Assembly (NCBI GenBank): GCA_963820595.1 | Contig: CAWGAO010000008.1 | Coordinates: 9,857-73,856 of the forward strand | Direction: 5' to 3' | Origin: Candidatus Tagabacteria bacterium | GTDB taxonomy: Bacteria > Patescibacteriota > Minisyncoccia > GCA-002779875 | DNA: 64,000 nt | In this document: positions 1 to 64,000 of the stretch, one piece after another | Position numbering within the stretch: the first letter of the stretch is position 1 | Layout: every line of letters begins with the position of its first letter | Notes under the pieces: model-generated | What the model saw: the letters and a program-made list of their open reading frames with translations, nothing else | Database searches by the model: none | Told to the model about the DNA's origin: nothing | Program-made: the position numbers and the translations under genes

Positions 1-375
1 GCTCTGGGGAATCGACATCTTAACGGGATGGCTGAAACCCAAACTTAAAGCTAAGGCCGAACCTTCCTTTGTCGCGCGATAGCCGACTCCTTCGATTACA
101 AGGACTTTACTGAATCCTTTAGTAACGCCGTCAATCATATTGCGAACGTGAGAAGCGTAAGTTCCCCATAAAGAAACGGTCTCTTTGGCCCGTCTTATTT
201 TTTTTACCTTGTTTGGTTTCAAACTTATCATATCCGGGTTAACGGAAATGATAATGTCGTCTTTAAAATGCCGACTGGTTTCGCCAAGAGGACCTTTGAC
301 GGTCAATAATCCGTTTTCTATTTTTACGGAAACGCCCTCTGGAATCATGATTGGTTTTTTACCTAAACGCGACAT
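1..375 (-). CDS. rplF: 50S ribosomal protein L6, 3' end cut by window edge
   Basis: rc translation from ATG at 373-375 gives MSRLGKKPIMIPEGVSVKIENGLLTVKGPLGE..., typical L6 N-terminus; position downstream of rpsH. Confidence 0.85.
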   Translation of the reverse strand, partial: MSRLGKKPIMIPEGVSVKIENGLLTVKGPLGETSRHFKDDIIISVNPDMISLKPNKVKKIRRAKETVSLWGTYASHVRNMIDGVTKGFSKVLVIEGVGYRATKEGSALALSLGFSHPVKMSIPQS

Positions 376-573
376 GCCAAAATTATATGAACGTTAGTGA
401 ATAATAATTTTGAGCACCCGCCCAATTTTTTAACAACCCTATCAAACCGAAAAAGTCCAACATTTTGTTCCTATTCATTTTTTTATTTTTCATCATTGTT
501 ATCATAAAAATTTGGGCGGGTAAGGTTTTACAGTCGCGATTTGTCGCTTCGTTCCAAATCGCGAGTAAAGCCC
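376..573 (-). repeat. mosaic intergenic module: conserved leader box ending at rplF ATG, inverted arms (acccgcccaattttt / aaaatttgggcgggt), palindromic unit with GAACGAAGCGA loop next to rpsH stop
   Basis: repeated architecture seen ~20x in window; nested inverted repeats read directly. Confidence 0.7.
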
Positions 574-963
574 TTACCAAATCTTGCACAACACTTCGCC
601 TCCGACTTTTTCTTTAATTGCCTCTTTATTCGTCAAAAGACCTTTCGGCGTCGAAAGAATCGTCATACCGAAACCCTGCCTGATAGGTTTTATTTCTTTT
701 AGCGGCAGATAAACGCGGCACGAAGGTTTTGAAATGCGGGCGATATGGACAATCGCCGCTTTGCCATTTTCATCATAAGACAAAACCAGCTCGATTGTCT
801 TTTTATTCTTTTTTCCCCGCCGATTTATTTCTTTGATGTAATCGGTTCTTAAAAGAACCTTCGCAACCTCCATCTTTAATTTTGAATAAGGAATTACCAC
901 CGCTTCTTTTTTTACGGCTTGGGCATTTCTTATTTTTGTAAACATGTCGGCGATTGGGTCCAT
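574..963 (-). CDS. rpsH: 30S ribosomal protein S8
   Basis: ORF-track protein MDPIADMFTKIRNAQ... is canonical S8. Confidence 0.9.
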   Translation of the reverse strand: MDPIADMFTKIRNAQAVKKEAVVIPYSKLKMEVAKVLLRTDYIKEINRRGKKNKKTIELVLSYDENGKAAIVHIARISKPSCRVYLPLKEIKPIRQGFGMTILSTPKGLLTNKEAIKEKVGGEVLCKIW

Positions 964-1167
964 GCCAAAATTATATGAACGTTAGTGAATAATAATTTCG
1001 AGCACCCGCCCAAATTTTTGAATTTGTCTCTGCCGAATAAAAATATTCTGGTTGCCATTTTTCATATTTCATAAAATGTAAATCTTAAAGATAATTCAAA
1101 AACTTGTGGCGGGTAAGGTTTTACAGTCGCGATTTGTCGCTAACACTCCAAATCGCGGGCCAAGCCA
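964..1167 (-). repeat. mosaic intergenic module (leader box + covarying arms + palindromic unit)
   Basis: near-identical 50-nt leader to 376-427; arms cacccgcccaaattttt / caaaaacttgtggcgggt. Confidence 0.7.
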
Positions 1168-1353
1168 TTACCAGCTTGATTTCTTTACTCCAGGAATCCT
1201 GCCTTCGTTGGCGAATTCCCTGAAACAAATCCGGCACATGTCGAAATCGCGCATATAGCCTCTTTTTCTGCCGCAACGAAAACATCGCCGCACAACGCGG
1301 CTTTTGTATTTAGGCTTCTTTTGACTTCTTGCGATTACCGATGTCTTTGCCAT
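1168..1353 (-). CDS. rpsN: 30S ribosomal protein S14 type Z (zinc-binding, 61 aa)
   Basis: [33 protein letters not shown]...CRICFRE, CxxC..CxxC. Confidence 0.9.
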
Positions 1354-1439
1354 TTTTGTTTACGAGTGCTAGCGAGTAATTACAAAAATGAGCACCCCGC
1401 TCAAATTTTGCCGCGCTAATCACTCATTATTAATAAATA

Positions 1440-1685
1440 AAGATAAATGTTGTTTATCTCTCGCCGCCTGCGCGTCCCGAACCCCGCTACTATAAATCCT
1501 TCGGATTTAAGTACGGGGCGAGTAGCTTTTAACTACTCTTGGGCGACCTGCCCCGTAGGGAACGCGAAGCGTTATCCTTCGGGGAGCGGGCGGCTATTGC
1601 GCTTCCTCGCAAAATTTGTGCGGGGTCGCCATGTTCTAGAATATAACGGATTCCAGTTATTTTTGCAACACTGACTGAATAAAAT
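1440..1685. repeat. GC-rich structured repeat, copy of family containing CTACGGGGCAGGTCGCCC core (other copy 58380-58560)
   Basis: ~200 nt alignable to rc of 58400-58560 with compensatory substitutions in stems. Confidence 0.5.
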
Positions 1686-1693
1686 TTAAAGAG

Positions 1694-1772
1694 CTTGACC
1701 CCGTTAGAGGCAAGACGCCTTTGGCGTCTGCCGCATTTTCAATGCGGGCCTCTAACGGGGTTGACAAATTTT
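1694..1772 (+). mobile_element. MITE-like palindromic element (ccccgttagagg...cctctaacgggg) ending in outward TTGACA
   Basis: terminal inverted repeats; family of >=7 copies in window. Confidence 0.5.
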
Positions 1773-1829
1773 CCAGTTATGATAGCATAAAATCGGCTTG
1801 AAAAATCAAAACAAAAGGAGGCAAAAACA

Positions 1830-2153
1830 ATGAAAAAGATTGGAAAGATTCTGTTGCTAATTGCAATATTAGCAGTTTATTTGAACTTCGGATGGATGAT
1901 GGGCGCATATTACGCCGACCACGGCTTACCTAAAGCCGAGCAAGGAGTAACCACTTTAGGCAAATTTATATGCGGGCCAAATGCCTGGATGTCTAACGAA
2001 AGCGGGTCTCGTCTCTCGTGGTGTGTTATGTCCTCAATCTGCTGGCCCTTTGGGATGGTTATCTGCGGAGTTAGCTGGATTGTTTACGGCATTTATTATC
2101 TCCTCTGGTTCATTTTTGCCGGCGGAATTGTCAAAACCCTCGGCCTCATCTAA
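1830..2153 (+). CDS. small membrane protein (107 aa), antisense orientation inside the ribosomal operon
   Basis: SD aaaaggagg 8 nt upstream of ATG; two to three hydrophobic helices; followed by hairpin terminator. Confidence 0.6.
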   Translation: MKKIGKILLLIAILAVYLNFGWMMGAYYADHGLPKAEQGVTTLGKFICGPNAWMSNESGSRLSWCVMSSICWPFGMVICGVSWIVYGIYYLLWFIFAGGIVKTLGLI

Positions 2154-2182
2154 ATTAAATTTGACCTAAACCTGATTTAGGT

Positions 2183-2217
2183 CATTAAAAGCCTGCGCTC
2201 AAAAAGCCGGGCTTTTT
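2183..2217 (+). terminator. rho-independent terminator (aaaaagccgggcttttttt)
   Basis: GC stem plus T-run directly after ORF 1830-2153. Confidence 0.6.
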
Positions 2218-2220
2218 TTA

Positions 2221-2413
2221 TGATTGATTTTCTTAGCGAGCGAAGCGAGTTTTGAAAATCATCACCCCCTCTTTTACACTCTCACTCTGTTGCTTCTTTT
2301 TACCATAAGAAATTTTTTGCTTCAAACGCCGTTTAAAATATCCTCGTCTTGTCGTTGTTAAAAGAGGGGGTTCTCAAAAAATATAGTCGTCCCTCGACTT
2401 CGCTCGGGACTCC
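2221..2413 (+). repeat. inverted (+ orientation) copy of mosaic module: palindromic unit (GAGCGAAGCGA loop), arms accccctcttttac / gttaaaagagggggt, leader-like GGTTCTCAAAAAATATAGTCG, second palindromic unit abutting rplE stop
   Basis: direct reading; same order of parts as + strand modules at 41971-42171 and 44245-44488. Confidence 0.65.
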
Positions 2414-2953
2414 TTATTTTTTGGAAAATGGAAATCCTAAAAGGCGAAAAAGTTCAAGGGCTTCTTTTTTTGTTTTTGCGCTGGTGACTATCGTCGCCTG
2501 AAAACCAAAAATCATTTTGATTTCTTCTTCTCCTATTTCCGGAAATATCGTGTGTTCCTTGATGCCGATGCTAAAATTCCCCGCCTCGTCAACGGCATCC
2601 GGATTCAATCCCCTGAAGTCGCCGATTCGAGGAATGGCGATGGCAATGAGTCTGTCCAAAAAATCGTACATTCTCTGACCGCGCAAGGTAACCGAGTAGC
2701 CGGCGAGAGCGCCTTGGCGGATTTTGAAAGACGCGATTGATTTTTTGGCCGGCCGTTTTGCCGGTTTCTGCCCGGCAATCAAAGCCAATTGCTTTTCGAT
2801 AACCTCAATCTGCTTTTCGTCTTTAATGGAACCGACGCCCGTATTAACGACGACTTTAACGATTTTGGGAACGGCCATATCGTTTTTATATCCGAATTTT
2901 TCTTTCATCTTCGGAACCGCTATTTTTTTGTATTTTTCCTTAAGCATTTGCAT
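2414..2953 (-). CDS. rplE: 50S ribosomal protein L5
   Basis: protein ...GQKPAKRPAKKSIASFKIRQGALAGYSVTLRGQRMYDFLDRL... canonical L5. Confidence 0.9.
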   Translation of the reverse strand: MQMLKEKYKKIAVPKMKEKFGYKNDMAVPKIVKVVVNTGVGSIKDEKQIEVIEKQLALIAGQKPAKRPAKKSIASFKIRQGALAGYSVTLRGQRMYDFLDRLIAIAIPRIGDFRGLNPDAVDEAGNFSIGIKEHTIFPEIGEEEIKMIFGFQATIVTSAKTKKEALELFRLLGFPFSKK

Positions 2954-3137
2954 AATAGATTTTTTGAATGAGCGAAGTGAATTTTAGAAAATCATCACCC
3001 CGCCCTCTAAGCACAAATAATTCCTTTTAATTTTATTTCTTACATTAAACATCATCTTCGTAATTTCTCCAATTCTTCACGCATAGAGGGCGGGGTTCTC
3101 AAAAAATATATTCACTTCGTTCATTATTTTTTGGAAC
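2954..3137. repeat. bidirectional module: leader-like box facing rplE ATG on - strand and a second leader-like box facing + strand, arms accccgccctctaagcac / gcatagagggcggggt
   Basis: ATTCACT-containing leader on both sides of the arm pair. Confidence 0.6.
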
Positions 3138-3166
3138 TTGACAAATCTTTTTTTAATTGCTATAAT
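3138..3166 (+). promoter_or_regulatory. consensus sigma70-type promoter TTGACA-17-TATAAT
   Basis: exact hexamers with 17-nt spacer, 45 nt upstream of SD-bearing ORF at 3215. Confidence 0.6.
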
Positions 3167-3214
3167 TAAATTAGCTTGAAAATTGAATAACTTTTATCAA
3201 AGGAGGTGGCTTAA

Positions 3215-3460
3215 ATGAAGGTTGTAATTCCAACGGGGGTCATTTTGACTATTATCGGCTTTCTGGCGTTCAGCGGATTGCCGAATATTTGGCAAAAGAT
3301 CGTTATGTGGCTGCTGGTCGCGGGAACTTTGGTTGGCATGGTCATGATGGGCCGGTATTGTTCTATTTTTTGCCGTCGCAATCATTGTTTGGCCGATTAC
3401 GGCTTCTCTGAAGTCCTGCGTTCCCAAGAAATAGTCCTTACGCTTCCTTCAAATATTTGA
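3215..3460 (+). CDS. small membrane protein (81 aa)
   Basis: SD aaaggagg then ATG; hydrophobic helices. Confidence 0.5.
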   Translation: MKVVIPTGVILTIIGFLAFSGLPNIWQKIVMWLLVAGTLVGMVMMGRYCSIFCRRNHCLADYGFSEVLRSQEIVLTLPSNI

Positions 3461-3754
3461 CCCGCACTTTTTGCAAACGCGGGTCTTATTTTTTCCAAGA
3501 ACCTTATAACCGGCCCGTCTCGGTTTGTTGCAGGTCGGACAAATCAACATCACATTCGAAGCCCTTAACGGCATCGGCACCTGGATTACCTGCCCCTTTT
3601 GACCTTGCTTTTTTGAACGGCTGTGCTTTTTCCTTATATTCACTCCCTCAACTACGACAACATCGCCTGTCGGGAAAACTTTAAGAACTTTCCCGGTTTT
3701 TCCACGATCTTTTCCTGAAATTGCCATTACATTATCATTTTTGCGAATTTTCAT
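3449..3754 (-). CDS. rplX: 50S ribosomal protein L24 with C-terminal Cys4 zinc-ribbon-like tail
   Basis: MKIRKNDNVMAISGKDRGKTGKVLKV... KOW motif; tail CPTC...CKKC. Confidence 0.85.
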   Translation of the reverse strand: MKIRKNDNVMAISGKDRGKTGKVLKVFPTGDVVVVEGVNIRKKHSRSKKQGQKGQVIQVPMPLRASNVMLICPTCNKPRRAGYKVLGKNKTRVCKKCGSNI

Positions 3755-3782
3755 AAATTATTAATGGAGAACAGTTCTCCAT

Positions 3783-4154
3783 CTAAACAACCTCCGGCGC
3801 TAAAGAAATAATTTTCGCGTATCCCCGTTCGCGAAGCTCTCTGGGCATGGGCCCAAAAATACGGCCTGCTTTCGGCTCCTGAGTTTTCGCCTCAAGAATT
3901 ATCACGGCATTATCGTCAAAACGCACATACGAACCGTCTTTTCTGCGGTAAGGCTGGCGCTGACGGCAAACTACCGCTCTAAGCACATCTTTTTTCTTCA
4001 CTGCCTTTCTCGGCTCCGCGGATTTCACGGAAACAACCACAATGTCGCCTATGCGGGCATATCGCCTGCGGCTTCCGCCCGGCACTTTAATAACCTGCAC
4101 GAGTTTTGCCCCGCTGTTATCGGCAACACCTACCATTGAACGAGTTTGAATCAT
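3783..4154 (-). CDS. rplN: 50S ribosomal protein L14
   Basis: [24 protein letters not shown]... canonical L14. Confidence 0.9.
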
Positions 4155-4341
4155 GCCAAAATTATATGAACATTAGCGAATAATAATTTTGCGCACCGAG
4201 CACATAATTTATAGCAACCTTTTTATTAAGATGTTCGAAATTTTTACTAAATCTTTTTTTGAAACTTCACTAAATTTTTCATAAAATTATGTGCTCGGTA
4301 AAGGTTTGGCGCCTATATTTTCTCGTCTAAAACTCGAAAAT
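4155..4341 (-). repeat. mosaic intergenic module (leader box ending at rplN ATG; arms accgagcacataatttat / ataaaattatgtgctcggt; hairpin)
   Basis: arm sequence differs from other copies but the two arms still match each other. Confidence 0.65.
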
Positions 4342-4573
4342 CTAGGCCAATCCCTTTACTTCCCAATGCTTGCCTCTCGACCTTGGTTTTGTTTCCTGAA
4401 TTATCACTTTATCGCCGACCTTATACTCGTTTTTCTCATCGTGCGCCTTATAGCGTTTGCTTGCTTTTCATATATTTTCCGTAAAGAGGATGTTTTGTAT
4501 AGCGCTACACCTCAACGACAACCGTTTTTGCCATTTTATCGGAAACAACAACTCCTTTTAATTTCTTTGCCAT
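4342..4573 (-). pseudogene. rpsQ: 30S ribosomal protein S17, reading frame broken by an in-frame TAG and one frameshift (probably sequence error)
   Basis: rc translation MAKKLKGVVVSDKMAKTVVVEV*RYTKHPLYGKY...; after a 1-nt shift ...[32 protein letters not shown]; expected gene-order position between rpmC and rplN. Confidence 0.7.
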
Positions 4574-4673
4574 ATGATTGATTTTCTTAATGAGCGAAGC
4601 GAGTTTTGAAAATCATCACCCCCTTCTTTTCGCGCAAGCGCGCAAAAGGAGGGGGTTAAGAAAAACATAATCG
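4574..4673 (-). repeat. mosaic module, leader variant containing a palindromic unit (rc GAGCGAAGCGA loop) ending at rpsQ ATG
   Basis: arms aaccccctccttttgcgcgc / gcgcgaaaagaagggggtg. Confidence 0.6.
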
Positions 4674-4862
4674 CTATCGCTCTTTGTTTTTCATTAAAGT
4701 TATAATTCTCGCGATATCTTTTTTTATTTCACGGGCGGCTTTCGTATTTTTGATTTTGCCATGCCCCATCTCAAAACGGAATTTTCTCAAAGCCTCACGC
4801 TTGTCTTTTAGAAGAGCAGCAAGCTCAATTTCGGTTTTTTCTCTTAATTCTTTTATTTTCAT
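4674..4862 (-). CDS. rpmC: 50S ribosomal protein L29
   Basis: MKIKELREKTEIELAALLKDKREALRKFRFE... Confidence 0.85.
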   Translation of the reverse strand: MKIKELREKTEIELAALLKDKREALRKFRFEMGHGKIKNTKAAREIKKDIARIITLMKNKER

Positions 4863-5047
4863 GCCATAATTATATGAACGCTAGTGAATAATAATTTTCG
4901 CACCCCGCCTCTAACGCTTGCGCTCTTTTTATTAAATGATTATCTTGATATTTGCTTCATAATTTTTGTTTAAATTCGTGATAGAGGGCGGGTAAAGGTT
5001 TGGCAACAGAATTTTTCGCCTACGGCTCAAAATTCTGTCCAATTCGC
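4863..5047 (-). repeat. mosaic intergenic module (leader box at rpmC ATG; arms caccccgcctctaacgc / gatagagggcgggt; 3' hairpin)
   Basis: direct reading. Confidence 0.65.
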
Positions 5048-5467
5048 TTAATCTCTCGCAATGATTTTTGTTTTAATGGGAAGTTTTGCCGCGGCTTTTC
5101 GAAGGGCTTCGCGAGCTAAATTTTCCGGAATGCCGTCGATTTCAAAAAGCATCCGTCCCGGCTTAACCGGAACGACATAGCCAGCCGGGTCGCCTTTTCC
5201 GCCGCCCATAGTTACTTCCGGCGGCCGCTGGGTAATGGGTTTGTCCGGGAAAATGCGAATCCACATTCTTCCGCTTTTCTGGACGTAGCGAGTCATAACT
5301 TTTCGAACTGCCTCAATTTGCTGGCTGGTAATCCATTTTTCGCCTTCCGACTTAAGCCCGAAAGAGCCAAAAGCAAGAGTGGTCCCCCGGGTTGCCACTG
5401 TCGGCTTTGCGCGATTTGTCCTCCCGCGCTGCCATTTTCTGTATTTTACTTTCTTTGGATACAGCAT
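5048..5467 (-). CDS. rplP: 50S ribosomal protein L16 (start taken at MLYPKKVKYRK)
   Basis: ...KYRKWQRGRTNRAKPTVATRGTTLAFGSFGLK... canonical L16. Confidence 0.85.
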   Translation of the reverse strand: MLYPKKVKYRKWQRGRTNRAKPTVATRGTTLAFGSFGLKSEGEKWITSQQIEAVRKVMTRYVQKSGRMWIRIFPDKPITQRPPEVTMGGGKGDPAGYVVPVKPGRMLFEIDGIPENLAREALRKAAAKLPIKTKIIARD

Positions 5468-5621
5468 AAATACAAACTTTAGATTAGCAAAATAACCCTT
5501 ATCGCGCAAGCCCCATACATTCGTATGCGTTACGAGGTAAGTCCGTGTTTGCTTTTCTCGGATTTTCGTAGTAAAGATAAGAGAGAAAACTTCTTTTAAA
5601 AAACGGACGGAGGATACGTTA

Positions 5622-6176
5622 TTGTCCAGACATTATGAAAATAAAAAAAGACTCCGCCATTCTCGCAACCGCGGGGAAAAATACGATTCTCATCATCCTT
5701 ATCCGAATTCCAGGACGAAAAAAGGAGATTTTGGAAAATTCGAAGAGCTCCTTTGCTCATTAGAACTGAATACCCTGAAGAAAAAACACAGAGCCTGGCA
5801 CCAATTATTTCTCAATTTTTTTCCCGAAGAAGTGATTTTGGCGATAAAAAAAGCTTTCAGGGCGGGGAAAAAGACTCCTCCCGAAATAATCTCTTTTATC
5901 AAGACTACTCTCGGCCACAGCCAAACTCCGATTGAAGCGACCAAGGCGGATCTGGAAGCCTGGTCCAAGATATTCGGCGCTCGCCAAAACCCGGATAAAA
6001 TTAAGAAAATCATTTTTGAAAACTGGACTTATCCCGACGTCAGAACCATTATCACTAACGGCAAAATTACCAGCGTACTGGTCTTTCTCCCTCGCATACC
6101 AAAAGACCTTGAAATCAGCGTCATCGTTTCCAAAAAAAGCGCGCATTTAAAAATCAGCGAAAAAATTAAAACTTGA
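5622..6176 (+). CDS. hypothetical protein (184 aa), TTG start with SD ggacggagg
   Basis: best-supported ORF among overlapping candidates; no recognisable domain. Confidence 0.4.
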   Translation: MSRHYENKKRLRHSRNRGEKYDSHHPYPNSRTKKGDFGKFEELLCSLELNTLKKKHRAWHQLFLNFFPEEVILAIKKAFRAGKKTPPEIISFIKTTLGHSQTPIEATKADLEAWSKIFGARQNPDKIKKIIFENWTYPDVRTIITNGKITSVLVFLPRIPKDLEISVIVSKKSAHLKISEKIKT

Positions 6177-6223
6177 TAAAGTTTTAAAAAAGAGCGGCCA
6201 ACCATTGAGACGCTCTTTTCTAT

Positions 6224-6598
6224 TTATATCTTTTTCTCTTTCTCCCATTTTTTTTCAAGGCGGGCGATTGCCGCTTCGCCGAATCCGAAATGATGGCCGA
6301 TTTCGTGCCAAACCACTCTGCGGACCATCCGCCTCAATTCTTCAATATCGTGAACGCTCTTTTCGATTGTTGTTTTATAAATAGTGATTTTATCGGGCAA
6401 AACCATATAATAATTCACTCCACGCTGTGTTTGAGGAATACCATGGTAAAGCCCGAGAAGATTTCTTCCCGGCGCTTCGCCTTCTTCCAAAACTATCGCC
6501 ACATTTTTCATTTTCTTCCGAATGGATTTCGGCAACGCTTCCACCGCCTCAACAACTAATTTTTCGAATTCGTCTTTATCCATAAAATCAATCGGCAT
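6224..6598 (-). CDS. zincin-like metallopeptidase family protein (HEIGHHFG motif)
   Basis: WHEIGHHFGFGE motif near C-terminus, ~124 aa, resembles the small 'possible zinc metallopeptidase' family. Confidence 0.6.
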   Translation of the reverse strand: MPIDFMDKDEFEKLVVEAVEALPKSIRKKMKNVAIVLEEGEAPGRNLLGLYHGIPQTQRGVNYYMVLPDKITIYKTTIEKSVHDIEELRRMVRRVVWHEIGHHFGFGEAAIARLEKKWEKEKKI

Positions 6599-6646
6599 AA
6601 TTTTATAGAGAAATTATACTAAATAGTTTAGAATATTAACATTGCC

Positions 6647-7820
6647 ATGTTTGGACTTATTCAACAACTTTTTATAAAAATCGTGTCGGCTATAGCGGGT
6701 CTTATTATCGCCGTCGGCATTGTTCAGATGCCGACTTATGTTTCAGAATACAAAACACCTCCCCATAACAATGCACCCGAAAACATAGCAACGCGGGAAA
6801 TTACGCCGACATCGCAAAAAAGCGGAAAATAATAATTTTGTTCTCCCAAACGAAAATATTTCCCGCCGCCTCGACTACATCTTCTGTTCCGAACAAACGC
6901 AAAAGACAACGCCGGCCGCGCCAGCCGCGCCGACTATTTCCCTAACCGAACTGAATAAACAAGCCAGAAAAACCATTGTTAATATTATTTGCACCAATAA
7001 GGCCGGCGGGCCATTTAATCCGATAACGGGAAGCGGAGTTATCATCAGCCCTAAAGGAGTGATTTTGACTAACGCCCACATCGGCCAGTATTTTCTTTTG
7101 GAAAATTCGCCGGAAGCGGGATATCTGGATTGCACCATCCGCAACGGCGACATCGCCCAGCCTGCTTACGACGCCAAACTTATTTACATTCCTTCTGCTT
7201 GGATTGAAGAAAATGCCGCCAACATTATTCAAGAGGAACCGAAAGGAACAGGAAAAAATGATTACGCTTTCCTACTCATCACCAAATCCATTATCGAAGA
7301 AAAAGAGCTCCCTGCCTCGCCGGCAGGCGGGCCGCCGACTTTCGATTTCACCGAACCGAATTTTGATTTCAATGTCCTTCCTTTTAATTTCCAGGTTCTT
7401 TTAGCGAGCTATCCCGCCGGCTTTATCGGCGGCATCGAAATCCAGAAAGATCTCGGCCTTACATCAACTTTCGCGCCCGTAATCGACTTCTACACTTTCG
7501 CGACGACCGGGCCGGCGACTCTTGACCTGTTTTCGCTCGGCGGAAACATCGTCGCCCAAGGCGGCTCATCCGGCGGCGCGGTCGTAGATACGAGAGACGG
7601 AAAACTGCTTGGGATAATAACGACCTCGAGCGATGCGACGACGACCGCCGGCCGCGTTTTAAACGCCATCACCGTGCCCTATATCAGGCATACTTTTGAA
7701 AAATATACGGGAGACAGTCTTTCTTACTTTATAGACGACCCTGAAACATACGATGTTTTGCCTTCCGCCGAATTCAATCGCATCAAACAGCTTTTAATCG
7801 ACCAGTTGAATAAACTTTAG
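6647..7820 (+). CDS. membrane-anchored trypsin-like serine protease, apparent frameshift near 6790-6830
   Basis: N-terminal signal anchor ORF; after a frame change ...GVILTNAHI... and ...GGSSGGAVVD... (GDSGG-like active-site region). Confidence 0.6.
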
Positions 7821-7844
7821 CAATTAGCAATTAATTTTTCGGGA

Positions 7845-8873
7845 ATGAAATCATTGCCCAACCCGTGGCATCTTAAGAAGAGCCCGGATAATTTATTAAA
7901 AGCCAGTTATATCGAATGGAAATATTTCAATTTTTCCGCACCCTCGGTTTCCGGAATTTTCGTTTACGCTATTTTCGACCCACTGAATATTACCAGCATC
8001 GGCGGCGGAAGAATGGTGGCCAGAATTTTCAGGGATAAAAAAATCTTCGGAGGAGCAAAACGCATCTCCATGAAAAAAATATCGGCTTCGGACAGCAGCG
8101 CTGAAATTAAAATGGACGATTTTGGTTCCATTGCCGTAAATAAAAATAATTACGTAATCAAGGGAAAATTAGGCGGCGTTTCTTGGAACTTGAAATATTC
8201 GCCGCTGGCTCAACCGATTCGGGGATTTTCCAACCTCGGCCTTGATTTTTTAAATCTGGAAAAGGCTTCTTGGGAAATAAAAATGCCGAAAGCCAAAGTT
8301 TCCGGTACGGTGAAAATCGGCAAAAAAAGATTTTCCGTGCGCTCTTTCGGATACACCGATGCCAACTGGGGAAATTTTATTCCCATTACCGCCAAATTTA
8401 ACTGGGCTCAATATAATGACGGCAAAATCAGCATTGTGGCGGGTGAAACGGAAAGCATGGAAATTCGCGGAAAGAAAATCGGACGCTGGACGAAAATATA
8501 CGTAACTTTTGGAAGGCAAAAAATAGCATTTTTGGGAAAAAACGTCAGTATAAAACGCGACAAATGGATGACGATTCCCGGCACAAACATGAAAGCGCCG
8601 AGCATTGCGTCAATTCAAGCTGAAAATAAACAATATGCCCTGCGCCTGGAAGCCCGAAGCCTTTTTTCTGACCCCATAAGATTCGAAATGCCTTTTTCTC
8701 TTCCTTTCAGGCCGGTAATTTTGGAACAGCCAGCGATATTTGCCGGCGCGCTATTTAAAAAAAGCGGTAGTTCTTTAAAACCCGTCTGCAAAATTAAAAG
8801 AAAGGGATTTATGGAATGCACGCTTCGCGAGATAGGATTTTCAAAAAAATTAAAAGTGGGAATTTTAGTCTGA
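7845..8873 (+). CDS. hypothetical protein (342 aa)
   Basis: long intact ORF, no motif recognised. Confidence 0.45.
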   Translation: MKSLPNPWHLKKSPDNLLKASYIEWKYFNFSAPSVSGIFVYAIFDPLNITSIGGGRMVARIFRDKKIFGGAKRISMKKISASDSSAEIKMDDFGSIAVNKNNYVIKGKLGGVSWNLKYSPLAQPIRGFSNLGLDFLNLEKASWEIKMPKAKVSGTVKIGKKRFSVRSFGYTDANWGNFIPITAKFNWAQYNDGKISIVAGETESMEIRGKKIGRWTKIYVTFGRQKIAFLGKNVSIKRDKWMTIPGTNMKAPSIASIQAENKQYALRLEARSLFSDPIRFEMPFSLPFRPVILEQPAIFAGALFKKSGSSLKPVCKIKRKGFMECTLREIGFSKKLKVGILV

Positions 8874-8894
8874 ATATCAGGAAAGGACGTACGT

Positions 8895-8960
8895 TTGACT
8901 TTAGCACGCCAAATTGCTAGAAATTAAGGAAGAAAATTCTTTGAAAAAGCCATCTCGAAA
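8895..8960 (+). promoter_or_regulatory. conserved promoter/5'UTR box P2 (TTGACTTTAG..CAAATTGCTAGAAAT..GAGAAAATTCTTTGAAAAAGG)
   Basis: five near-identical copies upstream of unrelated genes (8895, 10909, 12645, 14093, 14925). Confidence 0.55.
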
Positions 8961-8969
8961 GGAGGAAAA

Positions 8970-10396
8970 ATGGAAAAAAGCAGCCGTATCGAATTACCGA
9001 AAGAAAAAATACCCGTAGCTTGGTACAATATCGTTCCGGATCTTCCCGAATCGCTGCCGCCGCCGAGAGACGAGGAAGCATTGGGAAGATTAGTGAAAGC
9101 CCTTGTCGGCGAATGCCTGAAGCAGGAAATGTCGAATGAAAGATGGATAGCCATCCCGCCCGAACTTATTAAGATTTATGCCGAAATCGGAAGGCCCCGT
9201 CCTCTGACTCAGGGCGAGGAATCTCGAAAAACTCCTCGGCCTTAAGGGTATCGAGCTTTATTTCAAGATGGAAGGCGAAAGCCCGACCGGCAGCCATAAA
9301 CTCAACACCGCCGTTGCCCAAGCATACTTCGCTAAAAAAGCCGGCATCAAAAGGCTGACAACGGAAACGGGCGCCGGCCAATGGGGAACGGCGCTTGCCT
9401 GCGGAGCGAAACTGCAAGATTTGGAATCCACGGTCTATTGGGTGAAATGTGTTTACAAATGGAAAAAGGAAAGAAGAAAATTCATAAAATTTTTCGGGGC
9501 GGAAGTTTTCGCTTCACCCAGTCAAAACACGGAGGCAGGCAGAAAATTTCCTAAAGACCATCCCGGCTCTCTTGCCATCGCGATTTCCGAAGGAATCGAA
9601 GACGCCTTAAGCGACCCGGACGCGAAATATTGCCTTGGCTCGGTGCTTAATCACGTCTTGATGCATCAAACAATCATCGGCCTTGAGACAATAGAACAAC
9701 TCTCAATGATAGACAGGTATCCGGCCGATTATATGATCGCCTGCGTCGGCGGAGGAAGCAATTTCGGAGGCTTCTGTCTTCCGACAATCGGCAAGATTCT
9801 GAAAGAAGGGATAAAAACAAAATGCATTGCCGTCCAGAGCGAGAGTTCGCCCAACCTCATAAAAGGCGTTTATAGATACGACAGGGGAGACCACGCCGAG
9901 CTCACGCCGGAATTAATGATGTACACCCTCGGACATCAATGCGAGATGAAGCCGATAAAGGCTGACGGCCTAAGATATCATGCCGCAGCGCCCATAATCA
10001 GCTCTGCTCAGAAAACTCGGATTCATTGAAGCAGTAAGCTACCCTGCCGATGAAATACGAGTTTTTGAAAGGGCAAAAATTTTCATCGAATCCGAAGGGT
10101 TCCCTCTCGGAACGAAAGATTCGAAAAAGAATATCAAAGAAGCTCTTTTGAGGGCGAAAAAATTTCTTAAAGTGGTCACCGGCACAAGCAATATCCAGGA
10201 AATGTTCGCGGTGAGTAAAGATTTTATAGAAAACAAAATCTTTATTCCGGCGCCGGAATCGGCTTACGCTGTCGCCCACGCGATTGATAAAGCGCTCGAA
10301 TGCAAAAAGGAAAAAAAGAAGGCAGTGATAGTCGCCAATATCAGCGGTCATGGCTTTCTTGATATCGAAGCTTACCGGGAAAAATTAAATCTTTAA
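8970..10396 (+). CDS. trpB: TrpB2-type tryptophan synthase beta-like PLP enzyme, >=2 apparent frameshifts
   Basis: pieces: ...IPVAWYNIVPDLPESLPPP...; ...MEGESPTGSHKLNTAVAQAYFAKKAGIKRLTTETGAGQWG...; C-terminal piece ends ...ISGHGFLDIEAYREKLNL. Confidence 0.7.
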
Positions 10397-10397
10397 A

Positions 10398-10435
10398 TTA
10401 AAAGGCGTTTCGCAAGTTGCGAAACGCCTTTTTAT
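10398..10435 (+). terminator. rho-independent terminator (ggcgtttcgcaagttgcgaaacgccttttt)
   Basis: perfect 11-bp stem plus T-run. Confidence 0.7.
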
Positions 10436-10460
10436 TTGATTTGTAACCGCCCTGACGAAC

Positions 10461-10712
10461 TTAATTGTCAAACGGGAATGGCGAGACTGGCGCGCAATGG
10501 AGGTGGCATTCCGGACATGGCATCGTAGCTTGCAACACTCCCTTTCCTTTTGTTCGGTAAGGTAAAAAAACAGTAGTATCTTCATCCAGCGGAATACCCG
10601 CGAATGAAGGCGCATCTCCCTCTTGAAGCCGGAATTCGCAGCCGCACTTTACGCATTTTCCATACCATCCTTCAAATGGCCATTGTTTATAAGTAGCTCC
10701 GTGATACAAAAC
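10461..10712 (-). CDS. small Cys-rich (zinc-ribbon-like) protein, one apparent frameshift near start
   Basis: SD aaggagg + ATG at 10710-10712; CxxC and CPEC motifs. Confidence 0.45.
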   Translation of the reverse strand, partial: VLYHGATYKQWPFEGWYGKCVKCGCEFRLQEGDAPSFAGIPLDEDTTVFLPYRTKGKGVLQATMPCPECHLHCAPVSPFPFDN

Positions 10713-10904
10713 TCTTAGTCATTTTTTCTCCTCCTTTATTTTTAACATCTATTTTTAAACATCAAAAAATCCAAGACAAAAATAGCACATCTCCGCGCTC
10801 TTCGTCAAGTCAACTCGCTCGGGCGACCCGACAGCCTCGCTCGTAAGCACAGCCGGGAAAAATTATTGCCTGCCCTGAGCGCAGTCGAAGTGAAATCATT
10901 TTTA

Positions 10905-10965
10905 TTTGACTTTAGGGCACTAAATTGCTAGGAACTAAAGAGAAGAAATCTTTTCAGCCAAAGGC
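10905..10965 (+). promoter_or_regulatory. P2 conserved promoter/5'UTR box
   Basis: tttgactttagggcactaaattgctaggaactaaagagaagaaatc. Confidence 0.5.
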
Positions 10966-11034
10966 TGATCCGCCGTACTTTGATATTTTAAAAATAATGT
11001 GGCGGAGAAAATTTTAAAGAGGAAAGGAGATTAA

Positions 11035-12218
11035 GATGAGGGAAGTGGTAATAACCGGCGCGGTAAGAACAGCTATCGGTAATTTTCTCGGCGCATTGAG
11101 TTCTTTCAGCGCAACCGAGTTGGGAGGGCTGGTGATAGAAGAGGCGATAAAAAGATCCGGATATCAAAAAAGAGGATGTTGATGAAGTGATTATGGGAAA
11201 CGTCCTTTCAGCCGGACTGGGACAAAATCCGGCTCGCCAAGCGATGATTAAGGCGGGACTTCCAATGTCGGGAGGAGCCCTGACAATAAATAAAGTTTGC
11301 GGCTCCGGCTTGAAAGCTGTTATGCTGGCGGCTCAAGTCATCATGGCAGGAGACGCGGAAGTGATTGTCGCGGGCGGAATGGAAAGCATGAGCCGAACCC
11401 CTTATTATCTGGAAAACGCAAGAACGGGATATCGGCTTGGGAATGGAAAACTAGTGGACGGGATGGTTCATGACGGCCTTTGGGATGTGGTGAACGATTA
11501 TCCTATGGGGTTCACCGCCGAAATACAGTCGAAAAAATTTAACATCAGCCGGGAAGAACAGGACCGATTTGCTTACGAATCAAATCTTCAAGGCGATGAA
11601 GGCCATACGAGAAGGAAAATTCAAGGAAGAAATCCTCCCGCTCTCAATTCCGCGCGGAAAAGGAGAATTGATTTATTTTGAAATCGATGAGGGACCCCGC
11701 GACCCAGACCTCCAAAAGATGGCCAATTAATGTCCGTCTTTAAAGAAGGCGGCGTTGTCACCGCGGCAAACTCCTCTAAAATCAGCGATGGAGCAAGCGC
11801 TCTGGTCGTGATGTCGAAAAAGAAAGCCAAATCTCTGGGGATGAGGCCTATGGCGAAAATCATAGCACAGGCGGCAGCGGGCGTGGAATTGGAAGATGTC
11901 TTGGTCGCTCCGATTCAATCGATTCCGAAAGTTCTCAAAAAGGCGGGGCTATCTATCGAGGAGATCGATCTTTTTGAAATCAACGAGGCTTTTTCCGCGA
12001 CAACTTTGGCCGTCATCAAAACCTTGGGCATTGATAAAAACGGGTGAATATTCATGGCGGCGCCATCGCATCTGGGCCATCCAATCGGCGCCAGCGGCGC
12101 GAGAATTCTGACCACATTGCTTTACGCGATGAAAGATGGCGGAGCGAAAAGAGGAATGGTTTCTCTTTGTTTGGGCGGCGCGGAAGCCGTAAGTTTGATT
12201 GTCGAACAGATACCATAA
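11035..12218 (+). CDS. acetyl-CoA C-acetyltransferase (thiolase), at least 4 apparent single-nt frameshifts
   Basis: [21 protein letters not shown]...; ...[22 protein letters not shown]...; ...NVNGGAIA([13 protein letters not shown])... recovered only after frame changes. Confidence 0.75.
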
Positions 12219-12268
12219 ATAAGCGCCGTAAAAAATAAGAAAATTCTTTAGAAAAAGGGGGTTAAAAT

Positions 12269-12442
12269 ATGGAAGAGCTACGAAATCGTTTCGACGGCAA
12301 ACCTTGGCTTGGTTATGATGAAACAGAAAATCGTCGGTCAGGGGCCACGGTAAGTATTTTAATGTTGTTGCTGGTTTTTGTGGGGTTTGAGTATTTTCTG
12401 TGTGTAATAAATGAATTTCTTAAATTTTGTTTGACGAGATAA
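12269..12442 (+). CDS. small membrane protein (57 aa)
   Basis: SD aaaggggg + ATG; C-terminal hydrophobic helix; followed by terminator. Confidence 0.4.
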   Translation: MEELRNRFDGKPWLGYDETENRRSGATVSILMLLLVFVGFEYFLCVINEFLKFCLTR

Positions 12443-12454
12443 AAACCTTTAAAG

Positions 12455-12482
12455 CCCTTCGGGGCTTTTTGTTTTGGGGAAT
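12455..12482 (+). terminator. terminator aaagcccttcggggcttttt (copy 1 of 3)
   Basis: same stem-loop reused at 13047 and 14590. Confidence 0.65.
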
Positions 12483-12644
12483 TTAATTTGGGCGACTTAG
12501 CGGAAAGAGCTGGAACTCATTATTTCCTTCAATGCCCTCTTAGAACTTGACAAGAACTTTTGGCTTAATATAATTCATTTGAATCACGATAAGAGGCTAT
12601 CCAAAGGGTTTCGTCCCACGGCAATGCCTCTTTTTTTTATCTTG

Positions 12645-12700
12645 ACTCCCGGCTGTCAAATTGCTAGGAATAACTGAGAAATTTCTTTGAAATACGGAGG
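12645..12700 (+). promoter_or_regulatory. P2 conserved promoter/5'UTR box
   Basis: cttgactcccggctgtcaaattgctaggaataactgagaaatttctttgaaatacggagg. Confidence 0.5.
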
Positions 12701-12704
12701 CATC

Positions 12705-13034
12705 GTGAGAGCAAGAAAAACGACAAAGAAAGTTTCAGTCCGTAAGTCAGGAATAGCAGGCAGGGGTGTTTTTGCGGGAGAGGATATTAAAAAGGGAGAA
12801 TTTATTTTCAAAGCAGGTGATAATTTTGATGTTTTCGTTTTTTTAAATCACTCATGCCGTCCCAACGCGGAATTGATAAGGCAGAGCGAAAGCGCGTTAT
12901 GCGACAAACTTTTTGCCCGACGCAATATAAAAGCCAGAAAAGAAATAACTTTTGATTACAGAAAAACGCGGTGGAGTCATTATTATGACGAGATAGAAGA
13001 AAAAAGCGGCTGTTTTTGTGGCAGATGTAAATAA
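12705..13034 (+). CDS. SET-domain protein (putative protein-lysine methyltransferase), GTG start
   Basis: NHSCRPN motif, ITFDY, and C-terminal CFCGRC post-SET-like Cys cluster. Confidence 0.7.
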   Translation: MRARKTTKKVSVRKSGIAGRGVFAGEDIKKGEFIFKAGDNFDVFVFLNHSCRPNAELIRQSESALCDKLFARRNIKARKEITFDYRKTRWSHYYDEIEEKSGCFCGRCK

Positions 13035-13259
13035 AAAACCGTTCAAAAGCCCTTCGGGGCTTTTTGCTTTTGAGAATTTAATTTGGGTCGCATAGTAGAG
13101 GACGTTAGAACTGTAATCCAGCGACAGCAGGGGTATATTTATATCCCAGATTTAAAACCGACAATGATGAAGATATAACCTATCCTACCCCGCTACTAAC
13201 TATTTCAAAAGGACGGGGTTCGTGATTGATTTTTTAATTAAAGGCTCTACACTTTGGAT

Positions 13260-13883
13260 ATGAAAACATACGCCTTCATAGATGCCTCAAATCTTTTTTA
13301 CGGCGGCGAGAAAAGTCTCGGTTGGAAAATAGACTATAAGAAACTTTTGGAATATCTAAAAGAGAAATACAGCGTTAGCCACGCTTTTTATTTTGGTGGC
13401 GTAGAGATACATAATTTTGAATATGATTACCAAAAAAACGATACTGTTCCGCTCAACGAACTTGAAAAACACCTCAAAACTTTGATTAGTAATGAAGGGT
13501 CAAAGTTAAACGAAGCCGAGCTCTTACTTATCGGACGGCATTTACAAAGAGTTCGCTTTTACCAACGCCTCAATAGCTTTGGCTATAAATTATACCTGAA
13601 ACCAGTTAAACTCTATGACCAAGAGGACGGCACGACTAAGAGAAAAGCTAATTGTGATGTCGATATGGCTTTCCACCTTATGAAGGAAAAAGATAACTTT
13701 AATAGTGCTGTCATTTTATCTGGGGACGGAGATTTCTTGCCAGTGTTAAAATATCTCAAAACTAATAGTAAAGATATGATTATATTGGGTAGGAGCGAGA
13801 GGGCAGCTAAAGAAATTAAGCAATTTGCAGGGAGCAATTTCAAAGACTTTCAATATCTTAGAGAACGCCTCAAAATGGCCTAA
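13260..13883 (+). CDS. NYN-domain (LabA-like) protein, probable RNase
   Basis: AFIDASNLFYGG N-terminal motif and ILSGDGDFLPVL motif typical of NYN/LabA. Confidence 0.65.
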   Translation: MKTYAFIDASNLFYGGEKSLGWKIDYKKLLEYLKEKYSVSHAFYFGGVEIHNFEYDYQKNDTVPLNELEKHLKTLISNEGSKLNEAELLLIGRHLQRVRFYQRLNSFGYKLYLKPVKLYDQEDGTTKRKANCDVDMAFHLMKEKDNFNSAVILSGDGDFLPVLKYLKTNSKDMIILGRSERAAKEIKQFAGSNFKDFQYLRERLKMA

Positions 13884-14145
13884 AAAAACGAAAAGCACCC
13901 ATTTAGGATGCTTCTCACGTTTAGTATCTCCACTATAGCAAGCTGGTTTTTATTGTCAATATCCACTTTTACCCTACCCCGCTACTCACTATTTCTTCGG
14001 AGAAAAACGGGGTGGGCTACGGGACGCATTCAGAACCCTGGATTGGATACAGGTTAGGAAAGAGTTGGATGATTTCGCCTTGCATTTTGAACAACAATTT
14101 GCTATAAATAACTGAGAAAATTCCTTGAAAAGGAGGAAAAGATTG

Positions 14146-14562
14146 AAAGGAAAATATTTTTTGCCTTTTCGCATATCTAAAAATGTAAGCGTTGCTTCGG
14201 CTCCTTACCATAAGAAAGCGAGAAATATGAAACATTGCGTAGATTTTTCTATGCCAGAAGGCACATCTATTTTGGCGTCACGCGAAGGAAGGGTTATTCA
14301 TTGTGAAAGCAGATTTAATAAAAGTTATTCTTCTCCAAAGTATGCCGATAGATGCAATCGTATCATAATTGTTCACGCGGATGGCGATGAATCCGTTTAT
14401 GCTCATCTGAAATGTCATTCTTTGAAGGTAAAAATTGGTGAGTTTGTAAAAAAAGGACAGTTGTTGGGTTTGAGCGGACAAACCGGCTATGCGACTTATC
14501 CGCATTTACATTTCGGAGTTTACGATAAGAACGGGAAAAATAGAAAAATTGATTTCAGATAA
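14146..14562 (+). CDS. M23 (LytM-type) peptidase domain protein
   Basis: HADGDESVYAHL and GQTGYATYPHLHFGVY motifs. Confidence 0.65.
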   Translation, partial: KGKYFLPFRISKNVSVASAPYHKKARNMKHCVDFSMPEGTSILASREGRVIHCESRFNKSYSSPKYADRCNRIIIVHADGDESVYAHLKCHSLKVKIGEFVKKGQLLGLSGQTGYATYPHLHFGVYDKNGKNRKIDFR

Positions 14563-14603
14563 AATATAAAATTACGAGAGCCCTTCGGGGCTTTTTTGTT
14601 TTT

Positions 14604-14792
14604 GAGAATTTAGCCAGCCCCGCACAACAGTTTGCGGGATTTTTCACAGCAAGCCGCTTCGCGGGAAAGGGATGCGGCTATTCGCCGCCCGCGGCTTGCG
14701 AAACTTTTTATATTTTTCGTGTAATGTAATTTTTCAAAAAGAATGCACGGCAAACTGTATGCGGGGCACTCAATTTTGTAAACAGAAAATCG
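14604..14792. repeat. GC-rich palindrome-rich insertion splitting the duplicated boundary sequence
   Basis: gcaagccgc...gcggcttgc and ccccgcacaac...gcggggcac inverted repeats; flanks are continuous with copy at 13066-13110. Confidence 0.45.
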
Positions 14793-14976
14793 CATTCCGA
14801 AGAACGCTATTTTTTGAGCAAAATTGGTGGGTCGCATAGTAGAGGACGTTAGAACTGTAATCCAGAATCAAAATGAGTATGTTTATATACCGGATTTAAT
14901 TCCGCAATTGACAGCAACTCTTTAAGATGCTACGAATTTCTTTGGAAATAAATTCCTTGAAAAGGAGAAAAAAATA

Positions 14977-15291
14977 ATGGTAAAGAATAAAGCATCTATG
15001 ATTGTAAAGGCTCTTGGCCCAAAGGATTTGGAAAGTCTACTGATCGCGGAAAAGAAGAAAGCAAAGCGGGAAATTATAAAAATGAAAATTAACTCTCACT
15101 TTGTTGGGGACGACATTCACCCCGGTTATAATCATTATGCCGTAATAGACCCCCATGAAATTATCACGAAGGAAATTAACGAAAGCGATCTAAGGTCTAT
15201 CGTCCGAGCATACAAAAAAGCCGGCTGGAAAAGAGTTGAAGTTGAGCGTTTAGCATTAGGGAATATGGTTAGATTCACCTTTATACCCTAG
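14977..15291 (+). CDS. hypothetical protein (104 aa)
   Basis: SD aaaaggag + ATG; preceded by P2-like box. Confidence 0.45.
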   Translation: MVKNKASMIVKALGPKDLESLLIAEKKKAKREIIKMKINSHFVGDDIHPGYNHYAVIDPHEIITKEINESDLRSIVRAYKKAGWKRVEVERLALGNMVRFTFIP

Positions 15292-15402
15292 AAGATTTTG
15301 CAGTTCGCAATGGCTTAAGCGTAAATCCTTATAAAATAAAAATTATAACAAAAAGCCGCCTGGTTTTCCCGAGCGGTTTTTTTATTTTTCCAAAATCGCT
15401 TG

Positions 15403-15477
15403 GGTGCTCGATCGGACTTGAACCGACAACCACCAGGTCCACAACCTGGAGCTCTAACCAATTGAGCTACGAGCACC
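15403..15477 (-). tRNA. tRNA-His (GTG) with extra 5' G(-1)
   Basis: rc gives G-GTGCTCGTAGCTCAATTGGTTAGAGCTCCAGGTTGTGGACCTGG...GGTTCAAGTCCGATCGAGCAC; anticodon loop TTGTGGA. Confidence 0.85.
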
Positions 15478-15533
15478 ATAAAAACGGCTGCTTCAAAGCT
15501 TTCAAAATCCAACAGCTGTAAAATATTTACTTA

Positions 15534-15779
15534 TTAAGCTTTATAGACAACCGCACCTTCTTTTGTCGGCTGGGATATTTTTATCGCAATCTCGTCTCCC
15601 TTCTTTGCTTTCTCGATATTCTCGTGTTCTACTTGCATGGATTTCACTTCTTCCTCAAATTCCTCGTCGCCTCTTTTTATCTTGATAGTGTCGCCGACGC
15701 TGACTTTATCCGTAAGCTTAACCACTGCCACGCCGATTTTGTCGTAATAATGCGTTACTTTCCCGATTTCTTTTTCCAT
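15534..15779 (-). CDS. small beta-barrel-like protein (81 aa), hypothetical
   Basis: intact ORF with acidic C-terminal half; weak resemblance to EF-Tu domain-2-like small proteins. Confidence 0.4.
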   Translation of the reverse strand: MEKEIGKVTHYYDKIGVAVVKLTDKVSVGDTIKIKRGDEEFEEEVKSMQVEHENIEKAKKGDEIAIKISQPTKEGAVVYKA

Positions 15780-15872
15780 ATAATATATTTGAATTAAATC
15801 GTTATTTACGACCTAGCCTGCCCTGACTGCCGTCAGGCAGGCGGCAGGCAAACCATCCAAATTATAGCAAAA

Positions 15873-15912
15873 AAAATAAAACTGCGCCAGACCTTGGCTG
15901 GCGCAGTTTTTT
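15873..15912. terminator. bidirectional terminator aaaactgcgccagaccttggctggcgcagtttttt
   Basis: 9-bp GC-rich stem flanked by A-run and T-run. Confidence 0.7.
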
Positions 15913-15933
15913 AAAATTAAAATGGAGATTTGT

Positions 15934-16500
15934 TTATTTATTAAGGTACATTAAATTCTCCAGATCTTCATTCCGCATAATCAAATTATGGTCCAAGCGG
16001 AATTTCGATTCTATCCCCTTCGCTTCACGTTCCCAGGGACAATTCCAGAATGGAAACGGTTTAGTTAAACAATTGCAGTCGTCAAAAATGGAAGGTTTAT
16101 AGAAATACTGGAAATAATGCACCAGTTCGTGCACAATCGTCTCCTCCAAAATTTCTCCTTCCGCAATATTTATCTCATCTCTTACGCTTACATAAACCGT
16201 ATTTTTATAAAACCAGTAAAAACCGTCTAAGACGAGTCTCGTTTCTTTACCATCTTTTTTTATGGTCGGGGCAAATTTTTCCCCCTCCTTCTTCTCATAC
16301 AAAAACCGGACCTTTTCTTCCAGTAATATTTCTAATGCCGGCTGCGGGTTTTTGGAATCAATTTCAATGCCCATTGCCGCGGCGGTCCATTTGAATAAAT
16401 ACTGAAAATCATATTTTAATTTTTGCTCTTCGGCATATGCCGATGAAACTGCAAAAGATAAAAACAGGACGACAGAAATAATCCATATCTTTTTTCCCAT
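15934..16500 (-). CDS. secreted HExxH metalloprotease-like protein (188 aa)
   Basis: N-terminal signal peptide; HELVHYF motif. Confidence 0.55.
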   Translation of the reverse strand: MGKKIWIISVVLFLSFAVSSAYAEEQKLKYDFQYLFKWTAAAMGIEIDSKNPQPALEILLEEKVRFLYEKKEGEKFAPTIKKDGKETRLVLDGFYWFYKNTVYVSVRDEINIAEGEILEETIVHELVHYFQYFYKPSIFDDCNCLTKPFPFWNCPWEREAKGIESKFRLDHNLIMRNEDLENLMYLNK

Positions 16501-16654
16501 CTCTTTTCCCTCCTCCTTTTGTTTTTTTTATTTTGATTTCAAAGTTTTTTCCATTATAACATAGTGAAATAATTTGTCAATTTTATAGATGGATGCTTGC
16601 TGTTAAAATTACCCAAGAGCCCTTTGAAATCCAAATATACGGGAGGCAGGAAAA

Positions 16655-17368
16655 GTGAAGCACAGACTGGTAATTTTTGGATTTATTATTTTTGTTTTTT
16701 CGATGATGGCTTTCGACACATGGATGTTTAGTTTAGCCTTCGGAGCGGAAAGACCGGCCGATAAAACAATTATTCTCAATTTTGACGATGGGCCGAAGCC
16801 AGCTGTTATAAAAAAACTTCTGCCAATCTTAGAAACATATAACGTCAAAGTTTCTTTCTTTGTTGAAGGTGCTATCGCGGCAGCAAATAAAGAACTCATT
16901 AAAGAGATGCACGGCAAAGGCCATGCAATCGAAAACCACAGTTGGGGACACGAAAAATTCAAAAAATTTTTCCGCGAAAAAGGCGCGGAAGCCGTAAAAT
17001 CCAACTTGAATAAAACAAGCGAGGCAATTTTTCAGGCTACCGGCGAATATCCAAAATATTTCCGGCCGCCTTATTGGCAAATAGACGAAGAGATTGAACA
17101 AATCGTAAAATCTCTAGGTTATAAGATTATGAAAATGGACAATCCCGACATCAATACTTTGGATTACGAAGATGCCGATAAACATCGCTCGCCCGAAGTT
17201 CTTATTGAAAGAGTGAAAAAAATTATCGCCGACCGCGAACGCCAAGGAAAATTTAATCACGTTTTAGTATTCCATGAATTAATGATAACGACCGAGGCCC
17301 TAAAAACCCTCATTCCCTATTTTCAAAACCAAGGCTATAAATTCGTGCGCCTTGATGAAAAATATTGA
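16655..17368 (+). CDS. polysaccharide deacetylase (NodB-homology) family protein
   Basis: FDDGP and HSWGH motifs; N-terminal membrane anchor. Confidence 0.75.
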   Translation: MKHRLVIFGFIIFVFSMMAFDTWMFSLAFGAERPADKTIILNFDDGPKPAVIKKLLPILETYNVKVSFFVEGAIAAANKELIKEMHGKGHAIENHSWGHEKFKKFFREKGAEAVKSNLNKTSEAIFQATGEYPKYFRPPYWQIDEEIEQIVKSLGYKIMKMDNPDINTLDYEDADKHRSPEVLIERVKKIIADRERQGKFNHVLVFHELMITTEALKTLIPYFQNQGYKFVRLDEKY

Positions 17369-17399
17369 TAAAAACCGGCGGTAAAATATCGTCGGCTTT

Positions 17400-17640
17400 T
17401 CTTTTTCTAAAAATCAAGGAGCGTAAGCGACTATGATTTTTGAGAACCCCGCCTTAATTTTACCGTCCACATGTAATCTAAGTTCAGAGAATTAAAAAGT
17501 TTTATTTGCTTGTTGCGAGGCGCGGACGGCGAATAGCCGCACCCCTGCCTGCCGGCAGGCAGGCCTTTTGCGCGAAGCGCCGAGCCGATACATTGGATTG
17601 TAAAATTAAGGCGGGGGTGGATTTACAAAAATTTTTTCGC
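17400..17640 (+). repeat. mosaic module copy (palindromic unit with GAGCGTAAGCGA loop; arms ccccgccttaatttta / taaaattaaggcgggggtg)
   Basis: direct reading; not next to a translation gene. Confidence 0.55.
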
Positions 17641-17731
17641 GTGCTATTCTTTGGCCAGAAAAATTAAGCTGTTTGATCTTTGTAAAGCATAAAAACCTCA
17701 AAATAAAATATCAAGATTGGAGGGATTTAAG

Positions 17732-18877
17732 ATGGATTTTGAATTAAATGAAGAACAAAAACTGATCCAAAACAGCGTCAGAGATTTTGTAAAAAAGGAA
17801 ATCGCGCCCATTGCGGACGAAATCGACAAGAAAGACGAATTTCCGAGCGAAATAGTGCAAAAGATGGCTGGCCTGGGAATACTAAGTATCCCTTTACCGG
17901 AAGAATTTGGCGGAATGGGCGGCGACATCTTAAGTTATGTTTTAGCCCTCGAAGAAATATCTAAAGTTTCTGTGGCGGTAGCAATTACCGTTGCCGTCCA
18001 CACATCTCTTGTTTCCGCTCCGATTAACGAATTCGGAAACCGGAACCAAAAAGAAAAATATCTTGTGCCGCTGGCAAAAGGCGAAAAATTGGGGGCGTTT
18101 CTGCCTGACAGAACCTAATGTCGGCTCTGACGTCGGCTCCATAGAAACAACCGCCGAATTCAAAAAGACATGACCATTACCTCTTGAACGGAACAAAGAT
18201 TTTCATAACAAACGGCGGAGTGGCCGAAACTTATCTTGTTTTTGCCGCAACCGACAACCAGGAAAAAAAGCCGAAAAGATTGAGCGCCTTCATTATCGAA
18301 AAAGGGATGCCGGGGTTTTCTTTCGGCACCCGATACGAAAAAATGGGTTGGCGAGGCTCTGAAACCCGCGAGCTTATTTTTGAAGACGTGAAAATTCCTC
18401 TTGAGAATTTGTTGGGCCAGCGAGGCGACGGATTTCTCGAGGCGATGAAAATTTTGGACGGCGGGAGAATCAGCGTCGCGGCATTATCTCTCGGTTTGGC
18501 CGGCGGAGCCTTGGAAGCCGCCTTAAAATACGCAAAAACACGGCGGCAATTTGGGAAAACTCTTGCCGAATTTCAGGCAGTCCAAATTTTGCTTGCCGAT
18601 ACGGCGACGGAGATAGAAGCTGCCAGATATTTAATCTGGAAAGCTATTCAGCTTAAAGAAAAAAACAAACCGTATCGTAAAGAAGCGGCGATGGCAAAAC
18701 TTTTCAGCTCGGAAATGGCCGTAAGAACAGTTTCAAAAGCTCTCCAAATCCACGGAGGCTCCGGATACATGAAGGATTCTCCGGTGGAACGATTCTACGG
18801 GATGCTAAGGTGCTGGAAATTGGTGAAGGCACTTCGGAAATCCTTCGGTTGCTAATTGCCAGTGAATTAAGAAATTG
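17732..18877 (+). CDS. acyl-CoA dehydrogenase, 3 apparent single-nt frameshifts
   Basis: ...GAF/CLTEPNVGSDVGS... and ...ERFY/RDAKVLEIGEGTSEILRLLIASELRN recovered by frame changes; one clearly a TTT/TT homopolymer. Confidence 0.75.
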
Positions 18878-18889
18878 AGAAAAAAGTAA

Positions 18890-18990
18890 TCAGAAGCCGG
18901 TGGATCCCGTTAGAAGTCCGCATTAAATATGCGGCAGATATTGAAAACATCTTACTTCTAACGGGATGGACATCACCGGCTTTTTTGTTT
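18890..18990 (+). mobile_element. MITE-like hairpin element (cccgttagaagt...acttctaacggg) with outer stem and T-run
   Basis: same terminal repeats as family at 30554, 30731, 38491. Confidence 0.5.
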
Positions 18991-19075
18991 GCAATAATTT
19001 TTAAGAATGACTCGCTTTTTATATTTTTCTATAATGAAAGAGAAGGAAAAAGTTCTTTAAAAAAGGGAGAAACAA

Positions 19076-20242
19076 TGAACAATTCGGATATGGAAAGAAT
19101 GCAAGAAAAATTTTATCTTTATTTGCGTATCTTTATTTGCGTATTTAATTTTTTGTTTTGGGGTTTCATTTTCTGGTTTTCTGGAGATTGGCCTCACCGT
19201 TTCCAAAACCAAAATCCGATTGCCGTTGCACATGCCGAAGAAATGCAGGCGCTTTACGCTAGCCCGCAAAAGGAAATCCAGCCAAAGCCCGCGCCGGATG
19301 AAATCCGGGCGATTTATCTGGGCAGCGATAATATTTTCAACGAAAAGAAAATCGCGGCGCTTGAAAAAATCCTGGAAACTACGAATGCAAACGGCATTGT
19401 CGTAGATTTCAAAGACAGCAACTCGCCTTCACAGGAATACATGTCAAACCTGGTAAAACGCTTCAAAAAGCACAATACCTACACAATCGCGCGCATAGTC
19501 GCCTTTCAAGATTCTTCTTTCGCGAGAAAACATCCGGAAGTCGCGATTAAAACTTCTTCCGGCGAATTTTGGTGGAGCGGCAGAAAAGCATGGAAAAGGT
19601 ATTGGCTCGACCCTGCTTCTGAATCTGGCACAAGACTATAACATTGAAGTTGCAAAACGGGCGATTGACGCCGGCTTTGATGAAATCCAATTTGACTACA
19701 TCAGATTCCCGACCGACGGCCCGAAAGATATCCGTTATCCCGTCTTTGACTCAAAAAGAATGAATAAGGAATCTGTTATAGAATAATTTTTCCGAAAAAA
19801 TAAAAAAAGAATTGAAAGCTTATTCGCCGAATATTTTAATCGGGATAGATCTTTTCGGAGAAGTTTTCATTTACGGAAAAGAATCGGGCATTGGCCAAAA
19901 CCTTAAAAAGTTTGGCGGAAAATTTCGACGTTTTATGTAATATGTCGTATCCCACGCACCACCAGTGCGGCGAATTCGAACGTTCAAGACCCATCTACCG
20001 ATCCGTATAAAGTCTATTATGCAACTCTCAAGAATGGATTAAATTTTTTGGAAGGCAAAAAAGTCATTATCCGGCCGTGGATTCAGGATTTTACTCTGCA
20101 TAGCATCTATGATTGCGGTCCAACCGTTTATTACGGGCCACGCAAAGTGCGAGCCCAAATCCAAGCCGGCCGCGACCTCGGCATAAACGGCTTTATGCTC
20201 TGGAATGCTGGCAGTAATTTCACAATCGGAGTTTTAAAATAA
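19076..20242 (+). CDS. membrane-anchored putative glycoside-hydrolase-like TIM-barrel protein (DUF4015-like), >=4 apparent frameshifts
   Basis: motifs FWWSGRKAWKRYWLDP, EIQFDYIRFP, INGFMLWNAGSNF spread over three frames. Confidence 0.55.
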
Positions 20243-20302
20243 ATCTCGGTATATCGGTATAATCAAAATTTAAAATGCCCAACAGAAATCTGTCAGGCAT
20301 TT

Positions 20303-20944
20303 TTATTTTTTCCTTTCCTTAAGCCATCTCAATGCGAGATTGCGCAAGTATTTTAAATTTTCTTTTCTGAAAAAATTATTCAAGGCAATGTTTATTCTTT
20401 CAGTTGACTCGAATAATTTTCTCGCTTTTATGCGGTTAATCAATTCTTTCGGCTCTATATCAATATTAATGATATCCGCACCGGCTACAATAATATCTGG
20501 TATTCTCTCCGAAACCAGAATTCCCAAATTCTGCTCAACTTCCATGGCAAGCGATTCAAGATGCTGGATATTGAGCGTTGCATTTACATCAATGCCCGCT
20601 TTCAATAACTCCATTACATCCTGATACCGTTTTACGTTTTTGCTATCCGAAGTATTGGTATGGGCGATTTCATCAATAAGCGCTATCGCGGGCCGGCGTT
20701 TTATTATCGCTTCAACGTCGGTTTTCTGCAGTGTTATCCCCCGGTATTGTATTTGCTTGCGCGGAATTTCTTCAATGCCTTTCGCTTTTTCAACTGTCTC
20801 ATGCCAGTGCGGCTCAATATATCCGATTACGACATCAATTCCTTTACTTATTAATTCATGCGCTTCGGTCAGCATCCCGTATGTTTTACCGACGCCAACC
20901 GCGTAGCCGAAATAAATTTTCAACCTTCCTTCATTCATTATCAA
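20303..20944 (-). CDS. KdpD N-terminal sensor-like / Usp-like nucleotide-binding domain protein
   Basis: YFGYAVGVGKTYGML P-loop-like start typical of KdpD N-domain. Confidence 0.55.
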   Translation of the reverse strand: MIMNEGRLKIYFGYAVGVGKTYGMLTEAHELISKGIDVVIGYIEPHWHETVEKAKGIEEIPRKQIQYRGITLQKTDVEAIIKRRPAIALIDEIAHTNTSDSKNVKRYQDVMELLKAGIDVNATLNIQHLESLAMEVEQNLGILVSERIPDIIVAGADIINIDIEPKELINRIKARKLFESTERINIALNNFFRKENLKYLRNLALRWLKERKK

Positions 20945-21022
20945 TTCCTTTCTTTTATCTGTTGATTTTAGAAATAAAAAGGCCCGCCGTTTCGCGAGCC
21001 CTTTTCGGTCCCTGATTATGCA

Positions 21023-21631
21023 TTATGCAAACAGGGTTTTGATCTTTGTGAAAATACTGACGTTGTTCTTTGCCGCTTCGGTTTCAAGCTCGAGGTTGGT
21101 GATTTGAAGCTTAAGATCAGCGATGTCTTCCTTATGCTTGGCCTCGGCCGCGGCAACCTTCTTATTCATCTCTTTGTTCGCCTTTGCAATCAGATTTTCG
21201 CCCCACTCTCTGATATCATCGGCTTTAAATGCGGCACCATCACAGACCTTATCGATCTTCTTTTCGAGGGCTGCGACCTTTTTCTCCCGTACATCTTCGA
21301 TCTTGTCCACTTTCTTCAAAACCACCCTTCCTATTGCCTCGATGGTGGTTTTGGCGGCGGTTTTAAGGGTGCTGATCAAGCTTGCGGTTTCCGTCTCGGC
21401 CTCTTTGAGTCCGTCATTGGCAGTCTTGAGACCTTCCTGCATCTCGGCTACCGATGTCTCGAGTTCAGCAATTTTCAACTCGGCTTCAGCCACAACCGTA
21501 ACCGGAAGACCTAAAGCTTCCACGAATGCCGCACCGGTTTTGGCGCCATCGGGAGTAATGTCGGGCTTTTTACCTACGACAACTAATGCTTGCACCAACC
21601 CAAACTTCTTCTTGCTTCCGAAAATTCCCAT
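21023..21631 (-). CDS. coiled-coil protein (202 aa), hypothetical
   Basis: heptad-rich Ala/Lys/Glu sequence; SD aaggagg; consensus promoter upstream. Confidence 0.5.
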   Translation of the reverse strand: MGIFGSKKKFGLVQALVVVGKKPDITPDGAKTGAAFVEALGLPVTVVAEAELKIAELETSVAEMQEGLKTANDGLKEAETETASLISTLKTAAKTTIEAIGRVVLKKVDKIEDVREKKVAALEKKIDKVCDGAAFKADDIREWGENLIAKANKEMNKKVAAAEAKHKEDIADLKLQITNLELETEAAKNNVSIFTKIKTLFA

Positions 21632-21744
21632 TTTGATACCTCCTTATGCGTTTTTGAGCCGTTTTTAGCTCATTTTTTCGCCGAATTTATTGAGATTTCC
21701 GGCGATTTTCGAGATTTTCAGCGAACTATACGGTCAACTGAAAT

Positions 21745-21771
21745 TTCACTCTCAATTATATCGGAAATAAT
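21745..21771 (-). promoter_or_regulatory. consensus promoter TTGACA-16-TATAAT for gene 21023-21631
   Basis: rc ctaTTGACAgatttattatttccgaTATAATtgag. Confidence 0.55.
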
Positions 21772-21778
21772 AAATCTG

Positions 21779-22045
21779 TCAATAGAAGTCGGCTTTGGCT
21801 TTAATAGACACCATATTAACGGTAGCCACCTCACTTCCTTTATCCAAGGATGTGCAAAATTTACAATTTAACGCAACCCGTCCTCCTCTAAAATTCATAG
21901 GAACTTTAATCGGAGAAATATTCATCCTCTTGCACTTACAGCAATAAAAACGCACGCTTATCTCTTTTTCCCAATATATCTTTGCGCCAAGATTAAAATA
22001 TTTTTTAATCTTTTTTATAAAAGCAGATGGGAAATTGTAAAACAT
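21779..22045 (-). CDS. small zinc-ribbon protein (88 aa)
   Basis: CCKCKR ... CKFC motifs. Confidence 0.4.
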   Translation of the reverse strand: MFYNFPSAFIKKIKKYFNLGAKIYWEKEISVRFYCCKCKRMNISPIKVPMNFRGGRVALNCKFCTSLDKGSEVATVNMVSIKAKADFY

Positions 22046-22159
22046 TGGTTCCCCCTTTATGGATTTTTCTTAATTCAATGTACAAAAATTATTAACCATA
22101 TTCATTAGCAAACTCTGGAAATTTTGTCAAATATATGCTAAATTTTAAAATGTGCCCCT

Positions 22160-22285
22160 GTAGTCCCGATAATTCTAAATTTGAATTATCGAGGATCCTC
22201 GATTTTCTAGCGAAAATCGGGATGAAATGGACCCCGAAGTATAAACCTTCGGTTTAACTACGGGGCAGGTATCACTTAAAAATAA
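22160..22285 (+). ncRNA. structured leader upstream of tRNA-Arg (three-way stem arrangement, shares aactacggggcaggt with repeat family at 1440/58380)
   Basis: outer stem cccctgtagt/actacgggg enclosing two hairpins; preceded by TTGTCA-16-TAAAAT. Confidence 0.35.
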
Positions 22286-22286
22286 T

Positions 22287-22360
22287 GCGCCCTTAGCTCA
22301 ATGGATAGAGTACTGGTCTTCGGAACTGGTGATAGGGGTTCGAATCCGTCTAGGGGCGCA
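22287..22360 (+). tRNA. tRNA-Arg (TCG), T-arm irregular
   Basis: acceptor gcgccct/ggggcgc, D-arm, anticodon loop CTTCGGA, GGTTCGAATCC box; T-stem does not pair cleanly. Confidence 0.6.
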
Positions 22361-22386
22361 TGAAAGAAGAATTATCAAAATAAATT

Positions 22387-23903
22387 ATGAATTACAAAAT
22401 CCCAGAAGAAATTGACCGTAAAAAAGAGATTTCGAAGGAAATTTGAACCTTTGAAAGTGCCGAAAGATTCGGCTACGACGCCTACTTGTTGGCGGCTGCG
22501 TAAGAGATATCTTACGTGGAACCGTTTATGGTGAGCATGTCGAACCGAAAGACTGGGACATCACGACAAACGCCAAACCCGAAGAAATCCAAAAAATTTT
22601 TCCCGAAAATTTTTACGAAAACAATTTCGGCACCGTCGCCGTAGTGACGAAATCCGAAAACCCTGCCATTAAAACCATCGAAATCACTCCTTACCGCAAA
22701 GAAGCAAAATATTCCGACAAACGGCATCCGGACACGATTACTTGGGCGAAAACATTGAAAGAAGATTTGACACGCCGCGATTTCACCGATAAACGCGCTG
22801 GCCCTTCGAAAACGCTCAGGGCAAGCACATGAAATTGTGGACTTATTTGACGGCCAAAAAGATTTAAAAGAAAAAATTATCCGGGCGGTCGGGAATCCCG
22901 AAGAAAGATTTAACGAAGACGCCTTAAGAATAATGAGGGCCGTCCGTTTCAGCGCGGAACTTGATTTCGATATCGAGAAAAAAACCGAAGAAGCGATTGA
23001 AAAAGAAAAAGGGCTGCTTGGAAATGATTTCAAAAGAACGAATCCGCGACGAACTGGTAAAAATGCTGATGTCGGAACATCCGGACAAAGGATTTGAAAA
23101 AATGCGCGAAACAGGACATTTTGCGCTATGTCTTGCCCGAACTCGAAGAAGGATACGGCGTTGGCCAAAACAAACACCATATTTACACCGTCTGGGAGCA
23201 CAATATCCGAGCCTTGATGCACGCCGTAGATAAAAAATGGCCGCTTGAAATTCGACTGGCAAGTTTGTTGCACGACATCGGCAAACCGCGAACAAAAGAC
23301 GGCGAAGGGCCGGATTCCACTTTTTACGGACATGAAATTGTCAGCGCGAAAATGGCCGCCAAAATTTTAGCGCGCCTGAAATTTCCGAATAAATTAAGCG
23401 AAAAAGTTCTGAAACTCGTCCGCTGGCATTTGTTTTTTTCGGACGTTGAAAAAATCACGCTTTCGGCGGTACGAAGAATCATCAGAAACGTCGGGCCGGA
23501 AAATATCTGGGATTTGATGAAAATCCGCTTTACCGACAGAGTCGGAATGGGCAGGCCGAAAGAAGAACCTTTCCGCCTGCGAAAATACGAAGCAATGGTT
23601 GAACAAGCTCTTCGCGATCCGACTTCCGTATCAATGCTCAAAATAAACGGAAACGAAATTATGGAAATCGCCGGCATCGAGCCCGGCCCGAAAGTCGGCT
23701 ATATTCTGCACGCGCTTTTGGAAGAGGTATTGGACGACCCTTCGCTTAACACGAAAGAGTGGCTCGGCAACGAAGTGAAAAGATTAATCGATTTGCCCGA
23801 AGCCGAATTGGAAAAATTGGGCAAGGCCGGAAAAGAAAAAAAGGAGGAAATTGAAGAAAAAGAAATTGAAAAAATCAAAGAAAAGTATAGAGTGAATAAA
23901 TAA
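22387..23903 (+). CDS. cca: CCA-adding enzyme / tRNA nucleotidyltransferase with HD domain, >=5 apparent frameshifts
   Basis: [21 protein letters not shown]..., [18 protein letters not shown] (HD) found across different frames. Confidence 0.7.
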
Positions 23904-24044
23904 AAGAACGCGGGCTGGAGTCCCGACGCGCTTCGCGGTCGGGGTCCCGACTGAAACGTCGGGATATGATGGCATCCCCGAAGGAGTCGCCTTCGGCGAC
24001 CCTACGGGGAAAATCGGGACACGCCACGCCCGCCCACCTTTTAT

Positions 24045-24118
24045 CGGGGAATAGTATATCGGTAGTACGCACGCTTCGGGTGCGTGAAGGCCGGGTTCGA
24101 TTCCCGGTTCCCCGACCA
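24045..24118 (+). tRNA. tRNA-Pro (CGG) with encoded CCA
   Basis: CGGGGAA acceptor, anticodon loop TTCGGGT, GGTTCGATTCC, 3' TTCCCCG-A-CCA. Confidence 0.8.
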
Positions 24119-24148
24119 TAAGAGACATATCAAGATAGACTAAGATGT

Positions 24149-24925
24149 ATGACAATAGAAAAACTCTTCAAAAATAATGAAAATATCGTTCAGATAAAAA
24201 AAGAGGTGAAAAGACATCTCAAATTAATACCCAGATTGGATGAAAAAAGAATAGCAATACGCCGATTTATTACAGAAGGAACAAAACTTACTAAAAATCA
24301 TTGCGATGCGATAGTTTGTCCTCTGTATTCGGGATTGATTCCCGCCGCCTTGTTTCGCGAATTATATTCCAAAAAGAACCATAGGAAACTGCCAATTTTT
24401 ACTTTTCTTGTGCCAAGAGAGCATTGCGCCAGAGAAAAACAAAAATACGAAGTAGTATTTAATAAATATGGCGAAAAAATTATTGACGTTATACAAAAAG
24501 ATTTTGTTTTATTCTTAAATAAGCACAATTTAGGCAAAGATAGTAAAATCTTGTTTATCGATGCAAATATAGCCAAAGGATTTACCTTGGCATATTTTTT
24601 AAAAACCGCTAAAAAAATCGGGCTAAAAAACAAGAATATTATTATAGTAATTACTGACACGAGGGCTGAGAAAAAGGAACTTAAAATTTTATCAAAAAAA
24701 TTTTTAAAAGGAGGAAAGTTTATCTTTTTTAGCCAGAAGAACGAAATAACTAATAAAGTATTTGATAATGTTCTTTCGCCAACCTGCAATATCAGATACG
24801 TTTGCAAGAAATTCAAAAATGGTAAAGTTGTTTTATCCGGAGGAAAGCTCACTTATTATCCGTATTATCTTGCATTGGCCTTATTTAAAGAAGAATATAA
24901 AAATTATGGAAATCACTTCAAATAA
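24149..24925 (+). CDS. AT-rich hypothetical protein, possible degenerate phosphoribosyltransferase-like fold
   Basis: ILFIDANIAKGFT resembles PRTase motif; composition differs from neighbours; directly 3' of tRNA-Pro. Confidence 0.35.
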   Translation: MTIEKLFKNNENIVQIKKEVKRHLKLIPRLDEKRIAIRRFITEGTKLTKNHCDAIVCPLYSGLIPAALFRELYSKKNHRKLPIFTFLVPREHCAREKQKYEVVFNKYGEKIIDVIQKDFVLFLNKHNLGKDSKILFIDANIAKGFTLAYFLKTAKKIGLKNKNIIIVITDTRAEKKELKILSKKFLKGGKFIFFSQKNEITNKVFDNVLSPTCNIRYVCKKFKNGKVVLSGGKLTYYPYYLALALFKEEYKNYGNHFK

Positions 24926-25018
24926 TATAGCCGACTAAATAATTTTCGTTGTTATGGAAAAGAATAAATAATGCAAATAAAATAAAATCACTTGAGAATC
25001 TCGGTAAGATGATTGAAA

Positions 25019-25560
25019 ACTATGATGCTGAAACGTGGAAGCACTCCGAAAGAGTCGCGGAACTGACGGAACAATTTGCCCGATTCATAGGGGAATCCGA
25101 TAATCAAACGATTGAGAAACTCAAAACCGGCGCTTTATTGCACGACATAGGAAAAATAAAAATCCCCTCGGCAATAATCAATAAACCCGGAGCTCTCGGT
25201 AAGGAAGAGTATGAATTAGTTAAAGAGCATCCGAAACTTGGTTTAGAAATGCTAAATTCCGCAAATATCGAGCAAAGCGAAAAAAACCCCGGCGCAATCG
25301 CAGAAATAATTTATTCCCATCATGAAAAATGGGACGGCAGCGGTTATCCGGACGGCTTACAAGGAGAAAAAATACCTTTATCCGCTCGTATTTTCAGTAT
25401 TTTAGATATCTGGGATGCGATAACAAACGACCGTCCTTATCGAAAATCGTTATCGCCCAAAGAAGCGGTAAAAGAAATTCAATCTCTTGAAAGAACCAAT
25501 CTGGACCCGCAGTTAGTCCGTAAATTTATTTCTTTTATAGAAGAAAGAGTCATCGTCTAA
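25019..25560 (+). CDS. HD-GYP / HD-domain phosphohydrolase
   Basis: LHDIGKIKIP, HHEKWDGSGYP, DIWDAITNDRPYR motifs. Confidence 0.75.
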
Positions 25561-25701
25561 AACTGAATCGGCCAACTGATTTTAGTTGCCCTGATTTCGT
25601 TCGTGGCAGTTTCCTGGCAAGAGTGGCAGAAAATTCTGATGTTCCGAAAAACAAAGTTGGCGTATAATTAAAAAGATAATAAATAACAGGGGTAAAAATT
25701 T

Positions 25702-26890
25702 ATGCAAATCGCAAAACGAATCAATTCATTGGGAACGGAACAGGCTTTTCATGTTTTGGCGCGGGCAAAAGAAATGGAAAGGAAAGGAATCGATATGATT
25801 CACATGGAAATCGGCGACACAGATTTTGACACGCCGAAAATTATAAAAAATGCCTGCTATAAGGCCCTTGATGAAAATAAAACCCATTATCTCCCATCGC
25901 AAGGACTTTTGGAATTACGGCAGGAAATCGCGAAATATATTTCAAAAACGCGGAAAATTCCGGTTGCGCCGGAAGAAGTGGTAGTGACGCCCGGCGGTAA
26001 GCCGATTATTTTTTATACTATTTTGGCGACAGTTAATCCCGGCGACGAAGTTATCGTTCCCAATCCCGGATTTCCGACTTATGAATCGGTTGTGAATTTT
26101 ATCGGCGCGAAAGCCGTTCCCTTGCCGATACTCGCGGAAAACGATTTCCAAGTCGATTTGAAACAACTCGCCAAACTCATTACCAAAAAAACAAAACTGA
26201 TTATCGTTAATTCCCCTCATAATCCGACCGGAGGAATTTTGACTCATCAAAATCTGGCCGGCATCGCGAAACTCGCAAAAAAACACAATCTTTGGGTGCT
26301 TTCCGACGAAGTTTACGACCGAATTAATTTTCGAAAGGAAAATTTGAAAGCATTGCGTCTTTGCCGGGAATGAAAAAACGAACGATTATTCTCAACGCTT
26401 TCACTAAAACTTATTCAATGAGCGGCTGGCGCTTGGGATACGGCGTAATGCCGGCAAGAACTGGCGAAAGTAATCGCCAACTTAATCAACAATTCCATTT
26501 CCTGCACGACGAATTTTATCCAATGGGCCGGAATTGCCGGCTTAGCTGCGCCGGAAAGCACAATCGCAAAAATGCGCAAAGAACTGAAAAAACGGCGCGA
26601 CTTGCTGGCTAAAAGAAATGAATGAAATTGCCCGGCGTAAAATGCCACGTGCCGAAAGGAACGATTTATCTTTTCCCCGATATCCGCGGAACCGGAAAAA
26701 CCAGCCGAGAAATTTTCGATATTCTTTTCAACAAAGCTCATATCGCCGCTTTGTCGGGCGCGGCTTTCGGAAAATACGGAGAAGGATTTTTGCGGTTGTC
26801 ATTCGGCAGTCTGCCAGTTCCAAAAATCAAAGAAGCAATCCAGCGGATGAAAAAAGTCTGGCCCCTACTCGCTAAAGTTTCGCAGAGCCG
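25702..26890 (+). CDS. class I/II aminotransferase, 2-3 apparent frameshifts
   Basis: NSPHNPTGG, FTKTYSMSGWRLGY, GFLRLSF motifs across frames. Confidence 0.7.
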
Positions 26891-26895
26891 AAAAT

Positions 26896-27581
26896 CTATG
26901 GCAAAGAAAAATAGTTTTAAAAAAAGGATTCTTGTCAGCATCACGGGTAAAACAGACCGCGAGTGGCAGAATAAAATGAAAGAAATAAATCGGCTCAAAA
27001 TCCCGCGAGTGGCTTTATTTTTGGAGTTCTTCAATAGAACGCAAAAAAAGAAAATATATCGAGCGCTTTTAAGGTCACAAATCAAAGAAATCCCCTTAGT
27101 ACACGTCAGAAACGACATGACCCGCGACGAGTTCGCTTTCCTGATAAAAAATTTTGGCACCCGCTATTTTACTATTCACGAAGACGGTTTCAAGTATCTC
27201 GGCAAATGGCAAGGTTTCCATAAAAAACTGTTTCTGGAAATGAATTATGACGGCCACATCGCCGGAAACGTCAAAGTCAAAAAGATAGGCGGGTTTTGCA
27301 TAGACTTATCCCATTTTAAAGCCGCGGAAGAAAGGTGGAAAAAAGACTTTCAATACATCCTACGGAGAAATAAAATTCATAAATACTTCGGCTGCAATCA
27401 CTTAAACGGATTTTCATATAAGACAAACAGTGATTTGCACACGGTGAAAAGCTCAAAGGATTTTGATTATTTAAAAACCTTACCTAAGTTTCTTTTCGGA
27501 AAGGTTATCGCCTTGGAAGTTTTCAACGGCATTACCGACCAGTTGAAATTCAAAAAGTATCTGGAGAAATTCCTAAAATAA
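26896..27581 (+). CDS. unknown ~228-aa domain, in frame with aminotransferase 3' end (possible fusion or missed stop)
   Basis: ATG GCA AAG AAA at 26896 continues same frame with no stop. Confidence 0.35.
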
Positions 27582-27589
27582 AAAAGCCG

Positions 27590-27790
27590 CAGTATTATGG
27601 CTTCTACCATGGTTTAACCATAATCCCTGCGGCAGCCCTCCCTTTTCCTTTATCGGGGCCGGCCATTCCCCTTACGGTAAGCCTCCGGACCTTTTGGTCA
27701 GGATACTCGATTTTGCAACTACCTTTGGTAGGCAGAATCGGTACAGAAATGGAGGCAAATTCATCTTAACAAAATTGATTTTCTTGTCAA
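27590..27790. other. structured non-coding region between convergent genes (nested stems gcctcc...ggaggc, ccgcag...ctgcgg)
   Basis: no ORF; several stable hairpins; no match to RNase P, SRP or tmRNA motifs that I can recognise. Confidence 0.3.
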
Positions 27791-27793
27791 GCC

Positions 27794-29093
27794 TCAAAAT
27801 TTTCCGGCACAAGGGCCGTCAAAGTATAATTTTGCGCCGAAATATTTTTGCGCGACTCGCCTTATCGCCTCTCGGGAAATTTTACTGATATATTCCCTGT
27901 AATTTCGCGGGTCAAAAATGTTTTTTCTGAAATAAGCGTCAGAAAGATATTTGGCTCGTGTTCCCAATTTTTCCAGATTATCGTCTTCTCTGGAAAGAAA
28001 GAGATTTTTCGCCCGTAAAAATTCCCGCTTACTTACTAAATTGGTTTTTAAATCTTCCAGTTCTTCCAGATATGGCATTTTTGCCTCTTTGAATCGGCGG
28101 GGATCAAAACCTCCCACCGTGATATAAAAAACGCCAATACCGCCATAATCGTCATAAATGCTTTCCAATTCATCGTATCCGATTCCCTTTCCTCTTCGCA
28201 GTGCTTTAGGAAGCCGAGATGACATTCCTCCGGAAAGAATTGATTCAAGAAGAAAAAATTTAAAAGAATCGGGATGGCTAAAACCAGGAACTCTATATCC
28301 CAAGGCCATATAAGCCAGTTTCAAACCCTTTCTTTTTTTAGGCGGGGGTTCTCGGCGTCTGTTCCTCAGATCAATTTTATATTCCGGTGCCTCAAAAGTT
28401 TGTCGCTTCAATCTGCCAAAAGTTTTATCGATCGTTTTTAAAACTCCTCTCCTCGTCAAATTTTCCGCAGACAAAAATGGTCATATTTTCCGGCACATAA
28501 AATTTCTTTTTAAAAGCAATTATTTCCTCTTTGGTAATACGCTTTACCGATTTAGGAGTGCCGAGAATCGGTTTTTCCGCACAAGTTTTTCTTAAAAGAA
28601 CAGGGATAAAAAGATGTTCAAGATAATGTTCTTTCGGCGAATCAATCGATTTTTTAATTCGGTAAGAATTTCCTCGACGCTCCCGCTCAATTTCTTCTTC
28701 TTTATATTCAAAATTCTGATTGTTTCGTAGACATATCCTGATGTTTTTGGAAAGATAGCGGGGATATCCTTGGATGTAAAAAATAGTGGAATCAAAATCA
28801 GTGCCGGCGCTTATCTGGGCTCCGCCGTCTTCCACATCTTCAGTAATCTCATCGGCAGCTACGGAAACGGGATTCGAATGGATATTCGAAGTGACTGATT
28901 CCTGTTCATAAAATGACTTATTCCGCTCATTTCTTCCGTTTCGTCCCTGACGCCGAACACCGACTCCGACCAAAAAAATCAACTTTCTTGTATTCCGGCA
29001 ATTCTTCCAAAAAAACAGTAAGACCATTGAGAAGAAGAATTTTTTTGATTCCGCTGATATGGTCTTTCTCGAGAAATCCGACGCGAGGCATTT
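27794..29093 (-). CDS. M16-family (pitrilysin-like) zinc peptidase, 1-2 apparent frameshifts
   Basis: HYLEHLFI (HxxEH inverted zincin motif); SD ggagg + ATG at 29093. Confidence 0.65.
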
Positions 29094-29135
29094 TTTCACC
29101 TCCTTCCGCTAATTTTTATATTTCAAAAAACTTAT

Positions 29136-30500
29136 CTACTGGATAGTATAAAAACAAAAATCCCGTCCCGCAATTTGACGGGACGGGATTAATTCTGTTT
29201 GATTTTTAAAAATTTTACGGCCAAAGGCCTCTTGCTGAGCGGCTTCGGCTACCCGACCAACGCCCAAAAGATAAGCCGCCAAACGGGTAGTGATTTTCTT
29301 CCCATTTTTTTCGTAGATATCAACCACGCTCTTAAAAGCCTTATCCATGATTTTTTTCAACTTTTCGTTGACATCCGCTTCTTCCCAATAAAGTTCCTGG
29401 ATATTCTGGACCCATTCAAAATAAGAAACCGTCACTCCGCCGGCATTTGCCAGAATATCGGGGATAACAAAGATTCCTTTTTGATGCAAAATATCATCCG
29501 CCTCAAGCGTTGTCGGCCCATTTGCGCCTTCCGCAATAATCTTTGCCTTGATTTGCGGCGCATTATCGGCAGTAATGGCGTTTTCCAAAGCGCAAGGTGC
29601 GAGAATGTCGCAAGGCAAAAGCAATAAATCATCGTTTGAAATCTGGAAAGATCCTACAGTTAGAATTGACATAATTTACAACTGAACCATTCGCTTTTTT
29701 GACCTTTAAAACTTCATCTACATTAAGACCAGCGGGATTACAAATCCCACCCCCAGCTGTCGGAAACAGCGATAATTTTCACTCCTTCATTTTGAAGCAG
29801 TTTTGCCGTCCAATAGCCGACATTGCCGAATCCCTGAACCACTGCTGTTGCGGTTTTCGGATCAATTCCCAGATAATTCATCGCCTGCAAAGCGGTATAC
29901 ATACAGCCGCGGCCGGTTGCCGCTTCTCTTCCGAGAGAACCGCCATCACGCTAAAGGTTTGCCGGTTACCACTCCCGGACAAGGATGGCCGAGCAAGCAT
30001 GGAGTAAGTATCCATAATCTCCGCCATTCTTTTAGCATTTGTTCCTACATCAGGAGCGGGAATATCTTTATCCGGGCCAATGATGTGAGATATGGCGTAA
30101 GTGTATCTTCGTGTTAAATTCCGCAATTCGTCTTCTGACATTTCTTTCGGATTGCAGATAATTCCTCCCTTGGCTCCGCCAAAAGGAACATTCACAACTG
30201 CGCATTTCCAAGTCATCCACATTGCCAATGCCTTAACTTCATCCAAATTAACATCCGGATGATAACGTATGCCTCCTTTAGCCGGTCCCCGCGCAAAACT
30301 GTGCTGTACGCGATAGCCCGTAAAAACTTTAACATGGCCATCATCCATTTTCATAGGAAGAGGAACTTCAAAAATGTTAGCGGGCCCCCGGATAGAAAAT
30401 CTGGTTTCTTCATCTAACTTCAAAAAATCTGCTGCTCGGTCGAATTGCTCTAATGCTGTTAGATAAGGATTCTGTTTATTGTGTTTGTTTTTCCTGGCAT
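29136..30500 (-). CDS. gdhA: glutamate dehydrogenase, 2-3 apparent frameshifts
   Basis: [15 protein letters not shown] and C-terminal GDH blocks found on three frames. Confidence 0.75.
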
Positions 30501-30553
30501 ATCTTTCTACCTCCTTGTAGAATTAGTGCTTAGCATCTCCGGCAAGCCCCGTT

Positions 30554-30657
30554 AGAAGTTCAACTATAGCTTGAGATTAAGCATCCTCCGAAAGCGAATC
30601 CGCCTAATGGCTCTATCTCTAACTAAAATATAATTTATTGAAAACCTCTAACGGGGC
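30554..30657 (+). mobile_element. MITE-like palindromic element, tandem copy 1
   Basis: ccccgttagaag...cttctaacgggg termini; internal aagcgaatccgcctaatggc. Confidence 0.55.
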
Positions 30658-30730
30658 AAGCGCAATTATTTATCATTATTTTGTAAAAGATTTAATCCAA
30701 CCATATTCTAGAACCTGCTTTTTTAATGTC

Positions 30731-30852
30731 AACCCCGTTAGAAGTTCAGCTATGGTCTGGAGTTAAGCAACCTCCTAAAGCGAATCCGCCTAACGGCTTT
30801 GTTTTTAAATAAAATATGGGTTAGATGAAAACTTCTAACGGGGTCAACCCCC
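30731..30852 (+). mobile_element. MITE-like palindromic element, tandem copy 2 (~90% identical to copy 1)
   Basis: same termini and internal block. Confidence 0.55.
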
Positions 30853-30863
30853 TGTCCGCTGTT

Positions 30864-33394
30864 TTATAGCCCCTGTAAATCCTGGCTGGTAAACTCGATT
30901 TTTGAGCCCCGATCGACCTTGCCCGCGATTATCCACTCTGCTATTTTTTTCTCGACTCGGTCGGTAATGGCGCGTTGCATCGGCCGCGCTCCGAAAACCG
31001 GGTCATATCCGATTTCGGCAACCTTATCAAGAAGAACATCGTTAATAACTAAATCAATTTCTTTTTGCGCAAGTAGGCGTTTTCTCAATTTTTCAAGCAT
31101 TAATTTCGCGATTGTTTTTAAATTCTCTCGGCTCAAATGGCGGAAAATGATAATCGCGTCAAAACGGTTTAAAAGCTCCGCCTTGAAAGTGCCCGCTTTT
31201 TGAATCGAATCGATTACCGCTTCTTTCAAGGCGGACGGGTCAACTCCCTTTTTTCCCATTTCCCAAATCAGCTGCGACGCTGCGTTCGAAGTCGCAATGA
31301 TGATGTTGTTGCGCGTAAAAACTTTTTTACCGAAAGCATCGGTGAAAAATCCCTCATCAAGAATCTGTAAAAACAAATCCATTACCTTCGGGTGGCATTT
31401 TTCAAATTCATCCAAAAGCAGAAGCCCGTACGGCCGCTCGCGCAATTTTGAAGCCAAGAGCCCCGGTTCGTTTTTTTCAAACGAGCCGATCAAGCGCTCA
31501 AGGCCGTTTTCATTCTGATACTCGCTCATGTCAAACCGAAGCATTGCTTCTTCGTTTCCGAAATATATCTCCGCCAGAGCTTTGGCGGTTTCGGTTTTTC
31601 CGACGCCGGTGGGACCAAGAAAAAGAAACGAACCAAGGGGCTTTTTTGTTTCCTGCAATCCCGTTCTCACTCTCCGCACCGCCGCGCTGATTGCCGAAAT
31701 CGCTTCTTCCTGGTCAACGACCCGCTGATGAAGAATTTCTTCCAAATGCAGTAATTTTTCTTTTTCTTCCGGCAGCAACGCCCCGAGCGGCATTTTTGTT
31801 TTCAGGCTGACCAGCGCCGAAATGTCATCCGGAGTAATAATCGCCCTGCCCTGGCCGGAAACTTGGGCGCTCACGGTTTCCAAAATATCAATAGCCCGCT
31901 CCGGCAGGCGCCTTCGGTCAAATAAGTAGTGGATGCATTCGCGATTTCACGGATAGTCTGAAACAGAAATATAACGCCTCTCGTTCCTTCGAGCTCCAAT
32001 GAAACGTCTTCGAGGATTTCGAAAAGTTCTTTGCTGTCGGGTTCTTCGACTCTGACGATTTCGAAATACTGCATCAAGGAACTGTCCGATTCCAGATACC
32101 GCTTGAATCCGCCGGAATCGGAAATGGCGATAACCTGCAAATAATTGCTGGCGAGGTAAGGCGAAACTACTTGAGTTAAAGAAACTCCGAGCGCTTCAGC
32201 CGATTTCAAAAACTCCGCGAAATTATCAATAACCAAAATAATGTTGCCGGCGCGAACGGCGTCATTAAAAAGACGGATGATAAGATTTTCCAAGTCGCCC
32301 TTGGTTTTGGCGGAAGCGACGAGCGCGCCGGCATCGAGCTCGAGCAAACGCTTGAATTCCAGTTCCGGCCTTATCCTTCCGCGTTTAATCATTTCGCCGA
32401 AACCGGCCACGACGGTCCGCTTCCCTACGCCCGGCTCGCCGACAATCAAAACATTTGCTTGAGCGGTACGGGATAAAATCGCCTCAATCGCCTCAATCTG
32501 TTTCTGGTGGCCCGTAAAATGCAAAGCCTTATGTTCGACGGAAAAATCGGCCCCTTGGGAAAAAGGCGTCGCGTAACGGTCTAAAAGATAAGTGGCGGCA
32601 TTCGCCCAATCTTTGGCAATGCCCTGGATTCGAGCAAGATTTTCTTCCAGCCACCAATGCGACACTTTTTCTTTTTTTTGAGAAAGCTCGCTTGCCCATT
32701 CAAGGACGCCGCCGATATCCTCTTTTTTAATCTTCATTTCAAAAAAGAATTGGAAAAGATTCTCATCTTTTTCCAATATCGCCATAATCACGTCGCTTGC
32801 GCCCACTTCCTGTTTATTTTTTGACCGCGCTTCTTTTAAAATATCTTCGAAAAGCGGCAGCGGGCTTTCTTTTATCGCCTCGTCGGAAAAATTCTTATTG
32901 AGAGTGTCGAGAAAATCTTTGGCGTCAAGACCGAGATGCAGAAAAGAAAATTTTCCGATTTCGGTTTCGGTAAAAGTCTTGAGAATGTTCGGCCCGGAAA
33001 TAAATTTGCGGCGATAAACGGTTTTAGAAATAAGGGAGGCGGCTTCAAAATCCAAATAGTCGGCGATGTTTTGCGATTCCTTAGGAACGAATTCGAGATT
33101 GGATTTCGAACGATAAAAACTCTCAAGCGAAAAAATAACCAGCCTGAAGGCGAGAATCAGGAAAACAAAATCAGTAATCTTTTTCTGAAGCACCAAATTG
33201 TCTATGCCCTTTATCAAACCGGGTTTCAGCACGGAAAGCGCGGCGATGGCGAGAATGGATAATACGATAAGTATGTCAAAAAATTTCGCGAGTCCGCGGC
33301 GAATTTTTTTCGGGAACGCGTTATCAAGCCAAAGCACGGAAGCGAATCTGCTTTTCTTTAAATCGAAATTAAATTGTCCGGCATCATTCAACAT
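30864..33394 (-). CDS. Clp/Hsp100-family double AAA+ ATPase with N-terminal transmembrane segment, one apparent frameshift near 31875
   Basis: two Walker A sites (GEPGVGKRT, GPTGVGKTE); N-terminal 100 aa contain two hydrophobic helices. Confidence 0.65.
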
Positions 33395-33395
33395 G

Positions 33396-33752
33396 TTAGA
33401 AAAATATCATTACTCCTCTTGAAAAACACAAAATAATTAGAAAAGGCCAACCGAGCCAAAGAATAAGCATGAGAATTCCGACGATAACGACAAACAACTC
33501 GGCCAGAAGCCCGATAAAAATAGTAAAGATGCGGATGACAAAACCGATAAGCCGCATCATTACATTGATGAGAAAAGTTTCGAAATATCGCGCCGGGTCG
33601 AATCCGCGGCCGTAATATTCCCGTATCCTCCGCCACGGCTGGATAAGTGTGCGCAAAAGCAGGCCGAGCGAAAAAAACTGGCTCACGAACCAAAGAAAAT
33701 TTTTCCAAATAATAAGACCCCTCCTTGAGAGCTCGCGAGTAATGCCAGGCAA
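33396..33752 (-). CDS. small polytopic membrane protein, stop 1 nt before Clp ATPase ATG
   Basis: three hydrophobic helices; translationally coupled arrangement. Confidence 0.5.
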   Translation of the reverse strand: MPGITRELSRRGLIIWKNFLWFVSQFFSLGLLLRTLIQPWRRIREYYGRGFDPARYFETFLINVMMRLIGFVIRIFTIFIGLLAELFVVIVGILMLILWLGWPFLIILCFSRGVMIFF

Positions 33753-33865
33753 AATAATTTTTTACGAAAACTAACGCGCCCATGAGTGTATTTTACCGTG
33801 AAGCGTCGAAAATAACAAAAAATCGACTTTCATTAACACTCGTTCCTTTATTTTTGACAAAAAGG

Positions 33866-33898
33866 AAAGCCCCGCCTAACAAAGGCGGGGCTTTGTTC
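33866..33898. terminator. bidirectional terminator aaagccccgcctaacaaaggcggggcttt
   Basis: 9-bp GC stem with flanking A/T runs. Confidence 0.65.
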
Positions 33899-34157
33899 AG
33901 AAAGCCGACAACGGGCACTCATGCAAAATCTTGCAGGGCTGGACAGGTCACTCGGGCCTCTGCCGCGGGCGCAGGCGCGAGATCTTCCTCTATCGCCAGA
34001 TAACAAAGATTGTTGAGTGGACAGCGCATCTTCCGCTCGCTCTCTGAATCTTTAAAAACCTTATAACGAGCTATTCTAATTTTTAATGGTATCCGGTAAA
34101 AATAGTTTGTCAAATTCCATTATAATTTCCCTTTTTGAAAATACGGCGGCAATTTTT

Positions 34158-34553
34158 TTAAAAGATTCTCTTAAAAATAGACGGCTTAGTCTTGGCGGCT
34201 ATTTGCCCTTCAATTTCTTTATTTGTTTTATCTATCAGCGCTTTAATTCTCTCCGCTTCCTGCTCCACGATTTCGCCGTCATATTCCCCGCTATGAGCGG
34301 TGACTCCGGCGTAAGTCGGCTTTTTCTGGTCCAAATGTAAATTTACGAACAGCGTGTCGCCCTCTTTGTGCGCGTAAACGTGAAATTTCGGATACTGATC
34401 CGCGCCGCAGCCGCCGGCTAAAAGCGTCTTCGCCCGTGTTGGATTTTTTCTCTCAAAACCGTAACCGGCTCTCCTCATCAAAAACAAAGCGGTTTCCTTT
34501 ACGTTTTGAAAAATTAATTTCATCTTATTTAAATGATATCTCAAAAAAGACAA
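34158..34553 (-). CDS. hypothetical protein (131 aa)
   Basis: last gene of three-gene - strand cluster. Confidence 0.4.
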   Translation of the reverse strand: MSFLRYHLNKMKLIFQNVKETALFLMRRAGYGFERKNPTRAKTLLAGGCGADQYPKFHVYAHKEGDTLFVNLHLDQKKPTYAGVTAHSGEYDGEIVEQEAERIKALIDKTNKEIEGQIAAKTKPSIFKRIF

Positions 34554-34599
34554 AAATAAAATCGGCCTAGCAAGCGGCCGATTCTTTTCCCTTACAAAT

Positions 34600-35133
34600 T
34601 TAACTTACCGTCCCTATCAGCGCTACCTGGCAAACGATTTTTCGAGGCGGCCATTCCAGCTTTAAGCCGGCATTTTCACACGTCTGGGTCACATTCACTC
34701 CCATCGCTTCCGGATTAAAAATAACCGAATCCCCGAAATCGCCGACGAAGAGCTCCCCGAAAATAAATTTTTTGATTTCGCTCTTCAGGTGGTTCTGCCA
34801 ATGGCGCGAATTTCTTAAAGCCCTGTCCGTCCAATCCAAATGCTGCTTCTTTTTCAAATTAAGATATTCCTTAAAATCGAAAATAACTGCCGCGACATAA
34901 ACTTTCTCGCCGAAAAGATCAAGAAAAAAATCGGCTTGTGGCGGACAATCAATTTTCTTTCCGTATTTTGGACATCCGTTAGAGTGATTAAAATACGGAT
35001 GAAGACAAAGTCTTTGAATCGCCGGATCGCAAATAACATTAGTCGGACCCAAGATAATTTTTTTACGATGAATCAGGCTTATCGGATTCTCTTTCATTCT
35101 CGCCACCCTGCCTTTATTTATTTTATTTATCAA
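34600..35133 (-). CDS. Cys-rich hypothetical protein (177 aa)
   Basis: CLHPYFNHSNGCPKYGKKIDCPP cluster; overlaps upstream gene by 11 nt. Confidence 0.4.
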   Translation of the reverse strand: MINKINKGRVARMKENPISLIHRKKIILGPTNVICDPAIQRLCLHPYFNHSNGCPKYGKKIDCPPQADFFLDLFGEKVYVAAVIFDFKEYLNLKKKQHLDWTDRALRNSRHWQNHLKSEIKKFIFGELFVGDFGDSVIFNPEAMGVNVTQTCENAGLKLEWPPRKIVCQVALIGTVS

Positions 35134-35800
35134 GATACATTAAACCTGCCAAATTTCTAACATAAAATCCTACGCTTTGCAATAGAAAAATTTGAATTTT
35201 CTGAGTACTGGGATAATCGGCTTCAGATATTACTAAATCATCTGAACCTTTTTGAACTTCTGCGGCCTGCGATATTAAACTGTGAAGCTGTTCGGCATCA
35301 GCAGAAATTAAGGGAATAGAAATATCGGGACGATATGTTGTATTTGTCCTGCCTCTTCCGCTTGAAGAAATAACTAATTGTCCGGGAGATGAAGTAAATC
35401 CCTGTAAAATCTCGAGCTCAAAAACCCTTAAAAGCGGCCCGCGCCGAGTAGCAATGTTTTGCATTATTTTGAAATCAACGGTTTTTGTCGAAGGAAAAAT
35501 TACGCCGGATGTGACAGAAATCTTGTCGGGATTTACTACAAATGAATACATTTTGTAATACAAAACGTTATACAACGTCATGAGGCAAAAAAGAGCAAAA
35601 GGAATACCGAATACAATAAGCGGGCCCATTGAACCCGTATTAACAGTAGTAGGATTACCGTTAACCGTCACATTCATTATTCCTTTCCCCGCAATAAAAT
35701 TAAGCACAATTGCGATAATTATTATAAAAATAAGAGTTCCTACTAGCCGATACCAAATTACTTTTTGAGATAATCTTGTCGAAATTCCAAATTGAATCAT
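35123..35800 (-). CDS. membrane protein with bacterial PH-like domain (YdbS/YdbT-like)
   Basis: two N-terminal TM helices then soluble domain. Confidence 0.45.
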   Translation of the reverse strand: MIQFGISTRLSQKVIWYRLVGTLIFIIIIAIVLNFIAGKGIMNVTVNGNPTTVNTGSMGPLIVFGIPFALFCLMTLYNVLYYKMYSFVVNPDKISVTSGVIFPSTKTVDFKIMQNIATRRGPLLRVFELEILQGFTSSPGQLVISSSGRGRTNTTYRPDISIPLISADAEQLHSLISQAAEVQKGSDDLVISEADYPSTQKIQIFLLQSVGFYVRNLAGLMYLDK

Positions 35801-35942
35801 AGTATTAATTTGAAAATTATTAAAAATTGCAACCTTACTTATAGCTTAACCCCCTCTGATGCCTTTTACAACATTGATTGCGATAAGACAAAATTGCGGA
35901 TTTAAATCCGCAATTTTGTCTGAAATTTCAAAAAAGTTTAAG

Positions 35943-36016
35943 CTGGTCGGGCTGCTGGGAGTCGAACCCAGTCTACATCCACCCCATGGACGCGTACTGC
36001 CGTCATACTCCAGCCC
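35943..36016 (-). tRNA. tRNA-Pro (GGG)
   Basis: rc CGGGCTGGAGTATGACGGCAGTACGCGTCCATGGGGTGGATG...GGTTCGACTCCCAGCAGCCCGACCA; anticodon loop ATGGGGT. Confidence 0.8.
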
Positions 36017-36036
36017 GTGGAAAATAGCCTCAAAGA

Positions 36037-36234
36037 TTAAATTTTCGCGGTAAGATGTTTTCCCTTTTTTAGACAAGAGGTGCAGATTTTGATTCGTTTT
36101 CCACTGGGCAAGCGCGCCCATTGGAGATTGGGATATTTCCTTTTCGTTTTTGTGGGATTGTATTTGCCGCGCAAGAGGTTTCTTTTCCCTCCCATCCGGC
36201 TGCCTTTTTTGCAGATAGGACAAAATTTTGCCAT
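36037..36234 (-). CDS. rpmB: 50S ribosomal protein L28
   Basis: MAKFCPICKKGSRMGGKRN...YPNLQ... L28 family pattern with Zn-binding Cys. Confidence 0.7.
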   Translation of the reverse strand: MAKFCPICKKGSRMGGKRNLLRGKYNPTKTKRKYPNLQWARLPSGKRIKICTSCLKKGKHLTAKI

Positions 36235-36280
36235 ATTGGTATACTATATATATTAACGCTCTTTCGCGCAAGAGATTTTT

Positions 36281-36895
36281 ATGGAAGTAATCTTTGCAAT
36301 CGCAATTTTAATACTGTCGGTAATGCTCCATGAGATTTCTCACGGTTACATGGCTTACGCTTTAGGAGACCCGACTGCCAAATACGCCGGCCGCCTGACC
36401 TTAAATCCCTTAAAACATCTCGACCCTTTGGGTTCGATTATTCTTCCTCTTCTTACCTACCTTACCGGCGGATTCATCATCGGCTGGGCAAAACCCGTAC
36501 CTTTCAATCCTTACAATCTTAGAAATCAAAAATGGGGTCTGGCCCTTGTCGGCATTGCCGGACCCGCGGCAAATTTCTTACTGGTTGCGGTTTTCGCCAT
36601 AATCTTTCACGCGAGCTATTATTTTGCTTTCCTGCCCGCATCATTTTCCCAGCTCACCGCCCTTATCATTCTCATAAATCTGACACTGGGAGTATTTAAT
36701 TTGATACCGATACCGCCTCTCGACGGCTCAAGATTGCTCTTCTCCCTGCTGCCTTATCGCTGGCAAAGGATTCAGTTTATTCTGGAACGATACGCTTTCA
36801 TTTTTATTCTGATTTTCGTTTTCTTTATCTGGCAGCTTCTTTTCTTGCCAATCGTTTCTATTTTGTTTAAGTTGATTACGGGACTCGGATTTTAA
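36281..36895 (+). CDS. site-2 protease (M50) family membrane metalloprotease
   Basis: HEISHG motif in first TM region; multi-pass hydrophobic. Confidence 0.7.
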   Translation: MEVIFAIAILILSVMLHEISHGYMAYALGDPTAKYAGRLTLNPLKHLDPLGSIILPLLTYLTGGFIIGWAKPVPFNPYNLRNQKWGLALVGIAGPAANFLLVAVFAIIFHASYYFAFLPASFSQLTALIILINLTLGVFNLIPIPPLDGSRLLFSLLPYRWQRIQFILERYAFIFILIFVFFIWQLLFLPIVSILFKLITGLGF

Positions 36896-36968
36896 TTATT
36901 TTAATCTGGTCCGAAAATTCAGCTCTTTGAAATTAAACCGTTCTGAACAACAGAAGGAGGATTAAATA

Positions 36969-38481
36969 GTGGAAGAAAGATTTGACGTAATAATTGTCGG
37001 TTCCGGCCCGGCCGGAATGTCGGCGGCGCTTGAAATCATAAAAATGAAACCAACCGCGAAAATCGCGATTTTCGAACAAGGAAAAATCCGCCTTACTTCC
37101 GACAGGGGAAAACCGAAATATTCCACCCGCGGGTGGGGCGGCGCCGGCACTTTTTCCGACGGAAAATTAAATCTCACTTGGGAATCCGGCGGTCAATTGA
37201 TTGACGTCATTTCCGAAGAAAAATTCGAAGAATTGATGCATGATGTTGACGAACAATACTTGAAATTCGGCGGAGACCAGGGGACGTTAAAAATTCCCGA
37301 CGAAAAAATGGCCAAAGCCCTGAAAATTGAAGCTCTGTCCGCCGGTTTCAAAGATTTCATTTATTTTCCCACGCGGCACTGGGGAACCGACTCCGCCTAT
37401 TTCATTGTCGAAAAAATCCGGCAATATCTTGTTTCATGGACGTTGAAATATATCTCGAAACGGAAATTATCAACATCCAGAAAATCCGACGTTAGAGTTT
37501 TTGCTGACTTCTTCGAAAAACGGGTATTTAAAAGCGGTATCGCCATTATGGCCGTCGGCAGAGGCGGAAACGAACAAACAAGCGACATAGCCAAAAATTT
37601 CGGCCTGAAAATTACAGATAACGGCGTTGATATCGGCGTAAGATTGGAAACTCTGGCCGAGACGCTTGAAAAATTTACCGACGTGGTGCAGTCGCCGAAA
37701 CTCGTCTATAACTCAAAACGAAACGGCAAAGAAGTGAGAACGTTTTGCGTCTGTCCGCGCGGCTTTGTGCGGCTGGAAGCTTAGCTAGGAGTCTTGACGG
37801 TAAACGGCGAAAGTTATTCGGAAATGTCGGGCATCAAATCGAAAAACACAAACTTCGCGATTCTGGTGCACGAAAAGTTCGACAAAACTTTTCACGACCC
37901 TATCGGGTACGGCAACAAAATCGCCAGCTTAGCCAATCATCTGGGAAAAACCGTCATTGTCCAAACCTGGAGCGATTTTCTGAAAGGCCGCCGCTCCACG
38001 CCCAAACGCATCAAAGAAGGCGGAGTTGTCCCGACTTTGAAAAAAGCAACGCCGGGCAGTATCGGCTCAGTCGTGCCTTACGATTTTATGGTCGCGAATC
38101 GAAGAATTCATCGTAGAACCGTTAAGAAAAGTCGCTCGGCGATAAACCCGGATACAATCCTCGATCTACGGCGGCGAAGTCGTACCAAACAATGTAATGT
38201 GCGGCATTATGAAAAAATTAAAGCTTCTGGGAGAAATGACTCCTATGAATCCCGACAATGTTCTGCTTTTGGGTCCGGAAGTAAAGCAATACGCGGAAAG
38301 GCCGGAATTGGACAAAAACTGCCAAAATAAAATTAAAAACCTTTATATGGTCGGCGACGGAAGCGGATGGACCCGGGGAATTATGCAGGCATCAATGATG
38401 GGCATCATCAGCGCCCGCCACATCTTTTCGAAAGGGAACATTGTAAAAATCAACGGCGTCAGTCCGCAAATGAGGACTTGA
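36969..38481 (+). CDS. FAD-dependent oxidoreductase-like protein (COG2509-type), 2 apparent frameshifts
   Basis: VIIVGSGPAGMSAA Rossmann start; C-terminal GDGSGWTRGIMQA; GTG start. Confidence 0.6.
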
Positions 38482-38490
38482 CGCTTTTTT

Positions 38491-38618
38491 TGTTTACCCC
38501 GTTAGAAGTTTTTAACAAAACACATTTTAAGAAAAACTAAAGCCGTTAGGCGAATTCGTTCCCTTAAAAGGTCATATTATTTAAAGCCCTACTTGAACTT
38601 CTAACGGGGTATGTGCTA
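38491..38618 (-). mobile_element. MITE-like palindromic element, inverted orientation
   Basis: cccgttagaag...cttctaacgggg with rc of internal conserved block. Confidence 0.55.
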
Positions 38619-38660
38619 TCTTCTTTAAAGAAGATTCTTTGAAATAAAAAGGAGAAAAGA

Positions 38661-39398
38661 ATGAGCGAAGGAAAAAAACGTCTTGATGAATCTTTATCAA
38701 GGTCTTCTTTGGTTAAAAGCGAAACAGGTATGTCAGAAGTGGACATTGATTTATCGGCAATATCGATTTCTTCAAGTGGCAATATCCAGCCAGCGCCAGA
38801 AAAACAACAAGAAGAAATAAAAGCAGAAAAAGAAAAAACCGAAGAAAAAATTGATGATAATATCTTTCTTAACGAATGGGCGGAAAAAATATGCCAAACA
38901 ATGGATAAAACCTGGAAAGGGCTTACTAAGTTGCATTCTTTCTGCGCGGAAGAAGAAAAAAAATTCCTGGAAGAAATGGACGGAAAGCAATTCGGCAAAT
39001 TTATAACCACTTTCAAGCCGGAAAAAGGTTCTTTCATATACCTCAAAGTAGGAGATTGCGAAATAGGACCGCATTATTCTCCAAGCTTCATTTACAAAGA
39101 AAAAATCAAAAGTTTCCTGGAACGCCAGGAAAACTCCTTGGAAATTATCCAAGAAATAATAATGCGATTAGCCACCATTCCCATCTTCGCCCGGATGATT
39201 CGCGGGAGAATCCTTTATCCAGAAATCGGGGAAATGGAAAAGAAAATCGCGGATTTGGAAGAAAAAGTGAAGGACAAAAACGAAAAACTGCGCATGTCTC
39301 TGGATATGTGGAACTGTCTGTCTAATGAAATAAATTCTTCTCTTACCAGAGCAAACTCTCTTTTTTACGCCCTGCTCGATGAATCGAAAAAAGAATAA
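38661..39398 (+). CDS. coiled-coil hypothetical protein (245 aa), paralog of N-terminal half of next gene
   Basis: shares RGRILYPEIGEMEKKIADLEEKVKDKNEKL block with 39612 gene (RRDILYPEVAEEVAEMKKENNFL...). Confidence 0.55.
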   Translation: MSEGKKRLDESLSRSSLVKSETGMSEVDIDLSAISISSSGNIQPAPEKQQEEIKAEKEKTEEKIDDNIFLNEWAEKICQTMDKTWKGLTKLHSFCAEEEKKFLEEMDGKQFGKFITTFKPEKGSFIYLKVGDCEIGPHYSPSFIYKEKIKSFLERQENSLEIIQEIIMRLATIPIFARMIRGRILYPEIGEMEKKIADLEEKVKDKNEKLRMSLDMWNCLSNEINSSLTRANSLFYALLDESKKE

Positions 39399-39611
39399 AA
39401 TTAACGGCGCGTGCCCTGTTTATTTGCCTCGTATGGCCCCACTCCGCCGTGACGGAACAAGGCGAAACGGACCGGTAAACAGGCTTGACGCCGTTTTTGT
39501 TTGTGCTATAAATGGGAGCGGCGGGAGGTCTTTGACAACCCGACTACCAAAACCGGTTTCTTGGACGAGTCAGCCCAGGGCTGATTAGCCGCAAGGAAAA
39601 GGAGGAGAAAG

Positions 39612-40847
39612 ATGGAAGAGAAAGAAAAGGCATTGGAGTTGGCTATCATTGCACAGGTTATTAAACTTGGCGGTTCTTTGCCGATGGAAGCATGGATTGC
39701 CGCAATTTTGGCAAAAACAGCCGCAACAGAGAAATCGCTAAACGAATTAGCACATTTTGACTCCAAAATTGAAAAAACAGAATTTAGACGTCTGGTCGAC
39801 AATCTTCGCTTTTGTGATTCTGACGTAGGATGTGTTTTCGTTTCTTGCATTCATTATGGAGACGACAGCGTAACTGTTAACCTACGATTAGGAAATCCAG
39901 GCTCATCATTTTATCTATTAGGAGAATCCTGTTTAAAAAAGTTTCTTCTTGGCTTACTCGGTTTTGGATGGGAAGAAATCGCCCGTAAAATCTGGGAGCA
40001 ATTAGAAAAAGCTTTGCCAATAGTTTCCAAAATCCGCCGGGATATTTTATATCCCGAAGTCGCGGAGGAAGTTGCGGAGATGAAAAAGGAAAATAATTTT
40101 CTCAAATCTCAACTCGCGGAAAAAGAAAAAGAATTGGGATTCATGACGGAAAATCGCGACGGCGCCAACGCTAATTATAATTCTGTCTATAGCAGACTCC
40201 GAGAAGCCGAATCTCAACTCGCGGAAATACATGATGCTCTTGAATTATGTGTCAATGTCGAGAAAAATAAAGATGATTTCAGGCGATATTTTCCCTCAAA
40301 AAACCCTGAAAATTCCGATTCTGACGCGGAAAAACTCTGGAATATTTTTGTAGGAAAATGTGAAATCAAGATTCAGATCGCGGAAAAAGAAAAAGAAATC
40401 GGGGAATTAAAAAAAGACTGGGAAAGAAAACTTGTTCAATGGAGAGGAAAATTAGATTCTATTTGTTCCCAGCTTATCAATACAAAATCAATCTTCAAAA
40501 GCAAAAGAATCGCCGATATTCGAAACCAAACTATGAAATTAGATTGGGAAGTATGGGAAGCATATTGTACTATCTCTTCAAATCCACTTCCCCCACCAAT
40601 AAATCTATTCAGAATCCAACCTCCGGAACCTTGGCCTAGATTGCAAGAATGCGACACATGTAACGGTACCCGCGAAATTCCCTGTCCTGCATGCGGCGAT
40701 TTAAGCGAAGAGCAAAGAGCAATGGGAGTAGGAGAGTCATGCGCATGCTGTAAGGGAAAAAGGGAAATCAAATGTCCTGATTGTGATCCGTTGACCAAAA
40801 AACCGAAAGAACCGGAAATAATCGAACTAACGTCAAGAAAAAGATAA
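39612..40847 (+). CDS. coiled-coil protein with C-terminal DnaJ-type CxxCxGxG zinc-finger repeats (411 aa)
   Basis: CDTCNGTREIPCPACGD and CACCKGKREIKCPDCDP. Confidence 0.6.
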   Translation: MEEKEKALELAIIAQVIKLGGSLPMEAWIAAILAKTAATEKSLNELAHFDSKIEKTEFRRLVDNLRFCDSDVGCVFVSCIHYGDDSVTVNLRLGNPGSSFYLLGESCLKKFLLGLLGFGWEEIARKIWEQLEKALPIVSKIRRDILYPEVAEEVAEMKKENNFLKSQLAEKEKELGFMTENRDGANANYNSVYSRLREAESQLAEIHDALELCVNVEKNKDDFRRYFPSKNPENSDSDAEKLWNIFVGKCEIKIQIAEKEKEIGELKKDWERKLVQWRGKLDSICSQLINTKSIFKSKRIADIRNQTMKLDWEVWEAYCTISSNPLPPPINLFRIQPPEPWPRLQECDTCNGTREIPCPACGDLSEEQRAMGVGESCACCKGKREIKCPDCDPLTKKPKEPEIIELTSRKR

Positions 40848-40855
40848 ACTGAGTT

Positions 40856-40884
40856 ATTTTAAAGCCCCGCAACGCGGGGCTTTT
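40856..40884 (+). terminator. terminator aaagccccgcaacgcggggctttt
   Basis: stem plus T-run after 40847. Confidence 0.7.
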
Positions 40885-40994
40885 CTCGTGTTGACAATAA
40901 AAGATTTATTTTTTAGTATAAACTTAACACTTGTGAAAATTTAATATGAGAGTTGCTGGTTTTTTTATTGCCAAAATATACTTACCAAATAATT

Positions 40995-41408
40995 ATGCCC
41001 ACGATTCACCAGTTAATTAAAAAAGGACGGAAAAAAATATCGAAAAAGTCAAAAGCGGTGGTTCTCCAGCGCGGTTTTAACGTCATCAAAAACCGGCCGG
41101 TTTTTTATCCTTCGCCTTTTAAACGCGGCGTCTGTATTAAAGTGACGACTATGACCCCAAAAAAGCCGAACTCTGCCATTCGCAAAGTGGCGAGGGTCAG
41201 ACTCACGAATGGAATGGAAGTTACCGCCTACATTCCGGGCATCGGCCATAATTTGCAGGAACACGCGGTTGTTCTTCTGCGAGGCGGCCGCGTCAAGGAT
41301 TTGCCGGGAATTCAATACCACATTGTCCGAGGAATTCTTGATGCCGCAGGAGTAGAAGGACGAAAAAAACAGCGTTCGGCATACGGAACTAAGAAACCGA
41401 AAAAATAA
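40995..41408 (+). CDS. rpsL: 30S ribosomal protein S12 (with ~13-aa insertion relative to E. coli)
   Basis: [14 protein letters not shown]...KRGVC...[23 protein letters not shown]. Confidence 0.9.
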
Positions 41409-41502
41409 TGAATTCGCCCGCGATTTTGAGCGAAGCGAAGAATCGCGGTTACAAAATGCGAAAACATTAAATTATTAGTCGTTTAACTCCTTAATTTTTG
41501 GC
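41409..41502 (+). repeat. minimal module: palindromic unit (GAGCGAAGCGA loop) + AT-rich leader ending at rpsG ATG, without arm pair
   Basis: cccgcgattttgagcgaagcgaagaatcgcgg ... taactccttaatttttggcATG. Confidence 0.6.
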
Positions 41503-41970
41503 ATGAGAAGAAAAATCAGAGTAAAATACAAATTAAATCCAGACCCGCTTTACGACTCGAAAAAAATCGAGAAATTTACCAATTACCTGATGTGGAAAGG
41601 AGAAAAATCCGTTGCTCGTGAAATCGTCTATCAAACTTTTGAAGAAATAAAAAAGAAAATAAAAGCAGATCCGATTGCGATTTTCGAAAAAGCGATTGAA
41701 AATGTTTCACCTATGATTGCAGTGCGCTCCCGAAGAGTCGGAGGCGCCACCTATCAGGTTCCTAGAGAAATTCCTCCTGAAAAACGCATAGGCTTCGCAA
41801 TGCGCTGGATAATTCTGGCGGCGCGGTCAAAAAAAGGCAAAAATATGTCCTATCGGCTTTCGGAAGAACTTATTGCGGCTTCTAAAAACGAAGGAGCAGC
41901 CGTTAAAAAAAGAGAAGATACTCATAAAATGGCCGAGGCTAATCGCGCTTTCGCTCATTTTGCTTGGTAA
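41503..41970 (+). CDS. rpsG: 30S ribosomal protein S7
   Basis: canonical S7. Confidence 0.9.
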   Translation: MRRKIRVKYKLNPDPLYDSKKIEKFTNYLMWKGEKSVAREIVYQTFEEIKKKIKADPIAIFEKAIENVSPMIAVRSRRVGGATYQVPREIPPEKRIGFAMRWIILAARSKKGKNMSYRLSEELIAASKNEGAAVKKREDTHKMAEANRAFAHFAW

Positions 41971-42171
41971 TGACTTTGCTCGCTATTTGGAGCGTTAGCG
42001 ACAAATTGCGGCCGCAAAACATTACCCGCCTAAGTTTTTGCGAAATAATTAAAATATGAAAAATCTAAAAAAGAAAAATTTTCAAAAATTTAATTCGTCT
42101 TTGGAGTATACCCGCAAAAATTTGGGCGGGTGTTCAAAAATTATAGTCATTAACATTCCTTAATTTTTAGC
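41971..42171 (+). repeat. mosaic module (palindromic unit, arms cgcctaagtttttgcg / cgcaaaaatttgggcg, leader GGTGTTCAAAAATTATAGTCATTAACATTCCTTAATTTTTAGC-ATG)
   Basis: direct reading. Confidence 0.65.
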
Positions 42172-44244
42172 ATGGCACGCGAATACCCTATAGAAAAAAC
42201 AAGGGATATAGGCATTATTGCCCATATTGATGCCGGTAAAACTACTGTTTCCGAGCGGGTGCTTTTTTATACCGGCGTTTCTTATAAAATCGGCGAAGTG
42301 CACGAAGGAGCGGCGATAATGGATTGGATGGAACAAGAACGGGAAAGAGGCATTACTATTACGGCCGCCGCCACGACCTGTTTCTGGCTAAATCACCGCA
42401 TCAATATTATCGACACGCCCGGCCATATCGACTTCACGGTCGAGGTACAGCGCTCATTGCGCGTCTTAGACGGCGGAGTCGTGGTCTTTGACGGCGTGGC
42501 CGGCGTTGAACCCCAATCCGAAACCGTCTGGCGACAGGCGGATAAATACAAAGTCCCGCGCATTTGCTTCGTCAATAAAATGGACCGGATGGGCGCCAGT
42601 TTTGAAAAAAGTTTTAATTCCATTCTCGAACGGCTTACTCCAAACGCCGTTGCATTAAATATTCCCATCGGCGCTGAATCGGAATTTGAAGGCGTTATCG
42701 ATCTTTATAAGATGAAAGCAATTTATTTCGAAGACGAACACGGAGAAAAAATAGTGGAAAAAGAAATACCGGAAAAATTAAAAGCGGACGCGGAAAAATG
42801 GCGCAAGCTGATGATCGAAAAAATCGCCGAGACCGACGACCATCTTCTTGAACAATATTTGAATAATCAGGAGCCGCCGGTTGAAGAATTAAAAAAAGCG
42901 TTAAGAAAAGCTTGCCTCGAATATGCTCTTGTTCCTGTTTATTGCGGTTCGGCTTTGAAAAACAAAGGCGTACAACCCATGCTCGACGGCGTTGTTGATT
43001 ATCTTCCGAGCCCGGTTGACCTGCCAGCCGTCAAAGGCATCGAACCTAATTCACACAAAGAAACCACTCGCGAAGCAAAAGATGACTCTCCTTTTACCGC
43101 TCTTGCTTTCAAACTTCAAACCGACCTTTACGTTGGGCAACTCACCTATTTTAGAGTCTATTCCGGCAATCTTGACGCGGGTTCCTATGTGTACAATGCC
43201 ACTACCGACACGAAAGAAAGAATCGGGCGAATCCTGCGGATGCACGCCAACCACCGCGAAGAAGTAAAAGAAGTCTTTGCCGGCGACATCGCCGCGACCG
43301 TAGGCCTTAAAAACACCCACACCGGCGACACGCTCTGCGATCCGGACCATCCGATAGTTTTGGAAAAAATCGAATTTCCGGAACCCGTCGTTTCTCTCCG
43401 CATCGAACCGAAAACAAAAGCCGATCAGGAAAAAATGGGTCTGGCTTTAAAGCGCCTTTCCGACGAGGACCCGACCTTCAGGATTAAATCTGATCCTGAA
43501 ACTATGGAAACCATTATCTCGGGCATGGGAGAACTTCATCTGGAAATCATCGTCGATAGAATGAAAAGAGAATTTAAAGTGGACGCAGGCGTCGGAAAAC
43601 CCCAAGTTGCCTACAAAGAAACCATAACCGCCGAAGGCGAGGCCGAAGGAAAATATATCCGCCAATCGGGTGGAAGAGGCCAATATGGTCACGTCCGCAT
43701 CAAGACAGAACCTCTTGAAAGAGGCAAAGGTTTTGAATTTATCAATTCCATAAGAGGAGGCATCATCCCCCAGGAATTTATTCCGGCCGTCGAGAAAGGA
43801 GTGAAAGAAGCGTTGGACCGCGGAGTCGTGGCGGGTTTCCCGATAGTGGACCTTTCGATCGAACTTTATGACGGCTCCTATCACGAAGTCGACTCTTCGG
43901 AAATGGCTTTCAAGATCGCCGGCTCCATGGCTTTGCAGGAAGGCGTCAGGCGCTCCAAACCGATTCTGCTCGAACCGATTATGAAAGTGGAAGTCGTTAC
44001 CCCGGAAAAGTTTTTAGGAGACGTTGTCGGAGATTTGAACTCGAAACGCGGCCACATCTTGAACATGACCGACAGGTTCAACCTTAAAGTCATCGACGCG
44101 AAAGTGCCACTTTCGGAAATGTTCGGCTACGTCACTTCTTTGCGCTCAATGACGGAAGGCCGGGCCACTTATACCATGGAATTCGACCGCTACGAGCGGG
44201 TTCCGGAAAATATCGCCCAATTAATTAAAGAAGGGAAAAAATAA
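42172..44244 (+). CDS. fusA: elongation factor G (690 aa, intact)
   Basis: [17 protein letters not shown], full-length domains. Confidence 0.95.
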
Positions 44245-44488
44245 TGGCTTGGCCCGCGATTTGGAGTGAAGCGACAAATTGCGGTTGCCAAATATTACCC
44301 CGCCCTTTTGGGCGCGAGATGTTATAATAAAACTATGGATATATTAAGTTTAAAAATTATAAAACGGCAATGCGCTTTAGTTATAACGGGATGCGCCTAT
44401 TCGGCGCCCGCGCATTGCGGAATTGAGTATGGCGCCAAAAGGGCGGGGTGCTCAAAAATTATAGTCGCTTAACTCCTTAATTTTTGGC
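44245..44488 (+). repeat. mosaic module (palindromic unit GGAGTGAAGCGA loop; arms ccccgcccttttgggcg / cgccaaaagggcgggg; leader ending at ATG 44489)
   Basis: direct reading. Confidence 0.65.
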
Positions 44489-44587
44489 ATGTCTGACGAC
44501 CAAGAACAAAAAGAAAAACTTTTCTCCGAAGAGGCCTTAGAAGACGATTTGGAAATCGAAGCAGATGTAGAAAGTTTGCCACTTTAA
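44489..44587 (+). CDS. small acidic peptide (32 aa) with its own module leader
   Basis: MSDDQEQKEKLFSEEALEDDLEIEADVESLPL; leader identical in type to rpsG/fusA leaders. Confidence 0.3.
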   Translation: MSDDQEQKEKLFSEEALEDDLEIEADVESLPL

Positions 44588-44954
44588 TTTGACAGGAATT
44601 ATCTTTTATGATAAGCTCTTACCAGAAAAATAAGGGCTTTTTTATCGCCCAAAATCTTTGAAAAAGGAGGAAAGAAATGAAAAGGATATTGGCTATAATT
44701 AAGGTTCTTGACTGTCTGTGCTATTTTAATCTGGTTTTTATTGCTTGGACGCCATATTGGGACATCTTATTTGGGAGGGCCAAAAGATGACTTTCTATAC
44801 CGACAGAGCATAGAATTATTCTACATTTATGGGATTCCCTTTTTCTCTAGTGTTCTGGTTTATTCTTTTCCGCACTGGGAAAAATGTTGAAAAGGAGAAA
44901 ATAGTGTTAGCGATAAGCGGCCTCGCGGGTCGCTGAAATCGCCAAAAATGAGGC

Positions 44955-45010
44955 AGACCGTTCGACAAGCTCACGGCAAGTCGAAAAACGGTCTGCCTTT
45001 TTATTTTTAT
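44955..45010 (+). terminator. strong terminator ggcagaccgtt...aacggtctgcc + T-run
   Basis: 11-bp stem. Confidence 0.7.
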
Positions 45011-45193
45011 TGTTTATTTACGTCACCGCAAAACGTAAAAAAACGATTTTTGGAATTAAGGCAGGTGTGGAAAATCTCTCATTATAAGGGACTTGACGAC
45101 TTAGACTGTCTTCTATAAGATAAGACTATTGCGTGTTTTTCGCGCTTTTTAATTAAAAGGTTTAATAAATAATAGTTTAAATTCAATAAAAAT

Positions 45194-46388
45194 ATGGCAG
45201 AAAAATTTGAAAGGACAAAGCCGCACGTAAACGTCGGCACAATCGGCCACGTTGACCACGGCAAAACCACTTTGACCGCCGCTCTTTTGCACGTGCTTAA
45301 TTTGGCGGGCAATAAAGTTAAAATGGAAGGCGTCAATGACATCGACAACGCGCCCGAAGAAAGACAGCGCGGCATTACCATTGCCCTTCACCACTCGGAA
45401 TACGAAACTCCGAAAAGGCACTATGCCCACATCGACGCTCCGGGCCACGCAGACTACATCAAAAACATGATTACCGGAGCCGCTCAAATGGACGGCGCTA
45501 TTCTGGTCGTTTCCGCTGCCGACGGCGCAATGCCCCAGACCCGAGAACACATTCTTTTGGCCCACCAGGTCGGCGTTCCGGCAATCATTGTTTTCCTGAA
45601 TAAAGTCGACACGGTTGACGACAAAGAATTGGTTGATTTAGTTGAAGCGGAAATCCGCGAGTTGCTTACAAAATACCAATATCCCGGAGACAAAACTCCT
45701 ATTATTCGCGGTTCGGCTTTAAAGGCGCTTGAGGCAAAATCAGTCGATGACGAATGGGCAAAACCAATCTTGGAACTTGCCAAACAACTTGGACGAATAC
45801 ATTCCTGAACCGGTGCGTGAAATCGATAAACCGTTTTTAATGCCCATTGAAGATATTTTCTCAATCGAAGGTCGCGGAACGGTTGTTACGGGCCGCATTG
45901 AACGAGGCAAAATAAAACTTAGCGATGAAGTTGAAGTAGTCGGCTTACGCCCCACTCAAAAAACAGTAGTTACCGGAATTGAAATGTTCAATAAATCCCT
46001 GGATGAAGGATTGGCGGGCGATAACGCCGGGATATTACTTCGAAGTCTCAAAAAAGAAGACGTGGAACGCGGCCAAGTTTTGGCCAAACCAGGCTCCATT
46101 ACTCCACATACCGAATTTCAAGCCGAAATTTATATCTTGACCAAAGAAGAAGGCGGCCGCCACACGCCGTTTTTTGCGGGCTATAAACCGCAATTTTATC
46201 TTCGCACAACCGACGTGACCGGAGCCGTTACCCTTCCGGAAGGCACTGAAATGGTTATTCCGGGCGACACGATTTCATTAAAAGTAGAACTTTTGGCGCC
46301 CGTTGCTCTGGAAGAGAAACAGCGATTCGCGATTCGCGAAGGAGGAAAGACCGTCGGCGCAGGAGCCATAACAAAAATCATAAAATAA
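45194..46388 (+). CDS. tuf: elongation factor Tu, one apparent single-nt insertion near 45785
   Basis: [13 protein letters not shown]...; after -1 shift [34 protein letters not shown]...; cttggacg vs expected cttgacg. Confidence 0.9.
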
Positions 46389-46440
46389 GCAGAACTTGAT
46401 TAAATGTGCAATATGCGTAACCTGAAATCATAAAAGGACA

Positions 46441-46516
46441 TTGACCCCGTTAGAGATAGAGTTTTTTAGAAACTCGACGGATATCTTCGGATATCCTATC
46501 TCTAACGGGGTTGAAA
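46441..46516 (+). mobile_element. MITE-like palindromic element ending in TTGAAA, forming promoter for rpsJ
   Basis: gaccccgttagagatagag...ctctatctctaacggggTTGAAA-16-TAAAAT-6-ATG. Confidence 0.5.
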
Positions 46517-46544
46517 TAAAACATTGAAAATCTAAAATATTAAA

Positions 46545-47093
46545 ATGGTAACCGCCAAAAAAACTGCACCTGCCCGTCTCCGCTCCTCCTCTGCTAAACC
46601 TGCCCGTCCGGCAGGCGGGGCTACGGCGGACAAGAAAAGCTACGACGGACAAGAAAAAAAGAAAACGGCGCATTCGAGCGCGCCAACGGCCAAGCCCGTG
46701 AAAAAAATCGCTAGACCCGCGGCAACAAAACTCGTTTCCGAAAAACCAATTTTTATCCCTAAACCGGGAAAGAGCGAAGTCGAGGAAAAACCGAAACTTC
46801 GCATTCGAGTGCGGGCTTACGACCACAAAATCTTAGACATCAGTATCAAGCAGATTGTGGACACGGTATTGCGCAACGGAGCGGAAATAACCGGTCCGAT
46901 TCCCTTGCCGACAGAGATACGTAAATACACGGTAAACCGATCCAGCTTTGTTCATAAAAACGCCAGGGAGCAGTTTGAAATGCGGATCCATAAGAGACTT
47001 ATAGATATCCTTAATCCCGGCCCAAAAATTATCGATGCGCTGACAAATCTGAATTTGCCCGCCGGCGTCGACATAGAAGTTAAGATGAGTTAA
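46545..47093 (+). CDS. rpsJ: 30S ribosomal protein S10 with ~83-aa Ala/Pro/Lys-rich N-terminal extension
   Basis: ...[15 protein letters not shown]... S10 core at C-terminal 100 aa. Confidence 0.85.
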
Positions 47094-47156
47094 TCAAAAC
47101 TATAAAGGGCGAAGATAAAATCGGGGCAACCCGATTTTATCATATGAAAAGCGATT

Positions 47157-47768
47157 ATGAAAAAGTTTTTACTAGCCGTTAAAAAAGAAATGAGCCAGAT
47201 ATTTGACGAAAAGGGAAATGTCATTCCCGTGACTTTAGTCGTGGCGAAGGCACTGGCCGTGACCGGAATCAAAACCAAAGAGAAAGACGGCTATCAGGCA
47301 ATACAGTTTGGATTCGGCAACCGCAAAATTAAAAATATCAAAAAGCCCCAGAAAAAATTAGGCGCGTTCTTAAAATTAAAAGAACTGCGCGTTCCTTCAG
47401 AGGAAAACATTTCCTTGAATATAGGCGATAAACTCGATGTTTCGTTATTTGGCGAAGGAGATAAAGTGGAAGTCAGCGGAATCACAAAAGCCAAAGGCTT
47501 TCAAGGCGTCGTGAAACGACACGGCTTCCACGGAGGTCCGCGCACTCACGGCCAAAAGCATTCCGAAAGGGAGCCCGGTTCAATCGGCGCAACCGCGCCC
47601 CAGCGCGTTTTGAAAGGGACGAGAATGGCCGGAAGAATGGGCGGCAAAAGAATAACTGTCAAAAATTTGGAAATTATAAAAGTCGACAAAGATAAAAACG
47701 AACTTTGGATTTCCGGCGCAGTGCCGGGAAGGCGAGGAACGCTGCTAGAAATCAGCAATGGAGCTTAA
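47157..47768 (+). CDS. rplC: 50S ribosomal protein L3
   Basis: ...MSQIFDEKGNVIPVTLV... and ...GKRITVKNLEIIKVD... Confidence 0.9.
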   Translation: MKKFLLAVKKEMSQIFDEKGNVIPVTLVVAKALAVTGIKTKEKDGYQAIQFGFGNRKIKNIKKPQKKLGAFLKLKELRVPSEENISLNIGDKLDVSLFGEGDKVEVSGITKAKGFQGVVKRHGFHGGPRTHGQKHSEREPGSIGATAPQRVLKGTRMAGRMGGKRITVKNLEIIKVDKDKNELWISGAVPGRRGTLLEISNGA

Positions 47769-48411
47769 AGTTTACAATCAAGAAGGAAAAGAAACGGGAA
47801 AAATAAAATTGCCCGAAAAGATTTTCGGTTTGCCCTGGAATCCTGATTTGGTACACCAAGTGATGCTGGCAATGCAGGCAAATAAAAGAAAAGTTACGGC
47901 TCACGCGAAAACAAGAGCCGAAGTCAGAGGCGGCGGTAAAAAACCGTGGCGACAGAAAGGCACGGGCAGAGCCAGACACGGCTCCATCCGCTCCCCTCTC
48001 TGGCGCGGAGGCGGCGTCACTTTCGGTCCTTCGACAGAAAGAGTCTACGCCCAAAAAATAAATAAAAAGATGAAAAGAAAGGCGATTTTGACGGCCCTTT
48101 CGCAAAAAGCCCGCGACGGTGAGCTGCTTATACTGGACGATTTGAAAATGGCATCCCCTAAAACCAAAGAGGCCGCCGGAATTTTAAAAAATCTTGGCGG
48201 AATAAAAGGATTTGAAAAAATGGCGGGAAAGAAAAAAAATTCCTTATTTTTATTGCCGGGAAAAAACGAAGGATTGGCGCGTAGCTTCCGCAATTTACCA
48301 AACGCAAATACTGCTTTAGCCCGCAATTTAAATCTTTTGGATATTCTTAATTATAAATACCTTATTTTTCCCAAAGAATTACTTAAAAATTCAGAAAGTA
48401 TATGGCGTTAA
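47758..48411 (+). CDS. rplD: 50S ribosomal protein L4
   Basis: ...GGGKKPWRQKGTGRARHGSIRSPLWRGGG... Confidence 0.9.
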   Translation: MELKVYNQEGKETGKIKLPEKIFGLPWNPDLVHQVMLAMQANKRKVTAHAKTRAEVRGGGKKPWRQKGTGRARHGSIRSPLWRGGGVTFGPSTERVYAQKINKKMKRKAILTALSQKARDGELLILDDLKMASPKTKEAAGILKNLGGIKGFEKMAGKKKNSLFLLPGKNEGLARSFRNLPNANTALARNLNLLDILNYKYLIFPKELLKNSESIWR

Positions 48412-48821
48412 ACATTTTCAAAAATAAAAAGGGCAAAGAAAAATCAGAAACGAAGAAAACAACCAGAAAACAAGTCGAGCCGAAAACGGTTGAAGTTGAA
48501 AAAAAACCAAAGAAAGAAGAACCAAGGATAAAAACAAAACAATCGACTTTGGCAGCGCAATTTTTATTGCAGCCCCATATCACCGAGCAATCCACTGATC
48601 TGGCCAAAAAAAATGTCTATACTTTCAAAGTCAACCCTTCAGCCAATAAAGTCATAATCAAAAAAGCGATTAAAGAAATGTACGGATTCGAGCCGATTAA
48701 AATCCGTGTAATAAATACCCATTCCAAGAAACGCTCCGTTCGGGGAAAAATCGGCACAAAGTCCGGATTTAAGAAAGCTCTTGTTTATTTGAAAGAAGGC
48801 GATAAAATCGAATTTATTTAA
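48402..48821 (+). CDS. rplW: 50S ribosomal protein L23 with ~50-aa Lys-rich N-terminal extension
   Basis: C-terminal 90 aa match L23 (...YTFKVNPSANKVIIKKAIKEMYGFEPIKIRV...). Confidence 0.85.
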   Translation: MALNIFKNKKGKEKSETKKTTRKQVEPKTVEVEKKPKKEEPRIKTKQSTLAAQFLLQPHITEQSTDLAKKNVYTFKVNPSANKVIIKKAIKEMYGFEPIKIRVINTHSKKRSVRGKIGTKSGFKKALVYLKEGDKIEFI

Positions 48822-48823
48822 AT

Positions 48824-49669
48824 ATGAAGTTAAGATCTTACCGACCTACAACTCCATCGCGAAGACAAATGACCGGATTAGTATATCGCGGAGTTTTAAC
48901 GTCTAAAAGACCGGAAAAAAAATTAACCAAGGGCTTTAAACGGGCAAAAGGAAGAAACGTGTTCGGCCGAATCACGACAAGACACAAAGGAGGAGGCGCA
49001 AAACGACTTTTCCGAGTCATAGATTTCCGCTATGATAAACACGACATTCCTGCAACGGTAAAAAGCATGGAATACGACCCGAATCGCTCCGGATTCATCG
49101 CTTTGGTCGCTTATGCCGACGGAGAAAAACGCTATATCCTCGCTCCGGCAGAAGTTAAAACAGGAGATAAAATAATCACCTCCCGAAATGCGGAGTTAAA
49201 GCCCGGAAATCGGCTCCCTTTAGGAAAAATTCCGGTCGGCACACAAGTTTTTAATATCGAATTAAAGCCCGGAGCCGGCGCAGTTTTGTGCCGTTCGGCG
49301 GGCAATTACGCTGAAATTCTGGCGCACGAAACAGGATTTGCCCATTTGAAATTGCCTTCAACCGAAGTGCGCAAAGTTCCTGACCAGGCGTGGGCCAGTA
49401 TCGGCAGAGTTTCAAAGGAAGAACACGGTCTCGTAGTTTTCGGTAAAGCGGGACGTTCGCGGCACAAAGGCATTAGGCCAACCGTGCGAGGCTCGGCAAT
49501 GAACCCGGTTGACCATCCTTACGGCGGCGGCGAAGGAAGAATGGGTCGCGGAACACGCCGGCCAAAAACCGCATGGGGAAAAATCACCGGAGGCACCAAA
49601 ACCCGCAAACGAAAAAAATATTCAAATATTTTCATTATCAGCCGCCGAAAAAAGAAAGTGAGAAAATAA
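48824..49669 (+). CDS. rplB: 50S ribosomal protein L2
   Basis: ...GRNVFGRITTRHKGGGAKR... HKGIRPTVRGSAMNPVDHPYGGGEG. Confidence 0.95.
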   Translation: MKLRSYRPTTPSRRQMTGLVYRGVLTSKRPEKKLTKGFKRAKGRNVFGRITTRHKGGGAKRLFRVIDFRYDKHDIPATVKSMEYDPNRSGFIALVAYADGEKRYILAPAEVKTGDKIITSRNAELKPGNRLPLGKIPVGTQVFNIELKPGAGAVLCRSAGNYAEILAHETGFAHLKLPSTEVRKVPDQAWASIGRVSKEEHGLVVFGKAGRSRHKGIRPTVRGSAMNPVDHPYGGGEGRMGRGTRRPKTAWGKITGGTKTRKRKKYSNIFIISRRKKKVRK

Positions 49670-49865
49670 AGGAATTTGCACGCGATTTTAAGCATCAGCG
49701 AAAAATCGCGCTTGCAAAACCTTTATCCCGCCCTCTATGCATAAATTTAAAGAAAAAATATGAAGCAAAACATCAAACCAGTAATTACAAAAGAAAAGAG
49801 CGCGAACCGCTTAGAGGGCGGGGTGCTCAAATTTAATTATTCACTAACGTTCATATAAATTTGGC
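49670..49865 (+). repeat. mosaic module (palindromic unit AAGCATCAGCGA loop; arms cgccctctatgc / gcttagagggcgg; leader box ...ATTCACTAACGTTCATATAAATTTGGC-ATG)
   Basis: direct reading. Confidence 0.65.
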
Positions 49866-50199
49866 ATGTCGCGCTCACTTAAAAAAGGGCCGTACGTAGA
49901 CCCATCAATATTGGAAAAAATCAGCCGCAGTAAACCGAATCGATGCCGGCGTTATTAAAACATGGGCGCGCAACAGCCAGATTTCTCCGGAAATGATTGG
50001 CTATACTTTCGGCGTTCACAACGGAAAAGATTTTATCGAGGCAAGAATCACCGAAGAAATGGTCGGCCACCGCCTCGGAGAATTCAGCCCCACCCGCAAA
50101 TTCATCACTCACGGAGGAAAAATGCAGCGCGAGTTAGAAGCAAAAAAGAAAGCCGCTGAAATTGCCTCAGCCCAACAGGCGAAAGTTAATGAAAAATAA
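49866..50199 (+). CDS. rpsS: 30S ribosomal protein S19, apparent +1 frameshift near 49938-49958
   Basis: [25 protein letters not shown] then stop; next frame ...[27 protein letters not shown]...[11 protein letters not shown]. Confidence 0.85.
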
Positions 50200-50378
50200 G
50201 GAGCGACAGCGACTCTATTTTTCTTAACCCCGCCCTCTAGGCACAAAAAATTGAAAAAAATATGAAAAAAATGCACAATACGAAAATTAATATCGAAGAG
50301 AATTGCTCGCGCTTAGAGGGCGGGGTTCTCATAATTTCAGTTAAATTTTATTCATTTCATTCTAAAATTTAAGAAATT
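50200..50378 (+). repeat. mosaic module (palindromic unit GAGCGACAGCGA loop; arms ccgccctctaggcac / gcgcttagagggcgggg; leader variant)
   Basis: direct reading. Confidence 0.6.
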
Positions 50379-50777
50379 ATGGAAATAAAAGCCAAATTAG
50401 GATACTTGCGTATTTCGCCCCGAAAAGTTCGGCTGGTTGCGAACTTGGTAAAAGGCTTGCCGGCAGAAACTGCCGTCAAGCAATTAACTTTCACCCGCAA
50501 ACGAGCGGCGCTGCCCCTTGCTAAGCTCTTAAAATCCGCTATCAGCAATGCTAAAAATAATTTGCAGCTTGACCCCCAGAATCTTTACGTGAAAGAATTT
50601 AAGATAGACGAAGGACCGGTGTTCAAGCGCTATATGCCGAGAGCCCGCGGAAGAGCAACTATTATAAGAAAAAGAAGGTCTCACGTTTCCCTCGTTTTAG
50701 GAGAAATAAAAGCTAAAGCCAAAAGTCAAAAAGCAAAAGGCAAAATTATAAGTAAAAAGTCAAAAGTATCTAAATAA
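50379..50777 (+). CDS. rplV: 50S ribosomal protein L22 with Lys-rich C-terminal tail
   Basis: MEIKAKLGYLRISPRKVRLVANLVKG... Confidence 0.9.
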   Translation: MEIKAKLGYLRISPRKVRLVANLVKGLPAETAVKQLTFTRKRAALPLAKLLKSAISNAKNNLQLDPQNLYVKEFKIDEGPVFKRYMPRARGRATIIRKRRSHVSLVLGEIKAKAKSQKAKGKIISKKSKVSK

Positions 50778-50791
50778 ATTTTAATTTTATT

Positions 50792-51475
50792 ATGAGCCAC
50801 TCCGTTCATCCTTATTCGTTTCGCTTAGGACTTCTTCGCGACTGGAAATCACGCTGGTTTAATTTGAAAAAATATTCCCAATTTTTAAAAAGCGACATCC
50901 TTACATTTGAATGGCTGGAGAAAAAATTGCGCGGGATGTACGTTGAAGATGTCAATATAGAGCGTACGCCCGGAGTTCTTCACTTTATCATCAAAACTTC
51001 ACGGCCCGGCCTGATAATCGGCCGCCGGGGAGAAGGAGCAGAAAAACTGAAAAAGGATATCCGCCAATTTCTCGCGCGGAAAAAACTTGAAATTCCTCCG
51101 GAACTTAAACTAACCATTGAAGAAGTGCGCTCGCCCGAAAGCCATGCCAAGATAGTATCCCAAATGGTCGCCGAAAGTCTTGAAAAACGCTTTCCTTTCA
51201 GACGAGTGATGAAACAAACAATCGAAAAAGTAATGGCTAATAAAGACGTAAAAGGAATAAAAGTCGCCCTATCGGGAAGATTGGGAGGATCGGAAATGTC
51301 CAGACGCGAATGGCTCAAAGCCGGACGAATCCCTCTTCAAACTCTTCGCGCCGATATAGAATTTGCCCGAGAAAGAGCCCATCTGCCCTATGGAGACATC
51401 GGAATAAAAATCTGGATTTACAGGGGGGAAATATTTACCGACAAAAAACCTGCTTCAAGTGTTTCTCAAAAATAA
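50792..51475 (+). CDS. rpsC: 30S ribosomal protein S3
   Basis: KH-domain region and ...GIKVALSGRLGGSEMSRREW... Confidence 0.9.
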   Translation: MSHSVHPYSFRLGLLRDWKSRWFNLKKYSQFLKSDILTFEWLEKKLRGMYVEDVNIERTPGVLHFIIKTSRPGLIIGRRGEGAEKLKKDIRQFLARKKLEIPPELKLTIEEVRSPESHAKIVSQMVAESLEKRFPFRRVMKQTIEKVMANKDVKGIKVALSGRLGGSEMSRREWLKAGRIPLQTLRADIEFARERAHLPYGDIGIKIWIYRGEIFTDKKPASSVSQK

Positions 51476-51526
51476 TCAAAATCCCCGCTGGTCAAAGCGG
51501 GGTTCTTTGATAAAATTAAAATTGCA

Positions 51527-52213
51527 ATGAATAAAAATCAATCTTATCAAAATTTTATCCAGCTATCACCATCTGCACTCTCTCTTTATATGGAATGTCC
51601 GAAATGCTTTTGGCTTCAAAAAATAAACGGAATCCACAGACCGAAGCAAATTTTTGCGATTCAAAACAACTTCGACAGGATTTTAAAAATCTATTTCGAC
51701 AATTTTCGCGAAGGAGACAACCTGCCGCCGGAACTAATTGGCAAAGTCGAAGGCAAACTTTTCGCCGATAAAGAGTTGCTTGAAAAATGGAGGAACGCCC
51801 TAAAGCCAACTCTCAAATACCGCCATCCCGATTATCCCGATTTCGGTCTGGCGGGAGGGCTGGACGACTGTTTGTTCGACGGAAAATATTACATTCCCAT
51901 TGATTTTAAAACCACGGGCAGTTCGAGTTTCGAGGAAAATTCCGAAAAATATTACCAGCATCAACTCGACATCTATAATTTCCTTTTAGAAGAAAACGGC
52001 TACAAAACAAGGGGTATCGCTTACCTCGTTTATTATAAACCCGAAGAAGTTGTCGGCGAAGGCACGATAAAATTCCAGATTGTCGTTAAAAAAATGGAAA
52101 CCGACCATAAGCGCGCTCTCCGGCTATTCGAAGATGCTATTGAACTGCTCCAGGGACCTATGCCCAAAAGCCATTCCGAATGCGAGTATTGCGCTGGGCG
52201 AACGACTTCATAG
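51527..52213 (+). CDS. PD-(D/E)XK nuclease superfamily protein, Cas4/RecB-like with N-terminal Cys and C-terminal CxxC
   Basis: YMECPKCFW N-terminal Cys, IPIDFKT D-x-K block, C-terminal CEYC. Confidence 0.55.
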   Translation: MNKNQSYQNFIQLSPSALSLYMECPKCFWLQKINGIHRPKQIFAIQNNFDRILKIYFDNFREGDNLPPELIGKVEGKLFADKELLEKWRNALKPTLKYRHPDYPDFGLAGGLDDCLFDGKYYIPIDFKTTGSSSFEENSEKYYQHQLDIYNFLLEENGYKTRGIAYLVYYKPEEVVGEGTIKFQIVVKKMETDHKRALRLFEDAIELLQGPMPKSHSECEYCAGRTTS

Positions 52214-52314
52214 ATTAGAATAATTTAGTCCTGAGTTTTATTGAAGGGCAAACGATTTTATCGATTAAAAGAATAAAAAATCAAAAGCGCCCAGAAGGGC
52301 GCTCGTTGCTATTT

Positions 52315-53064
52315 TTATTCAATCATTTTAAAAGGTACTGATTTGATTATCGATATTTTAAGATAATATTTCCTATCTTCGACATTTAAAAGATAGTCAA
52401 TATCGGCCTCACTAATAATCTCATAAATGTTTTCTATGGGTATGGGAGGCGGCGGCAGATTGGAAATGCGGCGCATCAGACGGAAAAGAAAGCGGTCCTT
52501 AAAATTTTTCAGGCATTTTTCCATATTATCCAGCGTCCGTTCGCATAAGTCGCGGCTTCCTTCATCAATCAAAACGGTCGGATCATAAATCCAGAGATTC
52601 CCGCCGGGTTTTAATACTCGAAGCCATTCTCGGATTGCCGCCGCGGGATTTTTAAGAGAATGAAGTACGCCTGAACTGATTACAAAATCACATTCACCGT
52701 CACAGAAATCCAAATGGCTCGCATCGCATTTCATAAAGAAAATATGCGGACAACCTTGCCTGAATTTTTCCTCATCCGCGAATTTCAGCAGTTTCTCGCA
52801 CAAATCAACGCCAACAAGGGTTAAATCTGGCCTTAGTTTGGCTATTTCGAAAAGCATAAAACCAGGTCCGGTTCCGATGTCCAGAAGATTCTTGACATTA
52901 CTCCGCGCATTGATTTCCTCAACGATTTCCCTTGCGACTGCCGAATAAAATAAGGTTTTTGTATTTCTGGCAAGATTTTCATACATTGAAGCAGCAAAAT
53001 CGGGAATTTTTTCCGGCCAGAATTTTTTAATTATCTTGGCACAGATCTTTTTATAAATGCCCAT
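52315..53064 (-). CDS. class I SAM-dependent methyltransferase
   Basis: LLDIGTGPG motif I, VGVDL motif II. Confidence 0.7.
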   Translation of the reverse strand: MGIYKKICAKIIKKFWPEKIPDFAASMYENLARNTKTLFYSAVAREIVEEINARSNVKNLLDIGTGPGFMLFEIAKLRPDLTLVGVDLCEKLLKFADEEKFRQGCPHIFFMKCDASHLDFCDGECDFVISSGVLHSLKNPAAAIREWLRVLKPGGNLWIYDPTVLIDEGSRDLCERTLDNMEKCLKNFKDRFLFRLMRRISNLPPPPIPIENIYEIISEADIDYLLNVEDRKYYLKISIIKSVPFKMIE

Positions 53065-53086
53065 TTTTCTCCCTTATCATCGAAAA

Positions 53087-53353
53087 TCAATATTCAATAG
53101 CCTGGAGCAAAGAAAAAACTTTGCGATAATTCTTATCTTTCGCTTCTTGGGTTAATTTGACTATCTTTTGACGAATTTTTTCCTTTTTGGAATCAATCCC
53201 GACATACCGCTGTGCCTCCTCGGCAGAACCGATAAAATCATGTTCGGATTCAAATTCTATTCTTTCACCCTCAAATTCTAATTCGGCAAGTTTTTTCTTT
53301 AATTTCCACGCTTGTTCTATCATATTCTCTTCGGTTAATTCCTTTTTAGCCAT
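53087..53353 (-). CDS. hypothetical protein (88 aa)
   Basis: SD aaaggagg + ATG; charged helical. Confidence 0.4.
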   Translation of the reverse strand: MAKKELTEENMIEQAWKLKKKLAELEFEGERIEFESEHDFIGSAEEAQRYVGIDSKKEKIRQKIVKLTQEAKDKNYRKVFSLLQAIEY

Positions 53354-53459
53354 TTTTCCAACCTCCTTTTTTAAAACAACTTTTCAAATCAAGCATACTA
53401 CAATACATAGAATTGTAAAGAAGCCATTGGTTTTTCTTTCAAAAAAATATAAAATAAAC

Positions 53460-53759
53460 TTAGAAAAATAAGAAGCCTAAGCGACTATATTTTTCTAACC
53501 CCCTCTTTTACACACAGCTTTTTAGTTAAAGTTTAATAATTTATTTGATATAATAAAAAAGTGGTTTGTTTTCCGAAATTAAATTTAGTGTTAAAAGAGG
53601 GGGTGCTCAAAATTACCGCGCCCGACTTCGCCTCGACGTTTCAAGTTAAAAAATAAAATGAATATGAAAAGACAATATACAAATAAAATTGAAATTATTA
53701 TCAAGGCGTCGAAGTCGAGGCGGGCGGGTTATTCACTAACATTCATATAATTTTGGCGG
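53460..53759 (+). repeat. mosaic module with a second perfect ~20-bp-stem hairpin element nested inside the leader box
   Basis: leader interrupted between AAAATTA and TTATTCACT by ccgcgcccgacttcgcctcgacg...cgtcgaagtcgaggcgggcgg. Confidence 0.6.
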
Positions 53760-54815
53760 ATGCTAATCATCGAAAAACAAAAACTGAATGACTGGGTAAA
53801 AGAGCTGGCAAGAACTATGCCGGTTTTCGCGCCTGTGCGCAGACCTGCCCGCAATGCTACGCATAGCGTTGCAGGCAGAAATCAGCAGGGTGCGATTGAA
53901 TCGGTTTTTGAAAAATTTAAGCCTAGCACAGAAATAGACTTCGAATATCTGCCCACTCTTCGTTCGGTAAAAGAATTTTTCTATCCGGCAGAAGAGGAAA
54001 TTTTTGTTTTCGATAAAAAAAGAAATAAAATCTCAACCCCGCAAAAAGCAAAACCCTTTGTCATATTCGGCCTGAATTTGCGCGACCTCGAGGCAATTAC
54101 CCAACTCGATGAGATAATGTTAAAACCAAACCAGGACTTTTTTTATTTTCAAAAAAGAAACTCCGCAGTAATAATCGGGATATCAAACGAGCCCGTTAAA
54201 ATTCCTCCCGGAGGAGATTTGATTTTGGAAAAAATAAACGAAGAACAATACGAGATTATTCCCTTAACCGAAAAAGGAAGATTGCTTGCGAAAAATAAAT
54301 TCTTTAAAGAAAAATCTGGGATATTGACAAGTGGTGGCGTCAAATCACCGGACCAAAACATAATGCCGAAGCTAAAACAACTTTTATACGACCCTGAACT
54401 CATCGCCGACGCGGTGGCCTGGTCCTGGAAAAACGACCTTCCGGTTTGGGACGAATTGGCGAAACTTTGTCTCGGCTGCGGAATCTGTACCTATGTCTGC
54501 CCTATCTGCTATTGTTTTTATATCGAGGATGGAACAAATCTCGACGGAAAAACGTGCAATCGCTGCCGGAAATGGGACGCCTGCACGCTCCCTCGTTTTG
54601 CGCAAGTCACCGGCGGATTTAATTTTCATAAAACAATCAGAGAAAGATACTACAATTGGTATTATCATAAATTTGTCAGGGCCTACAAAGAATACGGCAA
54701 ATCCCAATGCGTTGCCTGCGGTCGCTGTCAAAAATACTGCCCGGCAAGGATAGATATCGAAAAATATCTAATAAGAATAGTTGATGATTATAAGAAAACT
54801 ATGGGTTTACATTAG
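53760..54815 (+). CDS. hydB: [NiFe]-hydrogenase group 3 beta subunit-like 4Fe-4S protein
   Basis: CLGCGICTYVCPICYC and CVACGRCQKYCP ferredoxin motifs; size ~351 aa. Confidence 0.6.
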   Translation: MLIIEKQKLNDWVKELARTMPVFAPVRRPARNATHSVAGRNQQGAIESVFEKFKPSTEIDFEYLPTLRSVKEFFYPAEEEIFVFDKKRNKISTPQKAKPFVIFGLNLRDLEAITQLDEIMLKPNQDFFYFQKRNSAVIIGISNEPVKIPPGGDLILEKINEEQYEIIPLTEKGRLLAKNKFFKEKSGILTSGGVKSPDQNIMPKLKQLLYDPELIADAVAWSWKNDLPVWDELAKLCLGCGICTYVCPICYCFYIEDGTNLDGKTCNRCRKWDACTLPRFAQVTGGFNFHKTIRERYYNWYYHKFVRAYKEYGKSQCVACGRCQKYCPARIDIEKYLIRIVDDYKKTMGLH

Positions 54816-55068
54816 GAAAACGATTTTTGTAGTCGTGCCTTTATTTTTAAATACGCTAATGACTCCCACAGCCAACCCAATACTACAAAAATCGTTTTCC
54901 TGACAACTAAATAAAAATATATGCAAAATTCTTTTTGAAAACATTGCGGAAAACCTTTGAAAATTAAGGAGCCGAGTAGAAAAATCCAACTGTTTGACGA
55001 GCGAAGCGAGAAGTTTTGGATTTTTCGTAAACGAGGCGACATAATTTTCAAGGTCTGGAGCATAGAGT

Positions 55069-55926
55069 TTGAAAAATAAATTTTGCACAAATGATAATAT
55101 GGAAAACATCTACTTACCCGAAAAAGTTAAAATCATAAAAATCGAAACGCTTTCACCGGACGTAAAACTTTTTCGCCTGAAAAAAATAAAAGGAAAATTT
55201 TCTAAAAACGAGGATGGACTAATATTTAACCCCGGCCAGTTCGTGCTCGCGGGTATCTGGGGTTACGGCGAAGCGCCATTCGGTCTGGCTTCTTCCCCAT
55301 CCAAAAACTCTTACGTTGAAATAATAGTGAGAAACACAGGTGGAATAGTAACAAACGAACTCCATAGTCTTAAAGAAGGAGAGGAAATGACATTGCGCGG
55401 GCCTTACGGCAACGGCTTCCCCCTTGAATTTTTTAAAGACAAAGATTTGGTGCTGGTCACCGGCGGGTGCGGCATTCCACCCATAGCCAGCCTCATCGAA
55501 TATATTTTGAAACGCAGAAAAAAATTTGGCCGGGTTTATCTTATCTACGGAGCAAAAACGCCCCAAGATCTCCTTCTTAAAGACCGGCTGGCGGTTTGGT
55601 CAAATCAGATAAAAGTAATTCTCACTATCGATAAACCCGCGCCAGATTGGACGGGTCGGGTGGGCTTTGTCTCTGACTTCGTCAAAGAAATAGAAATTGA
55701 TGCTCAAAACGCCGCGGCTGCCATGTGCGGTCCCGGTCCGATGATGAACGCTCTTGAAAAACTTTTTAGACCGCTGGGTATTTCCGACCGCAGAATTTTC
55801 GCGAATACCGAGAGAAGAATGCAGTGCGGAATCGGCAAATGCCAGCACTGCACTACCGGCGATAAATACACCTGTCTCGACGGCCCGGTTTTCTATTTTG
55901 ACCAAATAGATAAAAACTGGGATTAA
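55069..55926 (+). CDS. hydG: hydrogenase gamma subunit-like FAD/NAD-binding oxidoreductase with C-terminal 2Fe-2S cysteines
   Basis: ferredoxin-reductase-like fold blocks; CGIGKCQHC...C. Confidence 0.6.
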   Translation: MKNKFCTNDNMENIYLPEKVKIIKIETLSPDVKLFRLKKIKGKFSKNEDGLIFNPGQFVLAGIWGYGEAPFGLASSPSKNSYVEIIVRNTGGIVTNELHSLKEGEEMTLRGPYGNGFPLEFFKDKDLVLVTGGCGIPPIASLIEYILKRRKKFGRVYLIYGAKTPQDLLLKDRLAVWSNQIKVILTIDKPAPDWTGRVGFVSDFVKEIEIDAQNAAAAMCGPGPMMNALEKLFRPLGISDRRIFANTERRMQCGIGKCQHCTTGDKYTCLDGPVFYFDQIDKNWD

Positions 55927-56046
55927 TCTTCTTCAAATTCCGCGTTTTTTAGCCGTTTTTAAGCGGCTTTTTATGCTATTGACAAATTTTGTAATTTTGC
56001 TATACTTTAGGTAGACTTGAAAATCGAAAAGAAGGAGGAAAAACAA

Positions 56047-56436
56047 ATGAAAAAAGGAAAGATTATCGGTATCGTGATTGGCGCATTGGTGGTTTTTGGT
56101 ATCATTATGCTTTGTGTCGAGAGTGGGAAGTGGACTGAATTTGAAAACGCGTTCGGATTTTCCCCGTCAGGGACCGATTATGGCTTCTGGGCCGGCGATC
56201 CTGACCCAAGATTAAAGAATCACGAACAAGATTTAATTTGGAAGGAATGGGAGAAAAAGTACGCGGACATCGAAAAGCTCTACAATGGAACAAAAGAAAT
56301 GGAAGGGTCAAATTACGCTTCCTATAGAACAGCATTTCAACTCTCTCTTGAAGTTTTTAAGAATGAAGTGAATCTGGCTCATCATTTTGGTTATTGGATC
56401 GTCCCCGACGATCCAAAGGAATTTTTAAAAAACTGA
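56047..56436 (+). CDS. signal-anchored small protein (130 aa)
   Basis: terminator then TTGACA-16-TATACT, SD aaggagg, ATG. Confidence 0.5.
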   Translation: MKKGKIIGIVIGALVVFGIIMLCVESGKWTEFENAFGFSPSGTDYGFWAGDPDPRLKNHEQDLIWKEWEKKYADIEKLYNGTKEMEGSNYASYRTAFQLSLEVFKNEVNLAHHFGYWIVPDDPKEFLKN

Positions 56437-56507
56437 CCTCCTGAACCTTAAAAGCCCGCGGCGAGCGAAAAAGATCTTGCCCTGGGCTTTTTGTTTTTGA
56501 TCTACGT

Positions 56508-57083
56508 TCAGCTGATAAGGTTTGTGATAATATCAATCATGGCTTCTTTTTCTTTAGGATTACTTATTGCTATAAGTAATACGAGTGCCACCAAGGCGTT
56601 CTCGCTGATTTTCATTTCCCCGTCTGCACTGCGGGAATAATTGTTTCGGTCCAAAAAATAAACGAACAGAAAAGCGGCAATGCGCTTGTTGCCGTCCACA
56701 AAAGGATGGTCTTTGACGGCGAAATACAAAAGATGAGCAGCTTTTTCTTCCAGACTCGCGTAAAGTTGTTTGCCGGAGTATGTCTGATAAAGCCCCCTGA
56801 TGATTCCTTCGAATTTTCCCGTATATTCCTGGCCGAATAAACTTCCCGCTCTTTTATCTTTTTTATCCGCCAATCTCTTTTTCAGTTCTTTTACTATTTG
56901 CCGGCAATCTTCTGTTTTTAAAACAAATTTTGCTTCTCCTTTAGCCTGCCGCCGCAGATTTCCGTCGTCGTATTGTTTTAAAATGGACAACGCCTTCTTA
57001 TATGAAGACAGTAAATCCGATATTTCCCGCGACTGACTTTTGGGAATTTTATGCCTGTTTTTTTCTTTTTTTATTTTTGCCAT
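56508..57083 (-). CDS. Fic/Doc family protein (Doc-type motif HPFVDGNKR)
   Basis: HPFVDGNKRIAAF; no adjacent Phd-like antitoxin ORF. Confidence 0.65.
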   Translation of the reverse strand: MAKIKKEKNRHKIPKSQSREISDLLSSYKKALSILKQYDDGNLRRQAKGEAKFVLKTEDCRQIVKELKKRLADKKDKRAGSLFGQEYTGKFEGIIRGLYQTYSGKQLYASLEEKAAHLLYFAVKDHPFVDGNKRIAAFLFVYFLDRNNYSRSADGEMKISENALVALVLLIAISNPKEKEAMIDIITNLIS

Positions 57084-57301
57084 AATTTTTAAAAATTTTA
57101 GAACGGAGTGAATAAAATTTTTGTAAAATTATGAGCACCCCGCACTAATTTTGCTGTATTATTCTTATAAAAATTTTATTTCTTACAAGCTCGATATTAC
57201 TCTCGCAGTTCGCGCGCCGCGAATAGCGGCATCCCTTATTGGGCGAAGCGGACTGCCATTTTTATACCCCGCAAAATTTAGTGCTGGGGTCGCCATAATT
57301 T
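57084..57301 (-). repeat. mosaic module supplying leader box to the Fic/Doc gene (arms ccccgcactaattttgc / gcaaaatttagtgctgggg)
   Basis: rc GGGGTGCTCATAATTTTACAAAAATTTTATTCACTCCGTTCTAAAATTTTTAAAAATT-ATG. Confidence 0.55.
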
Positions 57302-57700
57302 TTATTCCGTAGTTTTTCCGTCAAATTCGTCTGTTTTGTCCGCCATCGCCGCCTCTTTGGTCTGATGAATCACGCCGTCTCTGTGCTCCGGAGGAGAATA
57401 AACCGTGTAGAGCTTCATATAATCGCTGTCGGAAACGTTCACGATGTTGTGCTTTGTACCGGCAGGCACGACAACCGCAAAGCCGTCTTCTATGTCGTGA
57501 CTGACACCGTCTAAAATCGCTTTTCCCTTGCCTTTTTCAATTCTTAAAAACTGGTCGAGAGTATGCACCTCCTCCCCAATTTCTTCCTTGGGTTTTAAGC
57601 TCATCGCCACCAACTGGCTGTTTTTTGCGGTATAAAGCACTTTTCTGAAATTCTCGTTTCCTATTGCCTCTTTTTCAATATTTATAACATATCCTTTCAT
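57302..57700 (-). CDS. cupin-domain protein
   Basis: two-His cupin motif region G(X)5HxH-like, 132 aa. Confidence 0.5.
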   Translation of the reverse strand: MKGYVINIEKEAIGNENFRKVLYTAKNSQLVAMSLKPKEEIGEEVHTLDQFLRIEKGKGKAILDGVSHDIEDGFAVVVPAGTKHNIVNVSDSDYMKLYTVYSPPEHRDGVIHQTKEAAMADKTDEFDGKTTE

Positions 57701-57733
57701 AAATAAAATTTTACTTTAATTGATAATAAATAA

Positions 57734-58339
57734 CTATTCTTTGGCCGCAGCCTGAAAATCGAATCTTTCCAGAACCAACGGCCAGTTAATCGCTTTGAAA
57801 AATGTTTCTATGTAATCTGCCCGCTTTAAGCCGTAGTCGGGCATAAAGGCATGTTCAAAAACGTCCATCACCAAGAGCGTAGCGCAACCGGCAAGATGAC
57901 CGACATCATGTTCGTTGACCCAGACGTTAAAAAGGCGCTCCGTAACCGTATCCATATACAGCACAACCCAACCGATACCGCGCATCGAACCGACGGCCTT
58001 AAAATCTTTCTCCCAATTTTCATAGCTTCCAAAACTCGCCGCCAAGGCCTTGAAAAAATCAGAATCCATATCAAGCTTTGTTCCTCCTTTTTCCAAATTG
58101 TCGAAATAAAGTTCGTGAAGCCGCATGCCGTTGAATTCCCAGCCGAACCTGCGCTTTATTTCGTTGTACTCCGGCGTACCCGCCTTGCCGTCTTTGGTCA
58201 TCGCGGCCAAAGCATCGGCCAACTTGTTCGTATTCGCAACATATCCCTGATAAAGAGTGAAATGGTTTTTAAGCAGGTTGTCGCTTAATCCCGCCGTGCC
58301 AAACAATTGCTCAAAATTTTTCGCTTCGTATGGTTTCAT
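57734..58339 (-). CDS. sodA: Fe/Mn superoxide dismutase
   Basis: C-terminal DVFEHAF and WVVL blocks, 201 aa. Confidence 0.8.
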   Translation of the reverse strand: MKPYEAKNFEQLFGTAGLSDNLLKNHFTLYQGYVANTNKLADALAAMTKDGKAGTPEYNEIKRRFGWEFNGMRLHELYFDNLEKGGTKLDMDSDFFKALAASFGSYENWEKDFKAVGSMRGIGWVVLYMDTVTERLFNVWVNEHDVGHLAGCATLLVMDVFEHAFMPDYGLKRADYIETFFKAINWPLVLERFDFQAAAKE

Positions 58340-58379
58340 ATAAAATAATTTTACTATTTTTAGTGAAAAAGATAAACCA

Positions 58380-58645
58380 CCCCGGCACCAATTTTGCGTG
58401 ATATTTCACGGCGAAGCGCTCCCCGAAGTATCCGCCTCCGGCGGAACTACGGGGCAGGTCGCCCTAACTCTAGTGGCTACTTGCCCCGCATAATCGCGTA
58501 GCGATTTGTGCGGGGTTCGCCGCACGCGCTTCGCAAAAATTGTTCTTATTTCCCGCCTATAAAGCGCCTAGCAACAAAAAAGTGGCAAAATTGATGCGGG
58601 GTGCCCAAAAATTATAGTCGTTTCACTCCTTAATTTTTGGCAAAT
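58380..58645 (+). repeat. degenerate module (no ATG at leader end) whose spacer carries copy B of the GC-rich structured repeat
   Basis: arms accccggcaccaattttgcg / gcaaaattgatgcggggtg; leader ends ggcaaata instead of ggcatg. Confidence 0.55.
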
Positions 58646-58687
58646 AAAAACCCGCCAATACGTTTCCATATGACGGGGTATAATTTT

Positions 58688-58984
58688 CTACATTGTTCTT
58701 ACGGTTGCGCCCTTGAAAGGCCAGCCGACAAAGACATAAATTTTTACTTCTTTGCCAAGACTATTAGTGGCAAATGCGGTAAATCGTGCCGCATCGCTTT
58801 GATCGCCACCCCTGCAGCCCATCGCGAATATAGCCTTATCAACGATTCTGATATTGCTATATCCCTGCGTTTCCAAGGCCCTGATTGCGGAACTTTCACT
58901 GACGCAACCTCCGCGGAAAGAAAGCGCCACAACTAACAAAAGACAGATGAGATAAATAACGATTTTGATTTCACTATCCTCCAT
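58688..58984 (-). CDS. small signal-anchored (lipoprotein-like) protein
   Basis: SD aaaaggagg + ATG; hydrophobic N-terminus followed by Cys. Confidence 0.45.
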   Translation of the reverse strand: MEDSEIKIVIYLICLLLVVALSFRGGCVSESSAIRALETQGYSNIRIVDKAIFAMGCRGGDQSDAARFTAFATNSLGKEVKIYVFVGWPFKGATVRTM

Positions 58985-59026
58985 TGATTTCACCTCCTTT
59001 TCAAGGATTTTTTGATTTCAACGACT

Positions 59027-59188
59027 ACTGTCTCTTCCTTAATAATTTCGAGATAATGTCAATGACATGCAAAGCCAAACCCATAAGAGCGAGCGAGAAA
59101 AAAATCGCTGCCAATAATGCACATACGCTCCTAGTCGCTAAAAAGATGAAGAAACAACCTAATACCATAAAAATTAACACCGTTTTTC
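59027..59188 (-). CDS. small two-helix membrane protein (53 aa)
   Basis: SD aaaggagg + ATG; not in ORF track (below 60 aa). Confidence 0.35.
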
Positions 59189-59298
59189 CATAACTCATTT
59201 CGTCCTTCCTCCTTTTTTGTCAAAAATCAATTTCGATAGAAAGATAGCATTTCCACAAAATTTGTCAAGGTGATGGGTAATGGTTTAAAATAAAGGTA

Positions 59299-60073
59299 AT
59301 GACAGACAAAATTAGACCTAAAATCGCGATATACGATTTCACCGACTGCGAAGGGTGTGAGGTTGAAATTATCTCTCTACGCGAAAAATTGCTTACCTTA
59401 GAAGACCGCGTCGACATCGTCGACTGGCGCCTTGGACAAGAAAGGAAAGAGACAAGGGCCCGTTTTTGGCCAGCATTATTGAGGGCACGCCGATCACGCC
59501 TGATGAAATCGAAACGCTTAAATATCTGCGCGAACAATTCCACTTATCTTATCTCGCTCGGCGCCTGCGCCTCGCTCGCCGGCATCCCGGGAATCGTCCT
59601 GAAGGAAGAACGGGAAAAGTATTACAAACAAATCTACGGGCCGAGATTATAAACCCGTAGGAATTGACTCCGTTCCGCTTCATTTCTATCAAAAAATAGA
59701 TTTTTTCATCCACGGCTGTCCTGTAAATCCCAATGAAGTCGTAAGAATCATTGAAGAACTCCTAGCCGGCAAAAAACCGAGTTATCAGCGCTATTCGGTT
59801 TGCTTTGAGTGTAAACAAGCCGGCAACCCTTGCCGTCTGGTTTTTGGAAAACCTTGCCTCGGCCCCATCGGCCAGGGAGGCTGCAACGCCATTTGCGTTT
59901 CAGGCGGCTCCCCCTGCTATGCCTGTTTCGGTCCGAGAGAAGACGCAAACATCCCCGCCCTTATTACTATTCTCAAAAACCTGACCACTAAAGAAGAAAT
60001 TGAGCGTTACTTCACGATGTTTTACAAACACATGCCGGAATGGCAGGAAAAAGTTAAGAAATTACTGGAATAA
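59299..60073 (+). CDS. hydD: [NiFe]-hydrogenase small (delta) subunit, 2 apparent frameshifts
   Basis: KIAIYDFTDCEGCEVEII; later frames give ...FFIHGCPV... and ...CLGPIGQGGCNAICVSGGSPCYACFGP... Confidence 0.65.
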
Positions 60074-60211
60074 CGCGACGATTATTGTTTTTGAGCGGGT
60101 TTGGAGGCCGAGCGGGCACGGTTCCGCCTTTGGCGGAGAGCGAGGGCGACATCCCCTAGCCCGCCACGCTGGGGCGGGCGAGGAAAGCGAAAAAACAGAT
60201 AATCGGCGAGT

Positions 60212-61483
60212 GTGAGAATGAATTTCAAAAATAAAAAAATAACTCTAATAGGGCTCGGTAATTACAAAGACGGCAGCGGGGTTTCTGCCGCTTTATTTTT
60301 TGCGAAAAATGGTGCAAAACTAACCATCACCGACCTGAAAACAAAAAAAGAGCTCTCGTCTCAGTTGAAACGGTTCAAGAAATTTCACAATATAAAATAC
60401 ATCCTCGGAAAGCACAGAGCGCAAGATTTCCAAAACGCCGACTATATTTTTAAAAACCCAGGCATCCCGAAAGATTCTCCATATCTCCAAATTGCCCGGA
60501 AAAATAAAATCCCGATTATCAACGACTGGTCAATATTTTTTATGGAACGACTGATAAATCTGGTAATCGGCATAACAGGCACAAAAGGAAAAAGCACGAC
60601 CGCCGGTTTGATTTATCAAATTCTTAAAGCGGCGAAAAAAGACGCGGTTCTTTGCGGCAACATCGGCCAATCGCCTCTTGCACTCCTCAATAAAATTAAA
60701 AAAGATACGATTATTGTCGCTGAATTATCCAGTTGGTTGCTTCAGGATTTCAAGCAAAGCCCTAAAATCGCCGTTATCACGAATTTGATGCCCGAACATC
60801 TGGATAAATATAAAAACGTAAAAGAATATTACAAGGACAAGGAAAACATTTTTAAATTCCAAAAGTCGGGGGATTACCTGATTTTGAATAAAAACGACAA
60901 AAATTTGAGAAAATTGGCGAAAAGGACAAAATCGCGCGTCATTTGGTACGACGGCAACCCTAAAAATGCGGCTGCCAGCGTAGCAAAAATTTTAGAAATT
61001 CCAAAAAAATTCATTGATAAAACATTGAAAAAATTTAAGGGGCTTCCGGCTCGGTTGGAATTAATCGCTCAAAAAAACGGTATCAAATATTACAACGACA
61101 CTACCGCGACAATGCCCGACGCCACGGTTTACGCATTGCATTCTTTAAAAAATTATAAAAAGAAAATAATCCTGATCGCTGGTGGCGTTGATAAAAAACT
61201 GAATTATAAAAATTTGACAAAAGAAATCTCTAAATTAGCAAAAGCCCTTATTTTATTCAAAGGTTCTGCTTCAGAGAAAATTTTAAAAGGATTGAAAATT
61301 GTAAATTGCAAATTGAAAATTGAGAAAAATGTTTCCTCGATGAAAGAAGCGGTTAAATTAGCTTCAAAGCTTGCTTCGAAAAATGATATTATTCTCCTCT
61401 CCCCTGCCGCCGCCAGCTTCAATCTTTTCAAAAACGAATTTGACCGCGGCGACCAATTTGTAAACGAAGCGAAAAAACTATAA
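60212..61483 (+). CDS. murD: Mur ligase family protein (MurD-like)
   Basis: GITGTKGKSTT P-loop; 423 aa. Confidence 0.65.
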   Translation: MRMNFKNKKITLIGLGNYKDGSGVSAALFFAKNGAKLTITDLKTKKELSSQLKRFKKFHNIKYILGKHRAQDFQNADYIFKNPGIPKDSPYLQIARKNKIPIINDWSIFFMERLINLVIGITGTKGKSTTAGLIYQILKAAKKDAVLCGNIGQSPLALLNKIKKDTIIVAELSSWLLQDFKQSPKIAVITNLMPEHLDKYKNVKEYYKDKENIFKFQKSGDYLILNKNDKNLRKLAKRTKSRVIWYDGNPKNAAASVAKILEIPKKFIDKTLKKFKGLPARLELIAQKNGIKYYNDTTATMPDATVYALHSLKNYKKKIILIAGGVDKKLNYKNLTKEISKLAKALILFKGSASEKILKGLKIVNCKLKIEKNVSSMKEAVKLASKLASKNDIILLSPAAASFNLFKNEFDRGDQFVNEAKKL

Positions 61484-61557
61484 AAATAAAAAGGCTTGGG
61501 GTTACCAAGCCATAATATTTAATCTGCTATTTTTTTTTTAAAAAAACCTTACGGTTA

Positions 61558-61821
61558 TTATCTGGTCAAGATTATGTACAAATCTCTATCTTTTGAAAAG
61601 ATTGAAAATATGTCAGGAAATCGCTTTTTCTTAAAAGACACTTCCCAGTCTTGTTTTTCGTAATCCATCTTAATTTCTCCCATTGCTCCTTCGGAAAAAT
61701 TAGATGTACTGCCCAGAAAAACCTTTATTGTTGACCCGCCATGGCTTATAAGCTCTTCGTCGATTTTCTTCTCCATTTTCTCAACGAAAAGCTGCCTGGC
61801 TCTTGAAGAATCAATCGCCAT
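61558..61821 (-). CDS. hypothetical protein (87 aa)
   Basis: SD aaaaggagg; terminator downstream. Confidence 0.4.
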   Translation of the reverse strand: MAIDSSRARQLFVEKMEKKIDEELISHGGSTIKVFLGSTSNFSEGAMGEIKMDYEKQDWEVSFKKKRFPDIFSIFSKDRDLYIILTR

Positions 61822-61906
61822 TTCTATTGCCTCCTTTTGTTTTTTTTAACTCCAAGACAATCCTTAGCAAATTGCACAAACCCTGTCAAGCAGGTAAAAT
61901 ATAACT

Positions 61907-63127
61907 ATGATTTCCAAAGAATTCATTGCGAAAATTGAAGGGCATGGCAGTATTCATGTCGATTGGGATAAAAATGAGGCGAAATTGAAAATTCTTGAAG
62001 GAGAACGGCTTTTTGAAGGAATACTTGAAGGAAGAACCGCCGAAGAGGCTCACTGGATAACGCCGAGAATTTGCGGAGTTTGCCCCATCGCCCACAATCT
62101 CGCGTCCGTTTTTGCCTGCGAAAATGCGCTCGGAATAACGCCGAACGAGACAACGCTCCTTTTGCGAAAACTTATGCTGGCCGGACAAATGATTCAGAGC
62201 CATTTCCTGCATCTGTTTTTTTTAGCCCTGCCAGATTACATCGGCATCGACCGCGGCACGGAATTAAACAAAAAAAATCCCAAAGCCTTCCAAATGGCCT
62301 TGGACCTCAAAGAAGTTTCCGACGAAATTGCCCAAACTGTCGCCGGAAGGAATGTTCACCCGACAACCACGACTGTCGGCGGGTTTCACAAATTACCCAC
62401 AAAAGAATCGCTCGAAAACTTACTGGAATTACTTAAAAAAACGCGGAAGGCCGCCGAAAACACGGTGAAACTTTTTGAAAAATTAGAATATCCACAATTA
62501 AAAGTGGATTTGGAACTAGTTAGCCAAAACGGAAACAAAATCGTTTCGAATAAAAACGACGAATCTTTAATTAAAGATTATAAAAAAGATATCGAAGAAG
62601 AAGTAAAAGATTATTCAACCGCAAAATTCGGCCGCTACAAAACACGGGAAATAATGGTCGGCGCCCTGGCTCGAATAAATAATTTTGACACGGGAAAAAA
62701 ATCCGGTCTCGATTACCAAAATCCGTTTCACAATAATCTTGCTCAAGCTATTGAAATTCTCCTGTACCATAACCAAGCCGAGGATTTAATCAACCAGCTG
62801 TTATCAAGCGGAATGGATGACAAAATCGGCGTGAAACCCTTCGACTCCGCTCAGGGCAAGCCGGAAGGAATTCAGGCGCCACTTGTCGGCATCGGCGCAG
62901 TTGAAGCCCCAAGAGGCGGGCTTTATCATGAATTCCATTTCAACGAAAAAGGAATCATTGCTTACGCGAACATCATTACTCCGACCGTCCAAAATCTGAC
63001 ATCCATTGAAAAAAGCGCCAACGCGCTTCTCGAACAACACAAAAACCAGCCGCTTGAAGAAAAAAAGCGCCTTCTGGAAATGCTTGTTCGGGCCTATGAC
63101 CCCTGCATCACCTGCGCCGTGCATTGA
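61907..63127 (+). CDS. hydA: [NiFe]-hydrogenase large (alpha) subunit
   Basis: N-terminal RICGVCPIAH and C-terminal DPCITCAVH Ni-binding motifs. Confidence 0.8.
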   Translation: MISKEFIAKIEGHGSIHVDWDKNEAKLKILEGERLFEGILEGRTAEEAHWITPRICGVCPIAHNLASVFACENALGITPNETTLLLRKLMLAGQMIQSHFLHLFFLALPDYIGIDRGTELNKKNPKAFQMALDLKEVSDEIAQTVAGRNVHPTTTTVGGFHKLPTKESLENLLELLKKTRKAAENTVKLFEKLEYPQLKVDLELVSQNGNKIVSNKNDESLIKDYKKDIEEEVKDYSTAKFGRYKTREIMVGALARINNFDTGKKSGLDYQNPFHNNLAQAIEILLYHNQAEDLINQLLSSGMDDKIGVKPFDSAQGKPEGIQAPLVGIGAVEAPRGGLYHEFHFNEKGIIAYANIITPTVQNLTSIEKSANALLEQHKNQPLEEKKRLLEMLVRAYDPCITCAVH

Positions 63128-63134
63128 TTCCGCT

Positions 63135-63200
63135 AAGAGGCCCGCATTAGAAATGCGGCAGGCATCAAAGACGCCTTTCCTCTAAACGGAATTGACATAA
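63135..63200 (+). mobile_element. MITE-like element variant (cgctaagagg...cctctaaacgg) ending in TTGACA-16-TATACT
   Basis: alignable to rc of 1694-1772 copy. Confidence 0.45.
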
Positions 63201-63470
63201 TTTTTAAATTTGCTATACTATCGTTATCCTAGAAATAGGATTATTTTATGGAACGAAAATTCAAAAACCTTAATTGCCGCTTGATGACCCACGATAAATG
63301 GGCTTCTTTCGGTTATATTACTGCCGAAAATACTTTAGCCGAAACGGTTTTTGAATTTTTTGATATTTAATTTTTATTTTTAAACGAAATTCAGCAACCG
63401 CCTCGGCTAAATAGCCAAGGCGGTTTTGCAATTACGCAAACCGAAGTTCTTTAACAAAAGGAGGCTTATA

Positions 63471-64000
63471 TGGAAAAAGAAAGAATAGTGTTTTTGTGGG
63501 GCATTTACGGCAAAGTAATCCTGCGGCCACCAGACAAAGAAACGGATTTGGAGAAATTTCTGGTCTGGATTAATAATCAGGAAGTCATCCAATTTATGTC
63601 GCCTTTTCTTCCTATCAATCGCTTGCAAGAAGAAAAATGGTTCGCAAAAGAAAGTGAAAACGACATAGTGTTGGCCATCGAAACAAAAGACGGATTGCTT
63701 ATCGGAAATATCGGATTGTACAGAATTGATTATCGCAACGGCACAGCACATCTGGGTATTATGATCGGCGATAAAAATTACTGGAAACAGGGATTTGGCT
63801 ACGATGCGGAAATGACATTGTTAGAATACACCTTTCACACCCTAAATCTCAGAAAAATAATCCATTGTGCTTTTCTGGATAACAGAGGAAGCGTAAATTT
63901 GGCAAAAAAATGCGGTGGGATTAAAGAAGGAATTATGAGAAAACACATTTTCAGCAACAATAAATATCACGATATGGTTATGCTCGCCATCTTTAAAAAA
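63471..64000 (+). CDS. GNAT-family N-acetyltransferase (RimJ/RimL-like), 3' end beyond window
   Basis: SD aaaggagg + ATG; GNIGL...YWKQGFG acetyl-CoA-binding pattern. Confidence 0.65.

Follow-up and report, generated by a model that had tools for sequence, protein, structure and literature searches.

The element designated P2, which precedes several unrelated genes in the 64-kb stretch of DNA analysed here (the window), is probably an ordinary σ70-type promoter joined to a translation-initiation module, and its sequence suggests that it has been reused through duplication and recombination within an accretion island rather than serving as a dedicated operator. The mechanism of P2 looks ordinary; its interest is that it shows how a tiny-genome, uncultured lineage of Patescibacteria wires in newly acquired genes. 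The P2 copies would constitute a family of homologous expression modules whose extra likeness to each other results from common descent, and P2 in combination with a shared hairpin terminator would let every accessory gene of the island be transcribed and translated as a unit of its own. The island would grow by successive insertions beside the 3' end of a tRNA-His gene, leaving boxes which resemble that 3' end at the junctions, and recombination would then duplicate, swap or delete the repeats of leader, promoter and terminator, which would place unrelated genes behind the same module.

Anatomy and detection of P2

Full P2 copies consist of a promoter block and a leader block separated by 9-19 variable nucleotides. 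The -35 element reads TTGACT or TTGCAT (TTGACA in the weakest copy, that of ORF 14977), and the -10 element is of the extended type, TGC-TAKRAA followed by T; a spacer of exactly 17 nt and TGC ahead of the -10 are found in 14 of 14 full copies. The -10 hexamer has A instead of T at -7 in 11 of the 14, with the T falling one base later, so that its exact register is uncertain. The leader block contains the box AAWTTCYTTGAAA, which adjoins a ribosome-binding site, GGAGG. The promoter block is predicted to be active, and transcription from its predicted start would yield a leader of about 25-35 nt in which AAWTTCYTTGAAA lies directly 5' of the strong GGAGG. When 16 copies are aligned, the invariant or near-invariant columns fall solely in the leader (TTCYTTGAAA); conservation thus runs past the -10 and is not limited to the hexamers, as the preliminary description had held.

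P2 was detected with a two-block position matrix whose whole training set was eight copies lying on related metagenome contigs, none of them in the window. On both strands of the window the matrix yields exactly five sites above 15 bits (Table 1), while the best score across 100 locally shuffled windows is 18.5 bits, and P2 is separated from every other promoter in the window by more than 8 bits; chance is excluded as the source of these sites. The five are the full sites named at the outset from inspection of the sequence, and the motif lies within about 3 nt of the places then given; the thiolase site is present, but its -35 begins at 10906, not at 10909. Since only five sites in 64 kb reach the threshold, most genes do not have P2 as their promoter. 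Simple pattern counts are a weaker test than the matrix: a 15-mer with up to three mismatches shows no enrichment in the window (7 found versus 8.9 expected), and the leader 18-mer has 7 matches versus 2.4 expected. The genes behind P2 match PALP, thiolase, SET and Peptidase_M23 in Pfam, with two ORFs giving no match, in agreement with the original claim that one promoter and 5' leader are common to unrelated genes.

The resemblance among the copies could in principle have arisen without any family, if unrelated strong promoters and ribosome-binding sites had reached the same optimum. All functional elements of P2 do occur in generic promoters of the lineage, and at 19 non-hexamer positions the identity among all P2 copies (0.41) is barely above that among generic promoters (0.36). 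Within P2 subtypes, however, it is 0.58-0.84, at positions without obvious constraint and ahead of unrelated genes; because the excess is clear only there, common descent is secure for the subtypes but less so for the family as a whole. Convergence, which also has the matrix gap against it and cannot account for the shared terminators and junction boxes, is already disfavoured and must be judged highly improbable. Three of the subtype stretches that are alike before unrelated genes without obvious constraint are TTTAGCACGCC, TAACTGAG and TTTTGAAC.

The variable island and its P2 copies

P2 as a whole is restricted, by the matrix scan of the 64-kb window, to a variable island (8.9-15.4 kb) which abuts the 3' end of tRNA-His.

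Table 1. Positions of P2 copies and associated features in the window
Feature	Position	Strand	Evidence or remark
P2 copy, TrpB2-like gene	8895..8969	+	59.2 bits; Pfam PALP
P2 copy, thiolase gene	10906..11035	+	34.8 bits
Leader-only copy AAGAAAATTCTTTAGAAAAAGGGGG	12237..12268	+	between thiolase stop codon and ORF 12269-12442
P2 copy, SET-domain gene (GTG 12705-13034)	12642..12704	+	39.0 bits
P2 copy subtype b (TTGCAT ... TGCTATAAAT AACTGAGAAAATTCCTTGAAAAGGAGG), Peptidase_M23 gene	14080..14142	+	53.7 bits
Weakest P2 copy, ORF 14977-15291	14908..14976	+	26.6 bits; promoter block only 5.6
Intrinsic terminator AAAGCCCTTCGGGGCTTTTTG after ORF 12269	12451..12476	+	terminator scan
Hairpins identical to AAAGCCCTTCGGGGCTTTTTG	13045-13071 after SET; 14576-14602 after M23		exact repeats
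Junction box GGGTCGCATAGTAGAGGACGTTAGAACT, tRNA-His 3'-end-like	13085..13112	+	3 copies vs 0 expected; repeats D10, D15
Further junction boxes	14829-14856; variant 12490-12517		copies of GGGTCGCATAGTAGAGGACGTTAGAACT
tRNA-His(GTG)	15402..15476	-	ARAGORN; Rfam 67 bits; 3' end toward island
Variable island	8874..15401	.	bounded by conserved trypsin-like gene (7059-8873) and by tRNA-His; contains all full P2 copies of the window
P2-like leader outside island AAGAAGATTCTTTGAAATAAAAAGGAG, before ORF 38661	38628..38660	+	
Second P2-like leader outside island, before ORF 19075 (DUF4015 fragment)	19046-19074		

The highest-scoring copy has its -35, TTGACT, at 8895-8900, followed by the 17-nt spacer, TGC and the -10 TAGAAA (8918-8923), the leader box TTCTTTGAAAAA (8937-8948), the SD AGGAGG and the ATG at 8970. 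The TrpB2-like gene behind it (8970-10396) is interrupted by frameshifts, as is the thiolase gene (11036-12218), in whose leader box a 55-nt insertion (10954-11008) follows AAGAAATCTTT and splits the box. The thiolase ortholog on metagenome contig L003 is without this insertion and has an intact leader, AAGAAATCTTTGAAAATTTTAAAGAGGAAGGAG, and window and L003 are 91% identical across 532 nt.

The short form reported ahead of ORF 12269 is indeed there, as a leader-only copy in which -35 and -10 are absent; the ortholog of this ORF in the relative L093 (6714-6885) has a full P2 promoter, and the homology between the two begins within the leader, at window position 12240. For the SET gene, P2 is complete in the window but reduced to the leader in L093, the arrangement being reversed for the 57-aa ORF; at SET, homology of 90% over 396 nt begins at window position 12677, which is the predicted +1. 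The Peptidase_M23 gene (14143-14562) has a TTG start, and the recorded protein P0001 is identical to its product and has the same start. The copy at ORF 14977 combines a generic promoter, TTGACA-17-TGC-TACGAA, with a leader, AAATTCCTTGAAAAGGAG, which is 92% identical to that of the M23 copy (repeat D8).

The three exact copies of the terminator in the window all lie within the island (0.25 expected by chance), and the same hairpin is carried by L086, L087 and L093, in the first of which it lies 10 nt from the real tRNA-His. The boxes at 13085 and 14829 sit inside an 84-nt repeat (13084-13167 and 14828-14911).

Generic and specific components

The pattern TTGACA-N16/17-(TGC)TATAAT occurs at about 23 other places in the window, and the same grammar is found in 38 other Patescibacteria loci; the P2 hexamers and TGC are general Patescibacteria promoter grammar. 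The leader box is likewise not confined to the island, given the P2-like leaders at 38628 and 19046. Among 29 promoter-like sites picked blind to TTGAAA, 8 have this sequence within 45 nt downstream (background rate 0.049, p = 5.6e-5), it is present in sense at -50..-7 of 14 of 34 SD-led starts versus 1 in antisense, and the leader of the core Polysacc_deac gene keeps the box in L086, L087, L093 and L099 despite diverged flanks. In more distant Patescibacteria it is nearly absent (1 of 43 sites), and the TTGAAA leader box is a general 5' untranslated region feature of a narrow lineage. That the -35, the TGC-extended -10 and this box are each generic for the lineage had escaped the preliminary description.

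The single orientation of the box makes RNA its most likely level of action, with an effect on translation initiation or on the stability of the mRNA, and of the roles suggested for it that of a translational element is the most plausible on sequence grounds. One specific form of such a role would have UUCYUU of the box pair with the downstream AAGGAG, in a hairpin that tunes translation or gives it temperature dependence in the manner of a fourU-type thermometer. The minimum-energy fold does pair UUCYUU with the SD in 6 of 8 P2 leaders (-2.7 to -6.7 kcal/mol), but no fold beats shuffled sequence (z -1.0 to +1.1), many non-P2 leaders have 10-25 nt of unrelated sequence between box and SD, and the copies are too alike for compensatory changes to be scored, which leaves masking of the SD very unlikely.

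A dedicated operator or sRNA target had also been proposed, and the analysis produced no evidence in its favour; there are promoter-less leader copies, and the promoter-leader distance varies between 9 and 19 nt. As an operator, the conserved stretch reaching from -10 to SD, GAGAAAATTCYTTGAAAA, would be bound by a transcription factor co-regulating the island genes as a regulon, and it has some of the expected attributes: it is the best-conserved part of P2, it occupies about +1 to +20, the classic position for a repressor, and most copies contain the short dyads GAA-N2-TTC and TTC-N3-GAA. These dyads, the only ones present, are 3+3 bp, however, and the island contains no regulator gene. The box is, moreover, strictly oriented (14 sense versus 1 antisense), occurs at operon-internal sites without a promoter and ahead of core genes such as Polysacc_deac and KdpD, and in promoters other than P2 lies 3-17 nt from the -10. 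We therefore consider a shared operator, or a regulator that binds GAGAAAATTCTTTGAAAA as DNA, quite unlikely.

Reuse and breakpoints in relatives

P2 also stands ahead of other, unrelated genes in the same island of L003, L086, L087, L093 and L096, and across these relatives and the window it precedes at least 12 different gene families. The M23 orthologs differ in their promoter blocks, which are of subtype b in the window and L087 and of subtype a in L086, and operon-internal leader-only copies without a promoter are found at window position 12237 and at 7240 and 8962 of L093. In three comparisons cassette homology (83-90% identity) extends from the 5' margin of the leader to just past the terminator. 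The syntenic L093 has the same two anchors with different contents between them: 211-aa, 57-aa and 51-aa genes, HIT, a ParE/YafQ pair, a 177-aa gene and SET. Among the relatives these genes are in part colinear, and some of the variation could accordingly reflect differential loss from an ancestral array, with no cassette having moved.

The gene order at tRNA-His is common to the window, L086, L087, L093, L095, L096 and L098, and the sequence on the 5' side of the junction box is homologous to that on the 5' side of the real tRNA-His in L093. Statistics clearly support derivation of the boxes from a tRNA for one box-tRNA pair only, the L087 box variant and the L086 tRNA-His 3' end (z = 4.4, 0/300 shuffles). 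The ORF which abuts the tRNA-His 3' end in L095 has homologs with a recombinase zinc-ribbon (PF13408) that are named site-specific recombinase, which marks it as the gene of a large serine recombinase; in the window, a scan of about 60 ORFs turned up no recombinase.

These observations bear on the possibility that the junction of terminator, tRNA-His-3'-like core and P2 serves as the attachment site for small cassettes that lack an integrase and that a recombinase acting in trans moves in and out at tRNA-His, with P2 kept mainly as part of the site and serving also as the outward-reading promoter of an integron-like gene-capture platform. Terminator, box and P2 recur as a unit of about 150 nt between cassettes (window, L086, L087), the terminator and box are island-specific, the same two points recur as cassette boundaries, the L086 order of terminator, about 10 nt and tRNA 3' end matches the array order of terminator, 10-20 nt and box, and the L095 recombinase gene adjoins tRNA-His. 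No box is recognisable, however, at TrpB2, thiolase and three L093 P2 copies, leader-only copies exist, the scanned window ORFs include no recombinase, no circular or empty-site form was observed, and the junction has no attC-like hairpin fold (z = -1.2 and +1.1). Large serine recombinases, in addition, need sites of only about 40-50 bp. An attachment-site role is on balance unlikely, and the likeness within the family is best explained by descent and reuse in a flexible island adjacent to tRNA-His, with shared terminators and tRNA-like boxes, a context which the preliminary description had missed.

Comparison with known systems

Integron arrays consist of single-gene cassettes of unrelated function with a recurring junction between them and a content that differs among relatives, and the P2 island resembles them in all of these respects. 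It differs in having no IntI gene, attI or common Pc promoter, each cassette having its own promoter, and in a junction without GTTRRRY and RYYYAAC cores or an attC hairpin fold. The Correia elements of Neisseria are promoter-carrying miniature elements and, like P2, are short intergenic repeats from which many unrelated genes obtain a -35, a -10 and some of their 5' untranslated region; unlike them, P2 has no terminal inverted repeats or target-site duplication, always ends at the start codon and is found at one locus only.

Element accretion of the ICE/CIME kind in streptococci is a further case of island building of the tRNA type. The tycheposons of Prochlorococcus are tRNA-targeting integrative elements which build flexible islands via repeated insertion, older insertions being pushed inward by newer ones (bioRxiv 10.1101/2020.12.28.424599). 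Like the P2 island, tycheposon islands abut the 3' end of a tRNA gene, have partial tRNA-like repeats scattered inside, vary in gene content among close relatives and in some cases have a recombinase gene beside the tRNA. The units of the P2 island are, in contrast, tiny (0.5-1.7 kb) and mostly single-gene, the window has no integrase or replication module, and the recombinase of the relative is of the large serine type rather than a tyrosine recombinase; the account of tycheposons mentions no promoter-leader common to them, the word "promoter" occurring 0 times (10.1101/2020.12.28.424599).

The reused ("putative mobile") promoters of prokaryotes (Nijveen, Matus-Garcia and van Passel 2012, PMC3575422) are, like P2, highly similar promoter regions ahead of non-homologous genes; they occur several per genome, are common to related genomes and offer a way for horizontally acquired genes to be wired in. 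P2 differs from them in that its unit takes in the entire 5' leader along with the ribosome-binding site, in its pairing with a shared terminator and in its limitation to one tRNA-adjacent island in an uncultured Patescibacteria lineage.

Detection and anatomy of the P2 module

The P2 module, a promoter and 5' leader repeated before the genes of a variable island, had been described as preceding six genes, and this is confirmed by sequence, by alignment and by a matrix trained on relatives, which give five full sites and one leader-only copy. Four copies form a 49-nt repeat family with identities of 61-100% within the window, the fifth resembles the others mainly in its leader, and the sixth is a leader without a promoter (see the table of features). 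Simple pattern counts of P2 reach only weak significance. The decisive evidence comes from an independent two-block position matrix whose training set consists of only eight copies, all from other contigs: run over the 64 kb in both orientations, it picks out just the five full sites (59.2, 53.7, 39.0, 34.8 and 26.6 bits) with no further site above 15 bits, and the maximum over 100 locally shuffled windows is 18.5 bits. This settles that the motif is real. The genes behind it are unrelated, as had been claimed, their Pfam families being PALP/TrpB-like, thiolase, SET and Peptidase_M23, with two ORFs that have no match.

All 14 full copies from the window and its relatives have one common layout. 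The -35 element is TTGACT, TTGACA or TTGACG in 10 copies and TTGCAT or TTGAAT in the other 4, and the spacer is exactly 17 nt in 14/14 and ends in AAAnTTGC, which gives an extended -10 with TGC in every copy. The -10 itself reads TAKRAA and then T, with A at -11 throughout and, in 11 of the 14 copies, A at position -7 and T one base further on. After 9-19 nt of variable sequence comes the leader block, (G)AGAAAWTTCYTTGAAA(A), which is mostly joined to GGAGG, with the start codon 5-9 nt beyond. The earlier remark that conservation extends past the -10 into the leader also holds, the invariant or near-invariant alignment columns being confined to TTCYTTGAAA. Transcription is predicted to start at A 12677 for SET and at A 14115 for M23; an identical M23 protein is on record with a TTG start. 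The thiolase leader is split by a 55-nt insertion, missing from the ortholog on the related contig L003, which contains two small hairpins (TCAGCC-AAA-GGCTGA and CCGCC...GGCGG) and has no Rfam match.

Generic components and family subtypes

The grammar TTGACA-N16/17-(TGC)TATAAT recurs at about 23 more sites in the window and also in 38 loci of other Patescibacteria, which makes the hexamers of P2, its TGC and part of its AAATTGC stretch generic. To that extent, and in the TTGAAA core of the leader as well, the possibility that P2 is simply the generic promoter is borne out, but P2 as a whole separates by matrix as a distinct cluster with three subtypes: a (TTGACTTTAG...), a' (TTGACTTC...) and b (TTGCATTTTGAAC...TAACTGAGAAAATTC). 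Pure convergence upon one sequence is an extremely unlikely origin for this family, in which whole-family identity is barely above that of generic promoters (0.41 vs 0.36) and copies of the same subtype, standing before unrelated genes, are 58-84% identical at positions without obvious constraint.

The strict P2 pattern has no match in 185,579 species-representative genomes and 4 matches in metagenomes, 3 of them chance. Relatives found through ribosomal protein L16 proved too distant (<=66% identity) and have neither P2 nor the leader box. P2 is likewise absent from L088 and L090, two loci with distant homologs of M23, and scans of viral contigs with the leader and the junction box had 0 matches.

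The leader box

The conserved box of the leader (UUCUUUGAAAA, UUCUUUGAAAAGGAGG) lies beside the Shine-Dalgarno sequence (SD) GGAGG, and its TTGAAA core is a general feature in the window's genome. Eight of 29 promoter-like sites, selected blind to TTGAAA, have it within 45 nt downstream (background 0.049, p = 5.6e-5), and among 34 SD-led start codons, 14 have it at -50..-7 in sense and 1 in antisense. The box is kept before the core gene Polysacc_deac in four relatives despite diverged flanks, and is near-absent in more distant Patescibacteria (1/43 sites).

A shared operator, one of the functions proposed in the preliminary description for a sequence common to these genes, is quite unlikely, because the box is oriented, occurs also at internal cistrons that have no promoter, and stands at a variable distance from the -10; these properties of the sequence point instead to a role at the RNA level, in translation initiation or stability. 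A thermosensor that masks the SD is very improbable: a UUCYUU:SD hairpin is predicted in most P2 copies, but the pairing is weak and no better than in shuffles (z from -1.0 to +1.1). An Rfam scan of 8.7-15.6 kb at E ≤ 1 returned tRNA as its sole match and no leader family. CIRCE-like and CodY-like operators were considered separately and rejected, the TTAGCAC...TGCTAG symmetry being present in one copy only and its spacing being unlike that of the CodY box.

Exchange of promoters and genes among relatives

Contigs of relatives were retrieved through homologs of M23 and of the adjacent Polysacc_deac gene. One of them, L093 (GCA_030692745.1), shares synteny with the window over the stretch between the ribosomal operon and Polysacc_deac, and from the trypsin-like gene to tRNA-His it carries a different set of genes: a 211-aa gene, a 57-aa ORF, a 51-aa ORF, HIT, a ParE/YafQ pair, a 177-aa ORF and SET. 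Three of these island genes have a full P2, and HIT and SET have leader-only copies immediately after the preceding stop codon. L087 has three small genes in succession with P2 before each, L086 and L096 have one P2 each, and the contigs L098 and L099 stop at or before the tRNA and so yield no arrays. Across loci, the genes behind P2 comprise PALP, thiolase, SET, M23, HIT and several unrelated small ORFs.

A gene and its promoter are not a fixed pair. The M23 orthologs have subtype b in the window and L087 and subtype a in L086, and the SET gene stands behind a full P2 in the window but behind a leader-only copy in L093, with the 57-aa ORF the other way round. In three of three cassettes compared by local alignment, the homology begins at the leader's 5' edge and stops just beyond the terminator, and for SET and M23 its left edge is the predicted +1.

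Coordinates of features in the window and their counterparts on related contigs
Feature	Window position (strand)	Counterpart	Remark
P2, repeat family	8894, 10905, 12641, 14079		49-nt copies
P2, fifth copy	14908-14976
P2, sixth copy	12237-12268		leader only
Insertion in thiolase leader	10954-11008
SET cassette	12677-13072	L093 8962-9359	90% identity
57-aa ORF cassette	12240-12489	L093 6682-6934	88% identity
M23 cassette	14115-14602	L086 137-616	83% identity
5' flank of boxes	14752-14828	L087 28-100
tRNA-His	15402-15476 (-)
Second intergenic family	373-431, 961-1019, 4152-4210, 4860-4918		genes on - strand
Second intergenic family	41457-41503, 42125-42171, 44443-44489, 58596-58642		genes on + strand
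Consensus promoter upstream of SET P2	12547-12574 (+)
Apparent small RNA gene	12547-12640 (+)		hairpin and U-run to 12640
NYN region	13181-13995
Direct repeats of NYN region	13181-13206, 13970-13995
NYN-domain gene	13260-13883
Antisense promoter	13959-13932 (-)
Antisense terminator	13918-13888 (-)
GC-rich element	14606-14770
Similar GC-rich hairpins	~1560-1700, 22232, 23976, 58421
CCCCGTTAGAG...CTCTAACGGGG pairs	1699/1750, 30547/30646, 30733/30833, 38497/38599, 46445/46500
TrpB2	8970-10396		broken
Small Zn-ribbon gene	10461-10724 (-)		broken
Thiolase	11036-12218		broken
S17	~4335-4581 (-)		in-frame TAG and frameshift
EF-Tu	45194-46388		two overlapping frames
Thiolase or acyl-CoA dehydrogenase locus	18184-18855	L099 1052-2200
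NiFe-hydrogenase large subunit	61907-63127

The tRNA-His island

The tRNA-His gene adjoins the island with its 3' end, and in L086, L087, L093, L095 and L096 the anchors of the island are syntenic and its content is different. The common terminator hairpin that follows the cassettes, AGCCCTTCGGGGCTTTTT (also written GCCCTTCGGGGC), and the junction box between them, GGGTSRCNTAGYRGARRRNGTTRGAACT, each have three copies in the window, all within the island, and in L086 the terminator and the 3' end of the real tRNA-His are 10 nt apart, matching the order of terminator and box in the arrays. The box variant of L087 aligns with the L086 tRNA-His 3' end at 23/26 positions with a 5-nt gap (z = 4.4, 0/300 shuffles); for the remaining box-tRNA pairs the alignment is not significant. 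The 5' flank of the boxes in the window and in L087 is homologous to that of the real L093 tRNA-His, and no tRNA fragments were called at the boxes by Rfam or ARAGORN. The sequences thus argue to a moderate degree, and not conclusively, that the boxes may derive from the tRNA-His 3' end. Two further readings were rejected: that P2 is a degenerate full-length copy of tRNA-His, for which the alignment is limited to the box region and to one pair, and that the junction repeat is a structured RNA, for which the folds are not significant, bar one strand of one copy (z = -2.4).

L095 and L096 have identical Polysacc_deac proteins, and in L095 an ORF (2-598) runs into the tRNA-His 3' end where the others carry the array. 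An ORF of L098 (3-311), for which the searches gave no assignment, likewise reads into it. A weak PHROG match (E = 7e-5) and homologs bearing PF13408, the recombinase zinc-ribbon domain, speak for the L095 ORF being the C-terminal region of a large serine recombinase; its homologs are named site-specific recombinase, and the family occurs widely across Patescibacteria (211 proteins at E ≤ 1e-5, of which the longer ones have PF13408 and many are short fragments). The island bears the signature of build-up by repeated insertion at the tRNA 3' end. Among about 60 scanned window ORFs there is no recombinase or integrase, and it is improbable that the junction, with its box between cassettes, is the recombination site of mini-cassettes that lack an integrase.

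Proposed mechanism and significance

The anatomy, statistics, distribution and breakpoints of P2 are established by observation. In the best supported account of them, each island gene would be an autonomous unit with an extended -10 σ70-type promoter of its own, of which both the activity and the start are predicted, and with translation from a strong SD after the lineage-typical UUCUUUGAAAA box, whose function is putative, and the common hairpin terminator would end each unit. P2 would be common to unrelated genes because the module has been duplicated, swapped and partly deleted by recombination, which may take place between repeats of the leader, promoter and terminator inside the accretion island. 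The interpretation in the preliminary description is therefore partly supported overall, and the mechanism looks ordinary.

It is unlikely that the island is a gene-capture platform of a kind not described before in Patescibacteria, on which a large serine recombinase, provided in trans, inserts mini-cassettes serially at the tRNA-His 3' end. On such a platform the single-gene mini-cassette would be the predicted transcript (leader, ORF and terminator), and the junction, made up of the terminator, the tRNA-His-3'-like core and P2, would be both recombination site and expression adaptor. Every gene captured in this way would immediately undergo transcription and translation, and the whole would be a functional analog of the integron, with per-cassette promoters and a tRNA anchor. 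In a rarer sub-variant, an RNA-mediated (reverse-transcribed) origin of the cassettes would give the homology breaks observed at the predicted +1 and at the terminator end.

The genomic organisation of the island is moderately interesting. Patescibacteria have very small genomes and are uncultured; here accessory or acquired genes, among them TrpB2, thiolase, SET, M23 peptidase, NYN nuclease, HIT and a toxin-antitoxin pair, are gathered in one hot spot beside tRNA-His, each with a P2 promoter, leader and terminator. The P2 module could serve genetic tools for Patescibacteria as a portable expression cassette and gives a sequence signature for spotting flexible islands in metagenome bins, and the UUCUUUGAAAA box, which stands before about 40% of the lineage's SD-led genes and is near-absent elsewhere in Patescibacteria, is a testable candidate for a translation or mRNA signal.

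Other repeats and elements in the window

A second intergenic family, of about 190-250 nt, lies between individual ribosomal-protein genes and the S12/S7/EF-G genes, and is probably the motif that was earlier named P1. Its elements start directly after the stop codon with the hairpin CGCGATTTGGAG...CAAATCGCG and have their 3' end exactly at the next ATG (...TATAATTTTGGCATG or ...CTCCTTAATTTTTGGCATG), with no SD. They are absent from the syntenic L093, where L24-L14-S17-L29-L16 are contiguous, and therefore look like insertions that took the place of the ribosome-binding sites native to essential genes.

The SET P2 is directly preceded by a perfect consensus promoter, TTGACA-16-TATAAT, followed after about 15 nt by a hairpin and U-run (AAGAGGC...GCCTCTTTTTTTT) that has no Rfam match; together they look like a small-RNA gene with a product of about 60 nt. 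The NYN-domain gene lies between 26-nt direct repeats (92% identical), and behind a strong antisense promoter comes a terminator that faces the 3' end of the gene; the arrangement is suggestive of an independent insertion that carries an antisense small RNA. A GC-rich element whose termini are inverted repeats (GCCCCGCACAACAGTTTGC ... GCAAACTGTATGCGGGGC) is inserted after the M23 terminator, ahead of the next junction box; the fold of 14600-14830 (-82.5 kcal/mol, z = -4.7) is far better than that of shuffles, and similar GC-rich hairpins occur at other places in the window. Five inverted-repeat pairs CCCCGTTAGAG...CTCTAACGGGG (10 matches vs 0.6 expected) are another promoter-tied repeat family, several pairs stopping immediately 5' of a -35 (cggggTTGACA at 1761 and 30732 (-)).

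Organism and assembly quality

Ribosomal protein L16 has <=66% identity to any species representative, the best matches being Parcubacteria/Paceibacteria-type Patescibacteria. The lineage has a gene content unusual for Patescibacteria, with a thiolase and an acyl-CoA dehydrogenase, which represent fatty-acid or butyrate-type metabolism, and likewise a NiFe-hydrogenase large subunit. The broken reading frames of EF-Tu and S17 indicate that the assembly is error-prone, and the frameshifts in trpB2, the thiolase gene and the small Zn-ribbon gene were rejected as evidence of pseudogenes, since essential genes are broken too.

Comparison with known systems

P2 matches σ70-type promoters with an extended -10 in its -35, its 17-nt spacer and its TGC. 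It also qualifies as a reused or "putative mobile" promoter, a class defined by similar upstream regions before non-homologous genes (PMC3575422), and likewise switches partner independently of the gene. Islands that grow by repeated insertion at a tRNA 3' end have been described for tycheposons (bioRxiv 10.1101/2020.12.28.424599), and the P2 island fits such tRNA-anchored accretion islands in that it adjoins the 3' end of a tRNA and is variable among relatives.

The P2 island is neither an integron nor a miniature inverted-repeat element. Integrons have promoterless cassettes, IntI, attI and a common Pc, whereas the P2 island has a promoter for each cassette and no recombinase in the scanned ORFs. 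Moreover, an attC site is an imperfect hairpin with RYYYAAC and GTTRRRY cores; the P2 junction folds no better than shuffles, so that there is no attC hairpin, and the GTTAGAA and GTTGGAA of the box do not fit GTTRRRY. Correia-like miniature elements have terminal inverted repeats and a target-site duplication, whereas no inverted-repeat pair brackets any P2 copy. What is unusual in the P2 island is the reuse of a whole leader together with a common terminator, in one-gene units that carry a lineage-specific leader box.

Follow-up and report, generated by a model that had tools for sequence, protein, structure and literature searches.

Five small genes and a tRNA-His gene make up the block studied here, which lies in a 64-kb stretch of DNA (the window) from Candidatus Tagabacteria bacterium (Patescibacteria); loci of its relatives are labelled L001-L023. 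The first-pass annotation had placed these genes between reused terminators, boundary sequences and hairpins, and ORF, Pfam and tRNA searches found all five genes and the tRNA-His where it had put them. The genes, expression units and folded elements are as follows.

12269-12442, + strand: 57-aa ORF, no Pfam match, with a hydrophobic stretch
12547-12640, + strand: candidate small RNA, perfect sigma-70-type promoter TTGACA-16-TATAAT, hairpin and T8 about 45 nt later
12641-13034, + strand: SET cassette, comprising promoter TTGACT-17-TAGGAAT, shared 5'UTR and SET-domain ORF
12687-13034, + strand: SET-domain ORF (PF00856, E 3.5e-14), probable start GTG at 12706
13187-13219, + strand: hairpin copy 1, ACCCCGCTACTAACTATTTC...CGGGGT
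13254-13883, + strand: NYN gene (PF01936, E 1.9e-18), probable start ATG at 13260
13880-13959, - strand: candidate short antisense RNA or bidirectional terminator, located where NYN ends (3'), promoter TTGACA-16-TATAGT with TG, strong hairpin terminator
13973-14013, + strand: hairpin copy 2, ending in CGGGGT (fold z -3.2), left arm of junction D
14079-14562, + strand: M23 cassette, comprising promoter TTGCAT-17-TATAAAT, shared 5'UTR and M23 peptidase ORF
14125-14562, + strand: Peptidase_M23 ORF (PF01551, E 6.5e-21)
14613-14819, no strand: GC-rich palindromic insert, folding at -65 kcal/mol and including a dispersed-repeat member
14908-15291, + strand: 104-aa cassette, comprising promoter TTGACA-17-TACGAAT, shared 5'UTR and 104-aa ORF
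14977-15291, + strand: 104-aa ORF, no Pfam match
15402-15476, - strand: tRNA-His(GTG), its 3' end being the right arm of attB

Repeated elements of the block

ARAGORN found the tRNA-His to be the sole tRNA of the block. The 57-aa ORF, preceded by a GGGGG that resembles a Shine-Dalgarno sequence, is the final gene to the left of the first junction. Several genes in the window are frameshifted. The module of promoter and 5'UTR was located at 12641-12692, 14079-14137 and partly at 14950-14975, and its M23 copy is 93% identical to a copy in L002 that drives an unrelated gene. This module is not specific to the block, since the non-cassette genes at 8894 and 10905 use the same promoter type. The candidate small RNA folds at -15.6 kcal/mol (z -1.9) and the hairpin at 13880-13959 at -19 kcal/mol (z -4.9).

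The repeats described in the first-pass annotation were all recovered. The exact 18-mer AGCCCTTCGGGGCTTTTT of the terminator, claimed in three copies, occurs at 12453, 13048 and 14579, against 0.01 expected from shuffles, none of which reached three. For the boundary, described as two full copies and one partial, the 37-mer GGGTCGCATAGTAGAGGACGTTAGAACTGTAATCCAG is present exactly twice (13085 and 14829; 0 expected) and the similarity extends over 84 nt at 82% (13084-13167 against 14828-14911). For the third copy (12451-12517) the identity is 78% across 67 nt; it lies mostly in the terminator and GAATTTAATTTGGG and drops to about 50% in the right-hand part by hand count. Two copies of the hairpin motif CCTACCCCGCTACTNACTATTTC (13184 and 13973) bracket the NYN gene, and in L017 the same motif stands immediately 3' of the stop codon of a large serine recombinase (LSR) gene. 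The view that a GC-rich insert splits one boundary copy fits, because the imperfect direct repeat TTTTTGAGAA / TTTTTTGAGCAAA flanks the insert; other members of its repeat family in this genome lie at 17515-17546, 44385-44422 and 57203-57251.

Boundary sequences and the 3' end of recombinase genes

A search with the concatenated boundary peptide as query found the protein P0121, ending in ...PIWGRIVEDVRTIIQRQQEYIYIPDLRPIA. This is the C-terminus of a family of proteins of about 500-550 aa with Resolvase and Recombinase domains, most of them also with Zn_ribbon_recom. A profile HMM of the LSR tail, made exclusively from database proteins, matched 13074-13175 and 14818-14922 (E about 5e-16) and nothing further anywhere in the 64 kb. 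From this homology we identify the boundary as the last 26-30 codons of an LSR gene, fused at a TGGGT core to the tRNA-His terminator, so each "terminator + boundary" corresponds to an attL. The arms of these putative junctions are given below.

12451-12492, + strand: left arm 1, terminator hairpin AAAGCCCTTCGGGGCTTT, T-run, GGGGAATTTAATT spacer and TTTGGG core
12493-12550, + strand: right arm "type A", CGACTTAGCGGAAAGAGCTGGAACTCATTAT..., with a counterpart in L002 at 12752-12705
13045-13088, + strand: left arm 2, terminator, TTTTGAGAATTTAATT spacer and TGGGT core (13084-13088)
13086-13178, + strand: LSR tail B (right arm of attL-B), GRIVEDVRTVIQRQQGYIYIPDLKPTMMKI and stop, HMM E 4.6e-16, parent proteins P0121/P0125
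14011-14115, + strand: LSR tail D (probable right arm of attL-D), GGLRDAFRTLDWIQVRKELDDFALHFEQQFAINN and stop, from a different LSR subfamily
14576-14612, + strand: first part of left arm 3, terminator and TTTTTGAGAATTTA, then interrupted by the GC-rich insert
14820-14832, + strand: remainder of left arm 3, AAAATTGG, TGGGT core (14828-14832)
14830-14925, + strand: LSR tail C (right arm of attL-C), GRIVEDVRTVIQNQNEYVYIPDLIPQLTATL and stop, HMM E 5.9e-16
15352-15405, + strand: left arm of the present attB, terminator hairpin, TTTTTATTTTTCCAAAATCGC spacer and TTGGGT core abutting tRNA-His

The M23-cassette promoter overlaps the end of tail D, and that of the 104-aa cassette sits inside the end of tail C. 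Tail D was recognised by tblastn against the C-terminus of the LSR P0256 (LRDGFRTLDWAEVYEDL against LRDAFRTLDWIQVRKEL, E 9e-6), and attL-D is graded as probable because this is one 17-aa match to a single protein. The type A arm is matched by no LSR-tail profile and no LSR C-terminus; it is probably an old attL right arm, and attL-A is graded as doubtful. No LSR body was present in the 64-kb window, where tblastn with nine LSRs matched the tails only.

Left arm 1 is homologous to the tRNA-His flank of L005, where the terminator adjoins tRNA-His directly, and the attB spacer of the window is similar to the attL left arm of L001 (TTTTATTTTCCAAAAATTCTC followed by TGGGT). The terminator is identical at 25/25 positions in L007-L010, there beyond a GIY-YIG gene, and also occurs in L011. 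The repeated terminator is most readily understood as a native flank of tRNA-His that integration displaced, rather than as a free-standing part. The first-pass picture of a cassette array is retained for separately expressed single-gene units with reused delimiters, built by recombination; the promoters follow a consensus that genes outside the block use too.

Differences between tails follow the codon frame. Over only 22 codons in each comparison, tail B gave dN 0.02 / dS 0.62 against L001, dN 0.06 / dS 1.14 against L017 and dN 0.17 / dS 0.39 against tail C, with the differences between B and C respecting the frame. We argue that the tails diverged under purifying selection, which would point to separate integrations and not to local copying. 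In the B-type copies (window B and C, L001, L017 and L018:7553) the first seven tail codons show no variation, four-fold sites included, and the full set of copies found differs in them at just two third-codon positions (ATA/ATC and GAC/GAT). A binding site would be expected to behave in this way.

Junctions in relatives and the proposed mechanism

Alignment of the junctions showed that a (T)GGGT core is common to attP, attB, attL and attR, with LSR coding sequence or terminator and spacer as left arms and LSR tail or tRNA-His as right arms. The attP was found in L017 inside an intact LSR gene (...cctatatggggt joined to CGCATAGTAGAGG). The attR, in L003, L022 and L023, joins the left side of attP to the antisense of a tRNA 3' end; attB, in the window, L005 and L001, joins terminator and spacer to tRNA-His; and attL, in the window (B and C), L001, L011 and L023, joins terminator and spacer to the tail. 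An LSR with Resolvase, Recombinase and zinc-ribbon domains at the element edge was found in L003, L022 and L023, at the site corresponding to that of the window or an equivalent one, and none was found in the window. The first-pass view of a block with no integrase and no (attC-like) core sites is not supported: the boundaries are junctions of recombination sites, each a TGGGT core plus an LSR 3' end, and a matching LSR stands at the same tRNA-His in L003.

Related sequences provide occupied and unoccupied versions of the site. In L003 an LSR body is fused to tRNA-His at the syntenic chromosomal site, and L003 and L004 are 99.7% identical over 694 nt until the tRNA-His 3' end, after which they diverge. 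The tRNA-His of L023 is likewise LSR-fused, and there an integrated element of about 6.3 kb carries attL (terminator, TGGGT, tail) and attR (LSR, tRNA-His) on one contig. L019 and L018 agree at 99.99% over 10,256 nt up to ...TTTGGCAGGG, past which tRNA-Trp follows in L018 and an LSR tail in L019; by this comparison the difference is a fresh integration at another tRNA (tRNA-Trp). L018, in which no LSR is present, contains about six tails (3601, 6668, 7553, 10007, 1990 and 9560, the last two degenerate or with an insert) and four copies of a left arm of about 55 nt. Three of these copies abut a tail or tRNA and the one at 5241 neither. The last is the arm of a live attB at tRNA-Trp, and the others match it at 92-96% identity over about 54 nt.

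The LSR family carries the same signature. At least 67 of the 120 closest LSR homologues have a tRNA-antisense C-terminus (of the W-R-x-G-R-D-S-N-P-R type) and about 10-20 of the 120 an intact tail (nine by regex, others by eye); the named homologues come from Patescibacteria. While the LSR of L017 is intact, those of L022 and L003 are truncated into the tRNA. Judged from these genes, the LSR splits its own gene on integration, with attP within the ORF and the N- and C-terminal parts at opposite element ends. It gives up only its last 26-30 residues and acquires a tail encoded by the tRNA, and the integrated form may still be active.

Cassette variation in relatives was checked and the block proved hypervariable: syntenic relatives retain the tRNA-His, an 81-aa gene and a deacetylase, and none of the five cassette genes has a homologue in their corresponding blocks (tblastn, E <= 1e-4). 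Non-orthologous NYN genes adjoin LSR tails in L011-L016 and L018.

We consider it likely that LSR elements with attP in their own gene built the block, as a composite island without a recombinase at the tRNA-His 3' end. All junction assignments are comparative, and at that level the identity of the boundary, all four junction types, the occupied and unoccupied strain pairs, the family-wide tRNA fusion and the variability of the block have been demonstrated. In the proposed mechanism the LSR gene would be intact in the free element (...FPIW/GRIVEDVRT...IPDLRP and stop), and crossover would occur in the (T)GGGT core shared with the extreme 3' end of the tRNA, which is left whole. About 520 LSR codons would stay beside the tRNA in attR, reading on into its antisense strand, and the last 26-30 codons would lie at the far element end in attL, joined to the former tRNA flank (terminator and A/T-rich spacer). 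The order in the window would be attL-A (doubtful), attL-B, attL-D, attL-C and an unoccupied attB (left arm, TTGGGT, tRNA-His), each junction pair enclosing one promoter-gene-terminator unit. Successive integrations would have produced the junctions, the oldest farthest from the tRNA. By a proposed route through alternative attL sites, an LSR element would exit its donor via an outer attL and later depart via its own inner attL, leaving the cassette behind and restoring attB, as SCCmec does when ACME stays in place. Standard LSR rules forbid attP x attR, and therefore the site can be used again only once attB has been restored. We infer this restoration and the loss of the LSR each time, a step that no compared sequence pair documents. 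The hairpin duplication around the NYN gene is left unaccounted for by the integration model.

A different and rather unlikely history is that complete LSR elements integrated serially and ordinary deletions left one gene each by chance, with no shuttling of cassettes. Two ordinary deletions, with no cassette exchange, are the sole differences among the Tagabacteria strains L011-L016; they are plain microhomology deletions, one ending at the start of the boundary, as this history would have it. Decay is also plausible because several window genes are frameshifted, and tandem integrations with degenerate remnants are known in Prochlorococcus tRNA islands (10.1101/2020.12.28.424599). But it needs four or five deletions, independent of one another, that all stopped exactly at the core and spared the terminator together with an A/T spacer belonging to one of two conserved types, and L018 shows the same regular alternation of left arm and tail up to a live attB. 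The first integration would moreover leave no attB for the next. Serial integration into attR followed by deletion is unsupported because no LSR origin could be detected for the left arms: a P-arm HMM found no matches, and they hold no detectable LSR remnant.

Duplication of regulatory modules in place, with shuffling by homologous recombination and without a site-specific recombinase, would account for the near identity of the terminator copies, for the cores of B and C (37/37 identical) and for a promoter/5'UTR that precedes unrelated genes in the window, L002 and L011-L016. Arbiol et al. (2010) reportedly described such PeSL (promoter-early stem-loop) modules in T4-type phages. There, as here, a hyperplastic region holds small genes that each stand between a reused promoter and a stem-loop terminator; however, PeSL shuffling reportedly uses homologous recombination in phage genomes, whereas the repeats here lie on a bacterial chromosome and hold site-specific junctions. 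We regard this explanation as improbable, given that the boundary is homologous to LSR 3' ends and its copies diverge in a codon-respecting manner with dN/dS below 1, where neutral local copies would gather frameshifts and stop codons. The third junction also has a tail from a different LSR subfamily, and the strain pairs differ exactly at the core. Homologous exchange anchored on the tails and the tRNA may also contribute to the composite island.

It is very improbable that the boundary functions in place, whether by being translated as a micro-ORF (about 30 aa) or by regulating the downstream promoter as RNA or DNA. In favour of this, the frame is open in several copies, substitutions are mostly synonymous and a promoter overlaps the 3' end of each window tail. 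But there is no Shine-Dalgarno sequence or conserved start, no copy shares its upstream context with another, a 34-nt hairpin and two stop codons interrupt the L002 frame, cmscan gave no Rfam match on the boundary sequences (up to E = 10), elsewhere the tail is followed by opposite-strand genes, and the frame is fully accounted for as the end of a 550-aa protein.

Comparison with known mobile islands

As in SCCmec, ACME and COMER (CcrAB, rlmH/orfX 3' end), a conserved gene offers the LSR a single fixed site at its 3' end, and tandem modules are each bounded by a site copy. SCC modules without a recombinase are moved by that of a neighbour, and when modules are excised singly or together, others stay in place and attB is restored (PMC7029739); the window has four junctions and a live attB with no LSR, and L018 is the same. 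Unlike SCC, whose target is the protein gene rlmH, the target here is tRNA-His or tRNA-Trp; the recombinase ORF contains attP and is therefore deprived of its tail when the element integrates; and each unit, about 0.6-1.5 kb long, holds a single small gene under a promoter of its own, in Patescibacteria.

An attP within the integrase ORF, splitting of the gene by integration into a tRNA gene and a pile-up of orphan fragments beside tRNA genes are shared with the "suicidal" integrases of SSV1, pTN3 and pT26-2 (PMC8371274). Those are tyrosine recombinases (PF16795) that are split mid-gene and inactivated, and self-splitting integrases had been reported only in this archaeal form, exclusively archaeal according to the review (PMC8371274), whereas the enzyme here is a bacterial serine recombinase (Pfam Resolvase, Recombinase and Zn_ribbon_recom). 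In the tycheposons of Prochlorococcus newcomers at the tRNA also push older elements inward and leave att and integrase remnants scattered, but mostly with tyrosine integrases and with partial tRNA copies as repeats (10.1101/2020.12.28.424599); in the present block a 5-6-nt core together with recombinase-gene tails forms the repeat, and the units have shrunk to single genes.

Among the ORFs at 11-17 kb and the 20 Pfam-scanned window proteins no recombinase ORF was seen, and so none of the IntI type that integrons carry beside attI and Pc, and the junctions consist of terminator and LSR tail without attC-type symmetry, with nothing in Rfam. Integrons share with the block ordered single-gene cassettes, recombination sites between them and an adjacent primary insertion site; here, by contrast, each cassette has its own promoter and terminator in place of a common Pc, and the sites would be attL hybrids of an LSR.

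A hypervariable gene block beside tRNA-His

The window is bacterial chromosome, encoding EF-G, a MurD-like ligase, ClpB and NiFe hydrogenase. Within it, the first-pass annotation had described a block of five small genes ending at tRNA-His, and the open reading frames, Pfam matches and tRNA position bore this out:

Block, plus strand: ORF of 57 aa, no Pfam match
Block, plus strand: SET-domain ORF, Pfam E 3.5e-14
13254-13883, plus strand: NYN-domain ORF, Pfam E 1.9e-18
Block, plus strand: Peptidase_M23 ORF, Pfam E 6.5e-21
Block, plus strand: ORF of 104 aa, no Pfam match
15402-15476, minus strand: tRNA-His(GTG), end of the block

The repeated parts it had listed, three terminators, two boundary sequences with a partial third and two hairpins, were likewise recovered, far beyond chance. 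The terminator 18-mer AGCCCTTCGGGGCTTTTT has three exact copies in the block (0.01 expected), and the boundary 37-mer GGGTCGCATAGTAGAGGACGTTAGAACTGTAATCCAG has two (0 expected), with likeness stretching to 84 nt at 82% and a diverged third copy after the first terminator (78% across 67 nt). The hairpin motif has one copy on either side of NYN, and the GC-rich insert at 14613-14819 includes one member of a repeat family with three further sites in the window. The promoter/5'UTR module is also repeated in the block as claimed, but it is not a cassette-specific part: because the same promoter type drives the genes at 8894 and 10905 outside the block, it is a genome-wide consensus.

The tRNA-His and the adjoining 81-aa gene, whose named homologues come from Patescibacteria, Candidatus Tagabacteria or Giovannonibacteria, are kept in the syntenic contigs of relatives (L001, L002 and L003-L016), and the deacetylase, too, is retained in several (L001, L003, L005, L006). 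Past tRNA-His, in the direction away from the 81-aa gene, these contigs carry wholly different small genes, and tblastn found in them no homologue of any of the five window genes, which holds even for L005, though the 82-aa neighbour protein there shows 99% identity. This marks the block as hypervariable, in agreement with the cassette variability among relatives that the first-pass annotation had proposed as a check. Exact scans with a 24-mer and a 21-mer of the boundary gave no match in genome contigs or viral contigs and one in metagenome contigs, the syntenic L001, where the boundary directly follows a different gene and terminator. A deacetylase-based search of genome contigs found no related loci, and no cassette shuffling was found among the Tagabacteria strains L011-L016, whose differences are two deletions of 233 nt and 405 nt.

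Homing-endonuclease-type genes also lie beside tRNA-His in relatives, namely a LAGLIDADG_3 gene between the 83-aa gene and the tRNA in L011-L016 (e.g. L011 2294-2737) and a GIY-YIG gene between the tRNA and its terminator in L007-L010 (e.g. L007 about 10425-10748).

Recombinase gene ends and probable tRNA attachment sites

The boundary is an open frame, GRIVEDVRTVIQRQQGYIYIPDL..., in which almost all differences between the window and L001 are synonymous. A search with three concatenated tail variants matched P0121, a 124-aa contig-edge fragment ending ...FPIWGRIVEDVRTIIQRQQEYIYIPDLRPIA, and an exhaustive HMMER search with P0121 returned proteins of ~500-550 aa with Resolvase and Recombinase domains, most also with Zn_ribbon_recom, which are large serine recombinases (LSRs). 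A tail profile built from database LSRs only matched the window at 13074-13175 (E 4.6e-16) and 14818-14922 (E 5.9e-16) and nowhere else in it. Because of this match (E ~5e-16), we identify the boundary, from sequence comparison, as the last 26-30 codons of an LSR gene. The earlier statement that the block has no integrase and no core sites thus gives way, as the boundaries are LSR 3' ends placed at a (T)GGGT core.

Other readings of the boundary fared poorly. A structured RNA or micro-ORF was rejected, as was a diversity-generating retroelement (template/variable repeat), the differences between tails B and C not being adenine-specific and no reverse transcriptase being seen near the block. 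A tRNA or tRNA-like element was rejected with ARAGORN and Rfam negative and no conserved stems on hand folding; the likeness to the tRNA T-arm is better explained as attP, the site in the free element, mimicking attB, the vacant tRNA site.

P0125 shares 96% identity with P0121 across 100 residues, yet its end differs, ...FPIWGDLWDSNP. In its DNA on contig L022, ...TATGGGGT is followed by GACCTATGGGATTCGAACCC, which is a tRNA 3' end in reverse complement. On L017 the same left side continues into CGCATAGTAGAGGACG..., giving an intact LSR gene. In L003, syntenic to the window, an LSR 93% identical to P0125 over the last 83 codons abuts the same tRNA-His, and L004, from another sample, matches L003 at 99.7% for 694 nt, and the two part at the tRNA 3' end. 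L018 and L019 share 99.99% identity across 10,256 nt as far as ...TTTGGCAGGG, after which L018 continues into tRNA-Trp and L019 into an LSR tail. Among the 120 closest LSR homologues, at least 67 have as their end a W-R-x-G-R-D-S-N-P-R-like peptide, tRNA antisense in which W is the CCA triplet, and the intact tail is kept in ~10-20 (nine by regex, more by eye). Because L017 is intact and L022 and L003 are fused to the tRNA, and because the strain pairs and the family pattern agree, attP is predicted to lie inside the LSR gene 3' end, with the extreme 3' end of the tRNA gene as target.

Integration would then leave the tRNA intact with the LSR body fused to it (attR), and the tail would pass to the far end, joined to the former tRNA flank (attL). 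A complete integrated element of ~6.3 kb is present in L023, in the order host gene, terminator, TAAAA/TGGGT/tail ... LSR/TGGGGT/tRNA-His, and when the junctions were tabulated all four att types shared the (T)GGGT core. The terminator is best read, by comparison of contigs, as the native flank of tRNA-His: it lies directly beside the tRNA in L005, is 25/25 identical in L007-L010 beyond the GIY-YIG gene, and recurs in the attL of L011 and L016. The unit terminator + GAGAATTTAATT + TGGGT + boundary would thus be an attL, and we consider it very probable that the boundaries are LSR attL junctions.

With the left arm denoting terminator plus A/T-rich spacer upstream of the core, the block reads in order:

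57-aa gene; left arm and junction A
SET gene; left arm and tail B
NYN gene; hairpin and tail D
M23 gene; left arm, split by the GC-rich insert, and tail C
104-aa gene; left arm and tRNA-His

The broad tail profile recognised B and C only, not A or D. Predicted promoters reach into the ends of the tails. In L017 the hairpin motif directly follows the LSR stop codon, and window copy 1 is likewise placed, copy 2 coming after NYN. Directly after copy 2 stands a further junction, ...CGGGGT/GGGCTACGGGACGCATTCAGAACC..., which translates to LRDAFRTLDWIQVRKEL and matches the tail LRDGFRTLDWAEVYEDL of LSR P0256 (E 9e-6, a single-protein match); junction D is thus a putative tail from another LSR subfamily. 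Junction A, for which L002 contains a counterpart, shares its left arm with other junctions, and its right arm gave no LSR tail match. In form the last junction is an unoccupied attB, with a spacer resembling the left arm of the L001 attL.

Origin of the arrays and known systems

The tails differ from one another mostly at silent positions.

Divergence between tail copies (estimates rest on 22 codons and are indicative only)
Tails B and L001: dN 0.02, dS 0.62
Tails B and L017: dN 0.06, dS 1.14
Tails B and C: dN 0.17, dS 0.39

The tails thus appear to have diverged under purifying selection. With no frameshifts or stop codons between the copies, their differences would have arisen while they belonged to working recombinase genes. 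This codon-respecting divergence, together with the putative origin of tail D in a different subfamily, argues for separate integrations rather than in-place duplication; the proposed variable, recombination-built cassette array stands in spirit, and its formation by duplication in place is unlikely. The first seven tail codons (ATAGTAGAGGACGTTAGAAC) are invariant, even at four-fold sites, in B-type copies (window B and C, L001, L017 and L018:7553), and across all tail copies found they vary at two third positions only (ATA/ATC and GAC/GAT), as expected of a recombinase half-site. A likeness to the antisense T-arm of tRNA (GGACTTGAACC) is seen in this stretch, too.

The same type of array is seen again, on a larger scale, in L018. 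Its positions 1-10255, upstream of tRNA-Trp, contain about 20 small genes, most without annotation (Fic, NYN, DUF5674 and others), and are dense with 50-130-nt repeats. About six tails are present, clear at 3601, 6668, 7553 and 10007 and insert-bearing or degenerate at 1990 and 9560. Four left-arm copies (~55 nt) are 92-96% identical to the live attB arm; three adjoin a tail or the tRNA, and the copy at 5241 adjoins neither. No LSR was found in the L018 contig, and L019 shows that this tRNA-Trp attB is still in use.

An LSR normally recombines attP with attB, and after one integration attB is gone. In the window, four junctions precede a clean attB, and the recombinase is absent. In SCCmec composite islands the excising enzymes, CcrAB, are LSRs as well; SCCmec departs either by itself or with neighbours that lack a recombinase, modules stay behind and attB is restored (PMC7029739). 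On this model, an LSR element would use an outer attL to excise from a donor, taking with it an inner cassette and an inner attL, would integrate at the tRNA in a new cell, and would later leave through its own inner attL, a departure that would deposit tail, promoter, gene and terminator/arm and restore attB. This cassette-shuttle step, drawn from the SCCmec analogy, falls just short of probable. Two rivals are live. Homologous exchange between strains, anchored on tails and tRNA, may contribute. Plain accretion plus decay is the other; independent deletions ending exactly at each core seem unlikely, and a profile search found no trace in the left arms of the LSR region upstream of the core, so that reading these arms as LSR coding remnants, suggested by single tblastn matches (E 0.005-0.02), is unsupported. 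The serial-integration reading overall is likely.

More tentatively, Patescibacteria may possibly carry a self-splitting LSR system of cassette accretion, in which attP in the recombinase's own 3' end mimics the tRNA 3' end, the C-terminal tail is swapped for tRNA-encoded residues, and alternative attL sites deposit single-gene, own-promoter cassettes. The tail swap may be a built-in directionality switch. Integron-like arrays of the form (attL)n-attB would result beside tRNA-His and tRNA-Trp, and probably other tRNAs.

As a locus, the block belongs to a known kind, the tRNA-linked island, in a decayed or 'parked' state. SCC composite islands are closest in mechanism; they too have an LSR, a fixed site at the 3' end of a gene, and modules that lack a recombinase. 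For the split gene, the closest are archaeal SSV1-type 'suicidal' integrases, whose attP lies in the ORF, which target tRNAs and whose orphan fragments are found beside them; these are tyrosine recombinases, stated to occur exclusively in archaea (PMC8371274, 2021 review). Prochlorococcus tycheposons are tRNA islands with successive integrations (10.1101/2020.12.28.424599). Integrons share only the form of the array, as do T4 PeSL modules; the defining features of integrons were not seen in the ORFs at 11-17 kb, the 20 window proteins scanned with Pfam or the junctions themselves. What is new, as far as we found, is a bacterial serine integrase with attP in its own 3' end and its tail swapped for tRNA-encoded residues: literature on serine recombinases, attP position, self-splitting integrases and Patescibacteria/Candidate Phyla Radiation gave no description of such behaviour, in a coverage that was incomplete, so an earlier description elsewhere is possible. 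If true, an integrase that is neither archaeal nor of the tyrosine family would for the first time be known to split its own gene, a behaviour that the 2021 review held exclusive to archaeal tyrosine integrases.

Candidate-phyla bacteria have tiny genomes with few recognised mobile elements, and their gain of accessory genes is poorly understood. The locus and its relatives suggest a concrete route, in which LSR elements at tRNA 3' ends leave ordered rows of single-gene cassettes; if true, much of the gene flux in these reduced genomes could pass this way. Short, orphan 'IVEDVRT...IPDL' ORFs, and ORFs of recombinases running into tRNAs, would be integration junctions, neither separate genes nor gene-calling errors, and the attP/attB pairs defined here by comparison, whose core of 5-6 nt lies at tRNA ends, could serve as integration tools.

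Further features of the arrays and the window

GC-rich hairpins of 18-34 nt occur at the same tail-core position (GAGGAYG^TTAGAAC) in independent copies (L002 about 10900; L018 about 1990, 6687 and 10027), and the arms of the L002 insert match the ends of the window insert at 14613-14819; they look like a recurrent small palindromic element with a preferred target. NYN genes stand beside LSR tails in three lineages (window 13254-13883; L011 3388-4074, also L014-L016; L018 6720-7307), in three different orientations and positions. They are non-orthologous, with no blastp match at E <= 1e-3 or 32% identity, and the hairpin copies flanking the window NYN measure 26-45 nt.

Between junction A and the SET promoter lies a perfect 12/12 sigma-70-type promoter (12547-12640), with a hairpin and T8 ~45 nt past it, a candidate small RNA of ~55 nt. 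The minus strand at the NYN 3' end (13880-13959) carries a strong promoter (11/12 with TG) together with a hairpin terminator of 12 bp (z -4.9); they may make a very short antisense RNA or act as a terminator in both directions.

Elsewhere in the window, the thiolase gene (11036-12218) is broken into at least four reading frames, ClpB (30864-33394, minus strand) is split into ORFs of 507 aa and 339 aa, and a gene at 8972-10400, TrpB-like by eye, looks frameshifted; these are either real pseudogenes or assembly indel errors. Just downstream of the ClpB 3' end, an 85-nt sequence occurs twice (30547-30631 and 30733-30817, 82% identical, 186 nt apart). A conserved leader of ~50-60 nt, (A)GGGCGGGGTGCTCAAAAATTATAGTC...CTCCTTAATTTTTGGCATG, with no obvious Shine-Dalgarno sequence, reaches the start codon of ~10 unrelated window genes:

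Minus-strand genes: 373-431, 961-1019, 4152-4210, 4860-4918
Plus-strand genes: 3090-3136, 41457-41503, 42125-42171, 44443-44489, 58596-58642

A conserved hairpin, CCCCGAAG...CTACGGGGCAGGT, occurs at 22232-22270, 23976-24014 and 58421-58459; two copies lie ~20-30 nt upstream of tRNA-Arg and tRNA-Pro, and it may be a tRNA promoter or processing element.

Follow-up and report, generated by a model that had tools for sequence, protein, structure and literature searches.

The open reading frame at positions 12705-13034 of the window, as we call the whole stretch of 64,000 nucleotides analysed here, raises the question whether so short a protein is a genuine SET-domain protein, whether its gene is intact and maintained, and what function it could have. 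The SET domain is the main lysine-methylating fold of eukaryotic chromatin. The sequence-only reading had described a 110-aa ORF with NHSCRPN, ITFDY and a CxCxxC tail; its coordinates and motifs were correct, while the length had to be changed to 109 codons plus a stop codon. The frame begins with GTG at 12705-12707 and ends with TAA at 13032-13034, as read from the sequence. This GTG aligns with ATG or GTG starts in all four close homologues (alignment A3) and, because of this agreement with every close homologue, is probably a better start than the TTG located upstream at 12687. For the relative MDP3052058.1 the TTG equivalent to 12687 was taken as start by NCBI, giving a product of 115 aa named 'SET domain-containing protein'. 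An exact-sequence look-up of the window protein returned no called gene on record. The ORF was confirmed as a real, intact gene for an unusually small SET-domain protein of 109 aa. The features of the locus are collected in Table 1.

Table 1. Positions of the SET gene, its motifs, the flanking signals and repeats, and the island anchor in the window.
Feature	Position	Strand	Evidence or remark
67-nt direct repeat, left copy (terminator plus GAATTTAATTTGGG...)	12451..12517	+	Repeat family; 78% identical to 13046-13112
Putative promoter TTGACT, 17-nt spacer, extended -10-like TGCTAGGAAT	12642..12671	+	Inferred
Sole block shared with L001, L002, L084 and L085; mobile unit, 395 bp	12677..13071	+	BLASTN boundaries, alignment A3
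Shine-Dalgarno GGAGG, 4 bases 5' of GTG	12696..12700	+	Sequence; kept in L001, L002, L084 and L085
Mini-SET CDS, 109 codons plus stop	12705..13034	+	ORF list, sequence, Pfam SET, start shared with homologues, dN/dS
G19-R20-G21 codons, SET motif I, predicted cofactor-binding turn	12759..12767	+	Aligns with HGRGLF of MLL1
Residues 36-45 (KAGDNFDVFV), 10-residue linker replacing motif II (EYxGE) and I-SET	12810..12839	+	Alignments, AlphaFold model
NHSCRPN codons, motif III, residues 48-54; C51 predicted fourth zinc ligand	12846..12866	+	Alignment
EITFDY codons, motif IV, residues 80-85	12942..12959	+	Aligns with ELTYDY of MLL1
C103-F-C105-G-R-C108 codons, residues 103-108, shortened post-SET CxCx2C	13011..13028	+	Aligns with MLL1 post-SET CNCGAKKC
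Intrinsic terminator AAAAGCCCTTCGGGGCTTTT, then T-run	13045..13074	+	Terminator scan; fold -12 kcal/mol; kept in 4/4 homologous contigs
Exact 35-nt repeat GGGTCGCATAGTAGAGGACGTTAGAACTGTAATCC	13085..13119	+	Second copy at 14829-14863
tRNA-His(GTG), right-hand anchor of variable island	15402..15476	-	ARAGORN, Rfam

The protein was matched by the Pfam SET family (PF00856) in two stretches with 53.5 bits (gathering score 22.4, E 3.5e-14). A phmmer search against all PDB chains returned SET lysine methyltransferases only, led by MLL2, NSD2 and MLL1 at E about 4e-6, and a profile built from 24 short SET proteins of the kind described below, which we call mini-SETs, found the MLL1 SET domain at E 9e-18. 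AlphaFold2 reached a pLDDT of 78.5 with a shallow alignment; with the mini-SET alignment the pLDDT was 89.4 and the pTM 0.81. Both models gave a compact, beta-rich domain with a single C-terminal helix (residues 91-100). In Foldseek the SET domains of MLL1, EZH1/2, NSD1-3 and SETD2 were retrieved with a probability of 1.0 and TMq values of 0.60-0.69. Profile, motifs and predicted fold all assign the window protein to the SET superfamily, the motifs being much too good a fit to arise by chance. The domain call made earlier from the letters held up in the HMM search as well as in the fold prediction. In the SET fold the C-terminal segment threads through the motif-III loop as a pseudoknot, which would be expected here too.

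The residues expected of a SET core were well conserved. Invariant or nearly invariant among the 24 mini-SETs were G21, F23, N48, H49, C51, E80, T82, D84, Y85, C103, C105 and C108; G21, N48, H49, C51, E80, C103 and C105 were invariant, and T82, D84, Y85 and C108 nearly so. In alignment A1 (12 sequences) G19 was nearly invariant. We take the conserved residues to be the cofactor-binding turn, the NH pair hydrogen-bonding SAM, the catalytic-site tyrosine and the four cysteines of the post-SET zinc site, with F83 at the Phe/Tyr-switch position and Y85 as the catalytic-site tyrosine. In one mini-SET cluster (P0139) the latter is replaced by Phe. The three post-SET cysteines and the cysteine of NHSC (C51, C103, C105 and C108) are all present, so that a zinc site is predicted; the longer relatives have CxCx4C at the post-SET position.

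The protein differs from its longer relatives mainly in what is missing. The nearest full-length relatives were bacterial SET proteins of 165-190 aa with 33-38% identity. In the alignment with these proteins about 35 residues were absent between GEFIF and FLNHSC, where the window protein has only 10 residues. Also absent is the C-terminal tail that extends these relatives by about 50 residues beyond the cysteine cluster. The mini-SET profile aligned to MLL1 in two pieces and left chain residues 48-79 (about 32 residues) without a counterpart; these comprise motif II (EYxG, with the active-site tyrosine) and the I-SET insert. At the linker the AlphaFold model showed just a short helix of four residues (41-44). 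The motif-II tyrosine is absent, the aligned position reading F-K-A-G, with K, R or T in the homologues. The missing I-SET insert is the most unusual feature of the protein and had not been mentioned in the sequence-only reading.

Solved SET enzymes bind the substrate peptide in a groove flanked by I-SET and post-SET. In all ternary complexes, that of the 119-aa viral vSET among them, the first I-SET strand makes two backbone hydrogen bonds to the substrate lysine (PMC2797608). As judged from the alignments, the window protein lacks two features that are common to all structurally characterised SET methyltransferases, the I-SET and the motif-II tyrosine, and a mechanism identical to that of the characterised enzymes should therefore not be taken for granted. 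Because the I-SET strand with its lysine hydrogen bonds is absent, the canonical mode of substrate binding is impossible for the window protein, and its activity may be weak, dependent on a partner or lost.

The short form is not confined to the window. Five close short-form genes were found, namely those of the window, of L001 (GCA_030692745.1), of L084 and L085 (two NCBI metagenome assemblies) and of L002 (ENA). The close short-form relatives all encode 109-120 aa, and a sixth, more divergent relative has 42% identity. Pairwise dN/dS values (Nei-Gojobori) among the five close genes were 0.12-0.28; the short form is kept by purifying selection. Directly upstream of the SET gene lies a thiolase pseudogene in five colinear pieces in different frames, so that dispensable genes in this region can evidently lose their reading frame. 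Among the matches listed for the GTDB species representatives there was no close relative, the best of them having 32% identity.

A wider class emerged from a HMMER search of 1.84 billion cluster representatives, which gave 1,638 matches at E 1e-3 or better (clusters at 50% identity). Among the best 150 of these 1,638 matches about two dozen clusters of 90-138 aa matched the whole short profile in a single stretch. The I-SET is likewise missing from them, and in many a CxCxxC comes after DYRxTRW. Each is a rare singleton from metagenomes, and none is characterised. Two of them with longer contigs occurred in ordinary bacterial chromosomal settings, one after ComEC and the other beside sucCD, and had no shared neighbour. 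The claim of the sequence-only reading that bacterial SET proteins are rare did not survive these numbers: in addition to the 1,638 clusters of the profile search, at least 389 SET loci were found among GTDB species representatives by two short peptide patterns, many of them in CPR and DPANN genomes, and a review of 2014 already counted more than 500 bacterial genomes with SET (PMC3980110).

Compact SET modules were also seen in viral sequences. The Caudoviricetes genome MW202744.1 encodes a 253-aa protein with a C-terminal SET domain having about 12 residues in the place of I-SET. The top structural matches in BFVD included a 100-aa Marseillevirus SET protein and SETs of uncultured Caudovirales. 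Matches to PHROG families were weak, one of them being a 100-position family with uncharacterised function, and on IMG/VR contigs SET modules of about 40% identity were embedded in proteins of 720-746 aa. A phage origin of the window gene was rejected, as the viral SETs found were only distant (at most 41% identity) and lay mostly within the proteins of 720-746 aa.

Among known systems the MLL/SET1 (KMT2) domain, for example human MLL1 (PDB 2W5Y/5F5E), was the best match in sequence and fold. GxG, (F)xNHSCxPN, ExTxDY and a post-SET cysteine triplet pairing with the cysteine of NHSC are common to both proteins. The identity is just 22-25%, however, the window protein is without the roughly 32 residues of motif II and I-SET, its post-SET motif is CxCx2C rather than the CxCx4C of MLL1 type, and it has no N-terminal flank, multi-domain protein or complex around it. 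Single-domain bacterial and archaeal SETs of about 130-190 aa (Methanosarcina Go1-SET, Chlamydia cpnSET/NUE, and P0006-P0012 from CPR and DPANN) share the motifs and the cysteine cluster at 33-38% identity, and many such proteins were found in CPR and DPANN genomes. They keep the I-SET (about 35 residues) and the C-terminal tail (about 50 residues), both of which are missing in the window protein. The vSET of PBCV-1 (A612L, 119 aa) is also a single-domain protein of similar size and agrees with the window protein in the N-terminal strand and the GxG region (phmmer match over residues 9-35). It is not known to have a post-SET cysteine cluster and works as a dimer. While vSET keeps the I-SET strand that hydrogen-bonds the substrate lysine (PMC2797608), the window protein has no I-SET and has a Cys4 post-SET instead. 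Uncharacterised mini-SETs from metagenomes, phages and giant viruses (among them P0138, P0139, P0141, P0146, A0A481YSP5 of Marseillevirus LCMAC101, and phrog_28741), for which neither a function nor a structure has been described, are I-SET-less like the window protein and 90-138 aa long; they have 28-46% identity to it and are rare singletons in diverse chromosomal contexts.

Elongation factor EF-G, encoded at 42172-44241 of the window, was 86% identical to that of Candidatus Tagabacteria and 77% identical to that of Giovannonibacteria. These identities place the genome within the Parcubacteria part of the CPR/Patescibacteria, near Candidatus Tagabacteria, in line with the earlier remark on a reduced genome. 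The L001 contig is syntenic with the window: ribosomal-protein genes, Zincin_1, a trypsin-like gene, tRNA-His, a polysaccharide deacetylase and the CCA-adding enzyme occur in the same order, with 70-83% nucleotide identity. The stretch from the trypsin-like gene (about 7800) to tRNA-His is wholly different in the two contigs. In the window this island consists of a 342-aa ORF, TrpB-like and thiolase fragments, orf57, the SET gene, NYN, M23 and a 104-aa ORF, while in L001 it contains HIT, a ParE/YafQ toxin pair, a 177-aa ORF and the SET gene directly beside tRNA-His. The NYN and M23 neighbours named in the sequence-only reading were borne out by Pfam (NYN-domain protein at 13254-13883, E 1.9e-18; Peptidase_M23 at 14125-14562, E 6.5e-21). 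Near the SET gene a thiolase, a TrpB-like gene and an acyl-CoA dehydrogenase are broken. A conserved operon partner of the mini-SET was not found in eight contexts (six short-form and two other mini-SET). In PADLOC the SET protein had no match, and the neighbouring NYN protein alone matched weakly to HEC-09/NYN. No integrase or phage structural gene was seen among the ORFs scanned in the island, which were a part of its ORFs.

The SET gene is a self-contained transcription unit with its own Shine-Dalgarno sequence, terminator and putative promoter. Upstream of SET the TTGAC and TGyTA columns are conserved with a varying spacer (alignment A3); a simple consensus promoter scan did not report the putative promoter. 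The left BLASTN edges of the shared block were at 12677, 12679 and 12680, about 20 bases 5' of the Shine-Dalgarno sequence, and this edge may correspond to the transcription start. The right edge was at 13071 in three contigs, while the homology with L085 ran to 13155, through the downstream repeat. The flanks of the unit were different in every related contig and mutually unrelated. The SET neighbour in L084 is a homologue of window positions 52867-53067, and that in contig L003 a homologue of 34762-35097. The unit is bracketed by the two copies of the 67-nt repeat. The 35-nt repeat had two exact matches where zero were expected, and its pair brackets NYN and M23; this element also occurs in L085, 3' of the SET gene there. 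The idea that the repeated intergenic element is a known RNA or a piece of a tRNA was rejected, since ARAGORN and Rfam gave tRNA-His only, even at E <=1.

Between the window and L001 the dS value was 0.32 for SET and 0.21 for orf57, compared with 1.0-2.4 for seven flanking core genes (L5, S8, S14, L14, L24, Zincin and deacetylase). Because the dS of SET is far below that of the flanking core genes, the SET unit was exchanged between the two lineages long after their divergence. The GC3 content was 34% for SET, 52% for EF-G, 49% for ribosomal protein L5 and 40% for the deacetylase. With changing neighbours in every related contig, a low GC3 and a dS far under the core-gene values, the gene behaves as the accessory cassette that had been proposed from the sequence. 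We guess that transfer occurred by recombination through shared promoter and terminator modules after DNA uptake. A site-specific core repeat was rejected, the candidate boundary motif TGAGAAWTTY being not enriched (one occurrence, 2.4 expected). An integron cassette is a promoterless ORF with an attC imperfect inverted repeat of at least 57 nt and an adjoining integron integrase. The SET unit was rejected as such a cassette, as a plain 20-nt GC hairpin with a T-run is found instead of attC, a promoter-like sequence appears to be present, and no integrase was seen among the ORFs scanned.

We favour, with a probability of roughly 0.55, that the window protein is an active cytoplasmic SAM-dependent protein-lysine methyltransferase. 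The GRG turn, N48/H49 and the post-SET region would hold SAM between them, and a zinc ion bound by C51, C103, C105 and C108 would keep the post-SET region closed over it. The lysine channel would be lined by Y85 and F83 and allow the addition of more than one methyl group. Phe at the switch position permits multiple methylation in DIM-5 and G9a. Data on the Phe/Tyr switch are available for G9a (PMC2797608). In place of the I-SET, the wall of the groove could be formed by the invariant RKTRW segment together with helix 91-100, by the second subunit of a dimer, or by the folded substrate. As target, one of the cell's own proteins is most likely. Studied single-domain SETs methylate own chromatin proteins or host histones; cpnSET methylates Hc1 and Go1-SET methylates MC1-alpha, in both cases own chromatin proteins (PMC3980110). 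By analogy, a basic nucleic-acid-binding protein might be guessed as substrate of the window protein, a guess weakened because the enzyme itself is basic: its pI of 9.7 argues against a simple electrostatic attraction to basic histone-like tails.

A truncated remnant of a normal SET gene of about 165 aa would explain the deficit of about 55 residues against the nearest full-length proteins, and the broken thiolase, TrpB-like and acyl-CoA dehydrogenase genes nearby would fit such a pseudogene. This explanation is effectively refuted by the short architecture, which recurs in five independent contigs with identities as low as 42% and in some two dozen other clusters, by the purifying selection, by the intact and conserved start codon, Shine-Dalgarno sequence and terminator, and by the confident, compact predicted fold. 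An intact gene could nevertheless encode a non-catalytic SET-like module which binds SAM, a peptide or nucleic acid and has kept fold and zinc site while the enzymatic function was lost with I-SET and motif II. The very basic protein and the two missing elements would fit this, as the lysine contacts of I-SET are universal in solved complexes (PMC2797608), and inactive SET domains such as MLL5 are reported (PMC5094779). The class-wide conservation, however, extends beyond the fold core to the cofactor and catalytic residues (NH, Y85 and the GxG glycine G21), and purifying selection acts on these residues, so that we regard a purely binding module as unlikely.

Two further explanations concern the role rather than the activity of the protein. 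As had been suggested in the sequence-only reading, it might be secreted or injected as an effector and methylate proteins of the CPR cell's host, for example histones if this host is an archaeon or a eukaryote. The CPR group is generally thought to be episymbiotic, and in this CPR genome the gene is accessory, mobile and low in GC. Bacterial SET effectors are represented by NUE of Chlamydia and RomA/LegAS4 of Legionella (PMC3980110). On the other hand, no signal-peptide-like segment was found in the window protein, whose N-terminus is basic and hydrophilic (maximum 15-residue hydropathy 1.18 at residue 33), although non-classical signals would be compatible with this. The protein is the catalytic core alone, with no additional targeting, ankyrin or NLS-type domain; no secretion genes were linked to it in the six short-form and two other mini-SET contexts; the hosts of Parcubacteria need not have histones; and canonical SETs are common in free-living bacteria. 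The effector suggestion fared poorly on these points and is quite unlikely. Alternatively, a gene derived from a phage or belonging to a defence island could methylate a phage or host protein and thereby block or evade infection. The compact SET modules of phages and giant viruses (MW202744.1, IMG/VR, BFVD and, weakly, PHROG) would agree with such a role in virus-host or inter-genome conflict, as would the position of the mobile unit in a tRNA-flanked variable island with a NYN nuclease weakly matching HEC-09/NYN in PADLOC, and the ParE/YafQ toxin pair in the L001 island. Against it stand the missing PADLOC match of the SET protein itself, the lack of a conserved linkage of SET to NYN, M23 or any other gene, the absence of integrase and phage structural genes among the island ORFs scanned, and the viral relatives, which are distant, without a cysteine cluster and mostly domains of large proteins. 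We consider a role in conflict improbable, and a methyltransferase acting inside the cell remains the preferred reading.

The bare call of a SET domain is not new, as a relative is already annotated as a SET protein and bacterial SETs are common. As far as our literature search reached, the new aspects are an I-SET-less, Cys4-capped class of mini-SETs and a CPR gene that travels as a single transcription unit; within the incomplete coverage of this search, no paper naming both 'SET domain' and 'Patescibacteria' was found, and I-SET-less SET enzymes were not described. A more far-reaching proposal, which we hold only tentatively and find rather doubtful, is that I-SET-less mini-SETs (about 105 aa including the Cys4 post-SET) are active lysine methyltransferases and the smallest SET enzymes known, that they use a binding mode absent from solved structures, with DYRKTRW and the post-SET helix, a dimer or the substrate forming the groove wall, and that they circulate in CPR as autonomous promoter-gene-terminator units, possibly as weapon or shield in conflicts between symbiont, host and phage.

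If the protein were inactive or an ordinary housekeeping modifier, the finding would be a routine domain annotation. Substrate recognition by SET enzymes is understood wholly via structures in which I-SET forms a wall of the groove. If selection maintains a SET core that has no I-SET, this core would mark the smallest catalytic unit of the fold. The I-SET-less layout was met in about two dozen rare clusters, from bacteria as well as from phages and giant viruses. A core of this kind would also be relevant to the prokaryotic origin proposed for the SET domain and would offer a very small scaffold for engineering. For the biology of the CPR, a putative protein-modifying enzyme is added to the accessory gene pool, and the contrast in dS illustrates clearly how related ultra-small genomes exchange single transcription units.

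The region contains a further single-gene unit that was recently exchanged, the 57-aa ORF orf57, which carries its own leader and terminator. Its synonymous divergence (dS) from L001, the syntenic related genome GCA_030692745.1, was very low at 0.21, as was also the case for the SET gene, and in L001 the two genes lie about 2 kb apart. A search for family matches to the 57-aa product found none. The positions of orf57 and of the other features are listed in the table.

Features of the window, with positions and strand
Feature	Position	Strand	Remarks
orf57	12269-12442	+	57-aa ORF with own leader and terminator
Exact 35-nt direct repeat GGGTCGCATAGTAGAGGACGTTAGAACTGTAATCC	13085-13119; 14829-14863	+	
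Relatively GC-rich stretch, ~220 nt	14605-14826	+	Between M23 terminator and 35-nt repeat copy
Conserved ~50-nt element GGGCGGGGTGCTCAAAAATTAT...TTTTTGGCATG	373-431; 961-1019; 4152-4210; 4860-4918	-	Strand of associated genes
Conserved ~50-nt element GGGCGGGGTGCTCAAAAATTAT...TTTTTGGCATG	3090-3136; 41457-41503; 42125-42171; 44443-44489; 58596-58642	+	
Repeated hairpin-like element CCCCGAAG...CTACGGGG	22232-22270; 23976-24014; 58421-58459	+	
Perfect sigma-70 consensus, then hairpin and U8	12547-12640	+	TTGACA, 16 nt, TATAAT; 12/12 consensus matches
26-nt leader TAyCCTACCCCGCTACTmACTATTTC	13181-13206; 13970-13995	+	Upstream of NYN and of M23
PALP/TrpB-like gene	9268-10396	+	Apparently fragmented; Pfam match in first piece only
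Thiolase gene	11036-12218	+	Disrupted; five colinear pieces in differing frames
Acyl-CoA dehydrogenase gene	17717-18855	+	In two parts

The NYN and M23 genes were flanked on either side by copies of the exact 35-nt repeat, which is contained in an 84-nt repeat of 82% identity. The repeat pair could be the scar left by an insertion or duplication. The 35-nt element was also present downstream of the SET gene in the related metagenome contig L085, and it gave no match to tRNA or Rfam. While the SET terminator and the repeat were four bases apart, about 220 nt separated the M23 terminator from its copy; the GC-rich stretch at this site looks like a small insertion. The shared leader of NYN and M23 can pair with CGGGGT further downstream, and these folds were no better than those of shuffled sequence. 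The M23 peptidase (14125-14562, + strand) consists of the catalytic domain alone (145 aa). Its N-terminus is basic, with no obvious signal peptide on inspection, and its top matches included M23 domains of phage endolysin and tape-measure proteins as well as bacterial MepM/ShyA.

The sigma-70 consensus and hairpin lie about 65 nt 5' of the SET start. The hairpin with U8 had a folding energy of -17.2 kcal/mol (z -2.1), and the element could represent a short transcript or attenuator. It was not conserved 5' of the SET gene in L001 or in the metagenome contigs L084 and L085. Elsewhere, genes for ribosomal proteins and several others have the ~50-nt element immediately next to their ATG, leaving no space for a Shine-Dalgarno site. 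The element may act as a promoter specific to this lineage, from which leaderless or near-leaderless mRNAs are transcribed. The first two hairpin-like copies are located just 5' of tRNA-Arg (22287) and tRNA-Pro (24045), respectively.

None of the three metabolic genes had a counterpart at the syntenic position in L001, and their GC contents (46-50%) exceeded the GC content of genes in the island. The thiolase, PALP/TrpB-like and acyl-CoA dehydrogenase genes look like recently acquired metabolic genes that are decaying in a CPR genome.

Follow-up and report, generated by a model that had tools for sequence, protein, structure and literature searches.

Copies of a short repeat lie among the housekeeping genes of a "Candidatus Tagabacteria" contig, and several of them abut a hexamer that resembles a −35 box. 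What kind of sequence is this repeat, and does it bring promoter signals to the genes beside it? We addressed both questions in a 64,000-nt stretch of the contig (the window) and in other genomes. The original prediction, made from the window alone, was a MITE-like family that acts as a portable promoter half. Our analysis indicates that the repeats are very probably small, noncoding, nonautonomous mobile DNA elements of the MITE or foldback type with a TNNA target. They enter pre-existing −35 hexamers, which the duplication of the target regenerates; the element itself donates none.

Repeat copies in the window and their insertion positions

The window holds seven copies of one repeat family, four of them short and Y-shaped (62 to 66 nt) and three long (110 to 113 nt) (Table 1; copies are named by their first position). 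YCCCGTTAGARRY forms an inverted repeat at the ends of the copies and pairs as a perfect 12- to 13-bp stem. The 12-mer CCCCGTTAGAAG, with at most one mismatch, has 10 matches in the window (0.29 expected), always as inverted pairs. The paired-end pattern yielded six elements where none were expected (none in 100 shuffles), and the seventh, degenerate copy was recovered through inverted-repeat analysis. The short copies are predicted to fold into a 13-bp terminal stem with two 6- to 7-bp hairpins, at energies 5 to 9 standard deviations below those of shuffled sequences; for copy 1699, the predicted minimum free energy is −44.5 kcal/mol (z score, −8.6). The hairpins of copy 46445 have the same architecture as those of copy 1699 without shared sequence. 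Copy 18905 is oriented opposite to copy 1699, and copy 63128 is 84% complementary to copy 1699 over 50 nt.

The prediction of a MITE-like family with at least seven copies was borne out: there are seven copies, with 13-nt terminal inverted repeats, 4-bp target-site duplications (TSDs), no coding capacity, and an empty site in a relative. All seven predicted positions correspond to copies, with coordinates off by 2 to 15 nt. Two long copies, 30547 and 30733, are indeed neighbors; described at the outset as a tandem pair about 90% identical over about 120 nt, they are separated by 76 bp and share 81% identity across 111 aligned positions. Long copy 38497 is 71 to 72% identical to both. A search of the whole window against Rfam at the gathering threshold returned tRNAs only, and a permissive scan of positions 30400 to 30950 returned nothing above noise. 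Many housekeeping ORFs are split in this assembly (tuf, clpB, and gdhA), and indel errors may affect some local details.

Table 1. Repeat copies and adjoining signals in the window
Feature	Positions	Strand	Details
Short Y-shaped copy, 62 nt	1699-1760	+	13-bp terminal stem and two 7-bp hairpins; TSD TTGA 1695-1698 / 1761-1764
Hexamers after copy 1699, upstream of ORF 1830	1761-1766		TTGACA (right TSD plus flank), 16 nt, TAGCAT
Short Y-shaped copy, 62 nt, T..A terminal pair	18905-18966	−	TSD TGGA 18901-18904 / 18967-18970
Terminator around copy 18905			Stem GCCGGTG 18896-18902 / CACCGGC 18974-18980; T-run from 18981
Long copy, 110 nt	30547-30656	+	TSD CAAG 30543-30546 / 30657-30660
Hexamers beside copy 30733, facing gdhA	30732-30727	−	TTGACA (left TSD plus flank), 16 nt, TAGAAT 30710-30705
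Long copy, 111 nt	30733-30843	+	TSD TCAA 30729-30732 / 30844-30847
Long copy, 113 nt	38497-38609	− (inverted relative to the other two long copies)	Flanks TTTA / TATG, no match
Short Y-shaped copy, 66 nt	46445-46510	+	TSD TTGA 46441-46444 / 46511-46514
rpsJ promoter next to copy 46445	46511-46516		TTGAAA, 16 nt, TAAAAT 46533-46538, 6 nt, ATG 46545
Degenerate short copy, 64 nt	63128-63191	−	Ends TTCCGCTAAGAGG / CCTCTAAACGGAA; TSD TTGA 63124-63127 / 63192-63195
Hexamers after copy 63128	63192-63197		TTGACA, 16 nt, TATACT

Analysis of the flanks, which had been proposed for detecting target-site duplications, found a perfect 4-bp direct repeat directly outside the terminal Y...R pair in six of the seven window copies (TTGA three times, TCAA, TGGA, and CAAG). 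Copy 38497 alone lacks a match, its TSD being decayed or absent. The element proper ends in ...CGGGG or ...CGGGA. Because TTGA is present on both sides of each copy concerned, the "−35 box" consists of the TSD and two native flanking bases and lies outside the element; the view that the copies themselves end in TTGACA or TTGAAA thus does not hold.

Four of the seven copies sit in promoter −35 boxes, one in a terminator loop, one in a 5′ untranslated region (UTR), and one in a terminator-to-gene spacer. The prediction had credited four copies with a −35 hexamer 16 to 17 bp from a −10 hexamer. Such a hexamer exists at 1761, 46511, and 63192, each 16 nt from a TANNNT motif, but not at 18967, where the hexamer is TGGACA and lies inside a terminator hairpin; the TTGACA on the minus strand beside copy 30733 is a fourth case that had been overlooked. 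The TTGACA/TAGAAT pair beside copy 30733 is the gdhA promoter, and the signals following copy 46445 give rpsJ a leaderless-type arrangement. Copy 30547 lies between the gdhA promoter and the Shine-Dalgarno (SD) sequence and start codon of gdhA (minus strand, start at about 30501) and therefore sits in the gdhA 5′ UTR. Copy 18905 is inside the loop of an intrinsic terminator 3′ of an acyl-CoA dehydrogenase ORF, and taking out this copy together with one TGGA restores GCCGGTG-GACAT-CACCGGC-TTTTTT. Copy 38497 directly follows a terminator-like hairpin with a T-run, upstream of ORF 38661, and the left TSD of copy 63128 overlaps the TGA stop codon of a NiFe-hydrogenase ORF.

Empty sites in relatives

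Relatives were retrieved by scanning metagenome contigs with the C-terminal ORF of the Clp ATPase. Three of them (L121, L126, and L196) encode a Clp ATPase with 82 to 86% amino acid identity to that of the window. Their clp-gdhA spacer reads GGAG-TTGA-CATTTAAAAAAACGGGTTCTAAGAT...AAGGAGGTAGAAAATATGCC and contains no element. On the same strand, the window reads GGGG-TTGA-(111-nt element)-TTGA-CATTAAAAAAGCAGGTTCTAGAAT..., followed by the second element and then by ...AAGGAGGTAGAAAGATATGCC. At the homologous clp-gdhA place, the relative without the element has an intact promoter, TTGACA-N17-TAAGAT. Since a full promoter exists in the element-free spacer, the gdhA promoter and its −35 box predate the insertion. 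Thus, the element inserted in an existing TTGA, and the duplication rebuilt the −35 box.

Empty sites are also found at the protein level. An ExoIII homolog that carries an element has a clean 27-amino-acid insert relative to PDB 2voa, with both sides aligning and chain residues 96 and 96 contiguous across the gap. A comparable insert in RsmH relative to PDB 1m6y represents the second such case.

The family in other genomes

The prediction was to be abandoned if the copies were restricted to the window; they clearly are not. In a scan of public genomes (one genome per species) for CCCGTTAGAR...YTCTAACGGG with an interior of 39 to 99 nt, at least 120 loci carried the pattern. By record title, about 76 of the matches listed belong to CPR/Patescibacteria, 31 to other phyla, and 13 to unclassified organisms. 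The CPR loci among the matches listed include "Ca. Saccharibacteria", Paceibacterota, Nomura-, Kaiser-, Kerfeld-, and Doudnabacteria, and others, while the 31 non-CPR loci listed belong to Omnitrophota, Planctomycetota, Deltaproteobacteria/Desulfobacterota, one gammaproteobacterium, and Edwards- and Stahlbacteria. From the matches listed, 143 elements with their flanks, in more than 100 genomes, were studied in 8-kb pieces per genome. Viral contigs gave 12 matching loci, mostly atypical palindromes without TSD; these matches being few and atypical, phages are not an obvious vehicle.

Conservation of the ends at ten positions is imposed by the search, because the scan demanded ten exact bases per end; variant ends exist (L136 and L137). 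Of the 143 elements, 63 have T..A as their terminal pair and 74 have C..G. Immediately outside it, positions −5 to −2 on the left equal positions +2 to +5 on the right at 73 to 83% per position, compared with a background of about 27% at other offsets, and the 4-bp duplication is perfect in 86 elements. The target consensus is T (83%)-N-N-A (77%), with a weaker preference for a purine before it and a pyrimidine after it. The commonest duplicated tetramers are TGAA (16 elements), TTCA (12), TAAA (10), TTTA (10), TTGA (8), TGGA (6), and TCCA (6).

The interiors are unrelated between genomes (117 singletons in short-word BLAST clustering). Element lengths across genomes range from 27 to 146 nt, with modes near 62 to 67, 76 to 78, 100 to 105, and 114 to 120 nt. 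The usual subterminal feature, at one end, is an A followed by a 6- to 8-bp hairpin (H1), such as AGACGCC/GGCGTCT or GGAAATC/GATTTCC. In the short form, H1 is followed by G and a second hairpin starting with CCG; otherwise, the interior beyond H1 is free to vary and may be as small as a 3-nt loop or extend over about 100 nt. Alignment of ten Y-shaped copies taken from different genomes shows compensatory double changes at 16 of 25 pairs; this count is biased towards structure because these copies were picked for Y-shape folding. At the lower extreme are minimal hairpins of 27 to 30 nt that are still flanked by TSDs (L024, CGAG/CGAG; L083, TTTA/TTTA). Some copies are nested (L009, L015, L058, and L108), and others lie back to back with one common target (L038 and L053). 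A tRNA gene is enclosed exactly by both ends in L102, the only such element; in L056, a tRNA gene merely adjoins an end. A tRNA origin of the interiors was rejected on the grounds that a single element encloses a tRNA gene.

Insertions recur at particular places. Of 141 elements, 52 directly adjoin the ATG or GTG start of an ORF of 100 to 723 codons; this start codon combines the element's terminal base (A or G) with the duplicated TG... The other copy of the duplication retains an ATG in 41 of these 52 cases. A −10-like TANNNT starts 12 to 17 nt upstream of the left ATG (i.e., a gap of 6 to 11 nt) in 31 of them, and an SD-like motif is found in just 7. To judge from these motifs, the arrangement resembles that of leaderless or very-short-leader genes entered at positions +2 to +5. 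In two "Ca. Saccharibacteria" genomes, the start codon of dnaA has been entered; the TSDs (TGGA and TGAA) and the interiors differ, and the two insertions are therefore independent. In a third genome, dnaA is SD led and has no element.

Elements are also found within genes. At least eight copies, all in other genomes, lie in frame inside long ORFs, to which they contribute a PVR...SNG peptide; the window has no intragenic copy. The host proteins of seven could be named: SecA, IF-2, ExoIII, TrpF, RsmH, Sua5, and a HypE-like protein. The inserts comprise 10 to 35 amino acids and are conserved only at their PVR and SNG ends. For 42 of the 89 non-start copies, the summed length of element and duplication is divisible by three. 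Among 39 flanks that start with TT[GT]A.., the spacing to TANNNT peaks at 16 to 17 nt (12 cases). An orientation-dependent function, with H1 always facing the gene, was considered and rejected, H1 being proximal to the gene in seven cases and distal in three; the occurrence of the asymmetric interior in both orientations argues against a built-in directional signal.

In the start-codon class, 27 of the 52 elements have a length divisible by three (13 and 12 fall in the other two frames). An upstream ORF stays open up to the ATG of the gene in 17 of the 52; in 13 of these, its stop codon is the TAA within the end repeat, 4 nt ahead of the ATG, and in the other 4, it stops at an ATGA overlap. 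In one additional copy, the upstream frame continues, in frame, into the gene. The resulting total is 18 open copies. Shuffled interiors give a mean of 7.5 (standard deviation, 2.4), the antisense strand has open frames in 10 of 52 cases, and non-start elements have them in 37%. A fixed-frame translational coupling of the upstream ORF to the gene was not adopted, the excess over controls being modest.

A literature search on the end sequence, on MITEs in CPR bacteria, and on TNNA duplications found no description of the family, and we therefore rate it as new. Its unusual traits are identical ends across phyla, free interiors that may be reduced to a hairpin alone, and the start codons of leaderless genes as an insertion hotspot.

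Mechanism, alternatives, and comparison with known systems

Beyond what is observed (the ends, the 4-bp duplication, the target preference, the empty site, the in-frame insertions, and the wide taxonomic spread), we propose that insertion proceeds by a 4-nt staggered cut in T-N-N-A, often within R-TNNA-Y, and that the four bases are thereby duplicated. Mobilization would occur in trans, by a transposase that makes such cuts. The element's own terminal base (Y/R) stands in for the outer target base, so the target hexamer is largely rebuilt on both sides. Consequently, when a −35 box (G-TTGA-CA) is entered, the native spacer and −10 hexamer are again preceded by TTGACA, and when a start codon (A-TGAA-T) is entered, the gene keeps an intact, in-frame ATG. 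In transcripts, the element would fold as a hairpin. At start codons, translation from the duplicated first ATG may enter and open the left arm of the stem, and the short upstream reading frame may lead to reinitiation at the second ATG, that of the gene; support for this proposal, which derives from reading-frame counts, is modest.

The original statement that the window encodes no transposase agrees with a search of 40 window ORFs against Pfam, which detected no transposase, integrase, or recombinase domain; about ten of the ORFs have no Pfam match at all. The search for an autonomous partner, which had been suggested as a check, gave no insertion sequence with the same ends, either in the window or in the other loci examined (about 0.9 Mb of loci that carry elements and 0.5 Mb from relatives). 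It covered unpaired ends, degenerate end pairs 300 to 4,000 bp apart with matching TSDs, and neighboring ORFs clustered by all-against-all BLAST. On inspection, the unpaired ends belonged to copies that are decayed or nested, and the recurrent neighbors were housekeeping families (type IV pilus ATPase, Mur ligase, epimerase, ABC transporter, and Hsp70). Separately, a PD-(D/E)XK nuclease ORF lies at positions 51527 to 52213 of the window, and one homolog of it is found beside an element in L087, a single case.

Several other explanations were weighed against a nonautonomous mobile element. That the element carries half a promoter, with a −35 box at its end, and activates downstream genes where it lands would fit the four window copies with TTGACA or TTGAAA 16 nt from TANNNT, and Correia elements of Neisseria do carry promoters (PMC10969869). 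However, TTGA stands on both sides as a duplication, the flanks in other genomes are other T-N-N-A tetramers (e.g., TGAA, TAAA, and TGGA), a relative without the element already has a full promoter at the same place, and the asymmetric interior lies in both orientations beside genes. We thus regard the portable promoter half of the original prediction as very unlikely. A structured RNA family, cis-regulatory or small RNA, kept by selection on RNA function and not by mobility, would account for the very stable predicted folds with covariation and for the many copies directly upstream of start codons. It would hardly account for the TSDs, the empty site, the in-frame copies in SecA, IF-2, ExoIII, TrpF, and RsmH, the use of both orientations, the terminator-loop copies, the nesting, the absence of an Rfam match, or interiors that are unrelated between genomes, and is highly improbable. 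The least probable explanation is that the repeats are integron attC-like recombination sites or gene-cassette boundaries. The stem's GTTAGAR / YTCTAAC does resemble the attC core GTTRRRY / RYYYAAC, and the long window copies hold an internal GCCTAACGGC. In attC sites, AAC/GTT is at the inner end of an imperfect stem with extrahelical bases, whereas here GTT is at the outer end of a perfect 12- to 13-bp stem without extrahelical bases; furthermore, the copies have TSDs and are scattered among and inside housekeeping genes, with no cassette array and no integrase in the window ORFs scanned.

Two explanations that retain mobility are also unlikely, though less so. (i) Instead of DDE transposition, a structure-specific enzyme (HUH/RAYT-like, a tyrosine recombinase, or a nuclease plus ligase) might move the hairpin in the form of a folded single strand. 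The ends of a MITE are specific to its transposase and as a rule diverge from lineage to lineage, so that one identical 10-nt end in several phyla (the scan demanded ten bases per end) is unusual. Elements of 27 nt could hardly bring two double-stranded ends together, which hints at recognition of a folded single strand in place of classical DDE transposition, as do the free interiors beside a stem and H1 kept by compensatory changes and the absence of a transposase from the loci searched. On the other hand, IS200/IS605, REP/RAYT, and integron attC systems make no TSD, whereas a 4-bp TSD is the rule here, and the minimal copies could be internal deletions that occurred after insertion. (ii) Copies at leaderless starts might have been co-opted, with hairpin and short upstream ORF acting as a translational control module; we consider this doubtful. 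The frequency of start-codon copies with a −10-like hexamer and few SD-like motifs, the independent entries into dnaA, the lengths divisible by three, and the excess of open copies over shuffled interiors would be consistent with it. Open frames, however, are nearly as common in the antisense and non-start controls, both orientations occur, and the pattern could also arise without any function, from the target preference and purifying selection acting together in very compact genomes. A unifying version, which we hold equally loosely, would join these ideas in one hairpin family, defined by its 13-nt stem alone and spread over several phyla, that is integrated at a 4-nt stagger in T-N-N-A by a stem-recognizing and possibly host-encoded system, with a preference for first codons, including that of dnaA, a role in translation control, and occasional cargo, such as the tRNA gene in L102. 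The nonautonomous MITE or foldback element with a TNNA target remains our preferred explanation; the points that count against it are the failure to find an autonomous partner in the loci searched, the identical ends across phyla, the very short copies, and the lack of matching flanks at copy 38497.

Mobile DNA is usually said to be scarce in the tiny genomes of CPR/Patescibacteria. Even so, a selfish element of very small size is scattered through them and through unrelated phyla, and it occupies the most sensitive positions of genes, namely, −35 boxes, first codons, and reading frames. The proposed insertion chemistry, which rebuilds the sequence that is split, would account for its survival at these positions. 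For annotation, this means that start codons, promoters, and "lineage-specific inserts" of 10 to 35 amino acids in housekeeping proteins may be footprints of the element. Where the element separates the ATG of an essential gene from its leaderless promoter, it offers a natural experiment that could reveal the mode of translation initiation. Given the strong conservation of the ends, the mobilizing enzyme should be findable by phylogenetic profiling.

Among known systems, REP/BIME repeats with RAYT and the IS200/IS605-derived PATEs are likewise short hairpin repeats, perhaps recognized as single strands and mobilized in trans, in their case by a single-copy gene. They have no TSD and a conserved tetranucleotide beside the hairpin, in contrast to the variable 4-bp TSD of the family. 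The piggyBac/IS1380 group shares a 4-bp T..A duplication and ends that start with CCC: the piggyBac end is TTAA|CCCTAGAAAGATA, and the family reads TTGA|CCCCGTTAGAAGT. piggyBac requires TTAA, whereas the two middle bases of the target are free in the family; the resemblance is only a lead. Published papers mention IS1380 alongside piggyBac.

According to the account of Ogata et al. (2000) in PMC10969869, Rickettsia palindromic elements (RPEs) lie in frame in conserved protein-coding genes, and no transposase is known for them. As described there, RPEs are, like the family, palindromic mobile repeats that add a peptide without destroying the protein. They are about 150 bp long, confined to Rickettsia, and encode a peptide conserved over its whole length, whereas the family keeps only the PVR...SNG ends. 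Most copies of the family, in contrast, are intergenic or at start codons.

The closest likeness is to prokaryotic MITEs (Correia/CREE, ERIC, RUP, and MITEAba12), which are short and noncoding, have terminal inverted repeats and TSDs, and occur in many copies, in intergenic regions beside promoters, where they are cotranscribed as hairpins. The family has every structural hallmark of a MITE apart from a known autonomous partner, and for Correia elements, too, the mobilizing transposase is not known. Correia and RUP duplicate TA, whereas the family duplicates a 4-bp T-N-N-A, and in contrast to Correia elements, its promoter hexamers come from the target, with none encoded within the element. 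What further distinguishes it from known MITEs is that the same 10- to 13-nt ends occur in CPR bacteria, Omnitrophota, Planctomycetota, and Deltaproteobacteria, around unrelated interiors and in elements as small as 27 nt.

Spread and possible cargo of the mobile element

In two Saccharibacteria the main mobile element sits exactly at the start codon of dnaA. Because the two copies differ in their duplications (TGGA and TGAA) and in their interiors, the insertions at this essential gene are independent of each other. In a third genome, dnaA is led by a Shine-Dalgarno sequence and lacks the element. Furthermore, in a Saccharibacteria metagenome-assembled genome (L102, 4972-5059), two element ends exactly enclose a complete tRNA-Thr(CGT) gene (4981-5052) and lengthen its acceptor stem. 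This unit is followed by a partial tRNA-like copy that shares the right end. Possibly the element can transport cargo; alternatively, a tRNA gene may have been captured by it.

Immediately 3' of the clp stop codon in two distant Clp relatives (L136, 5013-5136; L137, 3836-3959) lies an element with the variant ends CCCGTTAAAAG...TTTATAACGGG; therefore, the main family is broader than the exact pattern used in our scans. Two viral contigs with 62% GC (L208, 6246-7066; L211, 8384-9204) carry arrays of short palindromes, CCCGTTAGAACGATCGTTCTAACG, which are spaced about 55 to 70 nt apart and lack flanking duplications. These may represent a repeated operator that shares just the core with the element.

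Gene content of the window

The ribosomal protein gene cluster includes a PD-(D/E)XK nuclease ORF. Its sole homologue among the loci compared (30% identity; L087, 2936-3589) is located about 160 nt from a main-family element. This proximity is a single coincidence, although the ORF is a possible candidate for a nuclease linked to the element. The rpsJ ORF (46545-47093) encodes 182 amino acids, with the S10 domain confined to residues 86 to 180 and an N-terminal extension rich in Lys, Ala, and Pro; its ATG lies 6 nt downstream of a TAAAAT hexamer, a leaderless-type start.

The essential tuf gene and other housekeeping genes are broken into at least two overlapping ORFs in different frames, which is due either to assembly indels that are errors or to pseudogenization on a wide scale. 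Elsewhere, a promoter-like segment, TTGACTTTAG..N..AAATTGCTAGAAAT, recurs before successive small ORFs, and local duplications (80% identical) surround an NYN-domain gene (13254-13883). Together, these repeats may mark a paralogous gene array.

Features of the window and dnaA loci of other genomes (L018, L052, and L068)
Feature	Position	Strand	Context
dnaA loci	L018 4321-4395; L052 about 6165-6284; L068 about 4166
Promoter-like segment	8894-8942, 10905-10953, 12641-12689, 14079-14127
Local duplication pairs	12451-12517/13046-13112; 13084-13167/14828-14911
Split tuf	45194-46388
Split clpB-like gene	30864-33394
Split gdhA	29136-30501
Split M16 peptidase gene	27794-29099
Split acyl-CoA dehydrogenase gene	17717-18855
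PD-(D/E)XK nuclease ORF	51527-52213	+	directly after rpsC, ribosomal protein gene cluster
Second repeat family	42124, 44442, 49817, 58595, 3089, 2364, 50319, 53597	+
Second repeat family	423, 1011, 4909, 17453, 57144	-
Third palindromic repeat	1551-1584, 22232-22270, 23976-24014, 58421-58459

Other repeats of the window

A second repeat family, unrelated to the main mobile element, is present in at least 13 copies with the layout GGGCGGGGTGCTCAAAA..TTATAGTCGCTTAACTCCTTAATTTTTGGC-ATG or, as a variant, ...TTCACTAACGTTCATATAATTTTGGC-ATG. The start codon directly abuts the end of many copies, for example, those at fusA and several ribosomal protein genes. With 6 nt between TATAAT and the ATG, the arrangement resembles a common promoter/operator module of the leaderless type.

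A third repeat is palindromic, CCCCGAAG..CTTCGG..CTACGGGG(CAGGT), and occurs in four copies; a tRNA gene begins shortly downstream of two of them (22287-22358 and 24045-24115, respectively). This repeat lacks flanking duplications and is similar at its ends (CCCCGTAG) to the main mobile element.
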